IMG/VR virus record: IMGVR_UViG_3300045988_148533
Location: 1-64,000 of that record
Strand: one strand, 5' to 3'
Length of the DNA: 64,000 nucleotides
From: a virus
The position numbers and the translations under genes were made by a program. Below are positions 1-64,000 of this stretch, one piece after another; positions within the stretch are counted from its first letter, which is position 1; every line of letters begins with the position of its first letter. The notes beneath the pieces are model-generated. The model had not been told where the DNA came from. It saw only the letters and a list, made by a program, of their open reading frames with translations, and searched no databases.

Positions 1-941
1 AAGTCCAGATACTTTGTTATTCCAACCTGTATATTCTTACGTACATCAGCGGTATTATACCCTGCCTCCAGCTCACACCTGAAATCAATACCGTTATCAC
101 CGCCAACCTCATACCACTGTGCATTCTCCAGCCTGATACCCATCAAATTGCCTGATATAATCATATCCCCTATACCGAAGTAAGGGGTTGTCTTGTCAAG
201 CAGTGTCTGAAGCTCGCTAAATGTCAAATCCTGACCATTCTGGGTAACAATCTGTATATGCAGATATGAATCCTCCATGATACCCACATACATAATCTTA
301 AGCACACGATTATCAAACCCCTGCATTATCTGTGTCAGCTTCTCAATAGTAGAGGAGGCATACACGTTCTGATGATTAAGTATTCTTCTGCGAAACATTT
401 CATCGTCCTCGCTGTCTCTGCCTCCAACAGCATAATATTCGTTAGTGCATTCATAATGCCCCTGTGGAACAGGATTCACTGTCGTGATACTATTCGCATC
501 CACATTTGTAAAGGAACCGACAGTCTCACTGCGAACCTTGACATAAGCATACCCCGACTCACCGACAGTACAGTCTTCCTCAACTGCAAAACGTACACCA
601 TTTGTATTTACAAATGTATGTGTCCCAGCCACATAAGTAGTATTAGGCTCTGCATACACCCTGACATAAGTGGATGAACCCAGTGCTCCATAGCGAGCTG
701 GAATGCCAAAAAGAGCAGCTGCCCTGTCAAGATACTCACCCGAAGCAGACTCCGGAAAAATCTGAGCCTCCACAATAGCTATATCCTTAATGGCCTTCTG
801 GGCCACCTTAGCATTCGCGAATGCTACACCGTTCAGCACAGAATTCTCAGTTACATCACTAACCTTATCTGTTTTGTTGAGAAACGTCTCAACCCACAGA
901 TTCTTAAGCACTGAAATAGTATTGTTTACTTTCGTTATCAT
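1..941 (-). CDS. baseplate J-like wedge protein, truncated by the window edge
   Basis: Hand-translated open frame on the minus strand from ATG 941..939 (ATGA overlap with the stop of 938..1864) to position 1: MITKVNNTISVLKNLW...GYNTADVRKNIQVGITKYLD. The internal stretch EYLDRAAALFGIPARYGA...GESGYAYVKVRSETVGSFTNVDANSI follows the Baseplate_J (P2 gpJ / T4 gp6) pattern. Synteny fits. Confidence 0.55.
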   Translation of the reverse strand, partial: MITKVNNTISVLKNLWVETFLNKTDKVSDVTENSVLNGVAFANAKVAQKAIKDIAIVEAQIFPESASGEYLDRAAALFGIPARYGALGSSTYVRVYAEPNTTYVAGTHTFVNTNGVRFAVEEDCTVGESGYAYVKVRSETVGSFTNVDANSITTVNPVPQGHYECTNEYYAVGGRDSEDDEMFRRRILNHQNVYASSTIEKLTQIMQGFDNRVLKIMYVGIMEDSYLHIQIVTQNGQDLTFSELQTLLDKTTPYFGIGDMIISGNLMGIRLENAQWYEVGGDNGIDFRCELEAGYNTADVRKNIQVGITKYLD

Positions 942-1864
942 ATCTGTATATTTGTCGTTAGAAAGTTATTAGTTACCGTCTTCGCCTGTATCTTCATAAA
1001 CACATTGTCCTCCTTGCGATACAGGTCAAGTAGAGTCACTTCTGACCACCGTGCATCTCTCTGGAACATATTCATAACGTGTCTAAACAGAGAGGGGTAT
1101 TTCAAAGCATTAGTTGAAGAGCCAATTGACTCATTTGGAATGCCATACTCAGGAAATTCCGGAATACACCCCTTTAATGCCTGAGTTATTGTATCGAGAC
1201 TCTGAAGAATTGCCTTTTCATATTCAACAGTGCAGATGTCATTGTCGCTTATTGAGAAATTCTTATCAATATCCTTTCCAAGGATATTCTTAGTCTCAAG
1301 AGTGTCAACAATATTTGATATTTCAAAAGTGCCGAACTGCTTCAGGTTAATCCGAAACATACCACCACCCTCATCAGCAGTATAGTCCTCTTCCTCCACC
1401 AGATTATTTCTTGCAATATCAACCCACTCATTCTGTGAATCACTGCTGCCTATTGATGATGCCACGGATTCAAAATTCTCCCTCGTCTTCAACACCCTAC
1501 TCAAAGCGACATTATTACCGTAGCGACCTATAATAGCAGAACGCAGCCATTTAGCAGAATTGTCTATTGTCCACAGCTTAGTCTGACAGTCGGTGAATAT
1601 ATCAAGCAGTTCCCACGCATCTATCGTGCTGAACGATGAAGACTTCAATGTGAATAGCGGTTCAAGAGTTCTTGCTCTGTTCATCAGGTCATCAAGCCTG
1701 TTAAAGGCCTCCCCAACAACAGTAAATTCTACATTACCCTGATAATAATCAACTATATTGGAATAATACTGATTACAGAACAGCGCAAAATCCTCAAGGA
1801 ATGACTTCATGTCACCTCCTGTGGCATTTTTGAAGATGTTCAATATGTTAATATCAGGTCTCAT
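938..1864 (-). CDS. hypothetical baseplate-module protein (308 aa)
   Basis: ORF track. Start and stop overlap both neighbours, consistent with translational coupling. No motif recognised. Confidence 0.7.
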   Translation of the reverse strand: MRPDINILNIFKNATGGDMKSFLEDFALFCNQYYSNIVDYYQGNVEFTVVGEAFNRLDDLMNRARTLEPLFTLKSSSFSTIDAWELLDIFTDCQTKLWTIDNSAKWLRSAIIGRYGNNVALSRVLKTRENFESVASSIGSSDSQNEWVDIARNNLVEEEDYTADEGGGMFRINLKQFGTFEISNIVDTLETKNILGKDIDKNFSISDNDICTVEYEKAILQSLDTITQALKGCIPEFPEYGIPNESIGSSTNALKYPSLFRHVMNMFQRDARWSEVTLLDLYRKEDNVFMKIQAKTVTNNFLTTNIQI

Positions 1865-2667
1865 TATAGGTACTCTCCTTCGCTTGCGTCTGCTCCATTG
1901 ATAAAATCCGTCGCTGCCGTTGCAGCCATGCTCACTCCTGTCTGAATAGCAGAAGCAGCAAGCTGCATTCCTATGTTAGCCCACATCTTGCCACCCCACC
2001 CACTAATCGCTTCAAGCGGAGCAACCGCCATTAATGTAATATTGTAATTCCAAATCATATTGTTTGACAAGTCCTGACTGAACTGATACCCACTCGGGGG
2101 CACTACAACACGATAGCTCTCACCAAGAGCCATATTATAGAAATTCAGCTGCATAGGCTGTCCAAAATTGTCAAGACCTACCGACTTACTTAATATAGCC
2201 TGCAATATCTTAATCACTCCATAGCCTGTCTTTATTCCAAGCGCAAACCCAGGAAATTTCATCATAGGTACAGTGTTCTTGCCCCCCTGAATTGAATAGA
2301 GATTGAACTTACTGCTATCCGTGCTGAGATTTGCCCCTAATGGGGAAACTCCAGCCGAAATAAGAAACTTTATATTCCTTCCGAAATTCCCCTTTATATT
2401 AATCTCCTGAGGAGTGAAGGTAGGTGAAGTTAGAACAGTTGTTCCACCCATTGACCGCCTGATGTTCGTCTTAACAGGCTCTGTCTTGGTTATTGCACTC
2501 GGAGTTATCGGAAATGTCAGATAATCTATTGTATTTTCTTGACTGTCAACCAGTTCCAGCGCGACCATATACCACTCGAAGTCATTCGGGAATAGACAGG
2601 ACATCATCTGTGAACCCATCGAAACTCCCATCTGAATCAATTCTCTTGTATAGTAGTCTACTGCCAT
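1864..2667 (-). CDS. hypothetical baseplate-module protein (267 aa)
   Basis: ORF track. Tightly packed in the tail operon. Confidence 0.7.
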   Translation of the reverse strand: MAVDYYTRELIQMGVSMGSQMMSCLFPNDFEWYMVALELVDSQENTIDYLTFPITPSAITKTEPVKTNIRRSMGGTTVLTSPTFTPQEINIKGNFGRNIKFLISAGVSPLGANLSTDSSKFNLYSIQGGKNTVPMMKFPGFALGIKTGYGVIKILQAILSKSVGLDNFGQPMQLNFYNMALGESYRVVVPPSGYQFSQDLSNNMIWNYNITLMAVAPLEAISGWGGKMWANIGMQLAASAIQTGVSMAATAATDFINGADASEGEYL

Positions 2668-2706
2668 TATTGCATTCTATTAATTTTGAACAAAATTATA
2701 CAAAAT

Positions 2707-2928
2707 TTATACAAGTTTAGCGGGAGCCGTCGTAGCTCCTGTCTGAGCAGTCGGGCTACCTGTCGTGGAAACAGGTATTCCTGCCGGAATGTCCGCTGAC
2801 TTAATGTATGCGTCAATAGCATCAGCAAGACCTGAAGCAAACTTACTGTCATCAATTTCTGTTTCGTTTCTCATCTGTGTGAGCAGCTGCAAAATAGCTG
2901 TTTCCAGTGTAGCTTTAACAAGTGCCAT
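2707..2928 (-). CDS. small hypothetical tail-module protein (73 aa)
   Basis: ORF track. Fills the gap between 2667 and 2934. The overlapping ORF 2667..2855 in another frame is judged spurious. Confidence 0.5.
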   Translation of the reverse strand: MALVKATLETAILQLLTQMRNETEIDDSKFASGLADAIDAYIKSADIPAGIPVSTTGSPTAQTGATTAPAKLV

Positions 2929-2933
2929 AATCT

Positions 2934-3983
2934 CTAACCATTAAAAAAGTTATTCAATAACTGTGATATCTCGGTGGTAGCCTGAACCGTAGGTGGCAGA
3001 GGTGTACCGCTCGGGCCTGTTGATGTGCTTACCGTCAAATTCTGAATAGCTGAATTTAATTTCGAGAGAATGTCATTCAGCCCTGTACCGTTGTTAGTAA
3101 ATGATATCTTATTGTCCTTAATCTCCAAGGTGGCTTCACCCTGCTTCAAAGTAAGTGTACCATCCTCAAAGGTTATTGAGCAGTCCTGAAACACTAACTC
3201 ATTCTTATCCTTGTTGACAGTCTGTTTATATGATACATCCCCAATCTTTGTCTCAGTAACAAATCCATCCTTAGTTACTGTTGTGGAAGTAAAGTCTCTA
3301 TCATCCTCGTTCTCTGCATCGCCATAGGTGGACTTCATCGTGACAGCATCCTTAGTGGCTTCCAGACCAGACTCATTCATCGTCTCGGGGTCAACAACCT
3401 TTGTCTTCAAATTCTCATAGGCTGTAACCGCAATTTCCTTGTTTGCAGCTATCCTGACATTGCCCTCAGAAAATACATCCATAACGGAATTCTCACCACC
3501 CTCAACTGCAACCTTTACAACCCCGAATTCATTACCCTTGACATTTATTACAAGTGTACCGTCCTTGGCATCACCCTCAATTGACACCATTCCCTTCTTA
3601 AATGTCCTCCTAACGGAAAATTCTTCTTCTCCCCGAATAGGTATCTTGGTTGTGTTAGGAAATGTCCCTATGACGACAGGTTGACTGAATAACGGCATTG
3701 ACACCCACACGACAGGTGAACCCATCTTGCCGGACTCCTCTGGAAACTGTATATTTTGAAGTGCTTCCTGAAGAATATAGCAGTCTATGAATACTGTACC
3801 GTCAGAATCACCTATTACATCCACCCTTTTCTTTCTAAAACAGGTTTCTATGTACTGTGTCCTGTCAACACCATCTGGAACAAAGATATACCCCATCCCA
3901 ATAAGCTGATTGGCAGTTCCATGCTTCTGCTGAGGTGATACCCCAGCCTTTCCTGTCTTCGTTATTCTAAGTTTCGTAGGCAT
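2934..3983 (-). CDS. hypothetical tail/baseplate protein (349 aa)
   Basis: ORF track. Beta-rich Thr/Val/Gly composition. Lies between the hub-sized protein and the baseplate genes. Confidence 0.65.
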   Translation of the reverse strand: MPTKLRITKTGKAGVSPQQKHGTANQLIGMGYIFVPDGVDRTQYIETCFRKKRVDVIGDSDGTVFIDCYILQEALQNIQFPEESGKMGSPVVWVSMPLFSQPVVIGTFPNTTKIPIRGEEEFSVRRTFKKGMVSIEGDAKDGTLVINVKGNEFGVVKVAVEGGENSVMDVFSEGNVRIAANKEIAVTAYENLKTKVVDPETMNESGLEATKDAVTMKSTYGDAENEDDRDFTSTTVTKDGFVTETKIGDVSYKQTVNKDKNELVFQDCSITFEDGTLTLKQGEATLEIKDNKISFTNNGTGLNDILSKLNSAIQNLTVSTSTGPSGTPLPPTVQATTEISQLLNNFFNG

Positions 3984-3994
3984 AATCTACACAT

Positions 3995-6163
3995 TTACAC
4001 ATTCTTTTCAAACTGCTTCCGTTCAAGGAAGAAATTAAACACATCCTCATTCACAATCTTCAGTGCAGTACCTGATGACTGATTGTTATTCTCACTGAGC
4101 ATCTTCCTCAAACCATCCATGTCAACTATCTTGAAGTAACTGTTTGCGCCTTTCAAGTAGTCACGTATCATCCCTCTTTCCACTGTCAAAGTGGTGGTTC
4201 TGTCAACCCTGTCACCGTTAAATGTAATGTTATTCTGCACCGCAGTAACATAGAATATCTCACCCCAGATGTCTCCGTAGGTATTAACACAGACAAAGGT
4301 TCCAGCCTTAATTGTTCTATCCCCCTCTATTGTAATCGTGCCACGCCTTGTGAACGGTAGATAGGCGGTAGTCTCCACCACATACAACAGGTCATTCTGA
4401 AGCTTCTGGTGCATATTCTCAGTATTCTCCTTGCCTTCAGCCGTATTGAAGTCAGAAGCAGAAAAATACACATCATTTATCAGGTAGCGTTTGTTGCCGA
4501 AATGCTCCACGTATTCCTCAAGAAATATAATGGGACACCACGCAAGAGAACTAAACTGTTCTCCACCCAGAAAGGCATTCTGAGGCATAAGACGATACCA
4601 TCCATAGGCACGTGTGTCAAATGAAAGATTCATGGATAGTATGTCCTTGGGAAAAATGCTTCTGTAAGTACCAGAATCCAACACATCCAGTATAGCCTTT
4701 TCGGTAAAAGGAGGCTGACGAACTATAATGTCAAAGCCATTACCCCAACAGTCACCCCACCACTCCACGAAAGGCTGCTGTAAGAACTTATTTAATAAGT
4801 CCTGAAGAGTACCCTCTGGATTAGCAAGTGCCCTATCCACAATCCTTCTGTCAGCAAGGTTATCATCAATAAGCACCTGTACCATCTGCCAGACACCCTT
4901 TACAGCATTACCCTCCTCATATTGATAGCCGAACGGCAGCTTTTCCCTCTGCTTTGCACAGGCAGCGAAAAGGTCATCAGGCACAATGCCTATGTTTGAA
5001 AGCTGATTTATAACAAACCACAGACAGAAGTCAATCTTCTGAAATTCATGAGCAAAGGTATAGTCATAGGAACCTGAAATCATATTTCGCTTGAACCACG
5101 AAGATTCAGGGTCTCCACCATAAACCCACCTGTCATTACTCCCCTCTATGGTTATCAGGGGGATGAAATATGTTCCATCCTCAACAAACAGCTTCATAAA
5201 GTCACGCCCCTGAATCTGTACCGAATAATCTGAATTCTGAAAATTCATATTCGTTGTAACGGTATCCACAAGACCCATCATGTCCCAGATTATGTTGCTG
5301 CCAAGAGCTGACTTCTGCACCTTTCTATCACTCTCATTTGATGTCTGCTCCTTAGCCATTTCAGAAGTAGCTTCCACTTTCAAGACCTCATACCTGATAA
5401 ACACCACATCATTCGCCTGTACTTTCTTAGAGAACCAGTCCCCCTTAGCATTCTTAGCGACATTGAAGGAATTTGCAAACCCACCACCGCCTGCAAAGAA
5501 AGTAATGTTCTTCTCCTCAGCAGTACCCCCTAAGCTATTAATGTTCTGAACAGGCGAAAGCTGAATGGAAAACGACCCCATAGACATATCCTTCTGTGTA
5601 GAACAGGTTTCCACCCATGGACTAATGTCATAAATTTCCTTGTCGGCACGACAGTACAGCCACACCCTGACATTCAAAGGCTTTGAATTCACAACTGGAG
5701 TTATCTTACCCTCCTCATAAGCCCCGATGAACTGCTTCCAAGGTACATATTCACTGTTCTTATCCTCTATGAATTTCTTCTGAAACTCAGAATAGAAAGC
5801 CTTAAACCCTCCATCCTGTTCCAAAAACAGCTCTGAGGCCAGAACCTGCTGCACTTCATCTATTTGCTCATTAGGAATGCAGAATTCTGTACCAAACTTA
5901 ATAATCGGAGGTTTTCCATTCTGCACCTCATCTCCATAATTCAACAATTCCGCTAAATTATACTTGCCATAAATCTTTTCTGCATTGGTGGTGCTGCCAT
6001 CACTGAACTTATAGAAGTCATCCGCTGTCCAGTCATCCTTAACAAGTTTCCGCTTCTTTAAATCCTCAAAGAAGTCGGTAACTTCTGCTTCCATTTCACC
6101 GTTCAAGCCCTTGAAGCAGCCATAGGAAAACTGATTGTTCACTTTATTATTCTCTTCAGCCAT
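3995..6163 (-). CDS. large distal-tail / baseplate hub candidate (722 aa)
   Basis: Lies immediately downstream of the tape measure gene, the usual position for a hub or distal tail protein. Based on size and synteny only. Confidence 0.5.
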   Translation of the reverse strand: MAEENNKVNNQFSYGCFKGLNGEMEAEVTDFFEDLKKRKLVKDDWTADDFYKFSDGSTTNAEKIYGKYNLAELLNYGDEVQNGKPPIIKFGTEFCIPNEQIDEVQQVLASELFLEQDGGFKAFYSEFQKKFIEDKNSEYVPWKQFIGAYEEGKITPVVNSKPLNVRVWLYCRADKEIYDISPWVETCSTQKDMSMGSFSIQLSPVQNINSLGGTAEEKNITFFAGGGGFANSFNVAKNAKGDWFSKKVQANDVVFIRYEVLKVEATSEMAKEQTSNESDRKVQKSALGSNIIWDMMGLVDTVTTNMNFQNSDYSVQIQGRDFMKLFVEDGTYFIPLITIEGSNDRWVYGGDPESSWFKRNMISGSYDYTFAHEFQKIDFCLWFVINQLSNIGIVPDDLFAACAKQREKLPFGYQYEEGNAVKGVWQMVQVLIDDNLADRRIVDRALANPEGTLQDLLNKFLQQPFVEWWGDCWGNGFDIIVRQPPFTEKAILDVLDSGTYRSIFPKDILSMNLSFDTRAYGWYRLMPQNAFLGGEQFSSLAWCPIIFLEEYVEHFGNKRYLINDVYFSASDFNTAEGKENTENMHQKLQNDLLYVVETTAYLPFTRRGTITIEGDRTIKAGTFVCVNTYGDIWGEIFYVTAVQNNITFNGDRVDRTTTLTVERGMIRDYLKGANSYFKIVDMDGLRKMLSENNNQSSGTALKIVNEDVFNFFLERKQFEKNV

Positions 6164-6164
6164 A

Positions 6165-8405
6165 TCATTCCATCGTTATGTGTATGTCCTTGAGGCCCTC
6201 CGTAAATGCCTCCTGCATACTCTTCCTGAGAGCATCAGGGGTAAGCCTGTCAGGACTTGTGTCAACAATATTCATTGTAACCCTCATTAAAGCAGCCTCT
6301 AAGGCAGCTGTCAAATCCCCACCTCCTTTATTTCCACCCTCATTGTCCTTCAGGTATTTATCTGCACCTTCCGTTATCCGCAGTTCCTCAGCAGCTGCAC
6401 TCGAACGCTGCACCTCTGATACATTAGCCCCAGCCTCCTCGGAGATATCTCTGCTACGAACAGTACCTTCAAACATCCTGTCAATAGCAGCCTGATAATC
6501 ACCACCCGAATTTTTAAGGCTTTCATCGAGCTCATTTATATCCGTCCAGTGCATCCCAGGAGCGACAGACTTCAGAGTCGTCCTAAAGTTTTCACCACCG
6601 CCTGTTTCCTCATACAGTGACTTGACAACATTCTGCATAAGTCCTGACTCATTTGGATTCTCCACCATAGCCATCAATTCACTGAATGTAGCCTCGGGGT
6701 TCATTTTACGTGCCTCTCTCATCATAAAAGCCCTTGTCACCTCATCCTGAGACACATTAGCACCTGTCATAAACTCTTGAACCCTCTCAAGTTGAGACCC
6801 CTGCATTCCTGTTGTCTGCTGTACTCCTGTCATTGTACGCACAAGTTCCTCAGAGTTCACAGAACCTGCAACCCCCAGAACCTGCTGTGCTATCCTGTTA
6901 TAAGTATCAAGATTCTCACTCAATCTGCCGGAACGTGCATAACCTCTATACCCCATATTCGTGAGATTCGTGTCAAACGAAGATATGACTGTATTAGGAG
7001 CAACACCTGATTCATCAAACCGTGCGGTTCTCATCGTAGCTGCCTGCTGCTCATCCGAAAGCCCTCTTGCTTTTCCCCACAGTACAACCTGATTGGCCCT
7101 CCTGTTAATATCATTAAAGAAAGCCATATTGTCCGCTGAACTGCCACCGTTCACAAATCCAGTCGCTCGAGTGTCCATCCCAGCTGCAAGTAGTTCATTC
7201 ACCTTTGAGGCATAATCGCTTGACGTCATACCGAGATAGTCCGTCCTCCAGTTATGAAGCTCAAGACCATCATCTGACAGATAGGAACCTTTCCTTACCA
7301 ACCCACTCTTTGATAGAACAACATCCTCTGATGCTGTATAATGGTTTTCAGGCTGAACTGTTACAGTCCTTGAACCAATCGGGGTAAGCCCCATCTCTCT
7401 AAAAGCCTCATCAGCTTCAGGGCTTATTTCGAATGTACCACCATTAGCAGCCGGATTAAGCGGTCTATTAACAGCCGTTGCATCAGGAGCATTCGCAAAA
7501 TTATACGTAGGAAGATTCTTGTCACCTCGTCCACGTCTTAGATTCAGATTACCATTCAAATCCCTGACATTACCACCCAAAAGAGCCACCGTAGTACCCA
7601 CGGAACCCATACCCGACTGAGCAGCCATCTCTGGAATGACATTATCAAAATTCTGATATGCCCTCCTTTCCATCTCCCTCCTCTGGGCCATCTGACCTGA
7701 AACGCCAAATGTTACAGTATTCAACAGCCAGTGCTGTCCACGCAGATTTTCCCTTTCATAGGCATTCTCGGCTCCATACATCTGCGTCCTAAACTGCACC
7801 TCCTTCCCTATCGCACCGCCTATCGCCATTGCAATCGCACCGATTCCAAAAGGGAGGCTCTTCATCAGGCCTGCAAGACTTGTAGGTAATTTAAACCCTC
7901 CTCTACCCCCACTAAGACCGCTACCAATACCTCCTGTCGGAGGTGTAGTAGTTCCGGTCGGGAGGGGCTGCTGTCCAGCAGAAGTATCCACTGTATCGCT
8001 TCCTTCATCATTCTTACGGTCTCTTTCACCCTTTTCAAGAATCTCAGCTATACGGCTGAGTTCAGACAGCATTTTGTTGAAAACAAAACTGTCCTGTCTT
8101 AAAGGGTTCAATCCTTCCCTGCCTATTGTCTGTGTAAAAGGTTTTCCAGTATTCGGGTCTATAAGCAAACCACGTCTATCATTAAGGGGTTTACTCTGCT
8201 GAGGTGCATTAGGAAGCGCAAAGAGGCTGTTTCTCTCCTTTAAAAGGTCAATCTGACGCTGTATTACATCAAGTGCCTGCTCAGATACCTCCTTAAAACG
8301 ACCCTCCATATTTGTAAAGTCGTTCCACATCGAAGCCACCTCCTGTCGCAGCCCCTGTAACGGTGAAGTGTCCGCTGATACACGTATTCTCTTATTTTCT
8401 GCCAT
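6165..8405 (-). CDS. tail tape measure protein
   Basis: 746 aa, downstream of the tube and chaperone genes. Helical/coiled-coil-like ends. Central Gly-rich hydrophobic segment GGIGSGLSGGRGGFKLPTSLAGLMKSLPFGIGAIAMAIGGAIG. Confidence 0.7.
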   Translation of the reverse strand: MAENKRIRVSADTSPLQGLRQEVASMWNDFTNMEGRFKEVSEQALDVIQRQIDLLKERNSLFALPNAPQQSKPLNDRRGLLIDPNTGKPFTQTIGREGLNPLRQDSFVFNKMLSELSRIAEILEKGERDRKNDEGSDTVDTSAGQQPLPTGTTTPPTGGIGSGLSGGRGGFKLPTSLAGLMKSLPFGIGAIAMAIGGAIGKEVQFRTQMYGAENAYERENLRGQHWLLNTVTFGVSGQMAQRREMERRAYQNFDNVIPEMAAQSGMGSVGTTVALLGGNVRDLNGNLNLRRGRGDKNLPTYNFANAPDATAVNRPLNPAANGGTFEISPEADEAFREMGLTPIGSRTVTVQPENHYTASEDVVLSKSGLVRKGSYLSDDGLELHNWRTDYLGMTSSDYASKVNELLAAGMDTRATGFVNGGSSADNMAFFNDINRRANQVVLWGKARGLSDEQQAATMRTARFDESGVAPNTVISSFDTNLTNMGYRGYARSGRLSENLDTYNRIAQQVLGVAGSVNSEELVRTMTGVQQTTGMQGSQLERVQEFMTGANVSQDEVTRAFMMREARKMNPEATFSELMAMVENPNESGLMQNVVKSLYEETGGGENFRTTLKSVAPGMHWTDINELDESLKNSGGDYQAAIDRMFEGTVRSRDISEEAGANVSEVQRSSAAAEELRITEGADKYLKDNEGGNKGGGDLTAALEAALMRVTMNIVDTSPDRLTPDALRKSMQEAFTEGLKDIHITME

Positions 8406-8709
8406 TATTCTCTAATTTTAACAATTCATCTATCTCACTCTGTGCCTCCTTAGCAAAATCCTGAAGTGTCACACCCTTACCGCTTCTAAATATATCGCCT
8501 ATTCCTGGGGTATACTTATCAAAATCCTTTTCTTTCTTCTCAAATGTGTAGAGCTTTTCTTCCTCAAACTCAAACATTTGATGTATAAAAGAAGTTTCCC
8601 TGTGAACAGGGGACATGAACGGAACATTGTGCCGCATCCGCCACCACCTGTCAACAGGGAACCTCAAATTCCAACTAATGACTGAATTCGTCAACTTGGA
8701 ACGCTTCAT
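8392..8709 (-). CDS. tail-assembly region protein (105 aa)
   Basis: ORF between the chaperone-like ORF and the tape measure gene. Overlaps the TMP start by 14 nt. Confidence 0.5.
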   Translation of the reverse strand: MKRSKLTNSVISWNLRFPVDRWWRMRHNVPFMSPVHRETSFIHQMFEFEEEKLYTFEKKEKDFDKYTPGIGDIFRSGKGVTLQDFAKEAQSEIDELLKLENNGRK

Positions 8710-8724
8710 GGCATAACCAACAAA

Positions 8725-9096
8725 TTATTCTGTTTCAGACTTTTCATCCTCTTTCTTAGGAAGCTGCAACATTTCATTTATTTCCCTGAAGAAAGGTTCT
8801 ACCACTCTAACATATTCGTCACGAACCAACTTGTAGTCACGCACATCAAGCTGAGAAAAGTTCTTAACCTTAAGGTCTTCAATCAGCTTTGGACACAATA
8901 TCACGAGAGAGGCCTCAATGTCAATCATGTCCAGTGCGTGCTGTGTCATTGTTGATGGACTCATTACCATCGTGTTATAGAAGCCTCTGGAAAGACTCTG
9001 CTTCATAGCCTCTATCTGATAGAACTGTCCAACATTAGGGTAGGGAACCTCATATTCCCTACCCTTTACATTAATCTTTACCGAATTTTCAATCAT
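8725..9096 (-). CDS. tail assembly chaperone candidate (123 aa)
   Basis: Lies directly after the tube gene and has an acidic C-terminus. Based on synteny only. Confidence 0.5.
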   Translation of the reverse strand: MIENSVKINVKGREYEVPYPNVGQFYQIEAMKQSLSRGFYNTMVMSPSTMTQHALDMIDIEASLVILCPKLIEDLKVKNFSQLDVRDYKLVRDEYVRVVEPFFREINEMLQLPKKEDEKSETE

Positions 9097-9109
9097 AATT
9101 ACTTAGCTT

Positions 9110-9604
9110 TTATCCAGCAGTAGTAACGGGTTCAAGATACACTCCCTGAATACCGCTTCCGGCCAGCCCTCCTTCCTGAATCTGGAAGGACTGCTGTGTA
9201 ATGTGACACCCCTGAAGACGAGCTATTGTCTGACCTGTATTGTCAACCTCAGTAACGAGCTTAGTATTTGCATCCTCACTGCTTACCGTTTTGGCATACA
9301 CAGTGATGTCAAAGGCTAAGTCTCCGAGAACAAGACTGTTCTTAATAGCTGCAATGCTGCCCATCTTAGCAAGCATCTTCTTCATAATAGGAGTCTTAAA
9401 GGAGATGAAATACTGGTCAACACTCCACTGACAGGTATAGACAACTGCCGGAACTTCCTGATAGGTAAGACTTCCAAGACCCTGAACATTGGCTCTCTGC
9501 ACATTCTCACTGAAAGTAAGATTCCTGCAATAGCCTGCCACCTCATTATCTATCTTAATGAAAGCCTTAGGAGCTGTAAGTACTTTTGTCTTTGCCATAA
9601 TCAC
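9110..9604 (-). CDS. tail tube protein candidate
   Basis: 164 aa ORF immediately downstream of the sheath-sized ORF. The order sheath-tube-chaperones-TMP is typical of contractile tails. Confidence 0.6.
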   Translation of the reverse strand: MIMAKTKVLTAPKAFIKIDNEVAGYCRNLTFSENVQRANVQGLGSLTYQEVPAVVYTCQWSVDQYFISFKTPIMKKMLAKMGSIAAIKNSLVLGDLAFDITVYAKTVSSEDANTKLVTEVDNTGQTIARLQGCHITQQSFQIQEGGLAGSGIQGVYLEPVTTAG

Positions 9605-9615
9605 ATAGTTTTAAT

Positions 9616-11259
9616 TTACTCACTCAGAATGAATCCAGTGAAGAATATCTTGGTTATCTCACTGTTCAGCACTACCTCGTATGTCACGTTGTAGTAATCC
9701 TGAACACGTGTTGCAACCACATTCTGGAATTTTACAATCAGGTTATCCTGATTCTCAGTAGCAACCCTCGTCTGGAGGAAGTTAATTGTCCATGTCTCAA
9801 GAGCACCCTTTGAAAGGGTATTGAGGTTGACACCGTTCTCATCACCCAGAAGGTCTATTTCAGCATTCACAACACACTCCTTGTTGAGCTGTGCTATGAT
9901 TCTCATGAACTGTATGCTGAAGGATTCCCCTTTCTTATTGTACAGGAGGCTGTTGTCCTGAAGAGTTGTTATGCCCTGAAGAACAACGAATCTTCCAAGA
10001 TAGGGGTTAGGATAAACCACCACAAGTCCGGCCTTAACAGCATTTTCCATTTCCTTCTCAGTAGGAATGTGCTGGAGCTTATCACCACCGATTGTCTTGT
10101 TTGTAACAGGTACATAGGGAGGTTTTCCACTCACACGACCAATGACCTGACACAAATTGTAGAATACACCCCACCATCTGATTCCGGAAGCTACCATGTC
10201 ACTTGCAGTACCAACACCGCCATGGACGCAGACGCACCACGCACTGTTGAAGCCCTTAGCCATAGTCAGAGACTTGTCATAGTTAGCCTTGTCTGCATAG
10301 GCAGCAGTGTAGACAAACTTGTCAAACTTCGCCTGAGTATTCCTGTGGGTTACTACTTTCTTGACAGTAGCACTGTCTCCATCAGCCTCTATCTGGTCTG
10401 TGAACACAATATTGTATTCCACGTCAGATATCTGCTTCAGGAGGTCATCTATGTCGGTAGGTTTGTAGTCCTCAGTTCCACCACTGAAAAGCTCATAACC
10501 GTCAGTCACGTCATCAGTAGCACTGAGCTCGTCAGTACCACCTGCCTCACTTGTGGAATCAAGAATAAATCTTGCTCCAAAATTAGCATCAGTCTGACAC
10601 CACTTAATCACCTCTGCAAGAGTGGTGCATTCAGGAGTCTGACAGATAAGCAGTGGCTCAGCCTGCTCAACTGTGAGCTCATCATAGGAGAGAACCACAC
10701 CTGTAACAGGGTCAGTGTAGTCACCTGTATAAGTTCCACGCCAGAACTTAATCACAACCGCTTCGGGGTTATCCTCTCCAGCCTCAACGGTATATGCGTA
10801 GCCATACTGAAGATGGTCTACATTAAGTTTTCCATTTGCATTGAGACCCTCATCCACTGTCTTAATTGTAAGAGTACCTCCGGCAGCTGGAGAGAATGTC
10901 ATAGATGCAGGGGTTGTAGTGCAGGCCCTTGCATAGAGAAGTTTACTGATACCTGTTGCATCAGCATTGTAGGGGTCTGGATTCCACAGGGCCTCAGCAG
11001 CCTTCCAGAACATACCTCCCTTCACAAAGTTACGGAAATCCTCAAGAGTCTGGAACGTGTACACGGCATCCTTGCCCTGCTTGTCAGTGCCGTTCACTCC
11101 GGAACCACCTCCGAATCCAGCACCGAATTTTCCAGTGTCTATGAGAAGAACTGTGCCGTAATCAAGCGAACGAGAAGCACTACTCTGACCCGAGGTGATA
11201 GTAGAATATACTCCGGGCAGAGTTCTCTGTTTTCCATTGAAATAAACGCTTGTCGCCAT
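9616..11259 (-). CDS. contractile tail sheath protein candidate
   Basis: 547 aa. First gene after a terminator and intergenic region, followed by the tube-sized ORF. Based on size and synteny. Confidence 0.6.
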   Translation of the reverse strand: MATSVYFNGKQRTLPGVYSTITSGQSSASRSLDYGTVLLIDTGKFGAGFGGGSGVNGTDKQGKDAVYTFQTLEDFRNFVKGGMFWKAAEALWNPDPYNADATGISKLLYARACTTTPASMTFSPAAGGTLTIKTVDEGLNANGKLNVDHLQYGYAYTVEAGEDNPEAVVIKFWRGTYTGDYTDPVTGVVLSYDELTVEQAEPLLICQTPECTTLAEVIKWCQTDANFGARFILDSTSEAGGTDELSATDDVTDGYELFSGGTEDYKPTDIDDLLKQISDVEYNIVFTDQIEADGDSATVKKVVTHRNTQAKFDKFVYTAAYADKANYDKSLTMAKGFNSAWCVCVHGGVGTASDMVASGIRWWGVFYNLCQVIGRVSGKPPYVPVTNKTIGGDKLQHIPTEKEMENAVKAGLVVVYPNPYLGRFVVLQGITTLQDNSLLYNKKGESFSIQFMRIIAQLNKECVVNAEIDLLGDENGVNLNTLSKGALETWTINFLQTRVATENQDNLIVKFQNVVATRVQDYYNVTYEVVLNSEITKIFFTGFILSE

Positions 11260-11333
11260 ATTCTAAAATGTTAATTAAATTTCTTTTACGATTGTAAAAA
11301 TACCAAAATCTTTAATATTAATTTTTTCTCATA

Positions 11334-11361
11334 TCAAAAGGGGTGTGAATAACCACACCCC
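11334..11361 (-). terminator. rho-independent terminator after the giant repeat gene
   Basis: Minus strand reads GGGGTGTG-GTTATT-CACACCCC followed by TTTTGATATG. Stem arms at 11340..11347 and 11354..11361. Confidence 0.65.
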
Positions 11362-11380
11362 TCTTCCCAAAACACACACT

Positions 11381-11579
11381 TTATGAAAGTTCCCAGTTCA
11401 CATTGGATGAAACTGTAAATGTCTTGTTAGATGCACTGTTGTCATACTCCAGTGTGGTAGGTGATACATCCAGATAATTAACCTTAGCTACAAGTGTCAC
11501 AGCAGTAGACACCTCAAATGTGTACTCTGCACTGCTGCTAACCAACTCATCACCCTTGTACCAACCGACAAACGCATCA
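11381..11579 (-). repeat. C-terminal module repeat, copy 1 (199 bp)
   Basis: Identical to 15041..15239 except for one synonymous mismatch (11405 g versus 15065 t), by hand alignment. Confidence 0.9.
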
Positions 11580-14500
11580 GCCGAATTCTTCTTAGTGCAT
11601 GAAACTGTAACAGTGTCACCATAGTCATAGGTTCCACCACCGCTGACAGTCGCTCTATCACTCGGATTTGCCGATACAGAGATGGTATAGCTTCGCAGTG
11701 TCCTTGTAGCCTTGGCCGTGTAGGTTGCTGCTGCTGTGACGTTAGTAGGAGCATAGGCAGCTGCTGTTGTCACTCTTGAACCACTTGCATTGTACCAACC
11801 ACTCAGTGAATATGAATATTGAGCGGTTGTCGTCATTGCCGTAGCGGTTGAACCGGAAGCATTACCACCGTGAGCAACCCTCTCTGAAGTTCTACTAATA
11901 GTATTGATATAATCACCCTTGACATAGGTGATGGTATAATATTTCTTAGTAAACCTTGCATAGACTGTCTTGTTTGCTGTGATGTCCGTAATGGTATAGG
12001 AAGCACTTGAACTCAATAGACTGCCTCCAGAAGCACCTGCCGAATACCAACCATCAAAGGTGTATCCAGTGGCCGCTGACGCGGTGACTTTCTTATCTGA
12101 ACCATAATTTACAGTTCCTCCTCCGGAAACAGTTCCTCCGGTGGTTCCTGAGGTATAATTGCCTGTGCCGTCAGTGGTACGGTAATAGGCATTCACCGTA
12201 ACTGTAAATGTCTTGATTGTTGCACGTGCCTGATAAGTAGCATTTGCAGTAACATTTGTCGGTGCGTAAGTAGCTGAAGTTGATACCCTTGAACCACCTG
12301 AATTATACCATCCGCTGAAGTTATATCCAGTAGACACAGTAGCGGTTGAACCCAGTGCAGTATCACCATATTCAACTGTTTCAGAAGCCCTTGAAACACT
12401 TGCTATACCTGTTCCCTTGGTGTAGGAAATGGTATATGTGTTCACCTTATATTCGGCAGTGTAAGTAGCATTTGCAGTCACGGTTATCTGACGGGAAGCT
12501 GTTGTCACACCGTCTGACCATCCTGTAAATGTCTTTCCTGTAATAGTGGAAGCTGTAATCGTTACTTCTGTACCGTAGTCATACGTACCACTTCCGGAAC
12601 CATTTACAACAGTAATAGTGTACTGTCTTGTTGTAGCTGTGCCTCGTGCCTCAAATGACCTGTTTGCCGAAATATTTGAAACACTCAACGCAAGATTTGA
12701 ACTTATCTTACTGCTACCTTCATACCAACCACTAAATGAGTAGGTGTATTGAGCCGTCGTTGCAGGAAGTTTGGCTGTACAGGTTGCAGTGCCACCATAA
12801 GTCACTGTTTCACTCGTTTTGCTAATGGATGCAACATTGGCATTCTTAGAGTAAGAAATTGTATATTTATTAATTGTCGCTGAAGCCGTAATCGTCACAT
12901 TTGACTTCACCCCTGTAAGCGTTGCCACACCGCTTGCAACTGATATGGAAGCTGTACCACTTGTGAGAGTCCATGTAGGTGAATTGTATCCCGTAGCCGC
13001 TGTCGCAGTAGGAGACTTCACAGTACCATTATATGCCACTCTCGTGCTGCTGCTGCTAAGAGTATTGACTCCAGTACCCTTTGCAAATGTAACAGTGTAC
13101 CACCGTTTCTGGAATCGTGCATATACCGTCACTGCTGCTGTAACGGAATTTATCACATAGGATGCTGAAGTACTCAACTGTTCTCCACCTGAATTATACC
13201 AACCGCTGAAGCGGTATCCAGTCTTGGCTTCTGCCGTAAGTGTAACCTCATCTCCATAGTCATAGGTTCCACCACCTTTAACAATACCTCCTGTCGTACC
13301 TGTCGTGAATGAACCTGTACTGTCAGTATCACGATACTGCGCTGTACCTGTAACGACAAACGTCTTTATTGAAGCCTTGGCCGTGTAGGTTGCGCTCGCA
13401 GTAACATTTGCAGGCTTATATGTCAGTGAAGTACTTACCTGATTTCCACTCGCATTGTACCAACCACTGAAATTATATCCTGTTGTCAGTGTTGCCGTAG
13501 AACCCTGAGCCGTAGCACCGTAGTTCACAGTCTCTGAAGCCCTGCTTACGCTCGCAATTCCAGTGCTCTTTGCATAGGTAACTGTAAACGACTTGATTGT
13601 AAATGTAGCTGTGTAAGTTGCAGCTGCCGTAACATTGCTGACAGTAATCGTAGTGTCTGTTTCACCGTTGCTCCATTTAGTAAAGTTATACCCTGTTGAA
13701 GGGGTGGCCTTTGAGGAAGCACTGCCTCCATACTGTACCCTCTGCGAAGTAGGTGAAACTGTACCACCTTTTCCAGCAGCAAATGTAACTGTAAACCATT
13801 TCCTCTGGAATCTTGCAGTAAGTGTCTTGTTTCCGGTAGCTGTAAACTGATAGGAGGCACTTGATGACTGCAATGAAGTCCCGCTGTACCACCCATCAAA
13901 TTCATATCCTGTCGTCGGAGTTGCCTTAGCGGTAACGCTCGAACCATGCGTGTATGTACCACCTCCAGAAACAGTTCCACCTGTCGTGCCGGAGGTATAG
14001 TCACCGCTCTCATTAACACGATACTGAGCCGAAAGTGTAACAGTGTATTTCTTGAGCTCAAACACCGCCTGAACAGTTCTATTCTTTGTAATCTGCCACC
14101 CACTGCTTGGATTCGCAGTATATTCATTGCCCTCTTCATTAACAAACTTGACAAAGTCATACCCTGTTGAAGGGGTGGCTGTCAATGTCACAGAAGAACC
14201 ATAGTCATACGTACCACTTCCAGAGACAGTTCCACCTCCAGTAGGAGTAACCGTCACTGTCATGGTGTATCTGTTCAAAGTTCTCTTTCCGGTGGCCGTA
14301 AATGTTCTGTCAGACTTAATATTCTCAACACTTAAAGCCAGCGAAGTGGATATTCTGGTACTTCCTTCATACCACCCATCAAAACTGTAAGTATATTGAG
14401 CTGTATTCGCCGGAAGAGTGGCTGTACACGTAGCCGTGCCTCCGTAGTTGACAACCTGAGAAGTCCTGCTGATAGTATTTACATAGGAACCTTTGCTGTA

Positions 14501-15019
14501 CACCACGTCATAGGTGGATGTAGCCTGAGTGACTGTTACCTCCACCGGACTGCATCCATTCGCTGTAACATTAAACTTTCCAGTCCTCTGTCCTACTGTA
14601 TTCTTAGGTACTGTAACAACAGCCGACCACGAATACTGAGCTGATGCTCCGGGGTCATTAGGAATGGCACTTCCAGTCGTTACGGCTGTTGAATTCACCT
14701 TTACTGTATCAGGAAAGGTAAATGTTATACTGCTTCCGCTTACTGCCGAAAGCCCTATTGATGTGGCATTTGAAGTACCACTCACTGTAATGGTGGTAGA
14801 ATTCTCCCCAACACTGAAAGTCTTTGTATTCACGGATAGGAATACAGGCTTTGGCTCCTGTGATACTTGATACGACTTCGCAGCTTCCACTCCGGTGGCG
14901 ACTCCTGTCACGGTCGTTGTCCTCTGGACACGACCTGTATGCACCGTTCCAGTGTTCTGGACCGTTGCATTTCCCTGACCTGATTGAGGCTCAACTGTGA
15001 GCCATGCTGCTTTTGCCAT
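11381..15019 (-). CDS. giant surface/adhesin-like protein: BACON-like N- and C-terminal modules flanking about 13 Listeria-Bacteroides (Flg_new-type) repeats
   Basis: 1212 aa. N-terminus LTVEPQSGQGNATVQNTGTVHTGRVQRTTTVTG. The motif Y.F.GWY recurs roughly every 70-90 aa (FDGWYEGS, FSGWYNAS, FSGWYNSG, FVGWYKGD and others). C-terminus LDVSPTTLEYDNSASNKTFTVSSNVNWELS. Confidence 0.7.
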   Translation of the reverse strand: MAKAAWLTVEPQSGQGNATVQNTGTVHTGRVQRTTTVTGVATGVEAAKSYQVSQEPKPVFLSVNTKTFSVGENSTTITVSGTSNATSIGLSAVSGSSITFTFPDTVKVNSTAVTTGSAIPNDPGASAQYSWSAVVTVPKNTVGQRTGKFNVTANGCSPVEVTVTQATSTYDVVYSKGSYVNTISRTSQVVNYGGTATCTATLPANTAQYTYSFDGWYEGSTRISTSLALSVENIKSDRTFTATGKRTLNRYTMTVTVTPTGGGTVSGSGTYDYGSSVTLTATPSTGYDFVKFVNEEGNEYTANPSSGWQITKNRTVQAVFELKKYTVTLSAQYRVNESGDYTSGTTGGTVSGGGTYTHGSSVTAKATPTTGYEFDGWYSGTSLQSSSASYQFTATGNKTLTARFQRKWFTVTFAAGKGGTVSPTSQRVQYGGSASSKATPSTGYNFTKWSNGETDTTITVSNVTAAATYTATFTIKSFTVTYAKSTGIASVSRASETVNYGATAQGSTATLTTGYNFSGWYNASGNQVSTSLTYKPANVTASATYTAKASIKTFVVTGTAQYRDTDSTGSFTTGTTGGIVKGGGTYDYGDEVTLTAEAKTGYRFSGWYNSGGEQLSTSASYVINSVTAAVTVYARFQKRWYTVTFAKGTGVNTLSSSSTRVAYNGTVKSPTATAATGYNSPTWTLTSGTASISVASGVATLTGVKSNVTITASATINKYTISYSKNANVASISKTSETVTYGGTATCTAKLPATTAQYTYSFSGWYEGSSKISSNLALSVSNISANRSFEARGTATTRQYTITVVNGSGSGTYDYGTEVTITASTITGKTFTGWSDGVTTASRQITVTANATYTAEYKVNTYTISYTKGTGIASVSRASETVEYGDTALGSTATVSTGYNFSGWYNSGGSRVSTSATYAPTNVTANATYQARATIKTFTVTVNAYYRTTDGTGNYTSGTTGGTVSGGGTVNYGSDKKVTASAATGYTFDGWYSAGASGGSLLSSSASYTITDITANKTVYARFTKKYYTITYVKGDYINTISRTSERVAHGGNASGSTATAMTTTAQYSYSLSGWYNASGSRVTTAAAYAPTNVTAAATYTAKATRTLRSYTISVSANPSDRATVSGGGTYDYGDTVTVSCTKKNSADAFVGWYKGDELVSSSAEYTFEVSTAVTLVAKVNYLDVSPTTLEYDNSASNKTFTVSSNVNWELS
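14888..15019 (-). repeat. N-terminal module repeat, copy 1 (132 bp)
   Basis: Identical to 16826..16957 by hand alignment. Encodes MAKAAWLTVEPQSGQGNATVQNTGTVHTGRVQRTTTVTGVATGV. Confidence 0.9.
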
Positions 15020-15040
15020 AAAATATTGTTAATAAATTAA

Positions 15041-15239
15041 TTATGAAAGTTCCCAGTTCACATTTGATGAAACTGTAAATGTCTTGTTAGATGCACTGTT
15101 GTCATACTCCAGTGTGGTAGGTGATACATCCAGATAATTAACCTTAGCTACAAGTGTCACAGCAGTAGACACCTCAAATGTGTACTCTGCACTGCTGCTA
15201 ACCAACTCATCACCCTTGTACCAACCGACAAACGCATCA
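15041..15239 (-). repeat. C-terminal module repeat, copy 2 (199 bp)
   Basis: See 11381..11579. Confidence 0.9.
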
Positions 15240-15574
15240 CCGCTCTTGACATTACATTTAACAGTAATATCCTCTCCAATATATCCAGTGCCGGAAGCTG
15301 TGGCTCCAGCAGTACCGCTGCCAACCTGAACGGTTGCTCTCTCTTTAACAGAATCATCAACCGATACCGAAATGGTGACTGTACCCCTCTGAACATCCTT
15401 CTGTCTAACAAAGGCAGTATCAGTGTATCCCTCAAGAGGTGACGCCAAAAAACGTCCTGTGGCCACAAGGTCTTTCTTACGGACAAAATAATTAGCAGCT
15501 ACACCAATGTCTTCAACGGTTATACCTGCAATAGAAGCTGCTTCTGAAGCCTTTGTAAAAGATGTCTCTGCCAT
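15041..15574 (-). CDS. 177-aa protein sharing its C-terminal 66 aa (one Listeria-Bacteroides repeat plus a BACON-like end) with the giant protein
   Basis: ORF track. C-terminus GDAFVGWYKGDELVSSSAEYTFEVSTAVTLVAKVNYLDVSPTTLEYDNSASNKTFTVSSNVNWELS is identical to the end of 11381..15019. Confidence 0.75.
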   Translation of the reverse strand: MAETSFTKASEAASIAGITVEDIGVAANYFVRKKDLVATGRFLASPLEGYTDTAFVRQKDVQRGTVTISVSVDDSVKERATVQVGSGTAGATASGTGYIGEDITVKCNVKSGDAFVGWYKGDELVSSSAEYTFEVSTAVTLVAKVNYLDVSPTTLEYDNSASNKTFTVSSNVNWELS

Positions 15575-15588
15575 AATCCACCCTCCAA

Positions 15589-16053
15589 TTAATCAGTTGT
15601 ATCACCTGCTCCGGCCTGAGCATCGACAAACTTAGTAAAGACAATGCTGCTTGCAACAGTGTTGATTTTATCGACAACGTCCTGACCTGAAACCTTGGGC
15701 CACACCTTACTTTCAATAGTGGAATAGTTACTGTCAGAAAATTTACCTACAATACCATCTCCTGAAAGTTTCCCAAGAATACCATCCTCTGTCAGTATTC
15801 CAAGAATGCCCTTCTCCGTCAGTATTCCAAGAATGCCCTTCTCCGTCAGTTTCCCAAGAATGCCAGCCTCTGTCAGTTTCCCAAGAATGCCAGCCTCTGT
15901 CAGTTTCCCAAGAATGTCATCCTCACTTATCTTACTCCAAAACGCACTCTTATCAATATCTGCCATCATGGAATCAGGGTCAGCCTTCCAGTTCTGAACT
16001 ACTGTAAGCAGTTCATCAACCGTTGCACCTGTAAATTTTGATTGATATGCCAT
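15589..16053 (-). CDS. 154-aa protein with tandem nonapeptide repeats (GILGKLTEx)
   Basis: ORF track. Repeat run ILGKLTEAGILGKLTEAGILGKLTEKGILGILTEKGILGILTEDGILGKLSGDGIVGKFSD. Confidence 0.7.
   Translation of the reverse strand: MAYQSKFTGATVDELLTVVQNWKADPDSMMADIDKSAFWSKISEDDILGKLTEAGILGKLTEAGILGKLTEKGILGILTEKGILGILTEDGILGKLSGDGIVGKFSDSNYSTIESKVWPKVSGQDVVDKINTVASSIVFTKFVDAQAGAGDTTD
15764..15925 (-). repeat. six tandem 27-nt repeats inside a CDS
   Basis: Unit boundaries at 15764, 15791, 15818, 15845, 15872 and 15899. Units 2 and 3 are identical, as are units 4 and 5. A degenerate seventh unit lies just upstream in plus-strand coordinates. Confidence 0.85.
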
Positions 16054-16057
16054 ATTC

Positions 16058-16306
16058 TTACTCCTTTAATACTCCAAATGATTGATTAGTGGAATCTAAA
16101 AATTCAGTACCATCCTGCTGTAAAAACGGCTCTCGCATACCGAGATGTGTAACTGTAAGAGTCTTGGACAGGGGCAATGTGCCCTCAGCAACCTTGACAG
16201 TAATCTGCATCTCTCTATCGTATCCCTCATTAGGAAAAGAAGAAGCCAAAGGCTGCACTGACACAGCCTTTGAACTTCTTTTCGTGCTTCTTCTTTTCGC
16301 AGCCAT
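16058..16306 (-). CDS. small hypothetical protein (82 aa), basic N-terminus
   Basis: ORF track. Packed between 16053 and 16310. Confidence 0.55.
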   Translation of the reverse strand: MAAKRRSTKRSSKAVSVQPLASSFPNEGYDREMQITVKVAEGTLPLSKTLTVTHLGMREPFLQQDGTEFLDSTNQSFGVLKE

Positions 16307-16309
16307 AAC

Positions 16310-16957
16310 CTATGACAATGTCCAAGAAGCATTCGAGATAATACCAATGGATACTGCCGAACCGTCTGCCTCCATCTGTATGGACTCCTGAGAGAATGCA
16401 AATGTAGGGTCTCCAGCCGACTGCTTAATCTGAATTTGACCTGTCTGGCCTCCAGTGGTTGTCACCTTCAGAGCAGACGTCAATTCTTTGATGGAAGTGT
16501 TAGCTGGAATACCTGTGAATTCAACCGTGAAAGCATACTCTTGAGTAGCTCCGGGGTCTCCGGTAATCTCAACACCATTTTCAGTGGAAGCACCGCCAGC
16601 ATCATAACTGTCAGGTAAGCTAAGGTTAAGACCACCCTCCACAATACCAGAAGTACCATCGTCATCACTAATGGAGACAATTTCGAAAGTCAGCTTGCTC
16701 GAATTGGACTTACCCTTAACGGACAAACTGCCACCAGCCTTACCGACAGTAATCTCAGCACCGTTGTCAAAGCTAACGAATTCCGGTTTAGCTTTCTGAA
16801 TTACTTCATAAGTTTTGTTAGGAGTCACTCCGGTGGCGACTCCTGTCACGGTCGTTGTCCTCTGGACACGACCTGTATGCACCGTTCCAGTGTTCTGGAC
16901 CGTTGCATTTCCCTGACCTGATTGAGGCTCAACTGTGAGCCATGCTGCTTTTGCCAT
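16310..16957 (-). CDS. 215-aa protein with the same BACON-like N-terminal 44 aa as the giant protein and a BACON-like C-terminal end
   Basis: N-terminus identical to 11381..15019. C-terminus FAFSQESIQMEADGSAVSIGIISNASWTLS. Confidence 0.75.
   Translation of the reverse strand: MAKAAWLTVEPQSGQGNATVQNTGTVHTGRVQRTTTVTGVATGVTPNKTYEVIQKAKPEFVSFDNGAEITVGKAGGSLSVKGKSNSSKLTFEIVSISDDDGTSGIVEGGLNLSLPDSYDAGGASTENGVEITGDPGATQEYAFTVEFTGIPANTSIKELTSALKVTTTGGQTGQIQIKQSAGDPTFAFSQESIQMEADGSAVSIGIISNASWTLS
16826..16957 (-). repeat. N-terminal module repeat, copy 2 (132 bp)
   Basis: See 14888..15019. Confidence 0.9.
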
Positions 16958-16984
16958 ACTACAACAAGATTTTAAATTACCTTA

Positions 16985-16992
16985 CAAAATTA
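16985..16992 (-). promoter_or_regulatory. Bacteroidota-type -7 box (TAATTTTG)
   Basis: Minus strand TAATTTTG, 27 nt upstream of ATG 16957. Matches the TAnnTTTG consensus. Confidence 0.5.
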
Positions 16993-17012
16993 AATATTAT
17001 GCTTGAACCTAC

Positions 17013-17900
17013 CTACTCCAATTTCCAAGGAACAATAGATTCTATCTTCTGTTCACCCTTATCCTCATCATTCAGCCACACGTAAGGTGTGCCGAACTTG
17101 AACATCTCGTCTGACTCAAGATACAGCTTCCAGTCAGTGTTACTGAATATCTTCTGTTCGCCCTTTAAGGTAATGTCATCAAGCCAGACATAAGGCCATC
17201 CAAACTCAAAATAAAGTGTCTTTTCGGGTTCCGGTTCAACCCAGTTAGGGTCTGAATCAACAGGAATGGGTCTTTCAAAGCAGAACTTCTTCACAAGCTC
17301 CGGCCTTATAATAGAGGGGAAGTCAGGTATATCCTGCACTTCAACAACTATATTCTTTATCAACAATGGCTGCGGAAACACACTGTTCTCAGCTATCAAT
17401 TCTGAGCAGCTGAAATTGAAAGAGTTAAATTCTTCCTCAAAGGTATTTCTTGCTCCTGTGAACAGTGCATACAAAACTTCACTTATAAGTATTGACTCCA
17501 ATGAATTATCACTGAAGCACATCAATTCTATGCGACATTCAATAGGATGCCTAAACCCCTCACGAGCATATTCCGGCACGCCAAACTCATCCACAGGTGC
17601 AAGGCCAAAGCCTCCTATCGGAGCTGGAGAACCACCCTTATTGGACTCCCTCACTACAATGCACGGAATATGTGACTTGTCCTTTGGGTATTCCATTGTT
17701 GTGTGTATCTTCCTTGGACTCACTGCTTTCCTGAGAAATATATCCTTTGCCTGTTCATAGAAGTCAAAGGAGCCGTCACGAACCCCCCATAGAATATGAT
17801 ATAGGAAGGACTGTGTTTCGGGTACGGATTCAAAGTCATTCTGTATATATTCCAGAAGACCGTCAACTATCTGCTTTATTCTCTGAATCAATATTAACAT
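17013..17900 (-). CDS. hypothetical neck/tail-module protein (295 aa)
   Basis: ORF track. The C-terminus carries a duplicated ~30-aa unit (F.FG.PYVWL.D...GEQKI.S...WKL, two copies). Confidence 0.65.
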   Translation of the reverse strand: MLILIQRIKQIVDGLLEYIQNDFESVPETQSFLYHILWGVRDGSFDFYEQAKDIFLRKAVSPRKIHTTMEYPKDKSHIPCIVVRESNKGGSPAPIGGFGLAPVDEFGVPEYAREGFRHPIECRIELMCFSDNSLESILISEVLYALFTGARNTFEEEFNSFNFSCSELIAENSVFPQPLLIKNIVVEVQDIPDFPSIIRPELVKKFCFERPIPVDSDPNWVEPEPEKTLYFEFGWPYVWLDDITLKGEQKIFSNTDWKLYLESDEMFKFGTPYVWLNDEDKGEQKIESIVPWKLE

Positions 17901-17901
17901 A

Positions 17902-18672
17902 TCACAACTGTTCTAAAAAGTTATCAATAGCCATATCAGCAACTGTCTCTATCTGAGAGGCTTCCAATGCCTTATCCATAAATAAACGTGCTTCAAATCC
18001 GGGATGAATCCAGCTCAATACATCACTGTTATTGCTTACCCTGCGAAATGTGAAATACCCTCCACGATTCTCATTCTTGGTAGAACTGATATCCATTCTA
18101 ACCAACCCTTCAAATTTCGGCGATTTATGGACGTATTCTGGAATAACACCCTTATCAGTCATAAGTGCCTTACGCCTGCCCAACTGAGCAAACTGCTCCG
18201 GCAATTGACTCCGTCTAACCCTGCTTCCACCATTGCTCTTAACAATATTGAATATTTCCTGAGGCAGCTTACCTTGAAAGGACATTGATTCCGCAACAGC
18301 AGTAGGGGTGGCGTACCTAAATGGGATGGTCAAATACCACCCTCCACCCAGTGTTGTCTTTCTCTTAGGAGAATTCTTGAACCCTTCCTTAATATCAAAC
18401 GGTGGCTTACCTTCCTCTATTGCAAGTGCAAGCCCATCCTCTCCGGGAGCCAGACCAAATTCCACTGTCGTGGAACTGTCCCTGTTGATATACATAGCGG
18501 ACTTGTATAACTTCCGCAGCTGCTTCAAGTTATCATTCACAAGCCCTTCCCATTTTCTGGAATATTCAGCTACTATTCTGTCAATTATCTCACTGCCAAG
18601 AGCTTCAGCCTGCCCCTCGCTAAGATTGAATTCATCAACCACTTCACTGATATCCAAATGAATAGGAACCAT
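17902..18672 (-). CDS. hypothetical head-tail joining region protein (256 aa)
   Basis: ORF track. Tightly coupled with its neighbours. Confidence 0.65.
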   Translation of the reverse strand: MVPIHLDISEVVDEFNLSEGQAEALGSEIIDRIVAEYSRKWEGLVNDNLKQLRKLYKSAMYINRDSSTTVEFGLAPGEDGLALAIEEGKPPFDIKEGFKNSPKRKTTLGGGWYLTIPFRYATPTAVAESMSFQGKLPQEIFNIVKSNGGSRVRRSQLPEQFAQLGRRKALMTDKGVIPEYVHKSPKFEGLVRMDISSTKNENRGGYFTFRRVSNNSDVLSWIHPGFEARLFMDKALEASQIETVADMAIDNFLEQL

Positions 18673-19472
18673 TATTTGTCATCATTAAGGATTATTCCAG
18701 TTCCATCAAAATTGGGTCGCTGCATATCTATAAGATGCGTTCTGCGCCCTATCGCCTGTATCGGCATCTTGAGTATCTCGTATCTACCACTCAACTTATC
18801 CTTCCCCAATGAAGCTCGAATTTCGTGCGGTAAGTCCACAACATGATATTCAACTCTATGTCTGTACAACACTGACACACCAACACCCTCCGGCACATTA
18901 CCCTTTCTAAAGACAAGACAGTAGGGGTTGTTCTCAGCAATGCTATACACTGACTGACTCAGCTTTATAAGAGGCGAATATGAATCCTTAAATATGTAAA
19001 CAGCAACGATTCCATCCTCAAGAGGCGCATAGGAGAGAAATACACCGACAGTATCCTCAGCCATCTGCCTTGCTACAACCATCTCTGTGAACTGCGCATA
19101 TTCGTCCTCAACCGTAACCCTGTCAAAATAGGACAGACTCTCCTTGTCACAGTCTCTGACAGTTATTGCTGCCGTACCCATAAGTTCAGGATTCCACTGT
19201 ACATACTGTGTGCTGCGATTAAGCCCAGTAATGAGAGCCTTTGTCCTAATTGGATTTATGAACACATACCCGAATCCATGGCAGTTCTGACAGTTAGGCA
19301 GTGGAGCACCGCTGCTGCCCTGACAGGGGCATCTAATGGCCTTCTCACAGATTATATCGTAGCCATGAGACCAGATAGCAGCATCAAAGTCATTTGGCCG
19401 AAATTGTACAGAAGGTTGTCCATACAGGTTCTGTTGGGGTGCATCCTTTATAACTCTTGCCATATATTTCAA
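18672..19472 (-). CDS. hypothetical structural-module protein (266 aa) with a Cys cluster (CPCQGSSGAPLPNCQNCHGFG)
   Basis: ORF track. CxC...CxxC motif near the N-terminus. First gene after the promoter-containing intergenic region. Confidence 0.65.
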   Translation of the reverse strand: MKYMARVIKDAPQQNLYGQPSVQFRPNDFDAAIWSHGYDIICEKAIRCPCQGSSGAPLPNCQNCHGFGYVFINPIRTKALITGLNRSTQYVQWNPELMGTAAITVRDCDKESLSYFDRVTVEDEYAQFTEMVVARQMAEDTVGVFLSYAPLEDGIVAVYIFKDSYSPLIKLSQSVYSIAENNPYCLVFRKGNVPEGVGVSVLYRHRVEYHVVDLPHEIRASLGKDKLSGRYEILKMPIQAIGRRTHLIDMQRPNFDGTGIILNDDK

Positions 19473-19509
19473 TCTTTATTGAATTTTTCTGAATTTTTCA
19501 TTGCTGATA

Positions 19510-19517
19510 CAAATATA
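19510..19517 (-). promoter_or_regulatory. -7 box TATATTTG (minus strand)
   Basis: 37 nt upstream of ATG 19472. One half of the palindrome CAAATATAGCGTTTATATTTG. Confidence 0.5.
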
Positions 19518-19522
19518 GCGTT

Positions 19523-19530
19523 TATATTTG
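19523..19530 (+). promoter_or_regulatory. -7 box TATATTTG (plus strand), divergent partner
   Basis: Other half of the same palindrome. Points into a 130-nt ORF-free stretch that ends at the hairpin 19645..19675. Confidence 0.35.
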
Positions 19531-19644
19531 CAGTGTCAAAAGGTTAATGGGTAATAGAATCTCAGAACCGCTACCATTTTAACCACCCACTCTTCGGGTA
19601 TCCTGTATGGAAAGGAGGTTCAAAGTTGGGTGGCCGAAAATTTA

Positions 19645-19675
19645 AAGCCGAAGTTATTACTGCTTCGGCTTTTTC
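19645..19675. terminator. bidirectional hairpin terminator
   Basis: AAGCCGAAG-ttattactg-CTTCGGCTT followed by TTTTC on the plus strand and by TTTAAATTTTC on the minus strand. Overlaps the stop codon of 19657..20427. Confidence 0.6.
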
Positions 19676-20427
19676 TTTCCATACCTGTCAAATATAGCTT
19701 GCCTCTTCTGCACTTCATCAGGAGGGTTTTTCTTATCCTCTTCACCCCTACTTCTATCATAGGACGTCAGTATATAATGTCTGAACAGAACGCTGCCATC
19801 CTTCTGCCTCTTAAACTGTGCTATAAATACAAACTTACTGTTATTGTCTGTAGTTATTGATAGTCCAGGAAACTTTCCACTAAACTGAAAATATAAATTC
19901 TCTTTGGAAAAGTGGAAATTTTTCATTTCATGGGTTATTCTTTCCTGAAGTTCCTCTATGGAATTAAAGTCATTGTGCTGCACATAATGGTCATCAACAA
20001 TATGTTCCACACCAATATTTCTATCCTTACTGCCCCATACCAAATCAATTGAAGTATCAGCATAAAGATAATCATCGGTGCCGTACTGCTTTACCCTAAT
20101 AAATCTATTCCTTTTAGAATCATAGGTGAGAACAGGCAGTTTCACCGTGAACACATTACTACACTGTCCAGAACGTTCCTTGAAGAGCTTATTAAATGCC
20201 TCTATCGGTCTGCCTGAATAGTCTCCCCAAATAGTACCAAACCCACCACGCTCTTTTCTACCCTCTTCAACGTCTTCATACTTTGCTGATACCCCCACAT
20301 TTTTCTTGGGGTATTCATATTGCCATTTTCCATTTTCAAGCCAACGGCGAATGTACTTATGATTTGGCCTTTCAACCCTAAGCCTCTTAAAGGACTTCAG
20401 TATATGTATGTCACACAAAGAATTCAT
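19657..20427 (-). CDS. 256-aa protein with an N-terminal HKYIRRW..GKWQYEY motif and a His-rich core (GVEHIVDDHYVQH)
   Basis: ORF track. The motifs recall linker and nuclease-type modules of phage polyvalent/packaged proteins. This is from memory and is not verified. Confidence 0.6.
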   Translation of the reverse strand: MNSLCDIHILKSFKRLRVERPNHKYIRRWLENGKWQYEYPKKNVGVSAKYEDVEEGRKERGGFGTIWGDYSGRPIEAFNKLFKERSGQCSNVFTVKLPVLTYDSKRNRFIRVKQYGTDDYLYADTSIDLVWGSKDRNIGVEHIVDDHYVQHNDFNSIEELQERITHEMKNFHFSKENLYFQFSGKFPGLSITTDNNSKFVFIAQFKRQKDGSVLFRHYILTSYDRSRGEEDKKNPPDEVQKRQAIFDRYGKKKPKQ

Positions 20428-20431
20428 GCCT

Positions 20432-21232
20432 TTACACTACTGTCATGTGAATTTCGTCGTAAACTAACTTGATGCGCTTAACAGTCTCCTTTATTTCCTT
20501 TTCGTAGGTAATGAGTCGAGCACCGTATCCGGCATTTGTAGCACTTGCCGTGCTCGATATGCCCTGACTCAAACCATCCACCCCCAGACTCTGGCTCGCA
20601 ATACCTGCACCAAGAATAAGGTCTCCAGCAATGTTCAAAGGGCCAAAACAAGCAAGTTTTCCAGTCAAATTCAACAAATCCATCGGCATATCATCAATGC
20701 CGAAGCCTGTTATGTACTGCAAGTCCCAATAATCTGGAATCATTCTAAAGTGCTGACTGCCTAACTGCGTTGTCAGCCCAGAAAGAATAACCTCAGCATT
20801 AGCTGTCGCAACGGCTGTTCCAGTAGGAACTATGCTCACTCTCCTCTTGAACATTCCATAGCTGTTCTGATGTGTGGTAAGCCATTGAGTAGGGTATGAT
20901 ATCTGTTCAAGATTATTGAATCGTCCTGTCAACGATACAGGTTCATTGACAGGATAATTCGAAAACAATATAGGAAAGCTCTGCCAATAATCAGCCCTGT
21001 AATACGTAAGTTTCTCCTTAAAGATAAACTGCCTTACAAGTTTAAGGTTGAAGAAATTCTCAACCTCCTTCTGTGCTGCCTGTATGTAGAAGCGCATACT
21101 CTCATTGCTGAATGCAGTTCCATCTCCACCCTGTATAACTATACCATAAAGGTACAGCGCAAAGATTTCAGCCGGACTGAATAGCATTCCGGTATTCTTA
21201 CGATATTTTACTGTTAAAACGAGCTGATTCAT
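20432..21232 (-). CDS. hypothetical head-completion/neck region protein (266 aa)
   Basis: ORF track and synteny. Confidence 0.65.
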   Translation of the reverse strand: MNQLVLTVKYRKNTGMLFSPAEIFALYLYGIVIQGGDGTAFSNESMRFYIQAAQKEVENFFNLKLVRQFIFKEKLTYYRADYWQSFPILFSNYPVNEPVSLTGRFNNLEQISYPTQWLTTHQNSYGMFKRRVSIVPTGTAVATANAEVILSGLTTQLGSQHFRMIPDYWDLQYITGFGIDDMPMDLLNLTGKLACFGPLNIAGDLILGAGIASQSLGVDGLSQGISSTASATNAGYGARLITYEKEIKETVKRIKLVYDEIHMTVV

Positions 21233-21238
21233 TGTATA

Positions 21239-21835
21239 TTACTTTTCTGGACTGATTATTGCCTGAATGATTTCTACTTTCGTCTTCCCCTCAAGAGTAA
21301 CCTTGTCTATTCCGGCTTCCTCAGCAAACTGAAGAAGTTCCTCCTTGAGCATAGCCATCAGCTCTCTCTTCAGGGCTTCCTCATCAACCTCCTCTGTCTT
21401 TGCAGGGGCAGGGTTCTCCTCAGCAGCTGTTTCAGGGGCTTCCTCAGCAGCTGCTGCGCCTGTTGCACTTTCAACAGCTGAACCCTCAACTTCCTTAATG
21501 CGAAGCTCTCTTTCCTTTTCATATTCTGCTTTCCAGTTACGCACCTCTACTTCGAGCTCCTCAATCCTGCGCTTGTAGGAATCTCGAGCGGTTGTAAGAC
21601 GAACAATTTCCTTCTGATACCAATCCTCCTTATCCTGAAAATCGGTCTTCATCTGGATTTCCTTGGGCGTCTCAAACAGAGGCTGTTTGCCGTCCTCATA
21701 CATATCAGGCAGACCCAGCTTCAGCACCTCTGCGCCAAAGTCATCGTCAACCTGTGCTATGCAGTTAGTGAATTTCACATTCACACCGTTGATGTTAATT
21801 GTCTTGTTTCCGGCTTTCTTGCTAAATAACTTCAT
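21239..21835 (-). CDS. hypothetical coiled-coil, Ala/Glu-rich protein (198 aa)
   Basis: ORF track. Contains KEIVRLTTARDSYKRRIEELEVEVRNWKAEYEKERELRIKE and an AAAEEAPETAAEE tract. Confidence 0.65.
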   Translation of the reverse strand: MKLFSKKAGNKTININGVNVKFTNCIAQVDDDFGAEVLKLGLPDMYEDGKQPLFETPKEIQMKTDFQDKEDWYQKEIVRLTTARDSYKRRIEELEVEVRNWKAEYEKERELRIKEVEGSAVESATGAAAAEEAPETAAEENPAPAKTEEVDEEALKRELMAMLKEELLQFAEEAGIDKVTLEGKTKVEIIQAIISPEK

Positions 21836-21860
21836 AATTCTTTTTCTATTAAACTGTTAA

Positions 21861-22766
21861 TTACTCCAGTGATTTTACCTCCAGACTTGCATTGCATTGG
21901 GTATCCCCAATCAATGTGCCGTCCAAATTCACAATAAATGTGCATTTGGATACAACGTCATCATAAATATTTAGTCCAACCCACACAAATTTAATCTGTG
22001 TATTTGACTCAAACGCTACATACTGTATCATTTGACGATAATACATCGGCTTTCCAGATAACTGTATGCCATACCTCGTATAAATAGGAGAACGAACTAT
22101 TATCTGCTTAAATTCCTCTACGCTTGCCACGTGCAGCCAATCAGAAAGTATTTCCTCTTCTGTGAACACCTTATTCAGTGGGGTTCTGAGAGGTAGATTT
22201 ATCATGTGCGGCACTTGATTAACATCAATAGCATTAATCTTGGCTTTATCCTCCTTTGGCATAAGACCGTTGCTTTCAGCAGTAGCAACATCAGTTGTTG
22301 CAATAGTCTTCTTACCGTCAGGAGTGTCATAGGTGACATCGTCAAGCGAATTGAGGTTCAGATGGAAACTTGTCGTACCTACTTCCGTCTGTATGATGTC
22401 ATCACCCTGTTCCTGTGGATATTTTCTAAGAGAAAGAAGCGCATATATAGCACTCTCAAGAGTACCCATAAGCTGCGCGTCAGCGGGCAGTACTACAACT
22501 TTCTTACCATCTACAACTGTCTCCTTTATGTAGGAAATAAGGTCACTTGCACGTGCATAAGGGTTGTCGTTGTCGGCTTTAGGCTGATACATCTCATCAG
22601 CCTTTGTCTGTGTAAGATAATCCGTAGAACCGCCTCCCCCACCCTGCTCAATTTGCTGCTGCAGATTGTCAAAGTTTGTATCACACGTTTCCGAAACTTT
22701 TCTCAGCGGCTTACATATATAGCCGTGCCCGAGCAAACAGTCAGTACATTTAGTCTTTTTAGCCAT
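21861..22766 (-). CDS. hypothetical head-associated protein (301 aa)
   Basis: First ORF after the terminator that follows the capsid gene. Confidence 0.65.
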   Translation of the reverse strand: MAKKTKCTDCLLGHGYICKPLRKVSETCDTNFDNLQQQIEQGGGGGSTDYLTQTKADEMYQPKADNDNPYARASDLISYIKETVVDGKKVVVLPADAQLMGTLESAIYALLSLRKYPQEQGDDIIQTEVGTTSFHLNLNSLDDVTYDTPDGKKTIATTDVATAESNGLMPKEDKAKINAIDVNQVPHMINLPLRTPLNKVFTEEEILSDWLHVASVEEFKQIIVRSPIYTRYGIQLSGKPMYYRQMIQYVAFESNTQIKFVWVGLNIYDDVVSKCTFIVNLDGTLIGDTQCNASLEVKSLE

Positions 22767-22789
22767 AATAAACGATTTTTAAATAAATA

Positions 22790-22819
22790 AGGGGCTGGGG
22801 GACTATCCCCAACCCCCTT
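22790..22819 (-). terminator. rho-independent terminator after the major capsid gene
   Basis: Minus strand GGGGGTTGGGGA-tag-TCCCCCAGCCCC followed by TTATTTATTTAAAAA. Confidence 0.65.
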
Positions 22820-22846
22820 GGACTATATTGATAGGCTTACGACCCT

Positions 22847-24364
22847 TTAGGTGGTAGGCAGACCAATCTTTCCGATGTTGATGATACGTGCTATCTTTCC
22901 AGGCTGATACAGTACAGGAGTACCGTAGTTCAGAACTGAGAACGACCTGCGAGGGCCAACGATAGCATAGTCGAGCTTCATTGTGCCACCGAGCTCCAGA
23001 TACTCTATCATATCTGTGCTGTTGTAGTAGATGAGGGCGGATTTTGTTCCGGCTATCCACCTGTTGCGGTCATGCACGCTGCCAGCGGCTGCACCGTCCC
23101 ATCCGGCTGCGAGCTCAGTGGTGCTCACCTCGAAGATAGGGAAGAAGTCAGCGGTATTCTTGTCGGCAGGGTCTTTCTCGGTACGATAGATGACGTAGCA
23201 AGTTTCGGGGTATGCCGAGGATGTAGCTCCGGTAAACTTCAGTGTTACGGACTGAGTTGCACCTACTGCCTGAACAGTATCGTTCAGAAGTACAGGCTCG
23301 GACTCACCGTATCTGTTCTTGGCGGTAACTGCATAGTAGTAGCTTCCGGCATGAGCAGAGCCGAACTGACCCTTTGCATCAGTAGCCACAGCCACTGGAG
23401 TAGTGCCATCCTTCACAGGAGCGTTAGGAGCCTTGGCGGATGTCTTCTCACGATTGAGGCGGATAGGCTGAGCAAAGTCAAAGTATTTGTCGGCCTTAAT
23501 GTTCACCTTACCGAACTGAGTGGTGATGTCGTTCACGGACTGACCCATTGTAGCACCAACCACGCCACCGTTCATTCCAACGATAACCCTCTTGGACTCG
23601 TGGAACAGCTTGACATAGTTGTTGAACACAACAGGGCTGGAAACGATGCGGTCAATCACACCGTTACGGTCATTGACAACAGCCTGCGAGGCATCCTCAA
23701 CGAGGGCATCAGTCAGAACTGAACCGTTAGCGTTGATGACAGCCACGTCACCAAAGTAGGCATCCAGAATCTGCTCAGATGTCTTACCCACAAGGCCACC
23801 TGTGATGTCGTTGATACCGGACGCGTGCTGTGCGAACACACCGTCGAACTCCTCAGGAACCTTTGCAGAATCTGCATCGATTACTTTCTTGTCGAGGATT
23901 GTCTGCAGCAGAATTGTCTTGTTCTCAACCTCCTTGGTGTACAGATTGCCGACGACAGTCTTAACAATCATTCCCGGATGAGTTACCTGTCCAGTAACAC
24001 CTGTGAACTTGACAACGATTGACTTCCTGCGGTAAACAGAATCTGTCTCAGCTGGAGTCTCACCCTCCTGATTGAAGATTCCCACCTCCTGACCGTACTT
24101 GTACAGCTGATTGTACTGATGCACGGTATTTTCGATTTTCTGGTGATGGAGCTCATTCCAGAACACGAGTTGGTCGAGACGGTTCTCAAGATTCTTGAGA
24201 ACACCATCCAGAGACTCAGGTTTCAGACCACCACCATTGTTGAGCTGGTCATTGTACTGCATTCCAGTGAGCAGTCCAGCCTCCATCGCCTTCAGAATCT
24301 CCTCCGAAGACATTGTTTCAAGCGGATTGGCACTTTCAGTGCCTGTGTAGTTGTATAAATCCAT
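22847..24364 (-). CDS. major capsid protein candidate
   Basis: 505 aa. Follows the protease and acidic scaffold-like genes and is followed by a strong terminator. Based on synteny and size only. Confidence 0.6.
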   Translation of the reverse strand: MDLYNYTGTESANPLETMSSEEILKAMEAGLLTGMQYNDQLNNGGGLKPESLDGVLKNLENRLDQLVFWNELHHQKIENTVHQYNQLYKYGQEVGIFNQEGETPAETDSVYRRKSIVVKFTGVTGQVTHPGMIVKTVVGNLYTKEVENKTILLQTILDKKVIDADSAKVPEEFDGVFAQHASGINDITGGLVGKTSEQILDAYFGDVAVINANGSVLTDALVEDASQAVVNDRNGVIDRIVSSPVVFNNYVKLFHESKRVIVGMNGGVVGATMGQSVNDITTQFGKVNIKADKYFDFAQPIRLNREKTSAKAPNAPVKDGTTPVAVATDAKGQFGSAHAGSYYYAVTAKNRYGESEPVLLNDTVQAVGATQSVTLKFTGATSSAYPETCYVIYRTEKDPADKNTADFFPIFEVSTTELAAGWDGAAAGSVHDRNRWIAGTKSALIYYNSTDMIEYLELGGTMKLDYAIVGPRRSFSVLNYGTPVLYQPGKIARIINIGKIGLPTT

Positions 24365-24396
24365 ATTTTCTAATTATTAAGATTTTCCACACGAAA

Positions 24397-25191
24397 TTAT
24401 TTCACCAGACGAACGTTCTTGTTGTCGTACATATAGCGAGCAGCTGTCTCGCCCACCTGACCATAGAGAGGGTCAATCATGTAGGCATTCACATCGTCAC
24501 GAAGTGACTTCTGTATTGCCTCATCCTTTTCCTCAGCAATGGCTTTCTCGAGAAGCTCGCGAACAACACCTCTGTCACGAGAAACAGAAAGCACTGTCTT
24601 GTTGTTCTCATCCTTAGCACCGCCACCCATGCTCTTCTCAAGCACGGCTCGATTCAAGCCTGCTGACTTGAACTTAGGAGCAGCATCACCGAAAGCAATG
24701 ATTGCCTTGCGCATACCGTCAAGAGACTTCTCAAAACGGTCAGCAACAGCATTCACAGCTTTCTCGATAGCCTGTTCCATGGCTTCATTGCGCTCCTCTT
24801 CCTTGCGCTGCATTTCCCTCTTGGTGCGACGGAATACATCTGAGGCAATGGCCTTCACGATGTCAGGTGTCTTCTTACCCTTTCCGTGACAGCCCCCACC
24901 TTTCTCGAGGTCTTCATCATCCTCTTCGTCCTCAGGGTCTTCATCGCCCCCGTTTCCTTTCTCGAGGTCTTCATCATCCTCTTTCTCCTCAGAACCCTTA
25001 CCTTTCTTTTCGGGGTCCACCTCGTCAGGGTCTTCCTCCTCAGACGGCTCAGATTTCTGAATTGTACCTTCGTCAATCCACCCTGCAATGGTGGACTCAT
25101 CAAAGCCACTTTCAAGCAACGACTTTACAATGTCATCACCCATCTCGGCTTCAGTAAGTTTTGTTCTTTTCTTTTCCATGATATTACTCAT
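24397..25191 (-). CDS. scaffolding protein candidate
   Basis: 264 aa. Strongly acidic N-terminal half with a duplicated DDEDLEKG unit and a helical C-terminal half. Lies between the protease and the capsid gene. Confidence 0.55.
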   Translation of the reverse strand: MSNIMEKKRTKLTEAEMGDDIVKSLLESGFDESTIAGWIDEGTIQKSEPSEEEDPDEVDPEKKGKGSEEKEDDEDLEKGNGGDEDPEDEEDDEDLEKGGGCHGKGKKTPDIVKAIASDVFRRTKREMQRKEEERNEAMEQAIEKAVNAVADRFEKSLDGMRKAIIAFGDAAPKFKSAGLNRAVLEKSMGGGAKDENNKTVLSVSRDRGVVRELLEKAIAEEKDEAIQKSLRDDVNAYMIDPLYGQVGETAARYMYDNKNVRLVK

Positions 25192-25239
25192 TTTTCGTGT
25201 TAAAAATATTTCGAATTATTTTCTCAGGCAAAACTCACA

Positions 25240-25911
25240 TCATAATTTTCTATGATGAAAGTTATAATCAGTGTCTATTGTAATGAGACTGCTTCCAACT
25301 TTTTTATAGAATATCAATCCATTACAACTTATATCAGAAGCACTGTATCCAGTCGGAATAAAATCTTCCTTCTGAATGCCCTTTACTATGTCAAAATAGG
25401 TATTGAAATTGACAGGTGTAAGGGTTAGAGCTATATTGTTTATGATTGCACGAGTAATGTGCTTCTCATTGTCAGGGTCTCTCTCAAGAGCACGGCCTTC
25501 AATTGACATTCCCGGACGTCGGCTTGAGCCACTCTCCTTCATTTCTATACACTTGTCCCAGAATGCACGTGCCTCCGGTGATTCCTTCCACAGCCTGCCT
25601 TTCACCCAGAACTTATTATCCACTATCTTACCGTCAATAGGCTCTCCAATCCAGAACCTACTCTTCAGCTCCTTGGCTCTGGAAGTAAGATGGTCAAGAT
25701 TAAACAGCCCATGGGATAAAAAATAGGTAATGTCAAAGCCGTTGGGCTCCATGGAATCCCCCTCATAGTCCACGCTGCTGTCAGAAGCTATACCCTCAAA
25801 GACCATATTCTCGTATCGACGTTCATCTCCACGAGGATACGCCTCATACTTAGACTTCTCAAAAGCAAGAGGAAGCCAGAAATTGAAATTATCTTTTTTC
25901 ACTGCCACCAT
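25240..25911 (-). CDS. prohead maturation protease (HK97 / S78-like)
   Basis: FEGIASDSSVDYEGDSMEPNGF...LDHL...GMSIEG follows the HK97 prohead protease pattern (His in LDH, Ser in MSIEG). Sits in the head-module position. Confidence 0.65.
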   Translation of the reverse strand: MVAVKKDNFNFWLPLAFEKSKYEAYPRGDERRYENMVFEGIASDSSVDYEGDSMEPNGFDITYFLSHGLFNLDHLTSRAKELKSRFWIGEPIDGKIVDNKFWVKGRLWKESPEARAFWDKCIEMKESGSSRRPGMSIEGRALERDPDNEKHITRAIINNIALTLTPVNFNTYFDIVKGIQKEDFIPTGYSASDISCNGLIFYKKVGSSLITIDTDYNFHHRKL

Positions 25912-25932
25912 ACGTGTAAATTTTACACAAAA

Positions 25933-27258
25933 CTAAATTGAATTCACCGTCGTGCAAAATATCGGGTCACCGATATAGTCACTGCCTCTTTCGTTAGCTG
26001 CCATGAATTCTTCTTCAGGCGTCTCAACTTTAATAGAGCCGCCAAACATCAATGAATGTGCAAAATTCTCAAGTACCTTGCGCATATCGTCTTCATTGCC
26101 GTCATAGGCAATTTCAACCTGTGTCAAGAAATTGCTTGAGGGGTCATCAGCATAGGAAACATTTCTTATCACAAGAGGCTTCACAAGTTTCACCCTGCTG
26201 CCATTCACAGTAAATTCCTCTGCACCGCTTATTCCTTTCATGAGCTTCTCAATGTCCATATTGGCATCTCTTACTGCAAAAATTACCTTTGCAGCACCGT
26301 CCATTGACTCCAGCATAAGGGGTGCTGCACCATCACAGTCAACCGCCTTTTTGAACATCTTTGCTGCTACTGCAAGAAATACCTCCTGTGTCAGCCTACC
26401 TTCCTTATAGGCGGAATATACCCTTTCCACGTTTTCAGTCCACATGGAATTGTACTCCGCATATTTCTTCATAGCGATTAGCCCTTGGTCGAATATGAAA
26501 GGTCGCACCACGAAGTCCTGCATATACACCCACTCACTGAAGCAGTGCTCACTGCTGTCAACCGTTACAGGCTGACTGCCGTCCACCTGAATCAAGAAGT
26601 AGTGTATCCACGCATCCTTACTTCTGTATTCCCCTAAGTCCACTACCTGTGAATCCTTAATAGGGTCAAGATTAGTCTCTTCCTTCAGCTCTCTTATCGC
26701 TGCATCGAAAAAGTCCTCGCCCTCATCAACGTGTCCTCCAGGAAGACATACCTTTCCAGTGGGGTTAAAGTTCTCAACACGATGCAGAATAAGAAACTTT
26801 CCAGTCTCCCTGTCCTGAGCAAGCACATCCGCATACTTAACAGGCTGTCCGGTGACACTCTTGACTATATTGAAATATAGAGACTTACTAAGTTTACCCC
26901 TATGATACATCTCCTTTGCCCTGTACAGGTTGTCTATATCAGCGCACCTTGCCGATATTTCACTGTCCATGCGATACTTCTCCATTGACTTAACAATGCG
27001 AGCACGCTCATTGACAGCTGCTGCAACCTGTTTATTCTGCTCCTTCATAAACTTAGCAAACTGCTTTATAGCAGCACCCCTCTTTTCAACAGGCAGTGAA
27101 TTCACACCATCCATTATTGACTTCTGAAGTGCAAGTCTATCTGCAAATTCCACAGCCGAAGCATCAAGTTCCTCAAGACGCTGACGCATACTCCGATACT
27201 CAGCGACCCTTTCTTCCGAATTATAAAATAAATTTCGTATCATATCACTAAACTTCAT
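25933..27258 (-). CDS. 441-aa head-module protein with a central Nudix hydrolase domain
   Basis: Nudix box GHVDEGEDFFDAAIRELKEETNL matches GX5EX7REUXEEXGU, with N in place of the penultimate G. Flanked by roughly 150-aa extensions on each side. Confidence 0.75.
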   Translation of the reverse strand: MKFSDMIRNLFYNSEERVAEYRSMRQRLEELDASAVEFADRLALQKSIMDGVNSLPVEKRGAAIKQFAKFMKEQNKQVAAAVNERARIVKSMEKYRMDSEISARCADIDNLYRAKEMYHRGKLSKSLYFNIVKSVTGQPVKYADVLAQDRETGKFLILHRVENFNPTGKVCLPGGHVDEGEDFFDAAIRELKEETNLDPIKDSQVVDLGEYRSKDAWIHYFLIQVDGSQPVTVDSSEHCFSEWVYMQDFVVRPFIFDQGLIAMKKYAEYNSMWTENVERVYSAYKEGRLTQEVFLAVAAKMFKKAVDCDGAAPLMLESMDGAAKVIFAVRDANMDIEKLMKGISGAEEFTVNGSRVKLVKPLVIRNVSYADDPSSNFLTQVEIAYDGNEDDMRKVLENFAHSLMFGGSIKVETPEEEFMAANERGSDYIGDPIFCTTVNSI

Positions 27259-28195
27259 ATTCCTTATTTCCTATTGTAATTCTAACCTTACCCTTCCTCT
27301 CCACTCTGCGTTCATACTTCTCAGGCGGTGCAAATTCACCACGTTCCTCATTCCACACATATCCCTTTGGAAGCCTTACTATCTCACAGCGACAGTAGGG
27401 GTGAACAGGGTGAACAGTAGGTTTCCACTCACTGGACTTCAAACCATAATTCGTGCCATTGGCCATAAGCTCACTGAGTCTAAACGTCTTGGGTCTACTG
27501 CCGATACCCCTTGTAAGATACAGTCTAATGCAATGCCGACAGGCTCCTGGGAACACCTGAAAATACACAATAGGGTCTGCGTCATCAGACATCATATTCA
27601 CAGCCCTGCCAAGATTGTACACGTCCTGACTCTCAGTCTCCACAATCCTGCTCCAGTCTCTGTTCCATGTCTGCATCCTATCAGCTATCCTGCTGCTTAT
27701 TCTCTTCACGGAACGCTTTGCAAGTGTTCCTTCAAGAATTTCCTCGTGTAGAACCTTTTCAGCCTTAGCTCTCTCCTGCTGCTGCAACAGGTTCATCTCC
27801 TCAGCACTTATAGCTGCACGGATATCCTCCTTGATTTTCTCACCGAAGCCCTTTATATGCGAATATGTCTTATCAGCTGCTATACGGTAAAAGGCCATTT
27901 CCCGAGTATTTGGTTCAAAAAGGCCCATTTTAGGGAGAAACTTTGCAAACTCGGAGTACTTCATCCTCGAGGTAGGCTGCTTCCCTAAAGCGGAAGAAAG
28001 ACGACCAAACAAAAATGCCTGATAGTAGGATGGAAACTTAGGAAGAAGTTTTACTAAGTCAACACCGTGCTTCTTCAAAAGACTAATGTCTGACTTAGTT
28101 ATATAGGACTGTCCAAGAACACGTGTGACTATCTTAAGAACGGCCACATCGACATTCTCAAATACACGCCTTATATCCTCTTCTCTAAGTAGCAT
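27248..28195 (-). CDS. head morphogenesis protein (Mu F / SPP1 gp7 family)
   Basis: C-terminal signature PGACRHC...VHPVHPYCRCEIV. Lies directly downstream of the portal gene. Confidence 0.75.
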   Translation of the reverse strand: MLLREEDIRRVFENVDVAVLKIVTRVLGQSYITKSDISLLKKHGVDLVKLLPKFPSYYQAFLFGRLSSALGKQPTSRMKYSEFAKFLPKMGLFEPNTREMAFYRIAADKTYSHIKGFGEKIKEDIRAAISAEEMNLLQQQERAKAEKVLHEEILEGTLAKRSVKRISSRIADRMQTWNRDWSRIVETESQDVYNLGRAVNMMSDDADPIVYFQVFPGACRHCIRLYLTRGIGSRPKTFRLSELMANGTNYGLKSSEWKPTVHPVHPYCRCEIVRLPKGYVWNEERGEFAPPEKYERRVERKGKVRITIGNKEYEV

Positions 28196-28196
28196 C

Positions 28197-28361
28197 CTAT
28201 TTCTTTTTATTACTTACAACCTCAACAAGTGCCTCAACAACATCCCCAAACAGGTGTGCAGCACTAAAGGAATTATAAAATTCCTTCTCATACACACCCT
28301 GTACCCTCGGGTATCTCATAGGGTCTACCGCATGGGCTGTATGTGTTGGAGACTGTTTCAT
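28197..28361 (-). CDS. small ORF (54 aa) filling the portal-MuF gap
   Basis: Hand-translated MKQSPTHTAHAVDPMRYPRVQGVYEKEFYNSFSAAHLFGDVVEALVEVVSNKKK. Its ATG overlaps the portal stop (AATGA). Below the ORF-track size cutoff. Confidence 0.35.
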   Translation of the reverse strand: MKQSPTHTAHAVDPMRYPRVQGVYEKEFYNSFSAAHLFGDVVEALVEVVSNKKK

Positions 28362-30130
28362 TTCACACTAAGCTGTTTTTCAATATATTCAAGAGCCTTT
28401 CCAAGTATAGGGTTTCCATTTGACTTATCCAGAATATCATTCACTTCCTGCATAAGCTCCTCAGAAGCCTGCCCATCCTTGTCGAACAGACCCCCTTCCT
28501 CATCGCCACCGCCACCCTCTGCGGCCTCCTGAGCATCAACAAAGCCGTTCATCTGGTCTCCACCCATCATCCTGTTGGACTGAGCCTGCTGGTAGACACT
28601 GTTCAGAATTGTATCCTTCTCAGGGTCGAGCTTTCGACCGCTGTACTTTTCAAACATATCCTCAAGAGAAACAACGCCTGCTTCAAGTTTCTGCTTGTCA
28701 AGAGACACCTGTGCAGCCTCATCCTCTATCTCAATGCCCGTAAAGACGAATTCAAACCTGTCATCTATCTCACTGACAATATACTTGTTTATGATATTCT
28801 GATAGAATACAAGCAGTGGCACAAGACCCTTCTGCTTCGAATGGTCAAGACGCTCCCTCTGGCCGTCCTGCCCGAATACACGTGAAGCATCCTGAAACTG
28901 AAAGCCCAGCTCAGAGGGGTCTATCCTGTAAACGGCACAGGTTATAACCAATAGGAACTTGACCCACTCGTTGAACTCCATGTCTCGATTGGTCTGCTGC
29001 AAATCTATCCATTCGAGGTCAATACCCTGAATTACAGGTATCTTATGGGAATTATAGACAGTACTCATAGTCTGCTTCCAGTCCTGCCTAAATTCATTCA
29101 AAGTGGACTGGTCAATATTGGCATTCTTGACATTTATGAAGCCCTTTGGCTGTGAACCCTGCCTAAAGAAATTACCATTGTACTGCATACCCCACAGAAT
29201 CCACGTAACTATCTCTATAAGGGTCTCAAGCTCACTGCATCCATAACCGTTACGAAACACATTCGTCGTCTTATTACGAACGCCAAAACCGAGCTCCCAT
29301 GGATAGAAGATAACATACTCATCACTTACAGGATGACGAAGTATCTGACCGTCATATACCATTGCATACCGAGGATAGTAGCCGTGATACAGGTAGGGGT
29401 CAAACATGGAAGCGTACCGTGGGTCATTGGTATCCAGTATTCTGACAAGGGACGCATCCACGGCACGATACTTCTTGACATCAAGACTGCGGCTGCGCAC
29501 AACCTCAAACGTCAATTGGTCAAGCACAAGAGAATCTCTTATCACTTTACGGGTAAACTCCTGAAAGTTATCCTCCGTTTCCCACTTGTCATTCTCACCG
29601 CCATTCTCCAGAAAGTTAGCAATCATCTCGACCTTTTTCATATCTTCCTTGGACACTTCCCTGTCATCTCCGGTTAGAGTCTTTTTATACCGAATCTGAT
29701 ATCCGGGTTTCTGGTCATCACTGCTGTACTTTATGAAGTTCTGTACCTGTTCTATACGAGTATTTATTATCGCCTTAATAATGAAAATATCCCCCATGCG
29801 ATTCAACGTGCTGAACGGCACTCCTCCCATGGGGTCTTTATATCCACGACCTGTAAAGCCAATCTCAGAAGGATTCCATAGAATTGACTTAATGTCAGGC
29901 TGTACTGCCTTTCTACTGCGGTTACGCTCTGTTATGAAAGCCTGAGCCTTGATAACGTCATTGAAGGACTCCGAAGTAAGAGCCTTCTGCAATTTATTCT
30001 GGAGGAAAATAGGAGCAGCCTCGGAGAGTACTTCCAGTTCCTCCAGCGACATACCCTGTAAATGCTCCAGAGGGGAGACTGGATTTGCCTCCCCTTTGGT
30101 ATGCTGCATGGAATATTTCCTCCTTGACAT
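28358..30130 (-). CDS. portal protein candidate
   Basis: 590 aa. Upstream of the MuF-like gene, protease, scaffold and capsid genes. Acidic Gly-rich C-terminus. Based on synteny and size. Confidence 0.6.
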   Translation of the reverse strand: MSRRKYSMQHTKGEANPVSPLEHLQGMSLEELEVLSEAAPIFLQNKLQKALTSESFNDVIKAQAFITERNRSRKAVQPDIKSILWNPSEIGFTGRGYKDPMGGVPFSTLNRMGDIFIIKAIINTRIEQVQNFIKYSSDDQKPGYQIRYKKTLTGDDREVSKEDMKKVEMIANFLENGGENDKWETEDNFQEFTRKVIRDSLVLDQLTFEVVRSRSLDVKKYRAVDASLVRILDTNDPRYASMFDPYLYHGYYPRYAMVYDGQILRHPVSDEYVIFYPWELGFGVRNKTTNVFRNGYGCSELETLIEIVTWILWGMQYNGNFFRQGSQPKGFINVKNANIDQSTLNEFRQDWKQTMSTVYNSHKIPVIQGIDLEWIDLQQTNRDMEFNEWVKFLLVITCAVYRIDPSELGFQFQDASRVFGQDGQRERLDHSKQKGLVPLLVFYQNIINKYIVSEIDDRFEFVFTGIEIEDEAAQVSLDKQKLEAGVVSLEDMFEKYSGRKLDPEKDTILNSVYQQAQSNRMMGGDQMNGFVDAQEAAEGGGGDEEGGLFDKDGQASEELMQEVNDILDKSNGNPILGKALEYIEKQLSVK

Positions 30131-30135
30131 ATTGC

Positions 30136-30858
30136 TTAGATAGTGTTAGGTGTAACAAAGCAGCGAGCCTCGTAGACTTTACCGCTGTATGTAATTCTTG
30201 CTGTGAACCATGTCACAAGCTCCGGACGAAGAACGCCGAGGTCATTCTTAATCTCGAACATCACCCACTCCTTAGCTGTAATGGTGAGTGTCTTCTTGTC
30301 TGCGCTGACAGTTCCAGCATTGGCGGATGTACCACCGAATTCCAGCTGCCTGTCATTGGCAAAAATCTGAAGCTCCATAGCACCGCCTGACGCCTTACCC
30401 TCAGCATCGTCACCGTCACCCTCAGCAGCATCATTCTCAATCTTCTGGAACGATACCACCAGCCACGGCAGACTTGACTTAGAGTCCTCATAGCTGTATG
30501 TCTCAGTGTAGTCAGCGGCTACCTCTGAATAGTAGGTTTTCTCGTCGTAGGCAATGCCTACCTTGAGGCCCTTGAGAACACCCTCAAGAACAGGGTCTCC
30601 CTTAGTGAAGTCAGCCGACTCGTCAACAATGACATTCTCACCGTCATAGCAGTCAACCTTGCAGGCACACTTCTTTGCAGTGTTCAACATAATAGAGGAA
30701 GACACAGTGTCACCCATCTTGAAGTCAAACCCTGCCTCAACAAGAGACCTGTAATCCTTTCCAAGGACACCTGTTACTATGAAATTTTCAATGGTTCCAA
30801 GGCCGTCCGTCTCGACGGTTACTGTCTCGGCTCCCTTTGTAAAAACATACTTTTTCAT
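30136..30858 (-). CDS. hypothetical protein (240 aa)
   Basis: ORF track. Has its own -7 box upstream. Confidence 0.65.
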   Translation of the reverse strand: MKKYVFTKGAETVTVETDGLGTIENFIVTGVLGKDYRSLVEAGFDFKMGDTVSSSIMLNTAKKCACKVDCYDGENVIVDESADFTKGDPVLEGVLKGLKVGIAYDEKTYYSEVAADYTETYSYEDSKSSLPWLVVSFQKIENDAAEGDGDDAEGKASGGAMELQIFANDRQLEFGGTSANAGTVSADKKTLTITAKEWVMFEIKNDLGVLRPELVTWFTARITYSGKVYEARCFVTPNTI

Positions 30859-30881
30859 TTCTCTAACATTTAAATTTAAAG

Positions 30882-30889
30882 CAAATTTA
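30882..30889 (-). promoter_or_regulatory. -7 box TAAATTTG
   Basis: Minus strand, 23 nt upstream of ATG 30858. Confidence 0.5.
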
Positions 30890-30916
30890 GCTCATTGCGC
30901 ATAACGGGCCAAACCA

Positions 30917-31168
30917 TCACTCATTGTCATCATACTCGGCCTTGCCGAGCAGCATAAGGGCCATATTACTGTCAACTTCCTCAACCTCCTCTCCTTTCAC
31001 AAGAAACACCATAGGAATACCCACGTACAGGGGCTGTTCCTCAGTGCCCCCCTCCGGAACGGCCATATACACCTCATGACCGTCAAAGTCAGGGATAATC
31101 ATTTCCACGCTTACCCCCTCCAGCTTGAATTTCTCCTTTATTCTTGCCTCAGTGTTCATATCTGTCAA
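30917..31168 (-). CDS. small acidic hypothetical protein (83 aa)
   Basis: ORF track. 4-nt overlap with the upstream gene. Confidence 0.6.
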   Translation of the reverse strand: MTDMNTEARIKEKFKLEGVSVEMIIPDFDGHEVYMAVPEGGTEEQPLYVGIPMVFLVKGEEVEEVDSNMALMLLGKAEYDDNE

Positions 31169-32727
31169 TGTTTTATGGGTAAAATAGGATTCTCCTTGAT
31201 TATGTCCGGATTTAATTCAAGATTATCCACTCTTACAATGCGAAATACCCTTGCGTCAATCCTGCCAGCATACTCCTCAATATCAACATATCTACCGCAC
31301 TGTGGGTCAAAGAATGTCAATATACCGCCATTCCTCTCAGCCATTATCACGTGACCGCAATTACCCTTGCGCCAACGCACACTGAGAAAATACCTGCCTT
31401 CAGCACGTGTGTTGTACATCAAATTTTCCTTGTATGTATTCCACATGGCTCTATTGAACTTGCTGCGCCCTATATCTCCTGACAGTACAGGGGTGCTTTC
31501 CATGGGAATGGGTCTGTCGCTGGAATTCTTCTGAAAATAAAAGGCATTTGACGGCATCAGTGAAAGCCTGTATGTAACTGACTTTTTATCAGATAAATAG
31601 GGTGCAGCCTCAACATCATATCCTCTGCGTCGCATCTCATAGGCCAGCACGCACACCTGACAGTTGTTCATGTACTTGAATTCTCCCGTTTTGTAATTAG
31701 GATTGGCACGCATCTCATCGGCCTGTTCATGGGACATGGGCTCACCTTTCCTGATACCCAGAATCTTTTCTATTTCACCGTCAGAAGATTTTCCCTTTTC
31801 CTCAATGATATCTTTCAATTGCAGTATCCGGTACAGATTCATCGCGCGAACAGCCTTGGCGGTACTGTCAAAGTTCTCATTGAACTTATTCACGAGATTC
31901 TCATAGACTGTCTTAGCGAACTTAATGTCGCCCTTACGCATGGATTCCATCTCGTCGTCCACGGCACGCCTGTTCTTGTCGCTGAGATACTTCTTGAGGT
32001 TCACCTTGGAAGACATCGGACACTCCTCCAGACGTACCTTGGTGTATTTCTCACCGGAACGCTTCATTTCCTCATCGGCTTCCTTGGAAGCCTTTGCGGC
32101 CTCTTCCTTCTTCTCGCGTTCCCTTTCGGCACGCATTCTTTCGGCCATCTCGTTCTTAATAGAATTCAGCAGTGCCACTTCGCGACAGCCCTGCTGTAAT
32201 TCCTCAATGGAATCACTGTCCTTGGCAATTCTAATATTCTCCCTGGGGATTTCCATTAGCTCTAACAATACCTTGTCAGGCGTCTTCCTCAAGGCACCCA
32301 GAACAACAGCACCCTTCTCATTGTAGAGATTCAGAATCTGAGTGGCCGTACCCCTGCCAGCCAGCACGTCCTCATCAGAAGACTGCTTCTGCCTTTCCCT
32401 TATTTTCCTATTTTCAGCATAAATGCTTTCCACAAAGGCACGAGCCTTATCCCAGTCAACTCCGGCTTCTCTTACAGCACTTTCGGTAAAGGCACTGACG
32501 TCAGGCTTTTCACCCTTACTTCTCTTTACAAGATGCTTCAGTTCAGGAAAGCGTGCTATTACCGCCTCCACAGGGTCAATTAGCCCATCATCCTTAACGA
32601 ACTTGCTGGAGTCAAAGGGCTGTTTCTGTTGACTTTCTTTATCCACACTGGGTCGGCCATATTCCTGACCGACCCTGTGTAGCCGCCTGTTTTCTGAATT
32701 ATCCTTATACCTACCGTGTGATGCCAT
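31165..32727 (-). CDS. 520-aa protein: N-terminal NRRLHRVGQEYG motif, coiled-coil middle, C-terminal papain-fold Cys/His domain (glutamine-deamidase-like toxin fold)
   Basis: C-terminal 160 aa: NNCQVCVLAYEMRRRGYDVEAAP...GNCGHVIMAERNGGILTFFDPQ, with Cys, His and Asp/Gln in papain-fold order. Confidence 0.5.
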   Translation of the reverse strand: MASHGRYKDNSENRRLHRVGQEYGRPSVDKESQQKQPFDSSKFVKDDGLIDPVEAVIARFPELKHLVKRSKGEKPDVSAFTESAVREAGVDWDKARAFVESIYAENRKIRERQKQSSDEDVLAGRGTATQILNLYNEKGAVVLGALRKTPDKVLLELMEIPRENIRIAKDSDSIEELQQGCREVALLNSIKNEMAERMRAEREREKKEEAAKASKEADEEMKRSGEKYTKVRLEECPMSSKVNLKKYLSDKNRRAVDDEMESMRKGDIKFAKTVYENLVNKFNENFDSTAKAVRAMNLYRILQLKDIIEEKGKSSDGEIEKILGIRKGEPMSHEQADEMRANPNYKTGEFKYMNNCQVCVLAYEMRRRGYDVEAAPYLSDKKSVTYRLSLMPSNAFYFQKNSSDRPIPMESTPVLSGDIGRSKFNRAMWNTYKENLMYNTRAEGRYFLSVRWRKGNCGHVIMAERNGGILTFFDPQCGRYVDIEEYAGRIDARVFRIVRVDNLELNPDIIKENPILPIKH

Positions 32728-32728
32728 A

Positions 32729-33613
32729 TCAGCCGATAATTTTATTTATCCTTTCCTTAAATTCCTCTCTCTTTGCAGGGTCAACTTCCTTATACAGCTT
32801 CGAAAGCAAGTCTATGGACTCATCAATTTTCCTAATTTCCTCATCACTTGCCACACCATCACTCTGCTTCCCAGGATAGGGAATGTCATCTTCAGGTTCA
32901 ACACCCACTTCCTCAAGACAGCTGTCAATAATATCCTTAGGGAGCTTGAGAGCTATCTCAAATTTCTTCGCCATAGCCTCATCCTCATCCATCTCACTGA
33001 GCTTTTCCAGTGCCTCAGTGCCGAAGTTGTCCTCAATGGCTATATCCCATGCCCCCTCATCATCCACAGTACGCATGGAATCCCATATTTTCTGCTTCTC
33101 TTCAGAAGAAAAACTATTTTCACCCCTCTTTTTCTCACCACCTTCCTCATCCGTACCACCTTTCTTTCCACCGTATTCCTGTCCAACACGATGCTTTCTA
33201 CGATTTTCAGCATTGTCAACATAACGACCCTTGACAATGTCAATTAGGGACTTGGCAAGCTCATCAGAGGGTTCATAAGGCTTGCCGACACGATTCAGCT
33301 TCCTATTTTCAGGAGTGTCAGCATACGTGCCTTTCAAGGACTTCATGATGGAACCGTCCTCAGCTCTGTCAAAATTCACCTGTGACTTGCGGAAGTAGCG
33401 TACCACCTCACTGCCTGCCTCATCAATGCAGACGGCCTTCTGTAGAAAGGCTATATCGGTTGCAAACTCGTTCTTTTCTGCCTGACTGAGTTCGTTTTTT
33501 ATTGACTTCTGAAGACCCTCCCTGTAATAGGAAGCTATTTCCTCAGCAGTAAATACCTCATAGCCGTTATCAGCGGCTGTTTTTTCAAATGTTGATAGTA
33601 AAATCTTCTTCAT
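32729..33613 (-). CDS. 294-aa acidic protein with two copies of the ENR+L.RVG..Y motif
   Basis: TPENRKLNRVGKPYEP and DNAENRRKHRVGQEYGG. First gene after the origin-proximal promoter. Confidence 0.65.
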   Translation of the reverse strand: MKKILLSTFEKTAADNGYEVFTAEEIASYYREGLQKSIKNELSQAEKNEFATDIAFLQKAVCIDEAGSEVVRYFRKSQVNFDRAEDGSIMKSLKGTYADTPENRKLNRVGKPYEPSDELAKSLIDIVKGRYVDNAENRRKHRVGQEYGGKKGGTDEEGGEKKRGENSFSSEEKQKIWDSMRTVDDEGAWDIAIEDNFGTEALEKLSEMDEDEAMAKKFEIALKLPKDIIDSCLEEVGVEPEDDIPYPGKQSDGVASDEEIRKIDESIDLLSKLYKEVDPAKREEFKERINKIIG

Positions 33614-33632
33614 GATAAAATTGCATTTTGAG

Positions 33633-33640
33633 CAAAAGTA
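33633..33640 (-). promoter_or_regulatory. -7 box TACTTTTG
   Basis: Minus strand, 20 nt upstream of ATG 33613. Confidence 0.5.
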
Positions 33641-33971
33641 GTCCCTAAATAGGACTTATCCAAATTTGGATTTAACATAGGGAGCCAAAGGCTGCACCGA
33701 AGTGCAGCCACGCTCCAAACACTAACTTTGATGATAGAATTTTGAAAGAACTTATATCTGAAAATCAATAACGACATATTAACGCACATTAGGAAGCCTC
33801 ATCACTCCTAACAGGTAAAGGTCTCGTCAGAGACATCTCTATGGGCGAAGTCCACCGCCTAAGTCGGTGGCGAAGCCCCCTCTGAACCCGAGCGTTAGCG
33901 AGGATGGGTAATCTGGTTTACAGCGAGTTATGTTGTAACTGATTGTTTTACAGGCAGTTTTGTTTTCGGGA

Positions 33972-34025
33972 CTCTATTTATACTTCTATTTAACCTCTAT
34001 TTATACTTCTATTTAACCTCTATTA
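33972..34025. repeat. AT-rich direct repeats (23-nt unit, 2.3 copies; TCTATTTA sub-repeat, 5 copies)
   Basis: CTCTATTTATACTTCTATTTAAC at 33972..33994 and 33995..34017, plus a partial third copy. TCTATTTA recurs roughly every 11-12 nt. Confidence 0.85.
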
Positions 34026-34068
34026 TGCGCGTGCGCGCGAGGCAAACTGCTGTAATACGACGCTGCTA

Positions 34069-34100
34069 AAATATTTGCCCCCTTAAGGGGGCAAATATTT
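34069..34100. repeat. perfect 32-bp palindrome
   Basis: AAATATTTGCCCCCTT|AAGGGGGCAAATATTT. Confidence 0.9.
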
Positions 34101-34148
34101 CCATATTGTGTAGTTATGCAAATTTTATTGCACGACAAAAAAACCATT

Positions 34149-34229
34149 ACCGAGGGTGAAAAACCACACTACCGAGGGTGAAAAACCACACTACCGAGGG
34201 TGAAAAACCACACTACCGAGGGTGAAAGG
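34149..34229. repeat. iterons: 22-bp direct repeat, 3.7 copies
   Basis: ACCGAGGGTGAAAAACCACACT at 34149, 34171 and 34193, with a partial copy at 34215. The array ends about 70 nt upstream of the rep start. Confidence 0.85.
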
Positions 34230-34266
34230 TTAAAAATTAACATTTGTGTATTTAAATATTTTTATT

Positions 34267-34274
34267 TTACTTTG
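34267..34274 (+). promoter_or_regulatory. near-consensus -7 box (TTACTTTG) for rep
   Basis: 22 nt upstream of ATG 34297. One deviation from TAnnTTTG. Confidence 0.35.
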
Positions 34275-34296
34275 CAAAAATTTAAATATTATCATC

Positions 34297-35046
34297 ATGA
34301 ATAATAAGGAAAAGAAGGTGGCTGTTGCCACTAAAGAATCAATTGGTGACATTGTTGATTACACTGTAAGGCAGAAGCGGTGCTGGGCCTTAATCGTAAG
34401 AGAGGTGAATAAATTTCTACCTAAGAATTTCTGGGAAATATGGCAGGAAGGGGACTTGGAAACAATTGAAAAGCTGCTACCGCTGAATAAATTTCATGAA
34501 TTTGAAATGGAAATAAAAGCCTCAGAAATATCCACAAGAAGTTCTATTGTTCCGACACTCGAAAAGCTACATAATACCGTTGTAAAGATTAGAGACAGAA
34601 AAGACTTGGAAGTCTTTAGCATTATTCATTCCTATGGCGTTGTAAACAACAGGTATTATATTCGCATAACTCCTCGTGTCATCATGTGGATTATAGGTGT
34701 AAGTAGGAGAAGACTTTTCACAGCCTTTCATTTGGAATCCTTTCTAAGGCTTTCCACAACATCCGCCATGAATCTATACCTGTATATAAGCGCAAACTAC
34801 AATAAAACTGAAGCTTCTCAGAAGGGAACATGGTCGGATACACTGGAAAATGTAAAAAAAGAAATGGGTATCACAAAAGATATAGATAATTACCGTTTTA
34901 TAAATGACTATCTCAAGCCTGCTGCTGCCGAATTAATCCTAAAGAATACCCACCTGAAAGTCAGGTATGAAGCACAAAAGGAAGAAGTTCCTGCCATGAA
35001 TAGACGTAAGGCATGGGACAGGATATTATTTATGATTGAAAAATAG
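34297..35046 (+). CDS. iteron-type replication initiator (Rep_3/RepB-like winged-helix)
   Basis: Start placed at MNNKEKK, because the ORF-track start at 34246 lies inside the promoter. The C-terminal half FLRLSTTSAMNLYLYISANYNK...TWSDTLENVKKEMGITKDIDNYRFINDYLKPAAAELILKNTHLKVRYEAQKE follows the Rep_3 pattern. Iterons lie directly upstream. Confidence 0.55.
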   Translation: MNNKEKKVAVATKESIGDIVDYTVRQKRCWALIVREVNKFLPKNFWEIWQEGDLETIEKLLPLNKFHEFEMEIKASEISTRSSIVPTLEKLHNTVVKIRDRKDLEVFSIIHSYGVVNNRYYIRITPRVIMWIIGVSRRRLFTAFHLESFLRLSTTSAMNLYLYISANYNKTEASQKGTWSDTLENVKKEMGITKDIDNYRFINDYLKPAAAELILKNTHLKVRYEAQKEEVPAMNRRKAWDRILFMIEK

Positions 35047-35083
35047 GTTCACCGAATGCGTTAATTAACAAAAGAAAAATTAC

Positions 35084-35614
35084 ATGGGACTATACCGAAC
35101 ACAGTCATCAGCGGTTGAGAGCTCGTCACAGGAGCTGTGGGCACTTCGTCAGCGAGTGTCCATGCTCGAGAAGGAACTGCGTGACCGTGACGCTGAGCTG
35201 AATGCGCGCTGTGAGCATGAAAGAGAGCTCATGAACAGGATACACTCTCTGGAGGATGAGCTTGCTGAGCTCCAGCCTAAGAATAAGGTGGGAACACCTA
35301 AGAAATACGTTCAGGAGGCCGTGTCCACGGCTGACCTCCTGTATCCTAAGCTGGACTTCGGCTCTGGAGACCCTGTGGTGGACGCTGACTGGGAGGACTT
35401 CATGACGGTGCAGATTAGGGACTATGTCGAGCCGAACACCATTCTGAACATCATACTGTACCGAGACGTCACCGACAGAGTGTGGCGTGACCTCGGAGAC
35501 AGCTTCAACATCTGCATCCCATACCCTCTAACCAGAAGCAGACTGAAAAACATCGGTATAATAAGTTACAGTCCTACCACTGAGCAGGACTTAAATAATT
35601 TCGAGGATAACTAA
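35084..35614 (+). CDS. hypothetical coiled-coil protein (176 aa)
   Basis: ORF track. Contains LRQRVSMLEKELRDRDAELNARCEHERELMNRIHSLEDELAEL. Confidence 0.6.
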   Translation: MGLYRTQSSAVESSSQELWALRQRVSMLEKELRDRDAELNARCEHERELMNRIHSLEDELAELQPKNKVGTPKKYVQEAVSTADLLYPKLDFGSGDPVVDADWEDFMTVQIRDYVEPNTILNIILYRDVTDRVWRDLGDSFNICIPYPLTRSRLKNIGIISYSPTTEQDLNNFEDN

Positions 35615-35631
35615 TAAAAACAGTAAGATTC

Positions 35632-35895
35632 ATGAAAATGTCAATCAAATGGCTTGTGTACTGCCTCATCGGGCTGTGCATAGCAGCGTTCTTCGGTATT
35701 GCACTGAGAATGCAGTTCACCGTCATGGCTCCAATCGCTATTGCAGCCATCATTGTTCTTGGAATAGAACACATGAGAAACGTCACTCCTAAGCCGACTT
35801 TCAAGTCAGCGTTCCTCAATGGAGCACTGCCTGTGCTGTTGGGCGGTCTGTACATTCAGCTGTGTCTAATTCTTGAGATATGGTGGAACGTGTGA
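35632..35895 (+). CDS. small membrane protein with three predicted TM segments (holin-like)
   Basis: 87 aa. Hydrophobic stretches WLVYCLIGLCIAAFFGIAL, VMAPIAIAAIIVLGI and ALPVLLGGLYIQLCLILEIWW. Confidence 0.45.
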   Translation: MKMSIKWLVYCLIGLCIAAFFGIALRMQFTVMAPIAIAAIIVLGIEHMRNVTPKPTFKSAFLNGALPVLLGGLYIQLCLILEIWWNV

Positions 35896-36206
35896 GACTT
35901 CTGCTGTGCGTCATAATAGCGTCAATAACGCTGTATGTCGCTGGATGTGGTACAGTGCCTCGGGTGCTGTACCACAGTTCCACCACGACGACCCCTGTGA
36001 CCGTTATTGACAGCCTGAACAGCATACACGGCACTCACTTCAACGAGTGGTGGAGGGGCTGGGACAGTCAGAGCTTCATAGCGAATGACTCCACCCTTGT
36101 CACTTCCTATGTGGCCACTGAACGTCATGCCGATACGCTGTACGTCATTACTGTCGTGCATACCTTCAATGATACACTTGTAACAGTTCGCTTTAGAAGA
36201 GAATAA
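35880..36206 (+). CDS. small lipoprotein (108 aa)
   Basis: Signal peptide plus lipobox: LLLCVIIASITLYVAGC. Confidence 0.55.
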   Translation: MVERVRLLLCVIIASITLYVAGCGTVPRVLYHSSTTTTPVTVIDSLNSIHGTHFNEWWRGWDSQSFIANDSTLVTSYVATERHADTLYVITVVHTFNDTLVTVRFRRE

Positions 36207-36211
36207 CAGCC

Positions 36212-36805
36212 ATGCTTTCAACCGGATATATAAATACACCCAAGGAAATATATGAACGTCAGTCCATCCTCGAACCTACGGACAGTGCGCTGCCTGAAAG
36301 GTATCTACTCAAGAATCTGCTGCCTGTACAGAATCAGGGAAATCTGCCTGCCTGTGTGGGATATGTCATCAACGAAATGTATCAATACAGGCTTCAACTG
36401 GACGGTCTAAGTGATGCAGCACGTATAACACCGGAATACATCTATCGCAGCCGTTCCAATAGAGAGGTGGACGGTATGAATCCAGTGGATGGATTTACAA
36501 TTCTAAGGGAATCCATTTCAGATTCATTCAAACTGCATTGGGCACGACTGTCCACGGCTGCAATAAAAGAAGCCGTGATGGGGTTAGGCCCTGTGATGCT
36601 GTGCATGGCCTGTCACAGTTACAGTAAAGAATTCTGGAAAGGGGGTGGTCTTCTCGGAGGTCATGCCGTGTCCATTGTCGGGTGGAATGGCGGTAGATTC
36701 ATCCTTAAGAACTCATGGGGCACGGAATGGGCCGACGGTGGGTACACCGAGATTCTTCTTCCTGAGATTAACTCCTATGGACAGGAAATGTGGGTTCTCA
36801 TATAA
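36212..36805 (+). CDS. papain-family (C1A) cysteine peptidase, minimal 197-aa form
   Basis: QGNLPACVGYV (oxyanion Gln plus catalytic Cys with papain spacing), GGHAVSIVGWN (His), LKNSWGTEWADGGY (the Asn-Ser-Trp block of papain). Confidence 0.85.
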   Translation: MLSTGYINTPKEIYERQSILEPTDSALPERYLLKNLLPVQNQGNLPACVGYVINEMYQYRLQLDGLSDAARITPEYIYRSRSNREVDGMNPVDGFTILRESISDSFKLHWARLSTAAIKEAVMGLGPVMLCMACHSYSKEFWKGGGLLGGHAVSIVGWNGGRFILKNSWGTEWADGGYTEILLPEINSYGQEMWVLI

Positions 36806-36861
36806 AAATTCAGGAGGGGTGAAGCACACCCCTCCATTCCTATAAAATCATGTCGTGTGCA

Positions 36862-37755
36862 TCAGTAGCAGTTCACAGTCTGACTGCCGTTCTGCAGGGT
36901 GAACGGCCCATATACCCTTCCACCTGCTCCAGGTGCTGTCCACGACTCTGATGACTGAGTAAATCTTATGTAGAAAGTGCCACCCACCATGATGTTGTCC
37001 TGTGTGACCATACTCTGTGACTGACTGAAGTCATAGCCCGACAGAGTGCCTGCCCACTGTTTGATAAAGTTGTTACCCGACTTAGTCATGCCTGTAAATA
37101 GACTCTGGGCTGCTCCCGGAACGCTGTTGTCCGTGCCTATGTATGCTGCATACCATACAGCACCGCCTGTATTGGCTGTAAGGGTATAGCCTGGAGTCAC
37201 TGAGTTGGCCTTCTGGCCGAAGGTGAACCCAACCGTGGAGCCTGTCACCTTATTTGTAAAATAGTATTTGCAGGTTCTTGCAACTGTTCTACCGTTACGT
37301 GTCCATGAAATGCCTGTACTAAACTGTTTCAGAGCAGCAGTATATGTCATATTAGCGGAATCTGTCTCGTCAAATGTCACGAACGGCAGAACAGTTGCAC
37401 CTCCACTGCCTGAATTTGAGCTGATGGTAAAGTGTGCTGCGACATCCTGTGCATTGCCTCCATTTATGTACTTCTTCATGGTTGAAGCAATACATACCAT
37501 AACACTTCCGCCTGCCGCATCCAGTTCACTCATGTCCGGTCCAGGAACCACTGCTGAAAAAATGTTTACGGAGTAGTGACCGTATGTCACTGTGCCTGCG
37601 GCTTGACTTATTGATACGGTTCGGGTCAGACCGCCACCGCTGACGGTGATGGAGGTACTGCGAGAATTCTCAGTGTTATTCTGTGAAGCGGAACAGGTAA
37701 CAGTACCGTTACCGGAACCGCTGTCTGGGGTCGCTGTTATGAAACTTTTCTGCAT
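36862..37755 (-). CDS. BACON-module protein, currently expressed variant (constant N-terminal exon plus V1 domain)
   Basis: 297 aa. N-terminus PDSGSGNGTVTCSASQNNTENSRSTSITVSGGGLTRTVSISQ, then the AAGTVTYGHY junction encoded by the repeat core. C-terminus FYIRFTQSSESWTAPGAGGRVYGPFTLQNGSQTV. Confidence 0.75.
   Translation of the reverse strand: MQKSFITATPDSGSGNGTVTCSASQNNTENSRSTSITVSGGGLTRTVSISQAAGTVTYGHYSVNIFSAVVPGPDMSELDAAGGSVMVCIASTMKKYINGGNAQDVAAHFTISSNSGSGGATVLPFVTFDETDSANMTYTAALKQFSTGISWTRNGRTVARTCKYYFTNKVTGSTVGFTFGQKANSVTPGYTLTANTGGAVWYAAYIGTDNSVPGAAQSLFTGMTKSGNNFIKQWAGTLSGYDFSQSQSMVTQDNIMVGGTFYIRFTQSSESWTAPGAGGRVYGPFTLQNGSQTVNCY
37586..37604 (-). repeat. 19-nt core, copy a (inverted relative to b and c)
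   Basis: Minus strand AAGCCGCAGGCACAGTGAC, inside the CDS at the junction between the BACON module and the variable domain. Confidence 0.9.
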
Positions 37756-37787
37756 AATCGTACGATTTTAGAATTTTATTAATAACG

Positions 37788-37795
37788 CAAAGTTA
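37788..37795 (-). promoter_or_regulatory. -7 box TAACTTTG for 36862..37755
   Basis: Minus strand, 33 nt upstream of ATG 37755. Lies inside the putative invertible segment 37605..37970. Confidence 0.5.
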
Positions 37796-37970
37796 GAGGT
37801 TTGCATCGCAAAATAAAACTTACGGTTCAATTCACAGACGAAATGAGTCAAAATACGTCATTATACGGATTTAATTTTCATTTCCATATACATATATCAT
37901 TTATGGTGCGTAAATCCACGTATGAGCTGATTATGCACGACAGAATCCACCTATTGACATCCTTCTCCAG

Positions 37971-37994
37971 AAGCCGCAGGCACAGTGACGTATG
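37971..37994 (+). repeat. core copy b
   Basis: AAGCCGCAGGCACAGTGACGTATG. 19/19 match to copy a (37971..37989) and a 23-nt identity to copy c (37972..37994). Confidence 0.9.
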
Positions 37995-38674
37995 GAGACT
38001 ATCAGTGTACCAACGGCAGCAGCAGTTCATGGGTGATTGACTCAGAAGGTGAAACTATCCGAGTTATTGCCAACAGCAGTAGGATAAAATACATCAACGG
38101 CAGCAGTGTCGGCCGAGAGGCGGTAAGGCCCTCGGCCAGCTTCACCTCTGGCAGTAGCATAGGAACGATTACAGTCGGTGGGCCTACGAGTGGAACCTAT
38201 GCCTACACGATTACTGTCGTGTTTGGATTCAACCCCAGTACTTCCAATCGCAACTGGGGGATAACCGTAAGCAATAGTGGAGCATCCTTCACTTTTAGCG
38301 GTTATCAGTCTCCTAAGGCAAAGTCTGGAACCATCACTTTGAACGCAGGCAGTCAGTCGTGGGTATTTGTGGGCCTGTTTGCCACGAACACAGTTGTGTC
38401 AGCCCTGCCGAGTACCTTTAACAGCCTCACACGTGATTCCGGCAGCAATACATATACCGTCAACTGGACTACAAGTATACAGGTGAATACTTATGTAGGA
38501 ACAACCGCCCATGTCACGGTAGGAAATAACTACTATGTTCGCGTCAGTCAGACTGTGAATGCATGGAATCCCACAAACAGAGTATATGGGCCTTTCGTCC
38601 TAACGGAGGGCTCTAAGACTGAAAATATATCAGGAATACCCATAGGAGGTGGAGGGATTACTCCAGTAGGTTAG
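37985..38674 (+). CDS. V2 cassette: BACON-less homologue of the V1 domain; no ATG, only a GTG inside the repeat core
   Basis: 229 aa from the GTG. VTYGDYQ start, IKYINGSS (V1 has KKYINGGN), C-terminus YYVRVSQTVNAWNPTNRVYGPFVLTEGSKT. In-frame TGA at 37955..37957. Confidence 0.6.
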   Translation: MTYGDYQCTNGSSSSWVIDSEGETIRVIANSSRIKYINGSSVGREAVRPSASFTSGSSIGTITVGGPTSGTYAYTITVVFGFNPSTSNRNWGITVSNSGASFTFSGYQSPKAKSGTITLNAGSQSWVFVGLFATNTVVSALPSTFNSLTRDSGSNTYTVNWTTSIQVNTYVGTTAHVTVGNNYYVRVSQTVNAWNPTNRVYGPFVLTEGSKTENISGIPIGGGGITPVG

Positions 38675-39150
38675 ACTATCCTAATGTCAAACTCTCTGCT
38701 CGTCACCCTGCAGAAGTCTCCCGAGGGGGTGAGGCACCACACCTCGGTACGGTCGTCAAAATAGGAGGCGGTGAGCAGTGGCAGCATAATGGAATTGTCC
38801 ACATTCAGAAGCCCCACCTGAGACCCCTCTGGAGACATTACGACAGGAATTACACTTACATCCGCATAGCCTCCACAGCCGAAAGTGCCTTGCAGGGTAT
38901 GTCTCTTTACTGAGATAACAACCCTTTCCAGCTCCGTGGCCCTCTTGCGCTTTTCCCTGAGATAGACGGTAAGCAGCTCATTCTCAGTTATCCTTGTCTG
39001 TGTGCCGAACTTACGTGTATGGATGTTACGCAGGAGCTGTCTCTCATAGGAGTTCAGCTCCTGAAAGTCCTTCTCAAGGACTCTTATAATACTATCGTCC
39101 GTAAGGGCAGATGGATTAGCCCAACCCTGTTTCTTCTTAGTCTTCTTCAT
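38671..39150 (-). CDS. hypothetical protein (159 aa) between the V2 and V3 cassettes
   Basis: ORF track. Basic N-terminus MKKTKKKQGW. No recombinase motifs seen. Confidence 0.6.
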   Translation of the reverse strand: MKKTKKKQGWANPSALTDDSIIRVLEKDFQELNSYERQLLRNIHTRKFGTQTRITENELLTVYLREKRKRATELERVVISVKRHTLQGTFGCGGYADVSVIPVVMSPEGSQVGLLNVDNSIMLPLLTASYFDDRTEVWCLTPSGDFCRVTSREFDIRIV

Positions 39151-39194
39151 AGTGTAAAAATAACGAATTCCATCCTATGCCATCCTCATTCTTG

Positions 39195-39217
39195 AGCCGC
39201 AGGCACAGTGACGTATG
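39195..39217 (+). repeat. core copy c
   Basis: AGCCGCAGGCACAGTGACGTATG. An in-frame TGA at 39193..39195 abuts it. Confidence 0.9.
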
Positions 39218-39957
39218 AGTACTATTTTGATGAGGGTGAAATTCAATATGTAGTTCCATATTATTTTTCCAGTGTTGGAACTACTGCTGAAAGCCCTCTA
39301 AATGCACAGACAGGGCTCATTATGATAAACAGGGTAAAATTTGGAAACTGCAAAGTCATTAATATTGATGGTTCATTGAATAGAACTGTTGGTGTTGGAT
39401 ATTCACTGGAAAATGAAAGCATAGAAGGGTTCTTCAATGTCGGAGATGCAGGATTAGGTGGTCAGCTTCCGAATGGCTATGATGCTTATAAACTCACTGT
39501 AAGCCCCAATCCTGGAACTGCCACAAGACAGAGCAGCTTTGCTTTTGTAACAAATAGATACAGTGGGGATAAAACATCTACGCCTCTGGCAAAACTTTAT
39601 ATATCAGTACGTCAGTGCGGTACGGATGAATATCTTTTGGTTTTTGATGTTTCTAAAAAGAGCAATGTAAAGGGCCTGTGGCTGTTTGCTTCATCAAGTA
39701 TGCCCACAGGCACACCCACATCACAGAATTATTTTATGCCTGACAATCGTATTCCAGTGGATTATGTGACTTGGCATGGAGGTTCATTTGGGAATCTAAA
39801 AGTGAATGCTCTGAGCGGTTCAGCTGCTGGAACTACTGTTGCAGTTGGTTCTACTGTCTATTATAGAGTTTTATATGATGATGACAGTATGTGGGCACAG
39901 TCAGTTCTAAAAAGTTTCACACTGCTTAATTCTGACCAAAAAATAACGCTGCTTTAA
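39208..39957 (+). CDS. V3 cassette: BACON-less, start-less homologue; AT-rich
   Basis: 249 aa from the GTG. VTYEYYF start. C-terminus GSTVYYRVLYDDDSMWAQSVLKSFTLLNSDQKITLL. Hand-sampled GC is about 35 percent, against roughly 55-65 percent in V1 and V2. Confidence 0.6.
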   Translation: MTYEYYFDEGEIQYVVPYYFSSVGTTAESPLNAQTGLIMINRVKFGNCKVINIDGSLNRTVGVGYSLENESIEGFFNVGDAGLGGQLPNGYDAYKLTVSPNPGTATRQSSFAFVTNRYSGDKTSTPLAKLYISVRQCGTDEYLLVFDVSKKSNVKGLWLFASSSMPTGTPTSQNYFMPDNRIPVDYVTWHGGSFGNLKVNALSGSAAGTTVAVGSTVYYRVLYDDDSMWAQSVLKSFTLLNSDQKITLL

Positions 39958-39961
39958 GCAT

Positions 39962-40429
39962 TCATGGAATCTGCTTTATTTTACACCGAACTGGTCCAGC
40001 TGTAAAGCCGTTCACCTTTATGTAGTTAGTGTTATTGAGCACCCACACGAGAGCCATATAGAGTGCGTCTATGAAGCATATTCCGTGAATGCTTATTAAT
40101 TCACTTGGGAAGTCCATGCTGCTGTTCAGGAACTCCATGTAGTCATAGGAGACTATATGCTCGGGGTATGATATATTTAGGAAGTACTGATGCTGCCTTT
40201 TATTGTACTCACCGACTATTTCCTGTGGAAGCAGTCTCAGGAGGTCATGAACGGTGAAGACAGGCTCGACGTGGAAGCTGAGCAGCGGTACAAGGTTGCT
40301 TTCATATATGCCGATGACTGGACTGCCTCCGCTGCCTGTACGTATGTAGAGGAGAGCCTCCCTCTTGATGTCAATACCCAGAGACTTCAGCATAAGCATC
40401 TGCTCGGGCTGTAAGTACCATTTTTCCAT
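39962..40429 (-). CDS. hypothetical protein (155 aa)
   Basis: ORF track. Confidence 0.6.
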   Translation of the reverse strand: MEKWYLQPEQMLMLKSLGIDIKREALLYIRTGSGGSPVIGIYESNLVPLLSFHVEPVFTVHDLLRLLPQEIVGEYNKRQHQYFLNISYPEHIVSYDYMEFLNSSMDFPSELISIHGICFIDALYMALVWVLNNTNYIKVNGFTAGPVRCKIKQIP

Positions 40430-40436
40430 ATTAATT

Positions 40437-40697
40437 CTATTTTACTGTAAGTGGATAGTTGTCATATATTGAAGTCCAGAATCTGCGAACGTTGGCGCAT
40501 TTTGTGCCAAATGACTCCTTCACCCACAGTTCCGTTCTGAAGTACGTACCCTCCCTTACTGTCGAGTTCCACAGCCTGAGATGAATGGCTTCGGGAGTAA
40601 TGAACCCCACTTCCTTGCCATCACATATAATCTGTGCATAGGGTGTAGGCTTCGTGGAGCCGTAGCGAACCGTCGTTCTGATTATTTCCACTGTCAT
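40437..40697 (-). CDS. hypothetical protein (86 aa)
   Basis: ORF track. 4-nt overlap with the upstream gene. Confidence 0.6.
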   Translation of the reverse strand: MTVEIIRTTVRYGSTKPTPYAQIICDGKEVGFITPEAIHLRLWNSTVREGTYFRTELWVKESFGTKCANVRRFWTSIYDNYPLTVK

Positions 40698-41419
40698 TTC
40701 TCAAACTTCTTACGTAACTGTTCATACTGTCTGCGCTCGGCTTTCTCCTGTGCGGCTGCAATGCGAGCCGCCTCTTCCTCCTTGTATTTCAGGTATTCCT
40801 GATGCTTCTGCGCAACATAGGAAATATGCTCCTCAGGGTGGAGGAGAAGTCTGAATGGAACCTGCACCCACTCAATGTCCTCATCAGTTTCGTAGAACAG
40901 CTTCACATCCCCACCTATGGTGCTACCCATACCCAGATACCCCTCGTAGAAGTGGATGAGGCCGACGTGGTACATCCTGTCCAGAAGCTTCTGAGCACTG
41001 TTCTCGAGCGTGCGCAGCATAGTCGCAGGCAGCATCATTTTCTCAGTAGTACTCTTCTCATTCTTATTAGCCCCATATTCAACGGTAAGAATGCTTGACT
41101 TACGCATAATGTCCTCATAGGAATGGATGCTGTCGTCACCTGTAAACTGCTTTGTCATGCGCATCCACTCCGGATTCAGCACAAATCTGTTGATACCGTT
41201 GAGGGCTGCGACAGGATAGTAGGCAATATGTGGGTCAATGCGCTCATCATTGGGCTTTAGAATGCCAGCCCAGTGGAATGTCCACCGCTGACCCTGCCTG
41301 TCCACTATAAGACCCCTTTTGGGCTGTGATGCTGCCACGTCCACGAGGCCACTGAACCACCGCTGAACAAAGTCCAGATGGGCGGTTACGTTGATTGGTG
41401 ATTTAGGTGATATTGTCAT
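40694..41419 (-). CDS. hypothetical protein (241 aa)
   Basis: ORF track. Charged helical C-terminal tail. Confidence 0.65.
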   Translation of the reverse strand: MTISPKSPINVTAHLDFVQRWFSGLVDVAASQPKRGLIVDRQGQRWTFHWAGILKPNDERIDPHIAYYPVAALNGINRFVLNPEWMRMTKQFTGDDSIHSYEDIMRKSSILTVEYGANKNEKSTTEKMMLPATMLRTLENSAQKLLDRMYHVGLIHFYEGYLGMGSTIGGDVKLFYETDEDIEWVQVPFRLLLHPEEHISYVAQKHQEYLKYKEEEAARIAAAQEKAERRQYEQLRKKFEK

Positions 41420-41420
41420 T

Positions 41421-41675
41421 TTAGTACATTCTACTTGATATTGATAATAAATCGCTCATTTCATCGGTATTGGAAACAAAATCAACCGTTTCCCAAAGCA
41501 CCGTTCCCTTGACGAATTTCCTGAGTGTAGCATTAACTTTATCAGTTAATTTCACGTCAAAAATGTCATTCTTGGAAATTACGATGGTTCTGCCTGACGG
41601 TGACTTTACCTTTAGACAGGCTTTTTCCAGACTGTCCATCCAGCGGTTTTCTACTTTTAGTGTAACTGTTCTCAT
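41421..41675 (-). CDS. hypothetical protein (84 aa)
   Basis: Start moved to MRTVTLKV (41675), because a TATATTTGCA promoter box at 41699..41708 lies inside the longer ORF-track ORF. Confidence 0.55.
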   Translation of the reverse strand: MRTVTLKVENRWMDSLEKACLKVKSPSGRTIVISKNDIFDVKLTDKVNATLRKFVKGTVLWETVDFVSNTDEMSDLLSISSRMY

Positions 41676-41698
41676 GACCTTGCGTGTTTTGTTTACGC

Positions 41699-41708
41699 TG
41701 CAAATATA
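41699..41708 (-). promoter_or_regulatory. early-type promoter core (TATATTTGCA plus GTAAACAAAAC leader)
   Basis: Minus strand TATATTTGCAGCGTAAACAAAACACGCAAGGTCATG. Confidence 0.55.
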
Positions 41709-41917
41709 CGCACATTTCCGGAATATCCATGAACAGTTACTGAGAATTTTCAAATAGGAGGCTGTCAATGGCGTCATGTGCGGCTTGCAGTTCCTTGTCA
41801 GTCATACCCTTAGCAAGGCGCACTCCGGAGGATTGGCCGCACAGTCCAGCAGATAGCGGTACATTCTACCGAGGCCGTCCACCACTTTTCTGTCAAGTTG
41901 CTCTCTTTCCTCCTTTG

Positions 41918-42130
41918 TCACAGCACACCTCCTATCATCTGCGCAACACTCTCCAGCGTCTGTTCTATCTGCATTGCAATATCCCACAAAGAGGGTATAT
42001 CCACTGCCTCCGCAATGCTGTCAACAGCATCAATGACCTCGGGATACTGCGCGTCAAAGGCAGCATCGGCCTGCGCGAATGCCTCCGAGAATCTGTTTAC
42101 ATTCTCCTCAATCATATCACTTTCCTCCAT
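41918..42130 (-). CDS. small acidic hypothetical protein (70 aa)
   Basis: ORF track. Confidence 0.5.
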   Translation of the reverse strand: MEESDMIEENVNRFSEAFAQADAAFDAQYPEVIDAVDSIAEAVDIPSLWDIAMQIEQTLESVAQMIGGVL

Positions 42131-42588
42131 TTAAGAATCCCCAGTACGACAAGCAGTACCACCGCTCCGAGCAGTATGTACCCTCCATTCATCATTGCTT
42201 TCTGCCAGCCGTTCAGCTGTTTCTCCACCTCCACGGTGTCAACATGGTTGACGTAGATGGTGGTGTCGCGGTACTCCACTCTGTCCTTGTACACAATTTC
42301 TACTTCCGGCTTGTAGGAGGGGTTGGAATACAGCGTATGCGTCAACTTTCCGTTGCTCACCGTAGCCGTGGAAGTGGCTGCACGTATGGTGAGAGTTGAG
42401 GTGGTGTCCGTGGTGACTGTTGAGGTTGAGTCCTGAGGTAGGGTTATCCTCACGGTGTCCCTCACGAGCTTTTCAACTATCTTCGTTTTGATGACCGTGA
42501 CAGTATCCCTCTGCACAGGTATGATTTTCGGCGAGCAGCCCCACAGTAGAGCTGCTGCAATGATGATGGTAGTGATTGATTTTTTCAT
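42112..42588 (-). CDS. unimolecular-spanin-like protein (N-terminal lipobox plus C-terminal TM segment)
   Basis: MKKSITTIIIAAALLWGCSP lipoprotein signal. Thr/Val-rich beta-type middle. C-terminal TM segment GGYILLGAVVLLVVLGILKW. Confidence 0.45.
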   Translation of the reverse strand: MKKSITTIIIAAALLWGCSPKIIPVQRDTVTVIKTKIVEKLVRDTVRITLPQDSTSTVTTDTTSTLTIRAATSTATVSNGKLTHTLYSNPSYKPEVEIVYKDRVEYRDTTIYVNHVDTVEVEKQLNGWQKAMMNGGYILLGAVVLLVVLGILKWRKVI

Positions 42589-42992
42589 GTCTTTCTATTC
42601 TTATTATTTCGATTAATAGAGGCAAGTCTGTCGGCCCACTTTTCCGTATAAAAATGGTAGTACCCCTCAGAATGTCTGTCACAGCAGCCTATGACTCCGT
42701 TCAGCCATGCGTGAATGAGCGACGGCAGGCCTATCACAGGCAGATACAGAGGACCGAGGTAGCGACTCTGGAGCACGTGCCCGAACTCATGCCTTACCGT
42801 AAGATTCTGCTTTGTTCCCACTATAATGTATTCTCCGAGGGTTATGCCTCCCGGAAATGTCCTTAGGAAGTAGAATCGTATGCTGCCGAGTCGGTGTCGC
42901 GTCTCACCCTGAAGTACAAGCAGCATGACAAGGGCCATAAGGTTCTGAGGGAGCTGCCATATCCACAGCATAACTGTCTTAAATGTGTTCAT
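42585..42992 (-). CDS. membrane-associated HExxH protein (135 aa)
   Basis: N-terminal hydrophobic segment and the motif VRHEFGHVLQS. Confidence 0.45.
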   Translation of the reverse strand: MNTFKTVMLWIWQLPQNLMALVMLLVLQGETRHRLGSIRFYFLRTFPGGITLGEYIIVGTKQNLTVRHEFGHVLQSRYLGPLYLPVIGLPSLIHAWLNGVIGCCDRHSEGYYHFYTEKWADRLASINRNNKNRKT

Positions 42993-43022
42993 TTTAGCGT
43001 CTTATTAGAAAGAACGGCACTC

Positions 43023-43067
43023 CTGCGATATAAGTACATCGGTGGGGAGTGCCGTTCCAGATTATGA
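43023..43067 (-). terminator. rho-independent terminator
   Basis: Perfect 12-bp stem GAACGGCACTCC/GGAGTGCCGTTC, followed on the minus strand by TTTCTAATAAG. Confidence 0.6.
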
Positions 43068-43073
43068 ATGATT

Positions 43074-44258
43074 TTACAGGATTATCGGAATATCCAGAAT
43101 AGCCCCTGTCTCCTTGGAGACCTTGATGACATCCACCTCGTCGAACTGTATGCGGTGGATGTAGCTGCCGAGCAGCTTCGCAACCATTCTGGGGGTGTAG
43201 AAGTCTCTCTCGATGAGGTACGGTGACACGGCCACGAGCTGAGGCATGGACTGCTGCCTTCTACCGTCTGACCCGACGATGGTGTAGGTGTAGGTGACGG
43301 TATAGTAGTATCTGTTTCTGAATGTATGCACGGTGTCATTGAAGTCCATGTCTCCGAAGATGGCCATGGGGGCCTCATTGTATCTGTCCACCGAGAACGC
43401 CAGTCTGGCGTCAGGCATACAGCCCTGCACACAGGCTGAGATGATGCGCCAGCGACTCTTCTCATCACCGAAGGGACGGAAGAACGGCAGATTGCACTCG
43501 TTCTCGAACCATGCCATTAGGGAAACTTCGTCCTCGCTGTCAGCCACAAATACCTCATCCGGAATGTACACGGTATTGTAGAACACGCTGCGAGCCGTCT
43601 TCTCCCCTGTCCTGTCCACCACACCCATAATCTTGACAGGTATCATAATGGGGTCATCAGCACCCCTGAATTCCTTAGTGCTGCCATCATCATCGTCCTC
43701 ATCAGCATGGACGTCAGGTGCATCCTTCTCCACGTCCTTTTCAGGCTCTGGAGATGGAGCGGTGGCGTAGGGATTGTCCTCCCACAGGCGAATGTCATTC
43801 TCAGGGTCAGAGGGGTCTGTCAGCACACTGCCGTCTGACAGCATCACGTCCCACCCCTCTCCGGTGGCCACGGCAGGAACCCACTGTACATCCTTACAGA
43901 GGTTAGCCTTATCATTCACCAGCTTCAGACGTACCCACACCTTCTGATTCCTGGTGAGTCCGACAGGCTTCTCGTCCTTCTTAGGAGCCTGATTCACCGT
44001 CACGATGACACGGCCTCGGCCGTCCACCTCACCCTGACATTCACAGTCTGTGAGGCTCCAGTCCTCAGCCTCCTTCTCACCTATTTTCTCGGCAAGAGAC
44101 TTCTTCATAAGCCTGCACAGTGCGTCGTTCAGGACGTACTGCTCGTGAGACTCCGCCACAATGTTCATTCCAATTTCGGTGCGACCCTGAGCATCAGGCG
44201 TAGCACGCTTGAACGTCGCACGGTACATAAATTTCTTCATTTTGTTATTCTTCTTCAT
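43074..44258 (-). CDS. hypothetical protein (394 aa) with an acidic central tract
   Basis: ORF track. Contains PDVHADEDDDDGSTKE. Confidence 0.65.
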   Translation of the reverse strand: MKKNNKMKKFMYRATFKRATPDAQGRTEIGMNIVAESHEQYVLNDALCRLMKKSLAEKIGEKEAEDWSLTDCECQGEVDGRGRVIVTVNQAPKKDEKPVGLTRNQKVWVRLKLVNDKANLCKDVQWVPAVATGEGWDVMLSDGSVLTDPSDPENDIRLWEDNPYATAPSPEPEKDVEKDAPDVHADEDDDDGSTKEFRGADDPIMIPVKIMGVVDRTGEKTARSVFYNTVYIPDEVFVADSEDEVSLMAWFENECNLPFFRPFGDEKSRWRIISACVQGCMPDARLAFSVDRYNEAPMAIFGDMDFNDTVHTFRNRYYYTVTYTYTIVGSDGRRQQSMPQLVAVSPYLIERDFYTPRMVAKLLGSYIHRIQFDEVDVIKVSKETGAILDIPIIL

Positions 44259-44411
44259 CTTTCTGTTGTTTTCTACTGTTATTAACTGTAATTTCGTAGG
44301 AGGGTCTGACAGGCAGACTGCACGTGCCTACAAAGCCCACCTCGTGAGCCGTCACCGATACATTATAGGCAGGAAGCCACGGTGGAGGGCAGCTGTAATT
44401 GGATTCCGCTC

Positions 44412-44801
44412 TCATAGTTCAATCGTGTACACTGGACGCTCATAGTAGCTTATCTTGCCTGTCACAAGCTTCTCCGTTGCAGGGTCAACCGTCTTGAACA
44501 GCAGCGGATGCTCCTGCTCGATGTGCTTCAGCCGTTCGTAGTACAGCTCGAGAGCGTTTAGGAGGGTCACGGTGGCCATCTGGCCCATCTCAGCCTCCTT
44601 TCTGGTGGTGTATGGGCGACTGTGGAGGTAGTGCTTAGTGCCGTCCGCACTTTGCACCACCACAAAGTAGCAGAATTCCTTTCTACTGTCCTCCTCACGA
44701 ACGTCACTCACCTCGGTGATGTCCTGCAGACGCAGTGCTCGTGTTGCAAACTCATGCACACCGCTGTTCACTCCTGTTGAATATCTTACATATACAAGCA
44801 T
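44412..44801 (-). CDS. hypothetical protein (129 aa)
   Basis: ORF track. Confidence 0.6.
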   Translation of the reverse strand: MLVYVRYSTGVNSGVHEFATRALRLQDITEVSDVREEDSRKEFCYFVVVQSADGTKHYLHSRPYTTRKEAEMGQMATVTLLNALELYYERLKHIEQEHPLLFKTVDPATEKLVTGKISYYERPVYTIEL

Positions 44802-44808
44802 AGTCTCG

Positions 44809-45171
44809 TCATTTTATTCTGTTTATAGTATGTGTCGCCGGAAGATACCGCCAGTCACCCATGTCACCGTGGAACTGATACACCGTCATGGGGTACTGAC
44901 GCATGATGCGTATCACTCTGACTGTTCTACTGTCAGGCTCTCTTACGTACAGAGTGGCGTAGGAGGCCACGTCCCACTCCGGAGACCACACCACGCTGAC
45001 GTCACACCCCATCCACCTGAGGAAGCACACCCACGTAACGACTTCCAGCCACCGCTCGTAGGTGTCACTGAGGAGGGCCTGAGCGTGTGCCTGTGAGGCC
45101 CTGAAGACCCACAGGACACGCCTCAGCGCACCGACTCTGTACTGTGTTCTACTCACCCTTTTCATTCTCAC
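44809..45171 (-). CDS. hypothetical protein (120 aa)
   Basis: ORF track. Confidence 0.55.
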   Translation of the reverse strand: MRMKRVSRTQYRVGALRRVLWVFRASQAHAQALLSDTYERWLEVVTWVCFLRWMGCDVSVVWSPEWDVASYATLYVREPDSRTVRVIRIMRQYPMTVYQFHGDMGDWRYLPATHTINRIK

Positions 45172-45928
45172 CGTCCTTATTGTTCTCCTTCACAGGCTCT
45201 ATCGTTATACCGCTGTGAGGAATCACAGCATCAGAGGGTCTCCAGTGCATTGCCACCGGAGCGAACAGCAGCATTCCTGTCTGCTTATTAAGCTCCTCCA
45301 CTCGGGTATTGGCCTGCTCCAGACTGAGATTCACGAGCTTCTTACGGTCACTCCGTCCCTCGGCCGTCTTCAGGGTGGTGGTGTTCACCACTCGGTAGCG
45401 TGGAGTGGGAATGAGTGCATCGTAGAATTCCTCCGGTGTGGCGTAGGGAATGTCGAGTGCCTTGGCCGCCTGACGACCGTCACCGTTGGCTCCTATGTAC
45501 AGGCAGTCGTCGAGGGTGATGGGCTTCGCCTCATTTTCCTGACTGAACCGAGCCACACAGTCCCTTAGGATGCCCTCCAGCATGGCCGTTCCGGGGAAGT
45601 GTCTGTCCTTAATCTCGTCGTTGGAGGGGCTGTACTGTCCTCCGACCCACACGTTGCTACCCACGGTCTCCTGCACGCAGGCGATAATCCATCCGAGCTG
45701 TCCTCCGAACAGATTCTGCTCGTAGGAGGGCTGCCAATATGGAACATTGTCCACTATCATGATGGCGTTGGGGTGTAGTTCCTTGAGGCGGTTCATGAAC
45801 TTGATGTTCATCCTAATGTCCCACAGGGGGCGAGGTGCGAATACCTCCCCACCGTCCAGAGAGGTACACAGTGCCCTGATGTCCACGAAGACCCAGTGGC
45901 GATTGATGTAGTCCTTTGCTGTTATCAT
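45149..45928 (-). CDS. HAD/PNKP-phosphatase-like protein with a degenerate motif I
   Basis: WVFVDIRALC replaces DxDGT. IMIVDNVPY, RHFPGTAML, LYIGANGDGRQAAKALDIPYATPEEFY parallel motifs II-IV and the C-terminal end of PNKP-type phosphatases. Confidence 0.4.
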   Translation of the reverse strand: MITAKDYINRHWVFVDIRALCTSLDGGEVFAPRPLWDIRMNIKFMNRLKELHPNAIMIVDNVPYWQPSYEQNLFGGQLGWIIACVQETVGSNVWVGGQYSPSNDEIKDRHFPGTAMLEGILRDCVARFSQENEAKPITLDDCLYIGANGDGRQAAKALDIPYATPEEFYDALIPTPRYRVVNTTTLKTAEGRSDRKKLVNLSLEQANTRVEELNKQTGMLLFAPVAMHWRPSDAVIPHSGITIEPVKENNKDGENEKGE

Positions 45929-45932
45929 ATTA

Positions 45933-46226
45933 TTATTTCGTTTGGTTATTGTTTGCCGTAGTAACGCATCTGTCCCTCAGTGTCACGACTGTGGTGGCAT
46001 ACCAGAAGTTCCAAGCACCGTCTGGAATTCCTCCTGGAATGCGGTTGCTTAGAGCATCCCACTTGCGACGTACCTCTCTCACAGCGTTGCTGAAGTCCCG
46101 AGGCGTCATGTGCTTCCTGAGGCGTAGGGTGAGTTCTTCCGTGAACACGGACAGCAGATGCTTCTGTCCTCTGGGGTTGTACCCCTGCTGCCAGCCGTAC
46201 TGAGCGACTATTTCCTTTGTTGTCAT
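45933..46226 (-). CDS. hypothetical protein (97 aa)
   Basis: Start placed at MTTKEIVAQYGW (ATG 46226), 23 nt after the upstream stop. The longer ORF-track versions overlap 46250..46594. Confidence 0.55.
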   Translation of the reverse strand: MTTKEIVAQYGWQQGYNPRGQKHLLSVFTEELTLRLRKHMTPRDFSNAVREVRRKWDALSNRIPGGIPDGAWNFWYATTVVTLRDRCVTTANNNQTK

Positions 46227-46249
46227 ATCTCTGTTGGATTTTGGAATAA

Positions 46250-46594
46250 CTAACGTATGTAGGAGAGTCCGTCTCTGCGCAGAGCAGCCTCGAGAGGCAT
46301 GGGGTCGAAATAGCGGTCTCTCTCCACAGGCAGACCCCACGGCCCACGCAGGGCCTCCAGCTCCCTGAGACCGAAGTAGCCGTATTCAAAGTCTCTGCCG
46401 TTGAACACGAGGCCGAAGAATCTCCATTCACCGCTTGGGAGTCTATTGCCCTCGGTGACGTACCACGTATAGGAGCTGTCAGGGGTGAAGTACTTCACGA
46501 CAGCCGTGGCCTCTCCACCCTTGCCGTCCTGACTGTACAGGGGGAACCCTGCAAGTACCCTCTCTATCTTCTTTGTCATCAGCTTCATTGCCAT
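46250..46594 (-). CDS. DUF2958-like protein
   Basis: LYSQDGKGGEATAVVKYFTPDSSYTWYVTEGN...FGLVFNGRDFEYGYFGLRELEAL...PVERDRYFDP follows the DUF2958 pattern common in phages and plasmids. From memory. Confidence 0.5.
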   Translation of the reverse strand: MAMKLMTKKIERVLAGFPLYSQDGKGGEATAVVKYFTPDSSYTWYVTEGNRLPSGEWRFFGLVFNGRDFEYGYFGLRELEALRGPWGLPVERDRYFDPMPLEAALRRDGLSYIR

Positions 46595-46606
46595 AGTCGT
46601 ACCCTC

Positions 46607-46867
46607 CTATAGATTATTGGTTACATACACCGTGTCATTGTGACGTGTATAATTAATGATGTTTCTTGCAGGAACCACCGTGTTGGTGGCGGTGTCCACG
46701 TCAAAGGTGGAGATTGTTACGGTGTCACCGCTTTCACTTAGGAGTCTCTCCATATTTGCCTGAATGTAGGCTTCGCACTGACCGATGAGGCCTGTAAATA
46801 CATTGCTGCCTGTTGCGTCAAATACGCCGAAGAATGCTGTGTTGACTGTTTTCATGACCATTAACAT
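46607..46867 (-). CDS. hypothetical protein (86 aa, or 82 aa if it starts at 46855)
   Basis: ORF track. The start MKTVNT at 46855 better fits the 24-34 nt promoter-to-ATG spacing seen at the sister promoters. Confidence 0.55.
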   Translation of the reverse strand: MLMVMKTVNTAFFGVFDATGSNVFTGLIGQCEAYIQANMERLLSESGDTVTISTFDVDTATNTVVPARNIINYTRHNDTVYVTNNL

Positions 46868-46880
46868 TTTGTTTTACGGG

Positions 46881-46932
46881 TGCAAATATAGGGTGAATTG
46901 AGGAATCTACCAAGAAAAATCCTGAAAAAATC
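46881..46932 (-). promoter_or_regulatory. early promoter family member 1
   Basis: TATATTTGCA box (46881..46890), 19-nt spacer, CCAAGAAAAATCCTGAAAAAATC (46910..46932). Confidence 0.6.
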
Positions 46933-47438
46933 AGCGTCCCAACCGCAAATCCCTTCGTATCTGTGACGTGGGAGGGTCAGGACGCCTCATTAATTTTTAA
47001 CCCTATATTATGGAACTGAATGCAGTAACGGTGTCAGGGCAGTATATTCAGAGTCCCCTCATACGTATGGACTACCGTTATGAGAGGACTCCTACTGTGC
47101 GGAGGTGTTGCTACCGCAATGGACATAATGAGTGCATGATGTCACATCTGGAAGGAAGCACTGCCTGTTCTTCACATTTTCCAGCGTTGACTCTGGAGGG
47201 CCTGTGCCCTCGGGTCCGCTGCTGCTCTCCTACCCCTGAGCGTCATGCAGGGTATTAACAGGCGTCACGCATGGTGCATCAGAATAGGAGGCAGTGCATC
47301 ATCACGACGAACTGCCTCCAGATGAATAAAAACAAGACCGATTGTTATAACAAAGTGGTATATAAACGAGGAGTCCCGGATGTCATCACGACAGCTCGGG
47401 ACCCCATGCACAATACAGCACAAAGATGCCTGTGTGTA

Positions 47439-47750
47439 TTAACGCTTCTTGGCGGTCTTCTTCCCCTTGGCCTCAACCTTGGGCTCCTCCTTCACCTTGT
47501 AGGTACGGCTGGACTTGAAGACGAGCCGACGTGTCTCACCGGACATGAACTTCTCCCCTGTCTGAGGGTTCAGCACCTGCCGAGGAGGTGTCACTTTCAA
47601 CTTGAACTTTCCGATAGGAGTGAGCACTTCCTCACCGCCCATCACCACATCGGGAATTACCTCGAAAATACCGTTCAGAATCTCCTCCACGTCCACTTGG
47701 GTACGCTCCAGTTTTGTGGCCACTGCTGCCACGAGTTCACTTTTTCTCAT
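47439..47750 (-). CDS. HU/IHF-family DNA-binding protein with a Lys-rich C-terminal tail
   Basis: MRKSELVAAVATKLERTQVDVEEILNGIFE...GKFKLKVTPPRQVLNPQTGEKFMSGETRRLVFKSS matches the HU fold pattern. Tail is EPKVEAKGKKTAKKR. Confidence 0.8.
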   Translation of the reverse strand: MRKSELVAAVATKLERTQVDVEEILNGIFEVIPDVVMGGEEVLTPIGKFKLKVTPPRQVLNPQTGEKFMSGETRRLVFKSSRTYKVKEEPKVEAKGKKTAKKR

Positions 47751-48297
47751 TGCTATTATCTATTTTATTGGTTGTTGGTTGTCTGTCCATGAATCCTATC
47801 AGCCACCTGATGACTGACTGGATGAATGCGTAGTCCTTGACTCTGCGATAGGCGCACTTACGGTCAAGAACGCTCCCGACCACGGCCCACTTCAGCCCCT
47901 CGGAGTCCTGTATGTAGCGGTGACTTATCGCCGATACCGCCCACACGTTGATGAGCGTGCCGCCCCACTTGAAGATGTACGGCTTGTGCTTCCACGTAAC
48001 ACGCTCCATGTATCGCTCAGCGTCTCTCGGATAGGAGGCTCCGGACGTAACGGTGTGAAACACGCTGCCCTGACTCTCCGCCAGAAGCCGGAGTCGGGAC
48101 TCCATGGCGTCGTCGCACACCATCTCTATGTCAATGTCGTGAGGCTGCACCACAGCGTCCAGTCCCAGTCTGGCGAGGGCCAGACTGCCCACCACGCACA
48201 CGTCACAGGGGTGGGCTGAGTCCTGCACGGAGTGCAGAAACTGCTTGAGAGTGTTCAGATAGGGTATGTACCCGTTGAAGTTCATTTTTTCGTTCAT
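47737..48297 (-). CDS. nucleotidyltransferase-fold (Pol-beta superfamily) protein
   Basis: VCVVGSLALARLGLDAVVQPHDIDIEM matches the GS...DxD signature. Confidence 0.45.
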   Translation of the reverse strand: MNEKMNFNGYIPYLNTLKQFLHSVQDSAHPCDVCVVGSLALARLGLDAVVQPHDIDIEMVCDDAMESRLRLLAESQGSVFHTVTSGASYPRDAERYMERVTWKHKPYIFKWGGTLINVWAVSAISHRYIQDSEGLKWAVVGSVLDRKCAYRRVKDYAFIQSVIRWLIGFMDRQPTTNKIDNSNEKK

Positions 48298-48315
48298 TTT
48301 CGGAATATTTTGAGA

Positions 48316-48846
48316 TTATAAACTGCTGTCCTGTATGATTCTCCGGAGACGGTCACTGTATCCCTTTTTGGAGGCATAGGTGCGGTCGAGGAGGGCGAGG
48401 TACTCATCCCTGCTGAGCCCCCTCGCGAACGAGCTCTGCCACAGGGCATAGTCCAGTATGCAGTCCCGGACGGAGGCGTATCGGGCGTGGCCCTCAAGAG
48501 TGCCGACGGCAGTGGTGGGACGAGTGTAGGGAACCTTCATGCCGAGGCAGTTGTGGCCCTCTGTAAACAGGGTGGAGCGGAAGTGACCGCTCTCCTCTAT
48601 GGCCTGAGCCATTACTATGTCAGGGTGGTCCAGACGGAGCTCGAATATAAGGTCATAGACCTGCGTGTAGACGTCCGGCCACTCGGGATGGACGGCAGCG
48701 GTGCTGCCAGTCAGGACGCACTCCACGTCCGTTCTGTGGCCGTTCCGCCACGCCTGCACCCACACGAGGAGTCCTGCAATTAGGAAGACTCCCAGTATCA
48801 CTGCACAGTACGTTATAATGCGCCTGTCGGCTGTCGTGAGTCTCAT
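48316..48846 (-). CDS. endolysin candidate: N-acetylglucosaminidase domain with an N-terminal signal-anchor
   Basis: TM segment ITYCAVILGVFLIAGLLVWVQAW, then IVMAQAIEESGHFRSTLFTEGHNCLGMK (LytD/FlgJ-type glucosaminidase motif). Confidence 0.6.
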   Translation of the reverse strand: MRLTTADRRIITYCAVILGVFLIAGLLVWVQAWRNGHRTDVECVLTGSTAAVHPEWPDVYTQVYDLIFELRLDHPDIVMAQAIEESGHFRSTLFTEGHNCLGMKVPYTRPTTAVGTLEGHARYASVRDCILDYALWQSSFARGLSRDEYLALLDRTYASKKGYSDRLRRIIQDSSL

Positions 48847-49400
48847 AGTGTGCCCTCCTTTCCTTTAAGTATTCCATACCGCTGAACGAACTCCTCCACG
48901 TCCATGTAGTCGCAGCCGTAGTTCTCAGCCGTGCGTCGGTCACTGTCGCTGAACTGTCCCTCCAGACCGGAAGCGTCTCCCACCATTAGGCACTGCTCCT
49001 TTGTCCACGGCCCGTATCTATTGCCGTTGTCGTCACCGTGTATGCAGTTCAGCCTCTGGAGCATCCCAGTGTTAGGCTTGCGGTCAGTGTGGTTAGGATT
49101 GTTGGTGGCGCACAGAGTATAGTCAGTCAGGACGCCTGTGTACTCCTCCACGGCAGTACAGATGTAGTTAATCTTTATTATGAAGGAGTCAATGTCCACG
49201 TGGCCTGCCTCTATTCCTCCCTGATTCGTCACTATACCCACGAACTCGGGCTGCAGAGCCTTTATGGCGTCAAGAACCTCATAGCGGAGCTTCATGTCCC
49301 ATATTCCCCTTGGAAAGGGCTTTCCGCTCTGTGTGACTATAAGCGTGCCGTCAAGGTCTATGAACAGGCACTTCTTACTTTCTTTTCCGTTTGTTTCCAT
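48843..49400 (-). CDS. polynucleotide 3-prime-phosphatase-type HAD-IIIA hydrolase
   Basis: FIDLDGTL (motif I), IVTNQGGI (II), RKPNTGML (III), MVGDASG...DSDRRTAENYGCDYMDVEEFV (IV plus the PNKP-type end). Confidence 0.7.
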   Translation of the reverse strand: METNGKESKKCLFIDLDGTLIVTQSGKPFPRGIWDMKLRYEVLDAIKALQPEFVGIVTNQGGIEAGHVDIDSFIIKINYICTAVEEYTGVLTDYTLCATNNPNHTDRKPNTGMLQRLNCIHGDDNGNRYGPWTKEQCLMVGDASGLEGQFSDSDRRTAENYGCDYMDVEEFVQRYGILKGKEGTL

Positions 49401-49575
49401 TTCTATTTACTTTAGGTTTATAACTGTGGATAGGAGTGGACGTCCATCGGGCACAGCCCTCACTCAGCACCGCCTGTGTGTCAGGGCACATATAGTATCG
49501 TGCGCACCTGAAGCACGTGCGAGGTACTGGAGGACGTCCACGCCTGCCTCTGCTATTTCTCTTCTCCGTTTTCAT
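49375..49575 (-). CDS. possible small basic Cys-rich protein (66 aa)
   Basis: Internal Met of the 87-aa ORF-track ORF. Bridges an otherwise empty 150-nt gap. Contains CFRC...C...C and a KRKRK tail. Overlaps both neighbours. Confidence 0.3.
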   Translation of the reverse strand: MKTEKRNSRGRRGRPPVPRTCFRCARYYMCPDTQAVLSEGCARWTSTPIHSYKPKVNRNGNKRKRK

Positions 49576-50062
49576 CATTAGGTACATTAACCGTGTCAAG
49601 GAGGAGAAACTCCTCGCTGTATATTTCCCACGCTCCACAGGTGTCCTCCACGGTGGACGGCATGGACTGACTCGGTGTCACGAACACAGGTACGTAGTCA
49701 TCGGCCGTTACGCAGAAGAACCCCTCCGGATTCTTGGACGTACTGGCGTACTCCACGACGTTCTTCGGTAGCCATGCAGCTCCCTCAGGAGCCACTATGC
49801 GCACTGCCCTGTCCGTGCAGTGCGTAAGCACACCCACAACCATCCTATTTTCGTGCCATAGACGAACGTAGGCGGATGAACGAGTGTAGGAGTGGAGTGC
49901 AGGTCGGTCGGAGGCCCTCGTTCCCCCTGCGACCCTGTTTTGACGCTCTATGTGGCCGTCATGGATTAGGGTCAGCACAAGGGTGTCCTCCGTGCCGTCG
50001 GACGTGTCAATCTGGACGCTGTACCGCTGTCCCTCGAGAGTTACTATATCTCCGTTTTTCAT
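49553..50062 (-). CDS. hypothetical protein (169 aa)
   Basis: ORF track. Confidence 0.6.
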   Translation of the reverse strand: MKNGDIVTLEGQRYSVQIDTSDGTEDTLVLTLIHDGHIERQNRVAGGTRASDRPALHSYTRSSAYVRLWHENRMVVGVLTHCTDRAVRIVAPEGAAWLPKNVVEYASTSKNPEGFFCVTADDYVPVFVTPSQSMPSTVEDTCGAWEIYSEEFLLLDTVNVPNDENGEEK

Positions 50063-50080
50063 GGTAGGTATCTCCTATGC

Positions 50081-50629
50081 TTACTTACTCTCCTTTCTGG
50101 CTTCCTTGGCTGCAACTCGGGCTGCATTGGCAGCATCCCTCTGGAGTGCTGCCTGTGCCCTCTTTATCTTGCGGTGGAGACTGGCTATCCTCTTCCTTGT
50201 AGCAGCGTCAGGCTCCTTTATGGCTTCCTTGGCCTCCAGCTCGGCTGTATAGACCTCCAGTCGGTGCTGAGGGTCGCGACCCACACCCTTTGTCTCCTTT
50301 GCTGCTTTGCTCTCCTTCTTGGCTTTCTTTTCCTTAGTAGGTGCAGGGGCTGTTTCAGTCACACCCTCCTCCACTGCATCAGCGACCTCCTCCATAGCTG
50401 CCATTTCCTCCTCACGGACGCTCTCATACAGGCTCACGCACTCCATGTACTTCTTATACATTGCTCCCTTGCCTGCATCGGGAGCACAGGCCTCGAAACT
50501 GGGGTTGATGTTTTCCTGAATGAACGCTACGAACTCGTCCACGGCCTTTCTCAGTGCCTCCTTGTTGACATACTTTAATACGTGCTTTTCGTTGAGGAAC
50601 TTTTCGTTGTAGTTAAATTCTGCTTTCAT
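50081..50629 (-). CDS. hypothetical protein (182 aa) with a Lys/Ala-rich basic C-terminal half
   Basis: ORF track. Contains TKEKKAKKESKAAKETKG...AAKEARKESK. First gene after promoter 2. Confidence 0.65.
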   Translation of the reverse strand: MKAEFNYNEKFLNEKHVLKYVNKEALRKAVDEFVAFIQENINPSFEACAPDAGKGAMYKKYMECVSLYESVREEEMAAMEEVADAVEEGVTETAPAPTKEKKAKKESKAAKETKGVGRDPQHRLEVYTAELEAKEAIKEPDAATRKRIASLHRKIKRAQAALQRDAANAARVAAKEARKESK

Positions 50630-50672
50630 GGCTTTTAATTTTTAATTGGTTTGACTTGTTTTGTTTTACAGA

Positions 50673-50724
50673 TGCAAATATAGGGGAGATAATTCTTTCT
50701 ACCAAGAAAAATCTTGAAAATTTC
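50673..50724 (-). promoter_or_regulatory. early promoter family member 2
   Basis: TATATTTGCA (50673..50682), 19-nt spacer, CCAAGAAAAATCTTGAAAATTTC (50702..50724). Confidence 0.6.
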
Positions 50725-50733
50725 CCGAACTTT

Positions 50734-51009
50734 CTAATAATCCGCTGTAACTGCACGAAATACCATCTTCTGGCTTTCCTCGGTTATTTCCCTGAGGTTT
50801 TCCACTCCGTACCCCTTTCTGTCACACAGGATGATGTGCTCTCCACGGCTATCCTTCCACGCCTTGAGCGCATACACCGTGCGCCTGTGGAACACCCTCC
50901 TATTTACAACGCTCACAGGCTTATTGAATGGCACGTAGGTGGTGGAGTCAGTAAGTCCTCCTATGGCCTCAACAACGGCCCACCAATAGTCAATTTTTCG
51001 TGTTTCCAT
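50734..51009 (-). CDS. hypothetical protein (91 aa)
   Basis: ORF track. Confidence 0.55.
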   Translation of the reverse strand: METRKIDYWWAVVEAIGGLTDSTTYVPFNKPVSVVNRRVFHRRTVYALKAWKDSRGEHIILCDRKGYGVENLREITEESQKMVFRAVTADY

Positions 51010-51060
51010 GTCTCTTTTTATTCATAGTAAAACGTCCGTACGGATTCAGCCTTTTCCGTT

Positions 51061-51261
51061 TCAGCCCCAGATTATGTAGTTCAGAAACGGTACTACATTG
51101 TTACACCACCACTCCATGATAACTATCAACAGGGTTAGGAGAAGGGCCACGGTGATGGACACGCTTACCCATCTCCACCCTCTGACATATTTCTCCTTTA
51201 GCTGCCATCTGCCAAACTGACCGCTGTAAAATCTGTCCAGTGCATCGATTATTCGTTCCAT
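51061..51261 (-). CDS. small single-TM membrane protein (66 aa)
   Basis: TM segment WVSVSITVALLLTLLIVIMEWW. Confidence 0.5.
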   Translation of the reverse strand: MERIIDALDRFYSGQFGRWQLKEKYVRGWRWVSVSITVALLLTLLIVIMEWWCNNVVPFLNYIIWG

Positions 51262-51267
51262 ATTGTC

Positions 51268-51504
51268 TCAGTATTTAATTATTCTGTTCTCCCTGTATGT
51301 ATATGTCGTGCGAGCGAGCAGCTCGCCACTGTCGTCGTAAATTTCGCTCAGTACCTTGGTTAGGGTTCTGGGAGTGTTCAGTCGCATCTTGCGCACCGCA
51401 AACACCTCGGCCTCCAGAGCGGACTGGGCCTCCGTGCAGAGGAAAGCCTTAGTTTCCACTCTGTCCTTCTTGAAACTTGTTATAACTACCTTTGCCATGG
51501 CCAC
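51268..51504 (-). CDS. hypothetical protein (78 aa)
   Basis: ORF track. Confidence 0.55.
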   Translation of the reverse strand: MAMAKVVITSFKKDRVETKAFLCTEAQSALEAEVFAVRKMRLNTPRTLTKVLSEIYDDSGELLARTTYTYRENRIIKY

Positions 51505-51509
51505 CCCTC

Positions 51510-51989
51510 CTATTTTCTGGTTATTTCAAACTGTATCTTAATAATTACCTGTCCACCTGTTCCCTGCCTGCTCTCCATCACTGAGTAGGAATTTATGCTG
51601 ACGGAGGCATTAAATTTTTCAGGAATGACCTTTTCCAGTCTCCTGGCCATCCTGTCAGCCTTGGCACTTGCCCTGCCGTATCCGGACTCGTACTTTATAT
51701 AGGTAAAATCCTCCGCTGTGTCAATATCGTAGGTGAGGAGGGCATGGCTCTGGAAGGAGTCGTTCACGCGGCTCAGTGACACACGTGTGTCAGCACCGCT
51801 GAGATTCAGGTGGAGGGCTGGAAACAGCTTCTCCACGTGTGAGGCTATCTCCACAGCGTCCTCTGTGGCACGCTGCTGAAGCAGCATACAGGCTCTCATT
51901 TCCCGTATCCTAATTTCCATGTCCTCATTTCTGTCGTTAAGTACCTTTGTCAGGCTTTCTCTTGTACTGCTGTTAATTTCTCTTTTCAT
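51510..51989 (-). CDS. hypothetical protein (159 aa)
   Basis: Start moved to MKREINSS (51989), because the promoter box 52015..52024 lies inside the longer ORF. Confidence 0.6.
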   Translation of the reverse strand: MKREINSSTRESLTKVLNDRNEDMEIRIREMRACMLLQQRATEDAVEIASHVEKLFPALHLNLSGADTRVSLSRVNDSFQSHALLTYDIDTAEDFTYIKYESGYGRASAKADRMARRLEKVIPEKFNASVSINSYSVMESRQGTGGQVIIKIQFEITRK

Positions 51990-52014
51990 GGCTCGTTTTG
52001 TTATTGATTTACGG

Positions 52015-52066
52015 TGCAAATATAGTCCGATTAATGATATCAACCAAGAAAAATCTTGAAAATTTC
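52015..52066 (-). promoter_or_regulatory. early promoter family member 3
   Basis: TATATTTGCA (52015..52024), 19-nt spacer, CCAAGAAAAATCTTGAAAATTTC (52044..52066). Confidence 0.6.
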
Positions 52067-52703
52067 AATAATTTCTTGACATCGTCAAAATAAAAAGTTT
52101 CGTTTTGACGAGCCGAGTTTCGTTTTCCGTTTTTCGGGATGGTAACTCTTCCGTTACTTTGCCCTCTCCTCGGCAGTGAACACAGGCGTTCCACGACTCC
52201 GAAACTCTCCGTCTAACCCCCTCAAGAGCGCGTATCACTGCACCGTCAACAAAGTTAGGGGACGATTCTCCGAGTTTTCCGTTCCCAAAACTCTGTACCC
52301 CTGCGTCCATGTGGACAAATTGCGAATTCGTCCAATGGGTGAGTCCGTTTTTCGTCTCTCCATGCCCCTGTACCCTGTTCTCCACGTGGAGAATCATACC
52401 CTCCACGCCTGCTTCTCCACACTCTCCATGGTATAACGAAAAGTTATCGTGGAGAGACAAAATTAGGCGTGGAGAAGGCTGTTTTCGGCAATTTTGCGAT
52501 TTCTCCAAAACGGACCCACAGTCACCCTGCGCTTCGGTTGCCCTTAGGGGAAGTAGCGACCGTTTTCGCAAAGTCTCCAGCCATAACATTTTCTTATAGC
52601 TTGGACAACTTTTACACCTATGGACAGCGAAAATAGGAGAAAGTTTCGTTCCGTGACATTTACCCCTGCTGCATGGAGAAACGAACAGTTTCTCCACACC
52701 CAT
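52065..52703 (-). CDS. possible Cys/His-rich protein (212 aa); coding status uncertain
   Basis: A long open frame is unlikely by chance at about 50 percent GC, and its stop abuts the next promoter as at sister loci. It has CX4CH...HxCxxC and CVHC motifs. However, the DNA is packed with CTCCAC/GTGGAG palindromes and CGTTTTCG-like repeats. Confidence 0.4.
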   Translation of the reverse strand: MGVEKLFVSPCSRGKCHGTKLSPIFAVHRCKSCPSYKKMLWLETLRKRSLLPLRATEAQGDCGSVLEKSQNCRKQPSPRLILSLHDNFSLYHGECGEAGVEGMILHVENRVQGHGETKNGLTHWTNSQFVHMDAGVQSFGNGKLGESSPNFVDGAVIRALEGVRRRVSESWNACVHCRGEGKVTEELPSRKTENETRLVKTKLFILTMSRNY

Positions 52704-52880
52704 CCTCCATAACTTATAATCCGTAAGTTTTGATGTATGCTTGACTTACAATTTATAACTAAATGAGCCTATGAACTTACAATCTATAAGTTTGTACAGC
52801 GGAAACGAGTTACTATTTGTTACATCGCTGGTTATTAGGGAAAGTTCCTCTCCTCGCTGATATAGTCAGCCTGTCGGTCA

Positions 52881-52921
52881 AATAAGCGAAAAGGGCCGAG
52901 AACCGATGTAGTTCTCAGCCC
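52881..52921 (-). terminator. rho-independent terminator
   Basis: Minus strand GGGCTGAGAAC-tacatcg-GTTCTCGGCCC (one mismatch) followed by TTTTCGCTTATT. Confidence 0.6.
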
Positions 52922-53442
52922 ACGGCCATGAAATTAACTATACGGATTATAAACGTCTCCACAGGCCCGACACGTACCCTGTGGAGGTATGAGTTGACGA
53001 GTGGAGGGAAAGGGTTAGGAGAAGGAGCATATCACTGAAAAACTGACCCCTCTAAAATAATTTTACCGACCCCTCCTGACTCTCCAAAATAATCTTACTA
53101 ACCGCTCTAAACTATCTAAAAACCCCTTTTTCCATGTCCCACTCTTAACACTCAAACCAGCCCATTTCCCTGCTCCCCTCCAAACCATCTACCGCCTCCT
53201 AAGCCCATTTCCTTTCTTTCCATTACCTCCATATATACCCTCAGTGAAGAGTACTGATAGGCAATGGTAGAAGGATGGAGTGGATGGATAGGGTGTGGAT
53301 TCGGGGTAATGGATTAGGGGTCAGAGAAGTAGACTATGATGGAGAACCGACCTGTTCGGTCGGTTCACTATCGGAAAGGGCTCTCTGAAAGGCGTTTATC
53401 AACAATTTCCAGTCAGGAAGGAACGGTTCGCAGTCGAAACTT

Positions 53443-54069
53443 CTAATCCCCCTCCGAAAACCTTATCGAAAACTCACTCACAAGCACTGGGTCTGCTGCT
53501 GCAAGTCTCCTAAACAGACGCTTCGCTCTGTGGCACAGACGATGTGCCTCCCGTTCCTCCATACCGCACATCGCTCCCACCTCATCATACGGCATCTCGT
53601 ACACGTAGTGCAGGCGCAGAACCTTTGCCAGCTCCGCAGGCATCTCATCCAGCACAGCGGATATCCTCCTGCTGTTCTCATTCCTCTCTGCCTCCTCCTC
53701 AGGCGTAACCCCGTCGGGGTCGGGCAGCTGGAACTCCTGCTCATCGTCAGGGTCCCCGACGGGTGCGTCAATGCTTGTAAGGGTCAGCCGCTTCTTCCTT
53801 ACGTAGTCTATGGCGCAGTTGCGTCCTATCCTCACGAGCCATGCGCTGAGCTGATATGTAGGGGTATAGGTGTCGAGCCTGTCAAAGGCCTTTGTGAATG
53901 TCTCCGAAACTATGTCCTCTATTGCAAAGGGGTCAGGCACTCTCTTATATACGTGCCACATCACCATGTTCTTGTATTTCCTGTATATCTTCTGGTAGGC
54001 ACTCTGGTCTCCGCAGAGTGCCCTCTGCACGTAGTAGAAGTCGGTGCGCTTGTTGCTCTCCTGTTTCAT
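53443..54069 (-). CDS. ECF-type sigma-70 family RNA polymerase sigma factor
   Basis: Region 2: YRKYKNMVMWHVYKRVPDPFAIEDIVSETFTKAFDRLDTY...WLVRIGRNCAIDYVRKKR. Region 4: LRLHYVYEMPYDEVGAMCGMEEREAHRLCHRAKRLF. Confidence 0.8.
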   Translation of the reverse strand: MKQESNKRTDFYYVQRALCGDQSAYQKIYRKYKNMVMWHVYKRVPDPFAIEDIVSETFTKAFDRLDTYTPTYQLSAWLVRIGRNCAIDYVRKKRLTLTSIDAPVGDPDDEQEFQLPDPDGVTPEEEAERNENSRRISAVLDEMPAELAKVLRLHYVYEMPYDEVGAMCGMEEREAHRLCHRAKRLFRRLAAADPVLVSEFSIRFSEGD

Positions 54070-54092
54070 TTTCCTATATTGTTTTTCTTTGG

Positions 54093-54695
54093 TTATTCAC
54101 TCAACTGCCTGTGCGGATTGCGGTCACGGCTTATCACGTTGCTAAGGGTGCTCACCGCCAGCACCTCAGCCATGTCCGGCTCCTTTCTGTCGGCACTGTC
54201 ATCCCTGTACTTCTCCCACTCAGCATCCTCCTCACAGGGGTACAGGCTGTAACGCGCGATGTAGGCCGACTGGAACAGCTTGCGCAGTCGTCTCCTCTCA
54301 CGCTGGTAGTTATCCCTGTGCCATTCCCACAGATTGTTCAACTCAATATACTCAGCCTCCGTCATGGGGGCCTCAATTATATTGTAGTTGGCATCAGCGG
54401 TGCGGTATATCTTCACCTCATTCAAGTAGCGGGCATTGGCTCCATACAGGCTCGTCCACAGCTGCAAGAACAGCTTTACGACGGTGCTCCTGACGCGCCA
54501 GCTCCGCAGCCGCTTTTCATCGTCAAACATCTCCTCAACGGTTATGCCGTAACGGCTGCACAGGCTCTCAAGCATTCTCTGTGCATTGACCTGCTCACCG
54601 CCCACCCCTCTCAGGGCGAGCTCCCTTAGCTTTGTCAGCTTCACCCTTACTGACTCGGGTATCTCAACAGTGTTAATTTCCATGGCCTTAATCAT
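54093..54695 (-). CDS. hypothetical protein (200 aa)
   Basis: ORF track. N-terminal KLRELALRGVGGEQVNAQRMLESLCSRYGI is a helical motif of unclear family. Confidence 0.6.
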   Translation of the reverse strand: MIKAMEINTVEIPESVRVKLTKLRELALRGVGGEQVNAQRMLESLCSRYGITVEEMFDDEKRLRSWRVRSTVVKLFLQLWTSLYGANARYLNEVKIYRTADANYNIIEAPMTEAEYIELNNLWEWHRDNYQRERRRLRKLFQSAYIARYSLYPCEEDAEWEKYRDDSADRKEPDMAEVLAVSTLSNVISRDRNPHRQLSE

Positions 54696-54696
54696 T

Positions 54697-55044
54697 TTAT
54701 TTTGTTATTTCATCAATCTTCTTCATAAAACTGTTATAGGCGTTGTAGAATTCACGTATAACCTCCTGATTCTTGTCATTCTGAGCAATGTTCAAAATAA
54801 TACCTATCTGAAGCATCGCCTTGCGCACCTCACTTGCGTGCTGAGCAAGTTCAACCTTGTCGCCCTGCATCTCATCAATGTAAAAGGCGTTTTCCCTGCT
54901 CTTCTCCAGCATATTCTCCTTACGCCACTTGCGGCAGAAGGTGTCCTTGTCATCAGTGCAGTTCATATATTCCTCATTGATTTGTTCCCACTGTACCTGT
55001 GTGGGGTAGAAATTGGTGCGGTCGGTAAATTCCTTGAGTGTCAT
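54697..55044 (-). CDS. hypothetical protein (115 aa)
   Basis: Start moved to MTLKEFTDRT (55044), because the promoter box 55077..55086 lies inside the longer ORF. Confidence 0.6.
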   Translation of the reverse strand: MTLKEFTDRTNFYPTQVQWEQINEEYMNCTDDKDTFCRKWRKENMLEKSRENAFYIDEMQGDKVELAQHASEVRKAMLQIGIILNIAQNDKNQEVIREFYNAYNSFMKKIDEITK

Positions 55045-55076
55045 AGCTTGTTTCCTCCTTTCGTTTTGTTTTACAC

Positions 55077-55086
55077 TGCAAATATA
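55077..55086 (-). promoter_or_regulatory. early-type promoter core (TATATTTGCA plus GTAAAACAAAAC leader); upstream element divergent
   Basis: Minus strand TATATTTGCAGTGTAAAACAAAACGAAAGGAGGAAACAAGCTATG. Confidence 0.55.
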
Positions 55087-55281
55087 GTTACTAATCTGGA
55101 ACCGCAATGAAATTTTCTGAATTTTTCGTAAAATTTTCGCACAGCCTCTTCCTTGCAGTAATTCTCCTCTGCAGCTTGCAGCAGTACATCTGCCCCACCT
55201 GAGGATTGCTCCAGAACCAGACTCACTCATTGCAGTGAGTGAGTATGTCCTTGGTACTTTTCTGAACGTTCTGGTTCATGG

Positions 55282-55881
55282 CTATCTTCGGTTCATGTAC
55301 TGCAAGTGCTCCTCCATCCAGCTGTTAATCCACCCTCCGGGATTGAGGCGGTGTATCCATCTGCGGTGCAGCGTATATATCTCCTTCAGGTTCTTAGTGT
55401 TTATATCCGGCCATATATCAAAGTATATGGTGTCATAATGCTCGTCCTTGGGCGGCCTGTACTCCAGTATGTCTGCACACACTATTTTTATCGGCAGGTC
55501 GCTTAATTTCGGTCCTACAACGTCTATAACGTCCTGATACTTCTCATACACGGTTATTGACCTAACGTCACCGCTGTCAATCTTTTCCCTGAGTGCGTTG
55601 AGTATCAGCCCAATACCCAGTCCGGCCACCATCACGTCACCGTAGGCGTGCTGCACAAAGGACTGATTGCTGCTGCGTTCCATGTCGGTGTCGCTCATGT
55701 ACAACTGACCGTTCACATATAATTTCACGTACTCTCCGGGGGACACGTTCATTCCCAGACAGCCGTTCAACAGGTTTCCAAAATTATACGCCTCAGCCTC
55801 CTGATTAGAAATGGTGAATCTCTCTATGCGACACAGGCCCTGCTGCTCATTCTGTTTATACAGTTCTGCTACTCCTTCCAT
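55282..55881 (-). CDS. class I SAM-dependent methyltransferase-like protein
   Basis: DVMVAGLGIGLILNAL (GxGxG motif I), ITVYEKYQDVIDV, YDTIYFDIWPD. Confidence 0.5.
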   Translation of the reverse strand: MEGVAELYKQNEQQGLCRIERFTISNQEAEAYNFGNLLNGCLGMNVSPGEYVKLYVNGQLYMSDTDMERSSNQSFVQHAYGDVMVAGLGIGLILNALREKIDSGDVRSITVYEKYQDVIDVVGPKLSDLPIKIVCADILEYRPPKDEHYDTIYFDIWPDINTKNLKEIYTLHRRWIHRLNPGGWINSWMEEHLQYMNRR

Positions 55882-55889
55882 AGTCCCCC

Positions 55890-56216
55890 TTATCTCAACA
55901 GGTTTATAACATGGGAATTGACTGAACTGTTCTCCACTGCAACAATACCGCTGCCACAGCAGTTGAACCAGTAAATGCCGATGTATCCATCACCCTTCCA
56001 CAGGCGATAGCTCGTACTCTTAGTAACCCACACCTCCCCGATGCCGAGGGTGTAGTCCAGATTGTCAGCGGTGCGTGTAGGCTTCTTGAACTTACTGTCG
56101 GGGTTTGTCTCCACACAGTCAGTGTAGGGGTTGATGTCGCTTATTTCCCTTACTACGAGGGCCTCTCCTGCCCTGTTGATGAATGCCTTTAATGTGCTTT
56201 TAGTAATCTTTTTCAT
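55890..56216 (-). CDS. hypothetical protein (108 aa)
   Basis: Start moved to MKKITKSTLK (56216). The ORF-track start overlaps the promoter box. Confidence 0.6.
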   Translation of the reverse strand: MKKITKSTLKAFINRAGEALVVREISDINPYTDCVETNPDSKFKKPTRTADNLDYTLGIGEVWVTKSTSYRLWKGDGYIGIYWFNCCGSGIVAVENSSVNSHVINLLR

Positions 56217-56239
56217 GGCTCTTTGTTTTTTGTTTACGA

Positions 56240-56291
56240 TGCAAATATAGTCCATGATTTTGTAACCGCCAAGAAAAATCCTGAAATTTTT
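56240..56291 (-). promoter_or_regulatory. early promoter family member 4
   Basis: TATATTTGCA (56240..56249), 19-nt spacer, CCAAGAAAAATCCTGAAATTTTTC (from 56269). The CCTGAAATTTTTCAGG palindrome overlaps the stop of 56291..57130. Confidence 0.6.
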
Positions 56292-57130
56292 CAGGAAAAC
56301 TTCACATAATTTAAAATTGTTGTCTTAATCCCCATAATTTCAACATTTTTCTTTATTCTGGCCATCTTAATGTGCAGCTCATCACCCACCTTATAACCGT
56401 TATCACAATGTGGGTAATTAGCTGTCTTACTACCAAAATCCATCCTAAACTCATTACCCCTGTCATCCACTGCCTTAATCTTACAGGTACAGGCGGATGC
56501 GTATGGACTGTCAAGCAGTTCGTTTTTAACAATCTTAACGGATGTTATTCTTACACGTAAATCAAGAATTTTATCACCCTCAGCACCGATATACTCACTC
56601 CTGCTGTTAGCCTTATTTTTCTCTCTTTTTGCCGTAAAATAGGCCTCCACCTGATTGTCAATATTGGTGAAATTATTTATAATCCTTGCAGAGTTTGTCG
56701 TAAATCTGTTCTTGCTTATGTAAATCAGATAGTTAATGTCCTTTTCAGCTACTTCAGAAATTTTTTCACCCTTGTATTTACCAAACTGAAAAATGTCTCC
56801 ACTATAATCATACTCCACAGTGGCTTCGTCATAAATTCTAAGCACCTTGCCGGAATTACCCATAAAATCCAATGCCTTTTCAACAGCTATATTAAAGTTG
56901 TTGGAAAGAGTGCGTATGTACCTGTATGGATTGTAAAGGGGCATATTTTTAATGTCCTTAGGATAATAGTACCGCCACAGAGTGAACATGGCCAACTTTT
57001 TACCGACTGTTATAAAGAAATAGTCGTTATCGCTGATATTATCGGTTAGGGTTGAATTATACCTGTCAACCATTTCAAGCCCCTTTGTAGTGTCAATTTC
57101 CCTAAAACCCTTAGAAACTGCTGTATTCAT
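56291..57130 (-). CDS. hypothetical protein (279 aa) with an FGKYKG..I.EV...DINYL motif; AT-rich gene
   Basis: ORF track. FQFGKYKGEKISEVAEKDINYLIYI resembles the DUF3820-type motif (from memory). Hand-sampled GC is about 40 percent, against roughly 55 percent in neighbours. Confidence 0.6.
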   Translation of the reverse strand: MNTAVSKGFREIDTTKGLEMVDRYNSTLTDNISDNDYFFITVGKKLAMFTLWRYYYPKDIKNMPLYNPYRYIRTLSNNFNIAVEKALDFMGNSGKVLRIYDEATVEYDYSGDIFQFGKYKGEKISEVAEKDINYLIYISKNRFTTNSARIINNFTNIDNQVEAYFTAKREKNKANSRSEYIGAEGDKILDLRVRITSVKIVKNELLDSPYASACTCKIKAVDDRGNEFRMDFGSKTANYPHCDNGYKVGDELHIKMARIKKNVEIMGIKTTILNYVKFS

Positions 57131-57152
57131 ATCATTACGTTTTGTTTACAGG

Positions 57153-57204
57153 CGCAAAATTGGGTTTTTAAGATTGGATATCCAAGAAAAATCTTGAAAA
57201 TTTC
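57153..57204 (-). promoter_or_regulatory. early promoter family member 5 (weaker -7 box CAATTTTG)
   Basis: 19-nt spacer to CCAAGAAAAATCTTGAAAATTTC (57182..57204). ATG 57130 lies 23 nt downstream of the box. Confidence 0.5.
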
Positions 57205-57304
57205 AATAAAAATCGTAAGGGCCGACCACTGGTCGACCCCTAACTATGTAAACAAAACGAGTCATGAAAGGAGGAACCTCCTCTTAGACCCTCTATTAAC
57301 GGTG

Positions 57305-57766
57305 CTACTCCGTTCGACTCCGAATCATCCACGCCTCCTTCTCCATCTCCACAAGAGTGTCCTCAAGCAGCGTTCTCGTACCTAAGTCGTCCTCAGGGAG
57401 CTGACCGTGCACCATCTTAATGCCCCCTATCAGCGTCTTCCAGTCAGCGTGTACGGCCACCCATATCTCCTTTCCGGTGGGCACAGGGGCTGTTGCAGGC
57501 ACTTCCTGAATGTGGTTGCGCTCAAGCATTTCTCTCATGCTGCTCACAGGGCGTCCATCCAGAACTCGTATGCGCTCGGCGAGAGCGTCAATGCGGTCAT
57601 ACTCCTTCTCGTAGAGCTCCTGAAGGTAGGCGTGATTGTTTCCGAACATCGTTCCCCTTACATTCCAGTGGTACTGCCACAGCTTCAGGAACATTGTAAA
57701 ACTGTCGGCCAACAGGCCATTGAGCATCACTACCGTTCTGCTCTGATTGCTTTCATTGTTTTCCAT
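57305..57766 (-). CDS. dps: Dps-family ferritin-like protein
   Basis: LNGLLADSFTMFLKLWQYHWNVRGTMFGNNHAYLQELYEKEYDRIDALAERIRVLDG matches the Dps ferroxidase-centre region. Confidence 0.8.
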   Translation of the reverse strand: MENNESNQSRTVVMLNGLLADSFTMFLKLWQYHWNVRGTMFGNNHAYLQELYEKEYDRIDALAERIRVLDGRPVSSMREMLERNHIQEVPATAPVPTGKEIWVAVHADWKTLIGGIKMVHGQLPEDDLGTRTLLEDTLVEMEKEAWMIRSRTE

Positions 57767-57768
57767 TT

Positions 57769-59349
57769 TTACTCCTCATTTTTATCGTTGTTACTGTCTT
57801 TCTTACGTGCCTCTCTGCGCTCCTTTCTGCGTGCAGCCACCCTCTCTCTGCGTGCCCTCTCGTCCTCCTGTGCCTTTGCATTCCGCAGTTTTTGCTTCTT
57901 TTCGTTCCTCCTGCGTCGTTCTGCCTCGTCCCTACGTACATTCACCTCGCCTGCCTCCTTCATCGCCTTATGACGAGCAATTGACTCTCCTATCGCCCCC
58001 TTAATACGCATCCCCTTGGGCTGGGGATAATGCTTGTTAAGGGCATAGTCCACCTCGAACTCGTGCTTAGGGTCTGGGCCGTCACTGTCCACAGGTGTAA
58101 GGTCCTGATAGCCTTCCGACTCATCAAGCTCCGTAACATTACGGCTGTCCGGTGTAGTGGGGTTGGCTCGGTGTGTCTCTCTGGCTTTGCTTTCCTTGAG
58201 GCTTCGCAGACGCATTAGAATGTCCTTGCGGTGTGCCTCGGCCTGCTCGGCAGCAGTGGGGTCGGCTTCCTCCACAACCTCCGCAATAGGAGAAAACTCC
58301 TTTATGAATTTCTTGCTGTTCTCCTTTATTTCCTCCCAGTTGTACGTCTTTATAAGCGCAGAGGGCAGGGTTACGCTCGTTTCGTCAAGGACATTGCCGT
58401 TAAATCCGTTCATGCGGCTGTACCAGCTGCTCGCGAGCTGTCCTATCAGCACGGCTGGATTCAGTCCGGCCTTAGCTGCCGTCAGTCCTATCACGAGACT
58501 GTTGATGCTCAGGGTACGCATCACCTCCATGACGTTCGTCTCAGCGTGCAGGGTGGCATTAATGTCTATTCGGCCGTCAATAGTCATCTTTAGGTCATTG
58601 CCCTTCACCTCCTTGCGTGCCTGCTCCAGTATCCTGATTATCAGATTGCAGTAGTCAACATTGCTGCCTCCTGCCGCCTTGTTCTTAATCTCTATGTCCA
58701 CAAGCATCTGGTTCAGCACCTCCAGACGGCCTGTCTCAGTGGCCACCCTGAAGTCCTTACTGTGCAGCACGTACTCCGCTCTACGCTTAGTGATAATATC
58801 ACGATTATCCACATAGAACTTCTTTAGCTCGTCCTCCGGCACCTTAATTCGGTACTCCTTCGCCATCACCTTGGCTACATCAGTAACGGTGTAGAACTTG
58901 CCGAACATCTCCAGTATAGGAGCGGTGTAGTCCACTATGTTTCGGGGCTTTCGACTGTTTATCCCCATTGCCTTATTCAGCGTCAGGACAGCATTCTGAT
59001 ACTCCCTGTCCAGTCTAAGGTACTGCATCCTGAGCGCATTTGCCCGACGCACGGCACTCATGTCACCGCCCTGAGTCTTTATGTAGGCGGTTACGTTCAC
59101 CGTTGTCTGAAAGTCAATCGTAAGCGTGTGTTCCTGCTCCGTTCCGACCTGCACCTGCACCTCTCCATAGCGCACAGGGCTGAGGTCTCTTACCTCCTTG
59201 GCCCACTCCGCAGCTATCCACAGGTCCATGATATCGTCACTTGCATCCACTATGTAGTCGGGAGCCTGCTTACGCAGACGCTCCACGTCCTCCTCGGTTA
59301 TCCTTCTGCTTACGTATCTCTTGGGTTTCTCTTCCTCTGCCATAGTCAT
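57769..59349 (-). CDS. hypothetical protein (526 aa) with an extremely basic Arg/Lys/Glu C-terminal tail
   Basis: ORF track. The last ~60 aa are RRDEAERRRRNEKKQKLRNAKAQEDERARRERVAARRKERREARKKDSNNDKNEE. Confidence 0.65.
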   Translation of the reverse strand: MTMAEEEKPKRYVSRRITEEDVERLRKQAPDYIVDASDDIMDLWIAAEWAKEVRDLSPVRYGEVQVQVGTEQEHTLTIDFQTTVNVTAYIKTQGGDMSAVRRANALRMQYLRLDREYQNAVLTLNKAMGINSRKPRNIVDYTAPILEMFGKFYTVTDVAKVMAKEYRIKVPEDELKKFYVDNRDIITKRRAEYVLHSKDFRVATETGRLEVLNQMLVDIEIKNKAAGGSNVDYCNLIIRILEQARKEVKGNDLKMTIDGRIDINATLHAETNVMEVMRTLSINSLVIGLTAAKAGLNPAVLIGQLASSWYSRMNGFNGNVLDETSVTLPSALIKTYNWEEIKENSKKFIKEFSPIAEVVEEADPTAAEQAEAHRKDILMRLRSLKESKARETHRANPTTPDSRNVTELDESEGYQDLTPVDSDGPDPKHEFEVDYALNKHYPQPKGMRIKGAIGESIARHKAMKEAGEVNVRRDEAERRRRNEKKQKLRNAKAQEDERARRERVAARRKERREARKKDSNNDKNEE

Positions 59350-59780
59350 TCAAATGTTATCCCGCTGTACTTTCCACGCAGCACTACACCGCAGCAGTCC
59401 TTCATTTCAAGCACAGCGACATATTTTCCAGTGTTATAGTGTATTCTACCGTACTCAGACAGCACCCCCTCAGCCTCCTCACGACTGTTCGCACGTACAA
59501 TCACCTCCACCGCTGCACCCTTGGGAGAAGTATTCACATAGCCTCGGTAGTATCCGTAGCCGTCCTCCATGTCGGCCAGAGGCAGTCCAGCAACGTCCGT
59601 GAATTTAGTAGGGGTAAAGGAATCAGGGGTGGCGTCAGCATGGGGTATTGCAGTACCCATTTCAGCTGCCATTGACACAAAGCGACCCCACAGTCGGCAG
59701 GCATCCTCAGGGGTGGAGGCCTCAACGTACCACCACCCCTCGGGATTCAAAAATGTATAGAATGTTCTGCTGCTATTCAT
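59346..59780 (-). CDS. hypothetical protein (144 aa)
   Basis: Start moved to MNSSRTFYTF (59780), which overlaps the upstream stop by 8 nt. Confidence 0.55.
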   Translation of the reverse strand: MNSSRTFYTFLNPEGWWYVEASTPEDACRLWGRFVSMAAEMGTAIPHADATPDSFTPTKFTDVAGLPLADMEDGYGYYRGYVNTSPKGAAVEVIVRANSREEAEGVLSEYGRIHYNTGKYVAVLEMKDCCGVVLRGKYSGITFE

Positions 59781-59994
59781 CGTCCTCAGTTCTTGGTCTC
59801 CGCTTGAACATCGTAACGTCCTCCACACCCACGTACCACCACTCCGTCCTCGTGCCTACCTTCAGTCGTGTGGGAACTTCCTGTCGTGGGGGGTATGTCT
59901 CCAGCACCACTCCGAGAGTATTCTCGGCAAAGTAGTGACCGCTGCCGTTGTGGCGTATGCGAACGATGTCCCCCTTGCGTATTATCTTCTTCAT
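59773..59994 (-). CDS. small protein (73 aa) immediately downstream of the chaperonin gene
   Basis: ORF track. KGDIVRIRHNGSGHYFAENTLGVVLE suggests a small beta-barrel-like domain. Confidence 0.55.
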   Translation of the reverse strand: MKKIIRKGDIVRIRHNGSGHYFAENTLGVVLETYPPRQEVPTRLKVGTRTEWWYVGVEDVTMFKRRPRTEDDE

Positions 59995-59997
59995 AGG

Positions 59998-61578
59998 TTA
60001 CTTCTTTTCAGGTTCTATCGCTATTGCACAGGACGTTGTCAGAAACTGCATTGTGACGGACACGGCATTTTCAAGGGCCACCCTGAACACCTTTGCAGGG
60101 TCAACGATGTTCTCGTCCTGCTCAAGGGTCTCATAGTTCAACCCCTTGTTCTCCTCGTTCATGGACATAACTATGTCATCCTCCGTAAGGGAGGCGTTCA
60201 CTGCAAGCTGATGCAGTATGCCGTACACGGCCTCCATAACGGAGCGATATCCAGCAGTGAAGCTCTCATTCCAGCCACTGTCAATATTCCTGCGAAGCAG
60301 TCCATACACAAGCAGCTGAATAACACCTCCTCCGGGAACAACCCCCTCAGCCACGGCAGCACGAACGGCTGCAACGGCATCGTCAACCCTGTCCTTGCGC
60401 TCGGCCATCTCAACCTCACTCCTTCCTCCTACCGCAATAGTGGCTGCACCGCCTGTGATGTTGGCTATTCTCTCACGACATTTCTCTTTATCGTAGGTAG
60501 AGGAGGCCGTCTCAGCCAGAGCCTCTATCTCGGCCACGGCCCTGTCAACCCTGTCAGCACTGCCACTACCGCCCACGATATTAGTGGAATTGACATTCAC
60601 GACAACCTTGTCAGCCTCGCCGAGGACGCTCATGTCAATGTTGTCAAGGGTGTACCCAGTGCCACTGCCTACCACGTCTCCTCCGGTGCGTGCAGCAAGG
60701 TCACTGAGCAGGTCTTTCTGCATGGAGCCGTATCCGGGAGCCTTCACGAAGCACGCAGACAGACCGTTCTGCTGCCTTACATTTGCCACGATGAACTGCA
60801 TTACATCGGCACTTGCATCCGGAGCAACAATCAGGAGGGAACGCTTCTCGCTGTACACCGTCTGAACTGTCGGCAGGATAGACTGCACATAGTTTATCGG
60901 CTCACTGCTTAATAGAATGTAGGGGTGATGCAGCACGCACTCCATTCTGTCACTGTTGGTTACAAAGTAGGCATTCGTCAACCCCTTGTTCCACTTAAAT
61001 CCGTTGGTGACTGTAACAGTCACACCCTCATCGCTGCCCTCCTCAACGGTAATAACACCGTAGTCACCGACACGGAACAGGGCCTCAGCCACGGCAGCAG
61101 CAGCCTCCTCATCACCGTTGGTGCTTATAAGTGCAACGCTCCTGACGGCATCCACGTCGTCGCCTGCAAGGGGTCTGGCCATGCGCTTGATTTCCTCGAC
61201 GGCAAGACTGAGGGCCTCCTGCATACCCTTGCGAAACTCCCTAACATTCAGCTTCTCTATCCCCATGGAAATGGCATTTCTAAGAATGCCGTCTGTCAGG
61301 ATTGTGGCCGTAGTCGTTCCGTCTCCGGCATCATCACAGGTTCGGGCTGCTGCGAGCTTCAGCATGGTAGCACCCATTCTCCTAACAGGGTCTTCAGTGT
61401 CGTAGGCACGTGCAACGGTCACACCGTCCTTTGTGACATGGGGTATGCCGTACCCCTTGTCTATTATTACATTGTGGCCGTAAGGGCCGAGAGTTGAGCC
61501 GACCGCCTTGGCGACCTCACTTACACCCTCATACAGGGCTGTAAGTGCCTCTCTGTCAAACAGAATCTTTACATTCAT
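59998..61578 (-). CDS. groL: GroEL-like (Cpn60) chaperonin
   Basis: TLGPYGHNVIIDKGYGIPHVTKDGVTVAR...DDAGDGTTTATILT matches the GroEL N-terminal equatorial domain. 526 aa. Confidence 0.85.
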   Translation of the reverse strand: MNVKILFDREALTALYEGVSEVAKAVGSTLGPYGHNVIIDKGYGIPHVTKDGVTVARAYDTEDPVRRMGATMLKLAAARTCDDAGDGTTTATILTDGILRNAISMGIEKLNVREFRKGMQEALSLAVEEIKRMARPLAGDDVDAVRSVALISTNGDEEAAAAVAEALFRVGDYGVITVEEGSDEGVTVTVTNGFKWNKGLTNAYFVTNSDRMECVLHHPYILLSSEPINYVQSILPTVQTVYSEKRSLLIVAPDASADVMQFIVANVRQQNGLSACFVKAPGYGSMQKDLLSDLAARTGGDVVGSGTGYTLDNIDMSVLGEADKVVVNVNSTNIVGGSGSADRVDRAVAEIEALAETASSTYDKEKCRERIANITGGAATIAVGGRSEVEMAERKDRVDDAVAAVRAAVAEGVVPGGGVIQLLVYGLLRRNIDSGWNESFTAGYRSVMEAVYGILHQLAVNASLTEDDIVMSMNEENKGLNYETLEQDENIVDPAKVFRVALENAVSVTMQFLTTSCAIAIEPEKK

Positions 61579-61612
61579 GGGCTTTAATGATTTTATAATG
61601 ATGATACAATAA

Positions 61613-61643
61613 ACGTCTCCCCATTTGGTGAACAGGGAGACGT
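61613..61643 (-). terminator. hairpin terminator after the RNR gene
   Basis: Perfect 9-bp stem ACGTCTCCC/GGGAGACGT with a 13-nt loop, followed on the minus strand by TTTATTGTAT. Confidence 0.5.
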
Positions 61644-61650
61644 CACTGCA

Positions 61651-63987
61651 TTATTTCCGCTTAAATTCAATTTCGCAGCTTCCGCCTGTGCAGGCCGAGG
61701 CCACTTCACTGCCTGCCTCCCTGATTGGCTCGTCCCACTTAATGCTGCTGTAATCCACAGCCCTCATTCTACTTAGGACGCACCATCTGTGCAGAGCGTC
61801 CACGTGCTTCAGACAATGACTGGTTTTAACCCTGTCACCTTCCATGTAGCGGTTAGCAAAATTGTTGAAGCGTCGTATCCAGTCCTTGCGCTTGGCTATC
61901 TTGTTGCGCAGATAGTCCAGCACGCAGTTGATGTCACTGAAGGACACACCGTCTATGCTCGCAATAAAGTGTCCATCTGTTATATTCTCCACAACAAAGG
62001 AGGCTATCTCCTCGTTTGTCATTTCAAGCAAGTTCTGCTTGCGCCCGAGGGCCACCTCACACGCCTCCCATATACTGCTGAATACCTCCAGCGCATCGAC
62101 AATCAGTCCGCTGCTTAGAATAGCTCCACTGCCGTATTCAGCAACAAGCTCTTCCTCCGAGAGCACCTCCATGAACGGAGCCTGTGGGTAGTCAAGGTCT
62201 CCAGTTGCAGGCAGGAGGCTGACACCGCTGAAATTGTTCCTGTTTTCCCATAGGAACTCTCTAACGTCACCCCATTCGCCCTCACGAACAACGCACGTAT
62301 TTGAAACATTCATGCTTAGCTTAGGTGTGGCAAGGGTTGAGGGGTGCTCGGGGTTCCTACCGCAGTCTATCCAGTTGCGCTTGGTAAGCAGCACCACGTC
62401 CCTCAGGAACTGAACAGCAGTCAGATTCTTCTTAATAAGCGTATTTTCCGGCAGTGTTACAGGGAAGGATATCACCTTTTCCATCGTGGGGTTCCACACG
62501 CTCGGCTCAACCGCCTCGGGATTCACCCTTTCAAACTCCTGTAGACACTGCTCCGTGTCATTGGCCTGTATATGCCGTATGTAATGTCTGCTGTGTCCTG
62601 GAGTTATACCGCTTAAAGTACCCAACAGCTGACTGCTGTTTCCCGAGGGCTTCACGACTGTGCATCGTGCAGCCGGACTGATGTGCAGCAGCTTGGCCAG
62701 TGTCTCATTCGTCCTGCGCACTATCATCGCACCGTTGCTCTGTATGTCAGGATTCAGCAATATATCTGGGTTCTCACATATACCTGTTATCCCGACTCCT
62801 ATCAGGGCATCTCTCCGTGCTATCCTCTCCGACCATTCGGTGAGCATAGGAGCAAAGTCGGTGTATCCAGCCTGAAGTGTGGCTATAATCGCAGCTGCCT
62901 CACAGGCCAGATAGAAGTCGTTCTCAGTCTTGACCTTGCCACCGTTTATCTCCACTAAGTTGCAGAAGCCCCACCCACTGTGCCATTCACCACTATCATC
63001 CTGATACTTAGGGAATAAGCCTACCTCTGCGCAGGGATTCAGGATAAAATCAGGACTTTCCAGAAATACAAATCCGGGCTCTCCGTATGCCTTTACACTC
63101 TCAAATATCCTGTCAAACTGTTCCTTAGGAGTGTCAGGCAGGATAACAGCGGAATTATTGCAGCGACACAGTTCTGGCATTGTCTCCATCCAATTGCCTG
63201 TCTTGCAGTTAGCCATCTCAGCATCGTCGGCATCGAATAAACTAATCATCGCACTACGACGCACCCCACCGCTGACAACGGCATTGGCACAGATGCACAT
63301 TATATGGTGAACCTCAAAGGGCGTCAGCCTCCTGCCTCTAATTCCTCTCAGAACGGAGAAAATTTTATCCAGTGCTCTTTTCAGAGGTAAGTGTCCGGGA
63401 GCCCTGAAGCCTCCTCTTATATAAGCCCCTTTCGGGCGAATAAGAGAATAATCATAGTCAGGTACACCATAGCCGAAGAAAAAGCTCCTCATCATGGCAT
63501 CCACGGCCTCGGCCCACCCCTCTATTGTATCGGGTATTACAACCTTGCTCCTCTCGGACATATTGAATCCTACTGCAATAGGCAGCTTCTCAACGTGTCG
63601 CTTCTGCACGCTGTATCCAGTGCCTGCACCGCACAGCAGCAGATATGTCAGTTCCTTGAACACCTCCACTCTGTCCGCATAGGTTCCGGCACAGTTATAC
63701 ATTCGTGGGTGCTTCTCAAGCAGCAGCTCGCCTCCGTACTGAAGAGCTCTCTGCGCACCCAGAATTCTCTTTTCCATGTAGGCTGCTCCGGCCAGTGTCA
63801 TGTAATTCTTAAGGTAGGTGATTTCCTTGGGGTCAAGACGCCTGCTGTAATATGCAAGGTGCATATCAAGCACCCTGCGAACAGCCTCCTGCCATGTTTC
63901 CTTTTTTCCAGTGTTCCTGTTGAATTTTGAATACTTGCTTAGGAAGACATACTGTCCTATTTCCCCTCTACTGTCAATTGGCTTCAT
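61651..63987 (-). CDS. nrdJ: ribonucleotide reductase, class II (adenosylcobalamin-dependent)-like
   Basis: 778 aa. N-terminal YSKFNRNTGKKETWQEAVRRV, active-site ILNPCAEVGL and GFCNLVEIN, C-terminal redox pair ACTGGSCE. No ATP-cone or adjacent beta-subunit gene was seen in the window. Confidence 0.7.
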   Translation of the reverse strand: MKPIDSRGEIGQYVFLSKYSKFNRNTGKKETWQEAVRRVLDMHLAYYSRRLDPKEITYLKNYMTLAGAAYMEKRILGAQRALQYGGELLLEKHPRMYNCAGTYADRVEVFKELTYLLLCGAGTGYSVQKRHVEKLPIAVGFNMSERSKVVIPDTIEGWAEAVDAMMRSFFFGYGVPDYDYSLIRPKGAYIRGGFRAPGHLPLKRALDKIFSVLRGIRGRRLTPFEVHHIMCICANAVVSGGVRRSAMISLFDADDAEMANCKTGNWMETMPELCRCNNSAVILPDTPKEQFDRIFESVKAYGEPGFVFLESPDFILNPCAEVGLFPKYQDDSGEWHSGWGFCNLVEINGGKVKTENDFYLACEAAAIIATLQAGYTDFAPMLTEWSERIARRDALIGVGITGICENPDILLNPDIQSNGAMIVRRTNETLAKLLHISPAARCTVVKPSGNSSQLLGTLSGITPGHSRHYIRHIQANDTEQCLQEFERVNPEAVEPSVWNPTMEKVISFPVTLPENTLIKKNLTAVQFLRDVVLLTKRNWIDCGRNPEHPSTLATPKLSMNVSNTCVVREGEWGDVREFLWENRNNFSGVSLLPATGDLDYPQAPFMEVLSEEELVAEYGSGAILSSGLIVDALEVFSSIWEACEVALGRKQNLLEMTNEEIASFVVENITDGHFIASIDGVSFSDINCVLDYLRNKIAKRKDWIRRFNNFANRYMEGDRVKTSHCLKHVDALHRWCVLSRMRAVDYSSIKWDEPIREAGSEVASACTGGSCEIEFKRK

Positions 63988-64000
63988 AAATTACTGTTTA

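What the first reader, a model, noticed from the sequence alone, without database searches (positions are those of the whole stretch)
11381..16957. Exact N-terminal (132 bp) and C-terminal (199 bp) modules duplicated in direct orientation around two different cargoes
14888..15019 is identical to 16826..16957. Both encode MAKAAWLTVEPQSGQGNATVQNTGTVHTGRVQRTTTVTGVATGV. 11381..11579 matches 15041..15239 with a single synonymous mismatch. Both encode one Listeria-Bacteroides repeat plus a BACON-like end.

The layout, read on the minus strand, is [N-module - 171 aa][82 aa][nonapeptide-repeat protein][111 aa - C-module][N-module - 1100 aa of repeats - C-module]. One head-plus-tail pair frames a single giant gene. 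The other pair frames four small genes. Sequence outside the modules is unrelated.

Near-perfect identity of only the termini suggests recent gene conversion or recombination-mediated cassette exchange. It also predicts deletion and fusion variants by homologous recombination between the direct repeats.
Basis: partly seen in the sequence, partly recalled or inferred. Interest (0 to 1): 0.65.

Follow-up and report, generated by a model that had tools for sequence, protein, structure and literature searches.

The report
Gene conversion between split-BACON phage fibre genes
Two exact repeats in a gut phage are recent copy-and-paste (gene conversion) patches between old sister genes of a conserved five-gene surface-fibre block, and the copied pieces are the two halves of one Ig-like (BACON) domain sitting at protein ends, which may let the proteins plug into each other.

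Summary
14888-15019 equals 16826-16957 (132/132), and 11381-11579 matches 15041-15239 (198/199). These are the only long near-exact repeats in the window.

The "two cargoes" reading is not supported. All five minus-strand genes (215, 82, 154, 177 and 1212 aa) form a block conserved in about 45 related ~100-kb gut myovirus genomes. In most relatives the same termini are only 56-69% identical, so the paralogy is old.

In this lineage the start of the 215-aa gene overwrote the start of the giant gene. Later, the end of the 177-aa gene overwrote the giant gene's end. Close relatives show the N tract identical in every intact genome, with lineage-specific substitutions shared by both copies. Their C tracts run from 17 to 199 nt and go in both directions. 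This is recurrent gene conversion. No deletion variant was found.

New point: the C module's last 32 aa and the N module are the first and second halves of one BACON domain. Joined, they give a single full-length Pfam hit and match the solved BoGH5A BACON domain as one stretch. The same stop/start split occurs in crAss-like phages. I infer, untested, that the halves act as plug-and-socket connectors.

The parts
16826..16957 (-). N tract, copy 1: codons 1-44 of the 215-aa gene (p215). It encodes the second half of a BACON domain (the 'plug'). This is the donor copy.
   Evidence: 132/132 identical to 14888-15019. Pfam BACON_2 profile positions 40-88 of 94. Groups with p215 orthologues of relatives at 84-88% aa.
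14888..15019 (-). N tract, copy 2: codons 1-44 of the 1212-aa giant gene. This is the converted (recipient) copy.
   Evidence: Falls in the p215-type (N1) clade, not the giant-type (N2) clade. The residues right after the tract (EAAKSY) are giant-type.
15041..15239 (-). C tract, copy 1: last 65 codons plus stop of the 177-aa gene (p177). This is the donor copy. 15140-15239 encodes the end of a Flg_new_2 repeat. 15041-15139 encodes the first half of a BACON domain (the 'socket') plus TAA.
   Evidence: 198/199 identical to 11381-11579. 91% identical to the p177 orthologue end in L075. Pfam BACON_2 profile 2-36 for the last 32 aa.
11381..11579 (-). C tract, copy 2: last 65 codons plus stop of the giant gene. 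This is the recipient copy. It carries one derived substitution at 11405.
   Evidence: Identity to the orthologous giant gene of L075 falls from about 90% to 52-66% exactly here. It is 90% identical to L075 p177 but 62% identical to the L075 giant end. L081 has both copies identical.
15020..15040 (-). 21-nt spacer between the p177 stop and the giant-gene ATG. This is the split point of the BACON domain.
   Evidence: The spacer is 10-26 nt in relatives, mostly out of frame, with extra stops. There is no tRNA in the window. Translational fusion is therefore not conserved.
16310..16957 (-). p215: plug, then a central Ig-like domain, then its own socket (16310-16408).
   Evidence: AF2: residues ~55-180 are confident (pLDDT ~90) and both termini are 36-54. 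Foldseek gives Ig-like folds including 3zmr. Stand-alone ~210-aa homologues with the same ends occur in crAss-like phages.
16058..16306 (-). p82: small conserved protein with a basic N-terminus.
   Evidence: Conserved in relatives. No Pfam or PHROG hit. Similarity to the plug is not significant.
15589..16053 (-). p154: protein with a 9-aa (27-nt) tandem repeat at 15719-15934.
   Evidence: Repeat family D1. Orthologues are 91, 127, 145 or 154 aa in near-identical phages.
15041..15574 (-). p177: unique N-terminal ~65 aa, one Flg_new_2-like repeat, then a terminal socket.
   Evidence: Pfam. Family representatives are all 173-181 aa.
11381..15019 (-). Giant gene (1212 aa): plug, Ig-like domain, about 14 Listeria-Bacteroides (Flg_new) repeats, socket.
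   Evidence: Pfam Flg_new_2 E 1e-72 and Flg_new E 3e-41, 7 stretches each. Orthologues range from 355 to 1390 aa.
36862..37755 (-). p297: a third protein that starts with a second-half BACON (plug), followed by an unrelated 240-aa body.
   Evidence: N-half HMM E 6e-5. Pfam BACON PF13004 34.3 bits, residues 4-52 = profile 10-61. Homologues share the N-terminal ~55 aa but carry different bodies.
9616..11259 (-). Tail sheath gene, the downstream flank of the block.
   Evidence: phrog_279 tail sheath, E 6e-28.
17013..17900 (-). p295: conserved gene of unknown function in the virion gene cluster, the upstream flank of the block.
   Evidence: Conserved in 59 loci. It lies directly next to the sheath gene in the distant clade that lacks the block.

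Best explanation
The repeats are gene-conversion tracts between old paralogues.

Shown:
- Five adjacent genes between a gene of the virion gene cluster and the tail-sheath gene form a conserved block in a family of ~100-kb gut myoviruses.
- p215 and the giant protein share an old N-terminal region of about 180 aa. p177 and the giant protein share an old C-terminal region of about 110 aa.
- In this lineage the first 132 nt of p215 replaced the start of the giant gene. That event is shared by the whole species-level clade and has been renewed since.
- More recently, the last 199 nt of p177 replaced the end of the giant gene. That event is seen only in the window and L081.
- On one side the tracts stop at the ATG or the stop codon, because homology ends there.
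- The copied pieces are two halves of one BACON Ig-like domain. Three proteins end with the first ~30 aa (p215, p177, giant). Three begin with the remaining ~50 aa (p215, giant, p297).

Inferred:
- Conversion happens by homologous recombination or patch repair between the direct repeats in replicating phage DNA. Once the copies are identical it recurs easily.
- Reciprocal deletions are removed by selection, because all five genes are needed.
- The half-domains are connectors. A C-terminal 'socket' of one protein and an N-terminal 'plug' of another rebuild one beta-sandwich. This would chain p177, the giant protein and p215 or p297 into a virion-surface fibre or adhesin. Conversion keeps the connectors interchangeable.

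I put about 0.85 on the conversion part and about 0.4 on the connector part.
For: Paralogy is old.
- Intragenomic N1-N2 nt identity is 56-69% and C1-C2 is 57-66% in most of the 15 IMG/VR relatives examined that carry both copies.

Direction of conversion.
- The window's N2 clusters in the p215-type clade. The window's C2 clusters with p177 ends.
- Local identity to the L075 orthologue collapses only over 11381-11600.

Concerted evolution.
- L075 has N1 = N2 at 131/132, and both copies carry TMHTG where both window copies carry TVHTG.
- All 12 intact close relatives have N tracts of 132-134 nt with 0-1 mismatch.

Recurrence.
- C tracts are 199, 98, 81, 46-57 or 17-24 nt long in close relatives.
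- L076 and L020 were converted in the opposite direction.

Real sequence, not artefact.
- L081, from another sample, shows the same layout.
- Contigs L072 and L079 break inside N2, and L082 breaks inside C1.

Split domain.
- C tail + N module gives one BACON_2 hit, profile 2-91 of 94, 38.9 bits against a cut-off of 25. Each half alone is below the cut-off.
- The same holds in four relatives (29-49 bits), and a reversed-order control splits into two stretches.
- A profile of the concatenations matches the solved BACON domain of 3zmr_A (residues 8-82) as one stretch, E 1.3e-4.
- Unsplit cellular homologues read '..SWNVSKDANANWLTI..'.
- The same socket|plug gene junction occurs in Crassvirales cr127_1 and cr111_1.
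- The plug is a portable module on different bodies.
- In the AF2 model of p215 the core is confident and both termini are not.
Against: Conversion.
- No recombinase was identified in the window (partial survey only).
- Short-read assemblers can homogenise near-identical repeats, although a 132-nt repeat is shorter than a read pair can span.

Connector model.
- There is no structural or biochemical evidence.
- AF2 on an artificial socket+plug fusion without an alignment was uninformative (pLDDT 46).
- No natural fused p177-giant protein was found.
- The same plug sequence would have to accept sockets that are only ~60% identical (L075). The giant gene of L015 ends in two tandem sockets. Pairing rules are therefore unclear.
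- Pairing within one chain (circular permutation) is not excluded.
- The plug/socket count covers only 64 kb plus 10 kb of a 103-kb genome.
Confidence: 0.8

Rival explanations
1. Assembly artefact. A repeat was collapsed or mis-joined, so the identity is produced by the assembler.
For: The data are short-read metagenome assemblies. Several related contigs end inside the repeats, which shows that assemblers struggle here. The L080 scaffold has a frameshifting internal deletion in N1.
Against: - The same layout appears in an independent sample (L081).
- 12 other assemblies of close relatives show identical N tracts.
- Both reading frames are intact.
- Tract ends coincide with the ends of homology.
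- One private substitution (11405) distinguishes the two C copies in the window.
Confidence: 0.03
2. Young duplication or a cassette system. The modules are borders of exchangeable cassettes, or leftovers of a recent tandem duplication, framing two alternative cargoes that recombination swaps or deletes.
For: - Direct repeats flank both segments.
- The giant gene varies from 355 to 1390 aa among relatives.
- Allele classes of the p215 body and the p177 5' part are reshuffled between genomes.
Against: - Both 'cargoes' are present together in every relative that has the block, apart from L024, where other genes replace p215 and p82.
- In most relatives the same termini are only ~60% identical, so the duplication is old.
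- There are no inverted repeats and no recombinase gene was seen in the block.
- No N1xN2 or C1xC2 deletion appears in about 45 genomes.
Confidence: 0.07
3. The tracts were imported from a co-infecting relative by inter-genome recombination, rather than copied from the resident paralogue.
For: The locus is clearly mosaic between genomes. All four allele combinations exist, and patches of 61-77% identity occur inside otherwise ~90% identical genes.
Against: - The recipient copy matches the resident donor at 100% and 99.5%, including lineage-specific substitutions shared by both copies within each genome (TVHTG vs TMHTG).
- No relative's giant gene with p177-type ends has been seen outside the window/L081 lineage.
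Confidence: 0.08
4. Rival for the functional part only. The half-domains pair within one chain: p215 and the giant protein are circular permutants whose own N and C ends form one BACON domain. Only p177 and p297 would then pair in trans.
For: - p215-type proteins of ~210 aa with the same two ends are a stand-alone family, also found in crAss-like phages.
- The geometry is possible for a two-domain protein.
- The window holds exactly one socket-only protein and one plug-only protein.
Against: - AF2 did not place the p215 termini together with any confidence.
- Closing a 355-1390-aa repeat fibre on itself is awkward.
- Socket-ending genes lie directly upstream of plug-starting genes in two phage orders, which fits pairing between neighbouring gene products.
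Confidence: 0.3

Closest known systems
Recombination at conserved motifs in T-even tail-fibre genes, and mosaic tail-fibre evolution in general (own knowledge: Tetart et al. 1998; Sandmeier 1994)
   Same: Short conserved stretches inside otherwise divergent fibre or adhesin genes act as recombination points. The result is mosaic genes.
   Different: Here the exchange is mainly non-reciprocal, occurs between paralogues within one genome, and is repeated (concerted evolution). The stretches are half-domains at the very ends of the proteins.
Phages with several tailspikes or fibres that share a conserved N-terminal anchor module, for example CBA120, K1-5 and multi-depolymerase Klebsiella phages (own knowledge)
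   Same: Several virion-surface proteins in one genome carry the same terminal module and different bodies.
   Different: Those anchors are complete domains that bind a baseplate or adaptor. Here the shared modules are incomplete halves of an Ig-like domain, and both N- and C-terminal types exist.
BACON domains and BACON tandem repeats of crAssphage and other gut phages (PMC6949934); the BACON domain of BoGH5A (PDB 3ZMR)
   Same: Same domain family (Pfam PF19190/PF13004). Same ecological setting of Bacteroidota gut phages, with genes next to structural genes.
   Different: The domains described there are complete within one polypeptide. Here the domain is divided by a stop, a 10-26-nt spacer and a start. 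That paper's section on BACON configurations (the part read) does not describe a split.
Donor-strand complementation of chaperone-usher pili and strand exchange in Bacteroidota type V pili (own knowledge)
   Same: An incomplete Ig-like fold in one subunit would be completed by a segment of the next subunit, giving head-to-tail chains. This resemblance is to the inferred mechanism only.
   Different: In pili one strand is donated. Here about half the sandwich (three versus four strands) would come from each partner. No chaperone or usher is involved, and nothing has been shown experimentally.
Modular Ig-like adhesins of crAss-like and Flandersviridae-related gut phages that mediate epithelial adherence (PMC13370021); Flandersviridae structural block with BACON domains (PMC8008677)
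   Same: A ~100-kb gut myovirus with a contractile tail and BACON/Ig-like proteins in the structural block. The p215 body shows allele-class variation.
   Different: Identity with the proteins tested there was not established: peptide searches of the supplements found nothing. Family membership of this phage was not tested.

Membership tests
Gene conversion / concerted evolution between paralogues | Paralogues within a genome are more alike than orthologues between genomes. | tested here: met
   Window N1 = N2 at 132/132 and L075 N1 = N2 at 131/132, but window vs L075 is 128-129/132, with a substitution shared by both copies in each genome.
Gene conversion / concerted evolution between paralogues | A discrete tract with sharp ends lies inside a longer, diverged homologous region. 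| tested here: met
   Identity drops from 100% to about 55% after codon 44. Homology continues to ~180 aa at ~25% identity. The C tract covers 199 nt of a 112-aa homologous region.
Gene conversion / concerted evolution between paralogues | The converted copy nests within the donor's clade. | tested here: met
   UPGMA and nearest neighbours. tblastn identities are 84-88% vs 54-68% for N and 57-62% vs 46-50% for C.
Gene conversion / concerted evolution between paralogues | Independent events occur in related lineages. | tested here: met
   C tracts of 17-199 nt. Opposite direction in L076 and L020. Partial homogenisation in L023.
BACON domain (Pfam PF19190 BACON_2) | A full-length match above the gathering score within one polypeptide. 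| tested here: not met
   p215 scores 19.3 bits on profile 40-88 only. The socket alone scores 15.4 bits on profile 2-36. Only the artificial concatenation reaches 38.9 bits on profile 2-91.
BACON domain (Pfam PF19190 BACON_2) | The two halves together correspond to one solved beta-sandwich domain. | tested here: met
   A profile of socket+plug concatenations aligns as one stretch to 3zmr_A residues 8-82 (E 1.3e-4) and to 8va4_A residues 35-119.
Listeria-Bacteroides repeat protein (Flg_new / Flg_new_2) | Multiple significant repeat matches. | tested here: met
   Giant protein: PF18998 E 1.1e-72 and PF09479 E 3.1e-41, 7 stretches each.
Site-specific cassette or phase-variation system (shufflon, invertase switch) | Inverted repeats and an adjacent recombinase. 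| tested here: not met
   No inverted repeats in the locus or the window. No recombinase family was hit by the five block genes or their neighbours.
Diversity-generating retroelement | A template/variable repeat pair differing at adenines, plus a reverse transcriptase. | tested here: not met
   The copies differ at 0 and 1 positions. In relatives the copies differ at all base types. A reverse transcriptase was not searched for across the whole window.
Fold or donor-strand complementation assembly | A subunit carries an incomplete Ig-like fold at a terminus. | tested here: met
   Sequence level only. The AF2 termini of p215 have pLDDT 36-54 against ~90 for the core.
Fold or donor-strand complementation assembly | The missing part is supplied by another polypeptide in a stable complex. 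| not testable with these tools
   No multimer prediction was available. The single-chain fusion without an alignment gave pLDDT 46.
Flandersviridae (proposed family) | An ~85-105-kb genome, a contractile tail, BACON/Ig domains in the structural block, and TerL and PolA phylogeny. | tested here: inconclusive
   Source-type contigs are 100-103 kb. Sheath gene present. BACON present. TerL and PolA placement was not tested. The nearest cultured major capsid proteins are Bacteroides phages DAC16-23 at 36%.

The most novel reading that the evidence does not exclude
Gut Bacteroidota phages, both this myovirus family and Crassvirales, use a naturally split BACON Ig-like domain as a non-covalent connector. 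The first three strands sit at the C-terminus of one virion protein and the remaining strands at the N-terminus of another. Fold complementation would chain anchor, shaft and tip proteins into modular fibres or adhesins. Recurrent gene conversion keeps plugs and sockets interchangeable, so that bodies can be reshuffled.
Probability: 0.35. Interest if true: 0.8.

Novelty: new variant of a known kind. Interest (0 to 1): 0.55.

Why it matters
Taken alone, the repeats are an unusually clean and well-dated case of concerted evolution inside a phage adhesin locus. There are at least three separate events, in both directions, among genomes whose flanking structural genes (sheath, p295, p256) are 91-96% identical.

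The larger point is the split domain. If half-BACON termini are connectors, they would explain three things:
- why many small 'BACON' proteins of gut phages start or end mid-domain;
- how long Ig-repeat fibres are attached to virions;
- how adhesin bodies can be swapped without redesigning the attachment.

These proteins belong to the class reported to mediate adherence of abundant gut phages to epithelia (PMC13370021). Their assembly rules therefore bear on phage persistence in the gut and on engineering displayed adhesins. A natural split Ig-like domain would also be a useful protein-engineering part.

Tried and rejected
- Megablast of 9000-19500 against GenBank phages: no match.
- Exact 47-nt N-module search in IMG/VR: none.
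- AF2 of an artificial socket+plug fusion without an alignment: pLDDT 46, uninformative.
- AF2 of p215 did not show cis pairing of the termini, but the alignment was shallow (32 sequences, at least 67% identical).
- Foldseek on p215: only generic Ig-like matches.
- phmmer of p215 against PDB: nothing.
- Search for natural p177-giant fusions among 50%-identity representatives: the hit list was dominated by Flg_new repeats, and all full-length p177 relatives are 173-181 aa.
- p82 as a third plug: hhalign probability 1.3%, rejected. There is only a weak lead that p82 completes a different truncated BACON.
- p297 relatives in IMG/VR: none.
- Peptide search in the supplements of PMC13370021: none.
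- Literature searches for donor-strand assembly in phage fibres and for gene conversion between phage fibre paralogues: nothing relevant.
- Sigma-70 promoter and terminator scan: not informative for a Bacteroidota phage.
- PHROG survey for a recombinase among ten larger ORFs: none.
- Read-through or frameshift fusion of p177 and the giant protein: rejected. Spacers are 10-26 nt, mostly out of frame, with extra stops, and there are no tRNAs.
- DGR and shufflon readings: rejected (see membership tests).

Full report
**1. The observation**

The repeats are real.
- 14888-15019 and 16826-16957 are identical over 132 nt. Identity begins one base before the ATG and stops after codon 44.
- 11381-11579 and 15041-15239 are identical at 198 of 199 nt and end exactly at the TAA. 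The single difference is 11405 C against 15065 A.
- They are the only long near-exact repeats in the 64-kb window, and the window has no inverted repeats.

**2. Context**

- The block lies between a conserved gene of unknown function in the virion gene cluster (p295, 17013-17900) and the tail sheath gene (9616-11259, phrog_279).
- The giant protein is a Listeria-Bacteroides repeat protein: Flg_new_2 E 1e-72 and Flg_new E 3e-41.
- The window is part of an uncultured phage of about 103 kb with a contractile tail.
- The nearest cultured major capsid proteins belong to Bacteroides phages, at 36% identity.
- It fits the description of Flandersviridae-like gut myoviruses (PMC8008677, PMC13370021). 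I did not test family membership.

**3. The block is conserved, not two alternative cargoes**

- Searching IMG/VR with the sheath protein gave 69 loci. About 27 of them (sheath 71-79% identical) carry the same five genes in the same order. Their sizes are 210-215, 61-96, 65-182, 99-295 and 355-1390 aa.
- A more distant clade (sheath ~50%) has p295 directly next to the sheath gene, or one endonuclease-like ORF between them. The whole block is therefore an accessory module of one clade.
- Sixteen further loci (L075-L090) from closer relatives, found through p215 homologues and cluster members, again have all five genes wherever the contig spans the block.
- No genome lacks the four small genes or the giant gene in the way that recombination between the repeats would produce.
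- Sequence outside the modules is not unrelated. p215 aligns with the first 178 aa of the giant protein (E 2e-35), and p177 aligns with its last 112 aa.

**4. Old paralogy, recent conversion**

- In most of the 15 IMG/VR relatives examined that carry both copies, the two N-termini are 56-69% identical at nucleotide level and the two C-termini 57-66%.
- The window's N module is 84-88% identical in protein to p215 orthologues, but only 54-68% to giant-gene orthologues. It clusters in the p215 clade. The residues just after the tract in the giant gene (EAAKSY) are of the giant type. The start of p215 therefore overwrote the start of the giant gene.
- The window's C module clusters with p177 ends: 90-91% identical to L075 p177, and 62% to the L075 giant end.
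- Identity between the window and the otherwise ~90% identical giant gene of L075 collapses to 52-66% exactly over 11381-11600. The end of p177 therefore overwrote the end of the giant gene, after the split from L075.

**5. Recurrence**

- In L075 the two N copies are 131/132 identical, and both read TMHTG where both window copies read TVHTG. This needs at least one further conversion after the lineages separated.
- All 12 intact close relatives have N tracts of 132-134 nt with 0-1 mismatch.
- C tracts, measured from the stop codon, are:
  - 199 nt in the window and L081;
  - 98 nt in L076;
  - 81 nt in L083;
  - 46-57 nt in L084-L090;
  - 17-24 nt in L075, L077 and L080.
- In L076 the shared end is of the giant type, so conversion there ran the other way. 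The same applies to L020, where the C ends are 90% identical. L023 shows an older event, at 75%.
- L081, from a different sample, is 99.97% identical to the window over 20.6 kb and has identical C copies. This dates the window's one mismatch to after the conversion and argues against an assembly artefact.
- Contigs L072 and L079 end inside N2, and L082 ends inside C1, as expected where an assembler meets a true repeat.

**6. Exchange between genomes**

Within the species-level clade (sheath ~95% identical):
- the p215 body occurs in two allele classes (96% vs 77% identical to the window);
- the 5' part of p177 occurs in two classes (92% vs 76%);
- all four combinations exist.

Inter-genome recombination therefore also reshuffles the bodies.

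**7. What the modules are**

- The N module matches only positions 40-88 of the 94-position viral BACON profile. The last 32 aa of the C module match positions 2-36.
- Joined in the order C then N, they give one full-length hit: positions 2-91, 38.9 bits against a cut-off of 25, E 8e-10.
- The same holds for concatenations from four relatives (29-49 bits). The reversed order gives two separate stretches.
- A profile of such concatenations aligns as a single stretch to the solved BACON domain of BoGH5A (3zmr_A residues 8-82, E 1.3e-4) and to 8va4_A.
- Unsplit cellular lipoproteins read '..TSNTSWNVSKDANANWLTIGSSNGS..'. The phage break ('..NVNWELS stop / MAKAAWLTVEPQSG..') falls in the loop between the two conserved tryptophans.
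- All p215, p177 and giant orthologues end this way. All p215 orthologues, and the giant orthologues apart from the degenerate start in L015, begin this way.
- The p177|giant spacer is 10-26 nt, usually out of frame, with extra stops. The window has no tRNA genes. Read-through fusion is therefore not the explanation.
- HMMs of the two halves find a third 'plug' at the start of p297 (36862-37755). Its homologues share the N-terminal ~55 aa but carry unrelated bodies.
- In Crassvirales, cr127_1 has a 70-aa gene ending in a socket. Ten nucleotides later a 211-aa p215 homologue starts with a plug and ends with a socket. cr111_1 is similar.

**8. How it most likely works**

*Shown:* the conversions, their direction and recurrence, and the half-domain nature of the termini.

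*Inferred:*
- A socket of one protein and a plug of another rebuild one BACON sandwich. This would link an anchor (p177), a long shaft (the giant protein) and distal proteins (p215, p297) into a virion-surface fibre or adhesin.
- Conversion keeps the connectors compatible, and deletions are purged.

*Support is indirect:*
- the break point is conserved;
- socket-ending genes sit directly upstream of plug-starting genes in two phage orders;
- the plug is portable;
- in the AF2 model of p215 the central Ig-like domain is confident (pLDDT ~90) and both termini are not (36-54).

*Against:*
- there is no structural evidence, and the one fusion model was uninformative;
- no natural fusion was found;
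- pairing would have to be promiscuous;
- cis pairing (circular permutation) remains possible.

**9. Verdict**

The split BACON termini are the more interesting and unreported feature, but they rest on sequence inference only.

Noticed in passing
window 15719-15934 (inside p154, 15589-16053, minus strand): The 27-nt (9-aa, GILGKLTEx) tandem repeat varies in copy number among near-identical phages. Orthologues are 91, 127, 145 and 154 aa (65-182 aa in the wider family). This is possibly a length-variable fibre shaft.
   Followed up: partly
window 36862-37755 (minus strand): A 297-aa lone minus-strand gene among plus-strand genes starts with a second-half BACON at residue 4. Homologues keep the N-terminal ~55 aa at ~80% identity but carry unrelated C-terminal bodies of 173-347 aa.
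   Followed up: partly
L091:12573-14921 (same phage as the window, ~2.5-5 kb beyond window position 1) and window 16058-16306: A 782-aa Flg_new_2 protein ends in a BACON domain cut after about five strands ('..WAELNPATGSSGVTTVNVEITKKG*'). p82 carries the motif of the missing last strands ('NEGYDREMQITVKV..KTLTVTH'). A trimmed concatenation reaches PF13004 positions 3-59 of 61 at 26.4 bits. The untrimmed one reaches 22.2 bits. This may be a second kind of split, but the evidence is weak.
   Followed up: partly
L071:2278-3136 (cr127_1) and L070:1362-2759 (cr111_1): crAss-like phages have the same arrangement: a small gene ending in a first-half BACON, immediately followed by a ~210-aa p215 homologue that starts with the second half and ends with another first half.
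   Followed up: partly
window 16300-16750 and 12050-12200, compared with L075: Patches of 61-77% identity lie inside genes that are otherwise ~90% identical. The p215 body and the p177 5' part each have two allele classes, and all four combinations are present among close relatives.
   Followed up: partly
window 46855-46932, 50647-50724, 51989-52066, 56214-56291, 57127-57204: A 78-nt intergenic repeat occurs in five copies. Read on the minus strand it contains TAnnTTTG (the Bacteroidota -7 promoter box, own knowledge) and a short palindrome, CAAGAAAAATCTTG. These are likely repeated promoter or operator elements, and they fit a Bacteroidota host.
   Followed up: no
window 59998-61578, 61651-63987, 53443-54069, 36212-36805, 34246-35046: The phage encodes a GroEL-like chaperonin, a ribonucleotide reductase, a sigma factor, a papain-family peptidase and a Rep3-like initiator domain protein.
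   Followed up: no
L088:5741-6529, L089:5742-6529, L090:5397-6185; L030:9013-9987; L091:18875-20927: There is presence/absence polymorphism of a GIY-YIG/NUMOD3 homing endonuclease between two structural genes in close relatives. An endonuclease-like 324-aa ORF lies between p295 and the sheath gene in the distant clade. The terminase gene contains an intein.
   Followed up: no
L080:9915-10000; proteins P0129-P0132: Some assemblies show defects inside the N1 repeat: an internal deletion that shifts the reading frame, a 9-nt SGQ duplication, and N-terminally truncated gene calls. These are either assembler errors at the repeat or real slippage and recombination variants.
   Followed up: no
L024:825-5233: In one relative, p215 and p82 are replaced by about 4.4 kb of unrelated small genes. 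The p154-like gene, the p177-like gene and the giant gene are kept.
   Followed up: no
L015:8570-9931: The giant-gene orthologue (453 aa) ends with two first-half BACON units in tandem and starts with a degenerate plug preceded by a 20-aa extension.
   Followed up: no

Follow-up and report, generated by a model that had tools for sequence, protein, structure and literature searches.

A candidate DNA-inversion switch joining one promoter and 5′ exon to alternative C-terminal domains in a large phage with no detected recombinase gene

Introduction

How can one promoter and one 5′ coding segment serve several alternative protein ends? A 64-kb stretch of phage DNA (the whole stretch analysed, hereafter the window) raises this question, since it holds a gene whose internal junction sequence is repeated, in opposite orientation, at the edges of two further open reading frames (ORFs). 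The phage is myovirus-like, with a genome of about 100 kb, comes from the gut and probably infects a member of the Bacteroidota.

Gut Bacteroidota vary their surfaces (capsules, S-layers, SusC-like shufflons) by DNA inversion and in part evade phages in this way (bioRxiv 10.1101/521070); phage counterparts have hardly been described. In the classical systems, as in the recent ones from Bifidobacterium and of the BV01 type, the phage is temperate and its invertase gene lies next to the switch (PMC6109161, PMC13596623), and it was not until 2026 that invertons were reported from gut viral assemblies (PMC13501310). An initial annotation of the window had proposed that recombination between inverted repeats flips a promoter and 5′ exon and fuses them in frame to alternative cassettes. 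Here we follow up this proposal computationally in the window and in related phage genomes.

Results

The repeat at the centre of the locus is an 18-nt core, AGCCGCAGGCACAGTGAC, which has three exact copies in the window where chance would give 0.05; none of 100 shuffled sequences held three copies, and a search of the 64 kb with up to 3 mismatches allowed returned no further match. Copy a (37586-37603, minus strand) lies at the junction of the exon with the C-terminal domain V1 and codes for AAGTV(T). Copies b (37972-37989, plus strand) and c (39195-39212, plus strand) are both inverted relative to copy a and form the 5′ edges of cassettes V2 and V3, respectively. The initial annotation had described a core of 19 nt, with 18 nt at the third copy: the three copies, two of them inverted, stand, as do the 19 nt for a and b, and the sequence exact in all three is 18 nt. 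The 23-nt identity that it noted between b and c is present, and all three cores are read in the same codon phase (GCC GCA GGC ACA GTG AC), also after in-silico inversion. It had further asked whether equally long identities lie elsewhere among V1-V3; the longest outside the core is 15 nt, for V1/V2, and V1/V3 have none of at least 10 nt.

Core a lies within a 297-aa ORF (36862..37755, minus strand). Its description as an N-terminal BACON module followed by V1 was confirmed by the ORF and by a PF13004 match spanning aa 4-52 (E 2.4e-8; 34.3 bits against a gathering cut-off of 25). The BACON module is encoded by a constant 5′ exon of 51 codons (37604..37755, minus strand; ATG at 37755), whose final 26 nt, TGACCCGAACCGTATCAATAAGTCAA (37603..37628, minus strand), are single-copy in the window. 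A promoter box of the Bacteroidota −7 type, TAACTTTG (37788..37795, minus strand), lies 32 nt 5′ of the ATG. No other TAnnTTTG occurs within 36.8-40 kb, in agreement with the single promoter claimed before, and such a box stands at the matching place in the divergent relatives L019, L005 and L020. The body of V1, the domain now fused to the exon, occupies 36862..37585 (minus strand; stop codon 36862-64; identical protein P0008). A G+C-rich hairpin (36813..36835) between V1 and a convergent peptidase gene (36212..36805, plus strand) is likely to terminate transcription in both directions and to mark the outer limit of the locus on the left.

The bodies of V2 (37990..38674) and V3 (39213..39957) are plus-strand ORFs, read as silent in the window. 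As the initial annotation had it, neither has an ATG, both start at the GTG of their core, and each has a TGA in frame upstream (37955-57 and 39193-95). Cores b and c are preceded by non-coding conserved flanks (37945..37971 and 39168..39194, plus strand) of 75% identity; the first carries its TGA, and in the second the TGA ends at the core's first base. The proposed homology of all three domains holds for V1 and V2 (27% identity, E 4e-14) and is not borne out for V3, which beyond the junction gave BLASTP E values of 0.06-0.1 against V1 and V2 and an hhalign E of 0.065 over 49 C-terminal columns only. The silent cassettes are stop-free, with dN/dS of 0.10-0.31 at dS 0.13-0.53 between genomes (V2 0.18-0.31, V3 0.10-0.19), and by these ratios they are under purifying selection.

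In the switch that we propose, a single promoter with its 51-codon BACON exon would serve the window's V1, V2 and V3 and, in relatives, also V4. Every cassette opens with a short stretch that exactly repeats the end of the exon-bearing gene in the opposite orientation. Recombination between an exon-side and a cassette-side repeat would invert the intervening DNA. An a × b inversion would turn 368 nt carrying promoter and exon (37604..37971; 366 nt between 31-nt arms), and an a × c inversion would turn 1.6 kb (37604..39194) carrying exon, promoter, V2 and, as a passenger, the conserved gene orf159 (38671..39150, minus strand), which single-cassette relatives keep too. The exon would thereby be joined in frame to a new cassette, and the formerly expressed one stranded behind a stop codon. 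Performed in silico, these inversions yield in-frame fusions of 284 aa (exon::V2) and 304 aa (exon::V3).

Fusions of this kind are found in nature. In a sister clade (L002), whose members have the same exon sequence over aa 1-51 and cassettes of 96.8-98.5% identity, V1 is fused to the exon (ON) in P0009, P0099 and P0100 (294 aa; contigs of 100,884, 100,629 and 101,294 nt). V3 is ON in P0094, an exon::V3 protein of 304 aa, equal in length to the in-silico a × c product, and V4 is ON in P0126, an exon::V4 protein of 347 aa on a 101,518-nt contig; in both, the BACON match is likewise above the Pfam gathering cut-off. Close relatives hold the same cassettes ON and OFF: V1 in P0009 versus P0101 and P0102, V3 in P0094 versus P0095 and P0090, and V4 in P0126 versus P0121 and P0122. 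Unfused V1 P0101 begins exactly at the core GTG (MTYGNY...). The longest contig reported for P0101 and for unfused V3 P0090 is 101,518 nt, as for P0126, and 101,307 nt is the value both for P0094 and for the unfused V1 P0102 and V4 P0122; from these matching values we infer that fused and unfused genes share one contig. A fusion of the exon to V2 was not found among any relatives searched. The fused forms had been concealed as non-representative members within 90% clusters.

At the DNA level, the exon's last 26 nt, TGACCCGAACCGTATCAATAAGTCAA, have a second, inverted copy ahead of V4 in L002 and L019, where they act as crossover site. In L002 one junction runs from the exon through the 26 nt to core-V1, the other from the flank through the 26 nt to V4; L019 has the reciprocal pair, exon to V4 and flank to core-V1′, again through the 26 nt. 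The small promoter-exon segment of L019 is inverted relative to L002, between perfect inverted repeats of 24 nt that lie 346 nt apart. The genome L004 matches the window with 37587-37954 and 38653-39217, the block that runs from the exon to orf159, inverted between the a and c cores and the flanks colinear; its junctions join the c flank through a core to a V1-like remnant, and the exon through a core to a cassette at the V3 position. L004 holds the large a × c inversion in decayed form. The expression site also has opposite orientations in L020 and L005, and L005 retains what is left of another V4 3′ end. Alternative orientations in related phages, which the initial annotation had advised looking for, are thus found (L002 versus L019, L004, and L020 versus L005). 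Its flip-and-fuse proposal gains support from natural exon::V3 and exon::V4 and from the reciprocal junctions, with exon::V2 never seen, and the three states of the sister genomes support a switch that is used in nature.

Could these arrangements be assembly artefacts? Assemblers can be misled by inverted repeats on both sides of some 350 nt, and the L019 contig breaks off right where a core begins; however, the repeats, at 18-31 nt, do not exceed the smallest k-mer expected of assemblers and are far below read size, and the states are found across samples and assembler name formats (k141_, NODE_, scaffold_, Logan). The deletions, remnants and decayed cores in L004, L005 and L020 cannot be assembly errors, and we regard an artefact as very improbable.

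The evidence for the switch comes from consensus assemblies compared across genomes, and the single orientation that these give per sample would also fit a fossil or rarely rearranging locus, with a few past inversions (illegitimate or homologous), none ongoing, and V2 and V3 translated from their GTG or being lost. The GTG openings of V2 and V3 agree with this, as does the window's own strain, in which V1 is ON in every assembly (L001 and three contigs, from JGI, ENA and Logan, with identical P0008); several relatives (L004, L005-L010, L020, L025-27) have moreover lost cassettes, with decayed cores or remnants. Nevertheless, three states are found at a cassette divergence of 1.5-3% and zero exon divergence, and repeated recent events are therefore required. 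The apparent purifying selection on silent cassettes also speaks against a fossil, as do silent V4, which has no ATG and opens with 8 exon codons, and the in-frame stop codons just 5′ of V2 and V3, where no promoter box was found. Intact cores are conserved at the nucleotide level, and decay is confined to relatives without partner cassettes (L004). Taken with these observations, a fossil locus is improbable.

If the locus inverts, which activity exchanges the strands? The initial annotation had recognised no recombinase gene in the window, and a Pfam scan of its 65 ORFs agrees: neither Resolvase (PF00239) nor Phage_integrase was found in them or in the precomputed Pfam annotation of the ±10 kb extensions. 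In phmmer searches of 440 six-frame ORFs, Hin gave nothing below E=1, and XerD and FimB nothing below E=0.4. Together, no serine or tyrosine recombinase was detected in about 92 of the 101-103 kb of the phage genome. The phage does have general recombination and repair genes (SMC_N, UvrD, ligase, exonucleases), as well as a protein with an N-terminal IIGVDPG motif that we take to be RuvC-type. A diversity-generating retroelement was considered and rejected, since neither a reverse transcriptase family in the window ORFs nor a long direct repeat bearing A-specific mismatches was found.

The core is invariant in 10/10 intact copies from four distinct genomes (window, L002, L003, L019), which differ from one another at 11-29% of four-fold sites. 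The bases 3′ of it read ACATACG throughout L002 and ACGTATG throughout L003 and are mixed in the window, and exact repeat tracts measure 18-23, 23-31 and 24-27 nt, genome by genome. One non-synonymous change in L002 is common to V1 and V2 (TYGNY in both). The V4 crossover repeat, the exon's last 24-26 nt, does not overlap the core. Among 185,579 species-representative genomes the core gave 28 single, unrelated matches only and no paired inverted repeats.

The same switch might be driven by a dedicated site-specific invertase that binds the core and its 27-nt flank and may be encoded in the remaining ~10 kb of the genome, have escaped recognition through divergence, or come from the host. Bacteroidales encode many trans-acting invertases, and in one variant the phage may borrow a host Bacteroidales enzyme. 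An invertase would suit a core that is exact at synonymous sites in all ten copies, a conserved non-coding flank ahead of every silent core, and a small segment of about 350 nt, which resembles bacterial invertons in size; one site arm is conserved and the other variable, like the asymmetric sfx sites of Rci (PMC11852207), and an invertase serves every phage shufflon described so far (PMC6109161, PMC13596623). Yet none was detected in the ~92 kb, the V4 repeat has no overlap region in common with the core sites, so that one fixed crossover point cannot serve both, and no paired inverted cores occur in the species-representative genomes. The identity tracts, too, vary between genomes and reach into cassette-specific codons, as in the change common to V1 and V2 of L002. 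We consider this alternative doubtful, though less so than a fossil locus.

Because no recombinase was found in the ~92 kb, V4 has a separate repeat and the core-adjacent bases co-vary per genome, we favour an expression-site switch that inverts by homology guidance, with no dedicated invertase, at a probability of roughly 55%. Short homology (18-31 bp) would guide strand exchange, carried out by general recombination functions, and repeat identity would be upheld by recurrent exchange or gene conversion plus selection. At 18-31 bp, the tracts offer little length for efficient general recombination and match the size typical of recombinase sites, and the 27-nt conserved flank before each silent core could be a protein-binding arm; both observations count against homology guidance. 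At somewhat below even odds, we extend the favoured reading to a programmed, recombinase-free shufflon of a probably virulent phage, whose expression site would flip among up to four unrelated C-terminal domains through these homologies.

Discussion

The initial annotation had likened the locus to Gin, Cin and R64 and treated the mobile promoter and 5′ exon as its distinguishing part. The logic is indeed alike, but no invertase was found and V4 uses a different, adjacent repeat; a mobile promoter with 5′ exon has a precedent in the vsa locus of Mycoplasma pulmonis (PMC4534519). Like vpma of M. agalactiae and mba of Ureaplasma, vsa switches an expression site by DNA inversion (PMC4534519, PMC3047005, PMC2268961). 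It is the closest system in logic, with promoter and N-terminal coding part inverted onto 5′-truncated silent genes and the crossover at the junction. As in vsa and vpma, the phage locus has one promoter and 5′ exon, silent genes without promoter or start codon, and cassettes that are ON and OFF in close relatives. However, vsa encodes bacterial surface lipoproteins and has an adjacent tyrosine recombinase gene and one defined site, whereas here, in a phage, no recombinase was found and two different junction repeats occur.

Tail-fibre switches (Mu Gin/G, P1 Cin/C, p15B Min, Bifidobacterium Rin, BV01-like Phocaeicola; PMC6109161, PMC13596623, PMC9881135) also join a constant N-terminal part by inversion to alternative C-terminal cassettes with little or no similarity, and their state varies among related genomes. 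These are without exception temperate elements in which an invertase gene adjoins the invertible region and promoter and constant part stay fixed outside it; in our phage neither invertase nor integrase was found, promoter and exon turn between cores a and b, and the gene lies outside the tail module and encodes a 51-aa BACON module with orphan domains. Gin, Cin, Hin and Min cross over at a single kind of site, about 26 bp long, in contrast to the 18-nt core for V1-V3 and the 24-26 nt of exon for V4.

In the Campylobacter fetus sap locus (Dworkin and Blaser), a unique promoter is reportedly carried by an invertible element with cassettes of opposite orientation on either side, and recombination is said to depend on homology (RecA) and to need no invertase, the homologues sharing about 600 bp of 5′ sequence. 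That locus is bacterial and encodes an S-layer protein, and its shared ~600 bp compare with exact tracts of 18-31 nt here.

As in tyrosine-invertase shufflons, several C-terminal cassettes are exchanged by inversion on one constant N-terminal part. The R64 shufflon likewise has many cassettes per constant 5′ part and asymmetric sites with a conserved and a variable arm (PMC11852207), but no Rci-like tyrosine recombinase was found in the phage and the V4 site lacks the core. Bacteroides shufflons, from the same phylum as the probable host, exchange 5′ gene ends so that a single promoter serves alternatives; they comprise the B. thetaiotaomicron BT1040-46 susC-like genes and B. fragilis examples, are proposed to vary phage receptors, and differ in being host-encoded and driven by a tyrosine recombinase at a 7-bp crossover site (bioRxiv 10.1101/521070).

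Pfam, PHROG and PDB gave no match to the V domains, and AlphaFold models of them were unusable. The domains may set binding specificity (adsorption or host range), in which case the switch would diversify the phage population. Because the gene lies outside the tail module and adjoins a putative lysis cassette, a role in adsorption is not established.

To these systems the locus adds a gene-altering switch with several cassettes, in a large phage with no detected integrase or invertase; its layout is unusual in that the expression site is the part that turns. If the variable domains bind the host surface, one genome would stand for three or four specificities, and host-range predictions from consensus assemblies would be wrong. 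If the exchange is guided by homology, no enzyme dedicated to it is needed for programmed variation to evolve, and inverton searches that demand a nearby recombinase would miss such loci.

A probable invertible promoter and exon with alternative cassettes

In the window, the constant BACON-encoding exon is fused to the C-terminal cassette V1 in an ORF of 297 aa (36862..37755, minus strand), of which residues 4-52 match BACON (PF13004) above the Pfam cut-off (E 2.4e-8) and whose exon/V1 junction reads ...SISQAAGTVTYGHY. The 18-mer AGCCGCAGGCACAGTGAC lies at 37586-37603 on the minus strand (core copy a) and again at 37972-37989 and 39195-39212 on the plus strand (copies b and c); no fourth copy was found in the 64 kb with three mismatches allowed, 0.05 being expected by chance. 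Copies b and c mark the 5' edges of two plus-strand ORFs, V2 (37985..38674, 229 aa) and V3 (39208..39957, 249 aa), both of which start at a GTG within the repeat, are without an ATG and have an in-frame TGA shortly upstream. The region reads as the initial annotation had described it, with a single correction: the homology proposed for all three cassettes holds for V1 and V2 (27% identity, E 4e-14), and past the junction V3 shows no significant similarity to the others, either by BLASTP (E 0.06-0.1) or in a profile-profile comparison (E 0.065, over 49 C-terminal columns only).

The core is not ordinary paralogue conservation, because the longest exact identity between cassettes outside it is 15 nt (V1/V2) and V1 and V3 share none of 10 nt or more. 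When the inversions were performed in silico, the exon was joined in frame as had been predicted, giving uninterrupted exon::V2 and exon::V3 ORFs of 284 and 304 aa, respectively, and leaving V1 behind a stop codon. The sole TAnnTTTG box of the locus precedes the ATG by 32 nt and falls within the a-b segment, where the only recognisable promoter had been placed, and a box of this type is retained at the equivalent place in divergent relatives; a sigma-70 consensus scan was uninformative, the presumed host being of Bacteroidota type.

Two further inverted repeats were observed. The first (36872-36889 and 38542-38559; 17/18 nt, 15 exact, CAGTCAGACTGTGAA, coding SQTVN) links the extreme 3' end of V1 with a non-homologous position in V2. 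V2 of the relatives has SQV[VL]N at that place, so that the repeat looks like a conversion patch specific to the window or an additional crossover site. The second, of 25 nt and 88% complementary, has arms separated by 91 nt, one at the stop codon of V3 (39955-39979) and one at the 3' end of orf155 (40071-40095), and may be a terminator or a further rearrangement site.

Rearranged layouts and DNA junctions in relatives

About a dozen independent relatives were recovered via protein searches and contig look-ups; their layouts were taken from tblastn maps, all oriented with the peptidase gene (Pept) on the plus strand. L001 and L003 share the window order, Pept+ / V1-.EXON- / V2+ / orf159- / V3+ / orf155-, and L002 has the same layout with a fourth silent cassette, V4, between promoter and V2. 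The order is Pept+ / V1'- (unfused) / EXON+.V4+ in L019, Pept+ / orf159+ / EXON+.V5+ / orf241- in L004, Pept+ / V4-.EXON- / orf159- in L005-10 and L025-27, and Pept+ / EXON+.V4+ / orf159- in L020.

The silent V4 of L002 opens with an inverted copy of the exon's last 26 nt and not with the core. The L002 junctions read exon...CCGTATCAATAAGTCAA/GCCGCAGG-V1 and flank/...CCGTATCAATAAGTCAA/AAGGGAACC-V4, and those of L019 exon...CTGTATCAATAAGTCAA/AAGGGAACC-V4 and flank/...CTGTATCAATAAGTCAA/GCCGCAGG-V1'. These are clean reciprocal junctions: the segment of promoter and exon has opposite orientations in the two genomes, and the perfect 24-nt repeats that bound it are separated by 346 nt. The L019 contig itself stops right on the opening bases of a core copy (6590-6625, …TTCTTGAG), the pattern expected of an assembly-graph branch at the repeat, and this may point to mixed orientations in that sample.

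In L004, colinear flanks enclose the counterparts of window 37587-37954 and 38653-39217 in inverted orientation and in the order that an inversion between copies a and c would give, with the junctions c-flank/core/V1-like start and exon/core/cassette in V3 position. Both of its cores carry four substitutions, and it has lost the bodies of V1 and V2; it is a copy of the large-inversion state that is frozen and decaying. Between flanks that they share, L005 and L020 have the expression site in opposite orientations, and next to orf159 L005 retains 12 nt from the 3' end of a second V4. Their ancestor therefore had a V4-type cassette on either side of the expression site. V3 remnants are kept in both. 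The reading of an exon-end remnant at the left edge of L020 was withdrawn, as realignment identified the sequence there as ordinary promoter-upstream DNA.

Sister strains in three states

Sister strains, all of the L002 clade, were found by listing the members of 90% clusters. Synthetic exon::V2 and exon::V3 chimera queries had detected no fusions among cluster representatives; such searches missed the fusions, because fused forms surfaced only when the members were listed. V1 is fused on contigs of 100,884 (L002), 100,629 and 101,294 nt (294 aa; P0009, P0099 and P0100). All three carry an unfused V4 (261-283 aa), and an unfused V3 (249 aa) was seen on the 100,884- and 100,629-nt contigs and an unfused V2 (229 aa) on those of 100,884 and 101,294 nt. 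On a contig of 101,518 nt it is V4 that is fused (P0126, 347 aa, MQKSF...SISQ/KGTRRYLVNI...), with V1 (P0101, 239 aa, which begins MTYGNY from the GTG in the core) and V3 (P0090, 249 aa) unfused, and on one of 101,307 nt it is V3 (P0094, 304 aa, ...SISQ/AAGTV/TYEYYFD...), with V1 (P0102, 220 aa) and V4 (P0122, 261 aa) unfused. For the V3 and V4 states, we infer from the equal nucleotide figures reported for each protein set that fused and unfused proteins share one contig. The exon is identical across all three states, and fused and unfused versions of one cassette are 96.8-98.5% identical.

Natural alternative forms were recovered from related genomes as V1, V3 and V4 fusions and as the reciprocal L002/L019 junctions; an exon::V2 fusion was not found among relatives and cluster members. 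We take the switch to be a real feature of the window, with a probability of roughly 0.85-0.9.

Selection and the mode of strand exchange

The silent cassettes are kept as coding sequence, since V2 and V3 have no stop codons and a dN/dS of 0.10-0.31 at dS 0.13-0.53 (window, L002 and L003), and the silent-to-expressed comparison for V4 gives 0.23. Divergence at four-fold degenerate sites is 11-29% among these genomes, and the five such sites in the core are invariant in 10/10 intact copies; core decay is seen only in L004, where the partner cassettes are gone. That the locus is the fossil of a rare event, with no ongoing switching, we consider improbable; this and the following judgements of mechanism presuppose that the switch is real.

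We lean towards exchange guided by homology, because the codons after the core are homogenised within each genome (ACATACG in 3/3 L002 copies, ACGTATG in 3/3 L003 copies, mixed in the window) and because the phage encodes general recombination functions. V1 and V2 of L002 have a non-synonymous change (TYGNY) in common, and the exact tracts at the junctions measure 18-23, 23-31 and 24-27 nt. The repeats are nevertheless short for general recombination, and a conserved non-coding flank of ~27 nt (TTCCAYCCTATNNCATYCTYNTTCTYGA-like) stands ahead of each silent core in all genomes (window 37945-37971 and 39168-39194; L002, L003, L005 and L019), its copies being ~75% identical to one another whereas the cassettes are unalignable. 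The flank may serve as an arm for protein binding or as an insulator. The short repeats and the flank speak against guidance by homology; a dedicated or borrowed invertase is, in our view, a possible but less likely driver of the switch. No serine or tyrosine recombinase was found in about 92 of the phage's 101-103 kb (65 ORFs searched against Pfam, PHROGs and NCBIfam, and extensions past both ends), nor by phmmer with Hin, XerD and FimB, nor when a 394-aa ORF (43074..44258) and its neighbours were searched individually; for the window, this agrees with the initial annotation, which had recognised no such gene. A concatenated query aimed at the last 10 kb matched only in its RNase T-like half, and the conserved neighbours (orf159, orf155, orf241 and others) had no family match.

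An enzyme with a fixed site is disfavoured because the V4 site, the exon's last 24-26 nt, has no possible overlap region in common with the core sites, and events of both kinds occurred within one sister clade. Across 185,579 species genomes the core had 28 single, unrelated matches and no paired sites, and therefore gave no evidence of a host inverton with this site. A diversity-generating retroelement was rejected, since neither a reverse transcriptase among the window ORFs nor a template repeat was found.

The phage and its setting

Pfam and PHROG searches of the 65 window ORFs identified portal, SU10-type capsid, sheath, tail-tube initiator and head protease, together with NUDIX, PNK-phosphatase, an ECF-type sigma factor (53443-54069), a ferritin-like protein (57305-57766), the GroEL chaperonin (59998-61578) and a B12-dependent class II ribonucleotide reductase (61651-63987). 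On the extensions to either side lie genes for baseplate J, Flg_new_2 fibre proteins, an intein-bearing terminase, DnaB, dUTPase, HMUD2/HMUDK, ThyA, ligase, SNF2, RNase H, UvrD, SMC_N and a RuvC-like protein; complete contigs measure 99.6-103.3 kb. With the portals of Bacteroides thetaiotaomicron myoviruses that of the window shares 36% identity, and with that of a human-faecal phage contig 53%; together with BACON and the -7 box, this suggests a Bacteroidota host.

Directly left of the switch is a putative lysis cassette (35632-36805) with ORFs of 87 aa (membrane), 108 aa (lipoprotein-like signal) and 197 aa (papain-family peptidase, PF00112, E 4.9e-9). The gene at 34246-35046 encodes a replication initiator of Rep3 type (PF01051, E 3.9e-6), and no integrase was seen in the phage sequence examined. 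Outside the window, the large terminase is split by an intein with a LAGLIDADG endonuclease, and DnaB, dCTP deaminase/dUTPase, HMUD2, HMUDK and thymidylate-synthase-like genes lie downstream (L024 9889-19892, L021 18875-20927); this set of genes suggests that the phage DNA carries hypermodified thymidine.

INPHARED phages held no near-identical DNA. In IMG/VR, the core scan matched unrelated genes only and searches with orf159 and with a V1 profile gave no match, and JGI metagenome contigs had none for orf159 or the exon-plus-core 24-mer. By these searches, neither INPHARED, at the DNA level, nor IMG/VR contains the lineage.

Known systems and the variable protein

Closest in logic is the expression-site switching of Mycoplasma pulmonis vsa, where inversion recombines a promoter, along with N-terminal coding DNA, into silent genes (PMC4534519). 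Among phages, the closest are Mu Gin, P1 Cin, p15B Min, the Bifidobacterium prophage Rin shufflon (PMC6109161) and the BV01-like Phocaeicola tail-fibre shufflon (PMC13596623), all of which are temperate, keep the constant part fixed and have an invertase alongside. In contrast, at the window locus no invertase was found, there are two different junction repeats, it is the expression site that turns, and the phage and the protein are of another kind. A report of 2026 describes invertons as new in gut viral assemblies (PMC13501310).

The V domains have no relatives in Pfam, PHROG or PDB sequence searches, V1 is an orphan in a scan of 1.84 billion representative proteins, and two AlphaFold runs (pLDDT 50 and 43) gave all-beta models that are unreliable and too poor for a fold search. 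In a more distant lineage (P0017 cluster, contigs of 97-110 kb), a 272-aa BACON protein clusters with truncated members (128-139 aa) whose start is close to a ...SQEAA[TV]ISYEL... linker, and a similar switch may operate at this other linker.

The switch gene lies outside the tail module, beside the putative lysis cassette, and its protein has no signal peptide. On the human-faecal phage contig MT835775.1 (L028), a 732-aa fibre-like protein is encoded directly after the baseplate genes (5233-7431), and its four tandem BACON-like modules are joined by linkers SLSQAAGEV[ST]WEY, the motif of the window junction; fibre-like proteins therefore use this motif naturally as a linker between domains. 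By analogy, the variable domains may act in binding specificity or host range.
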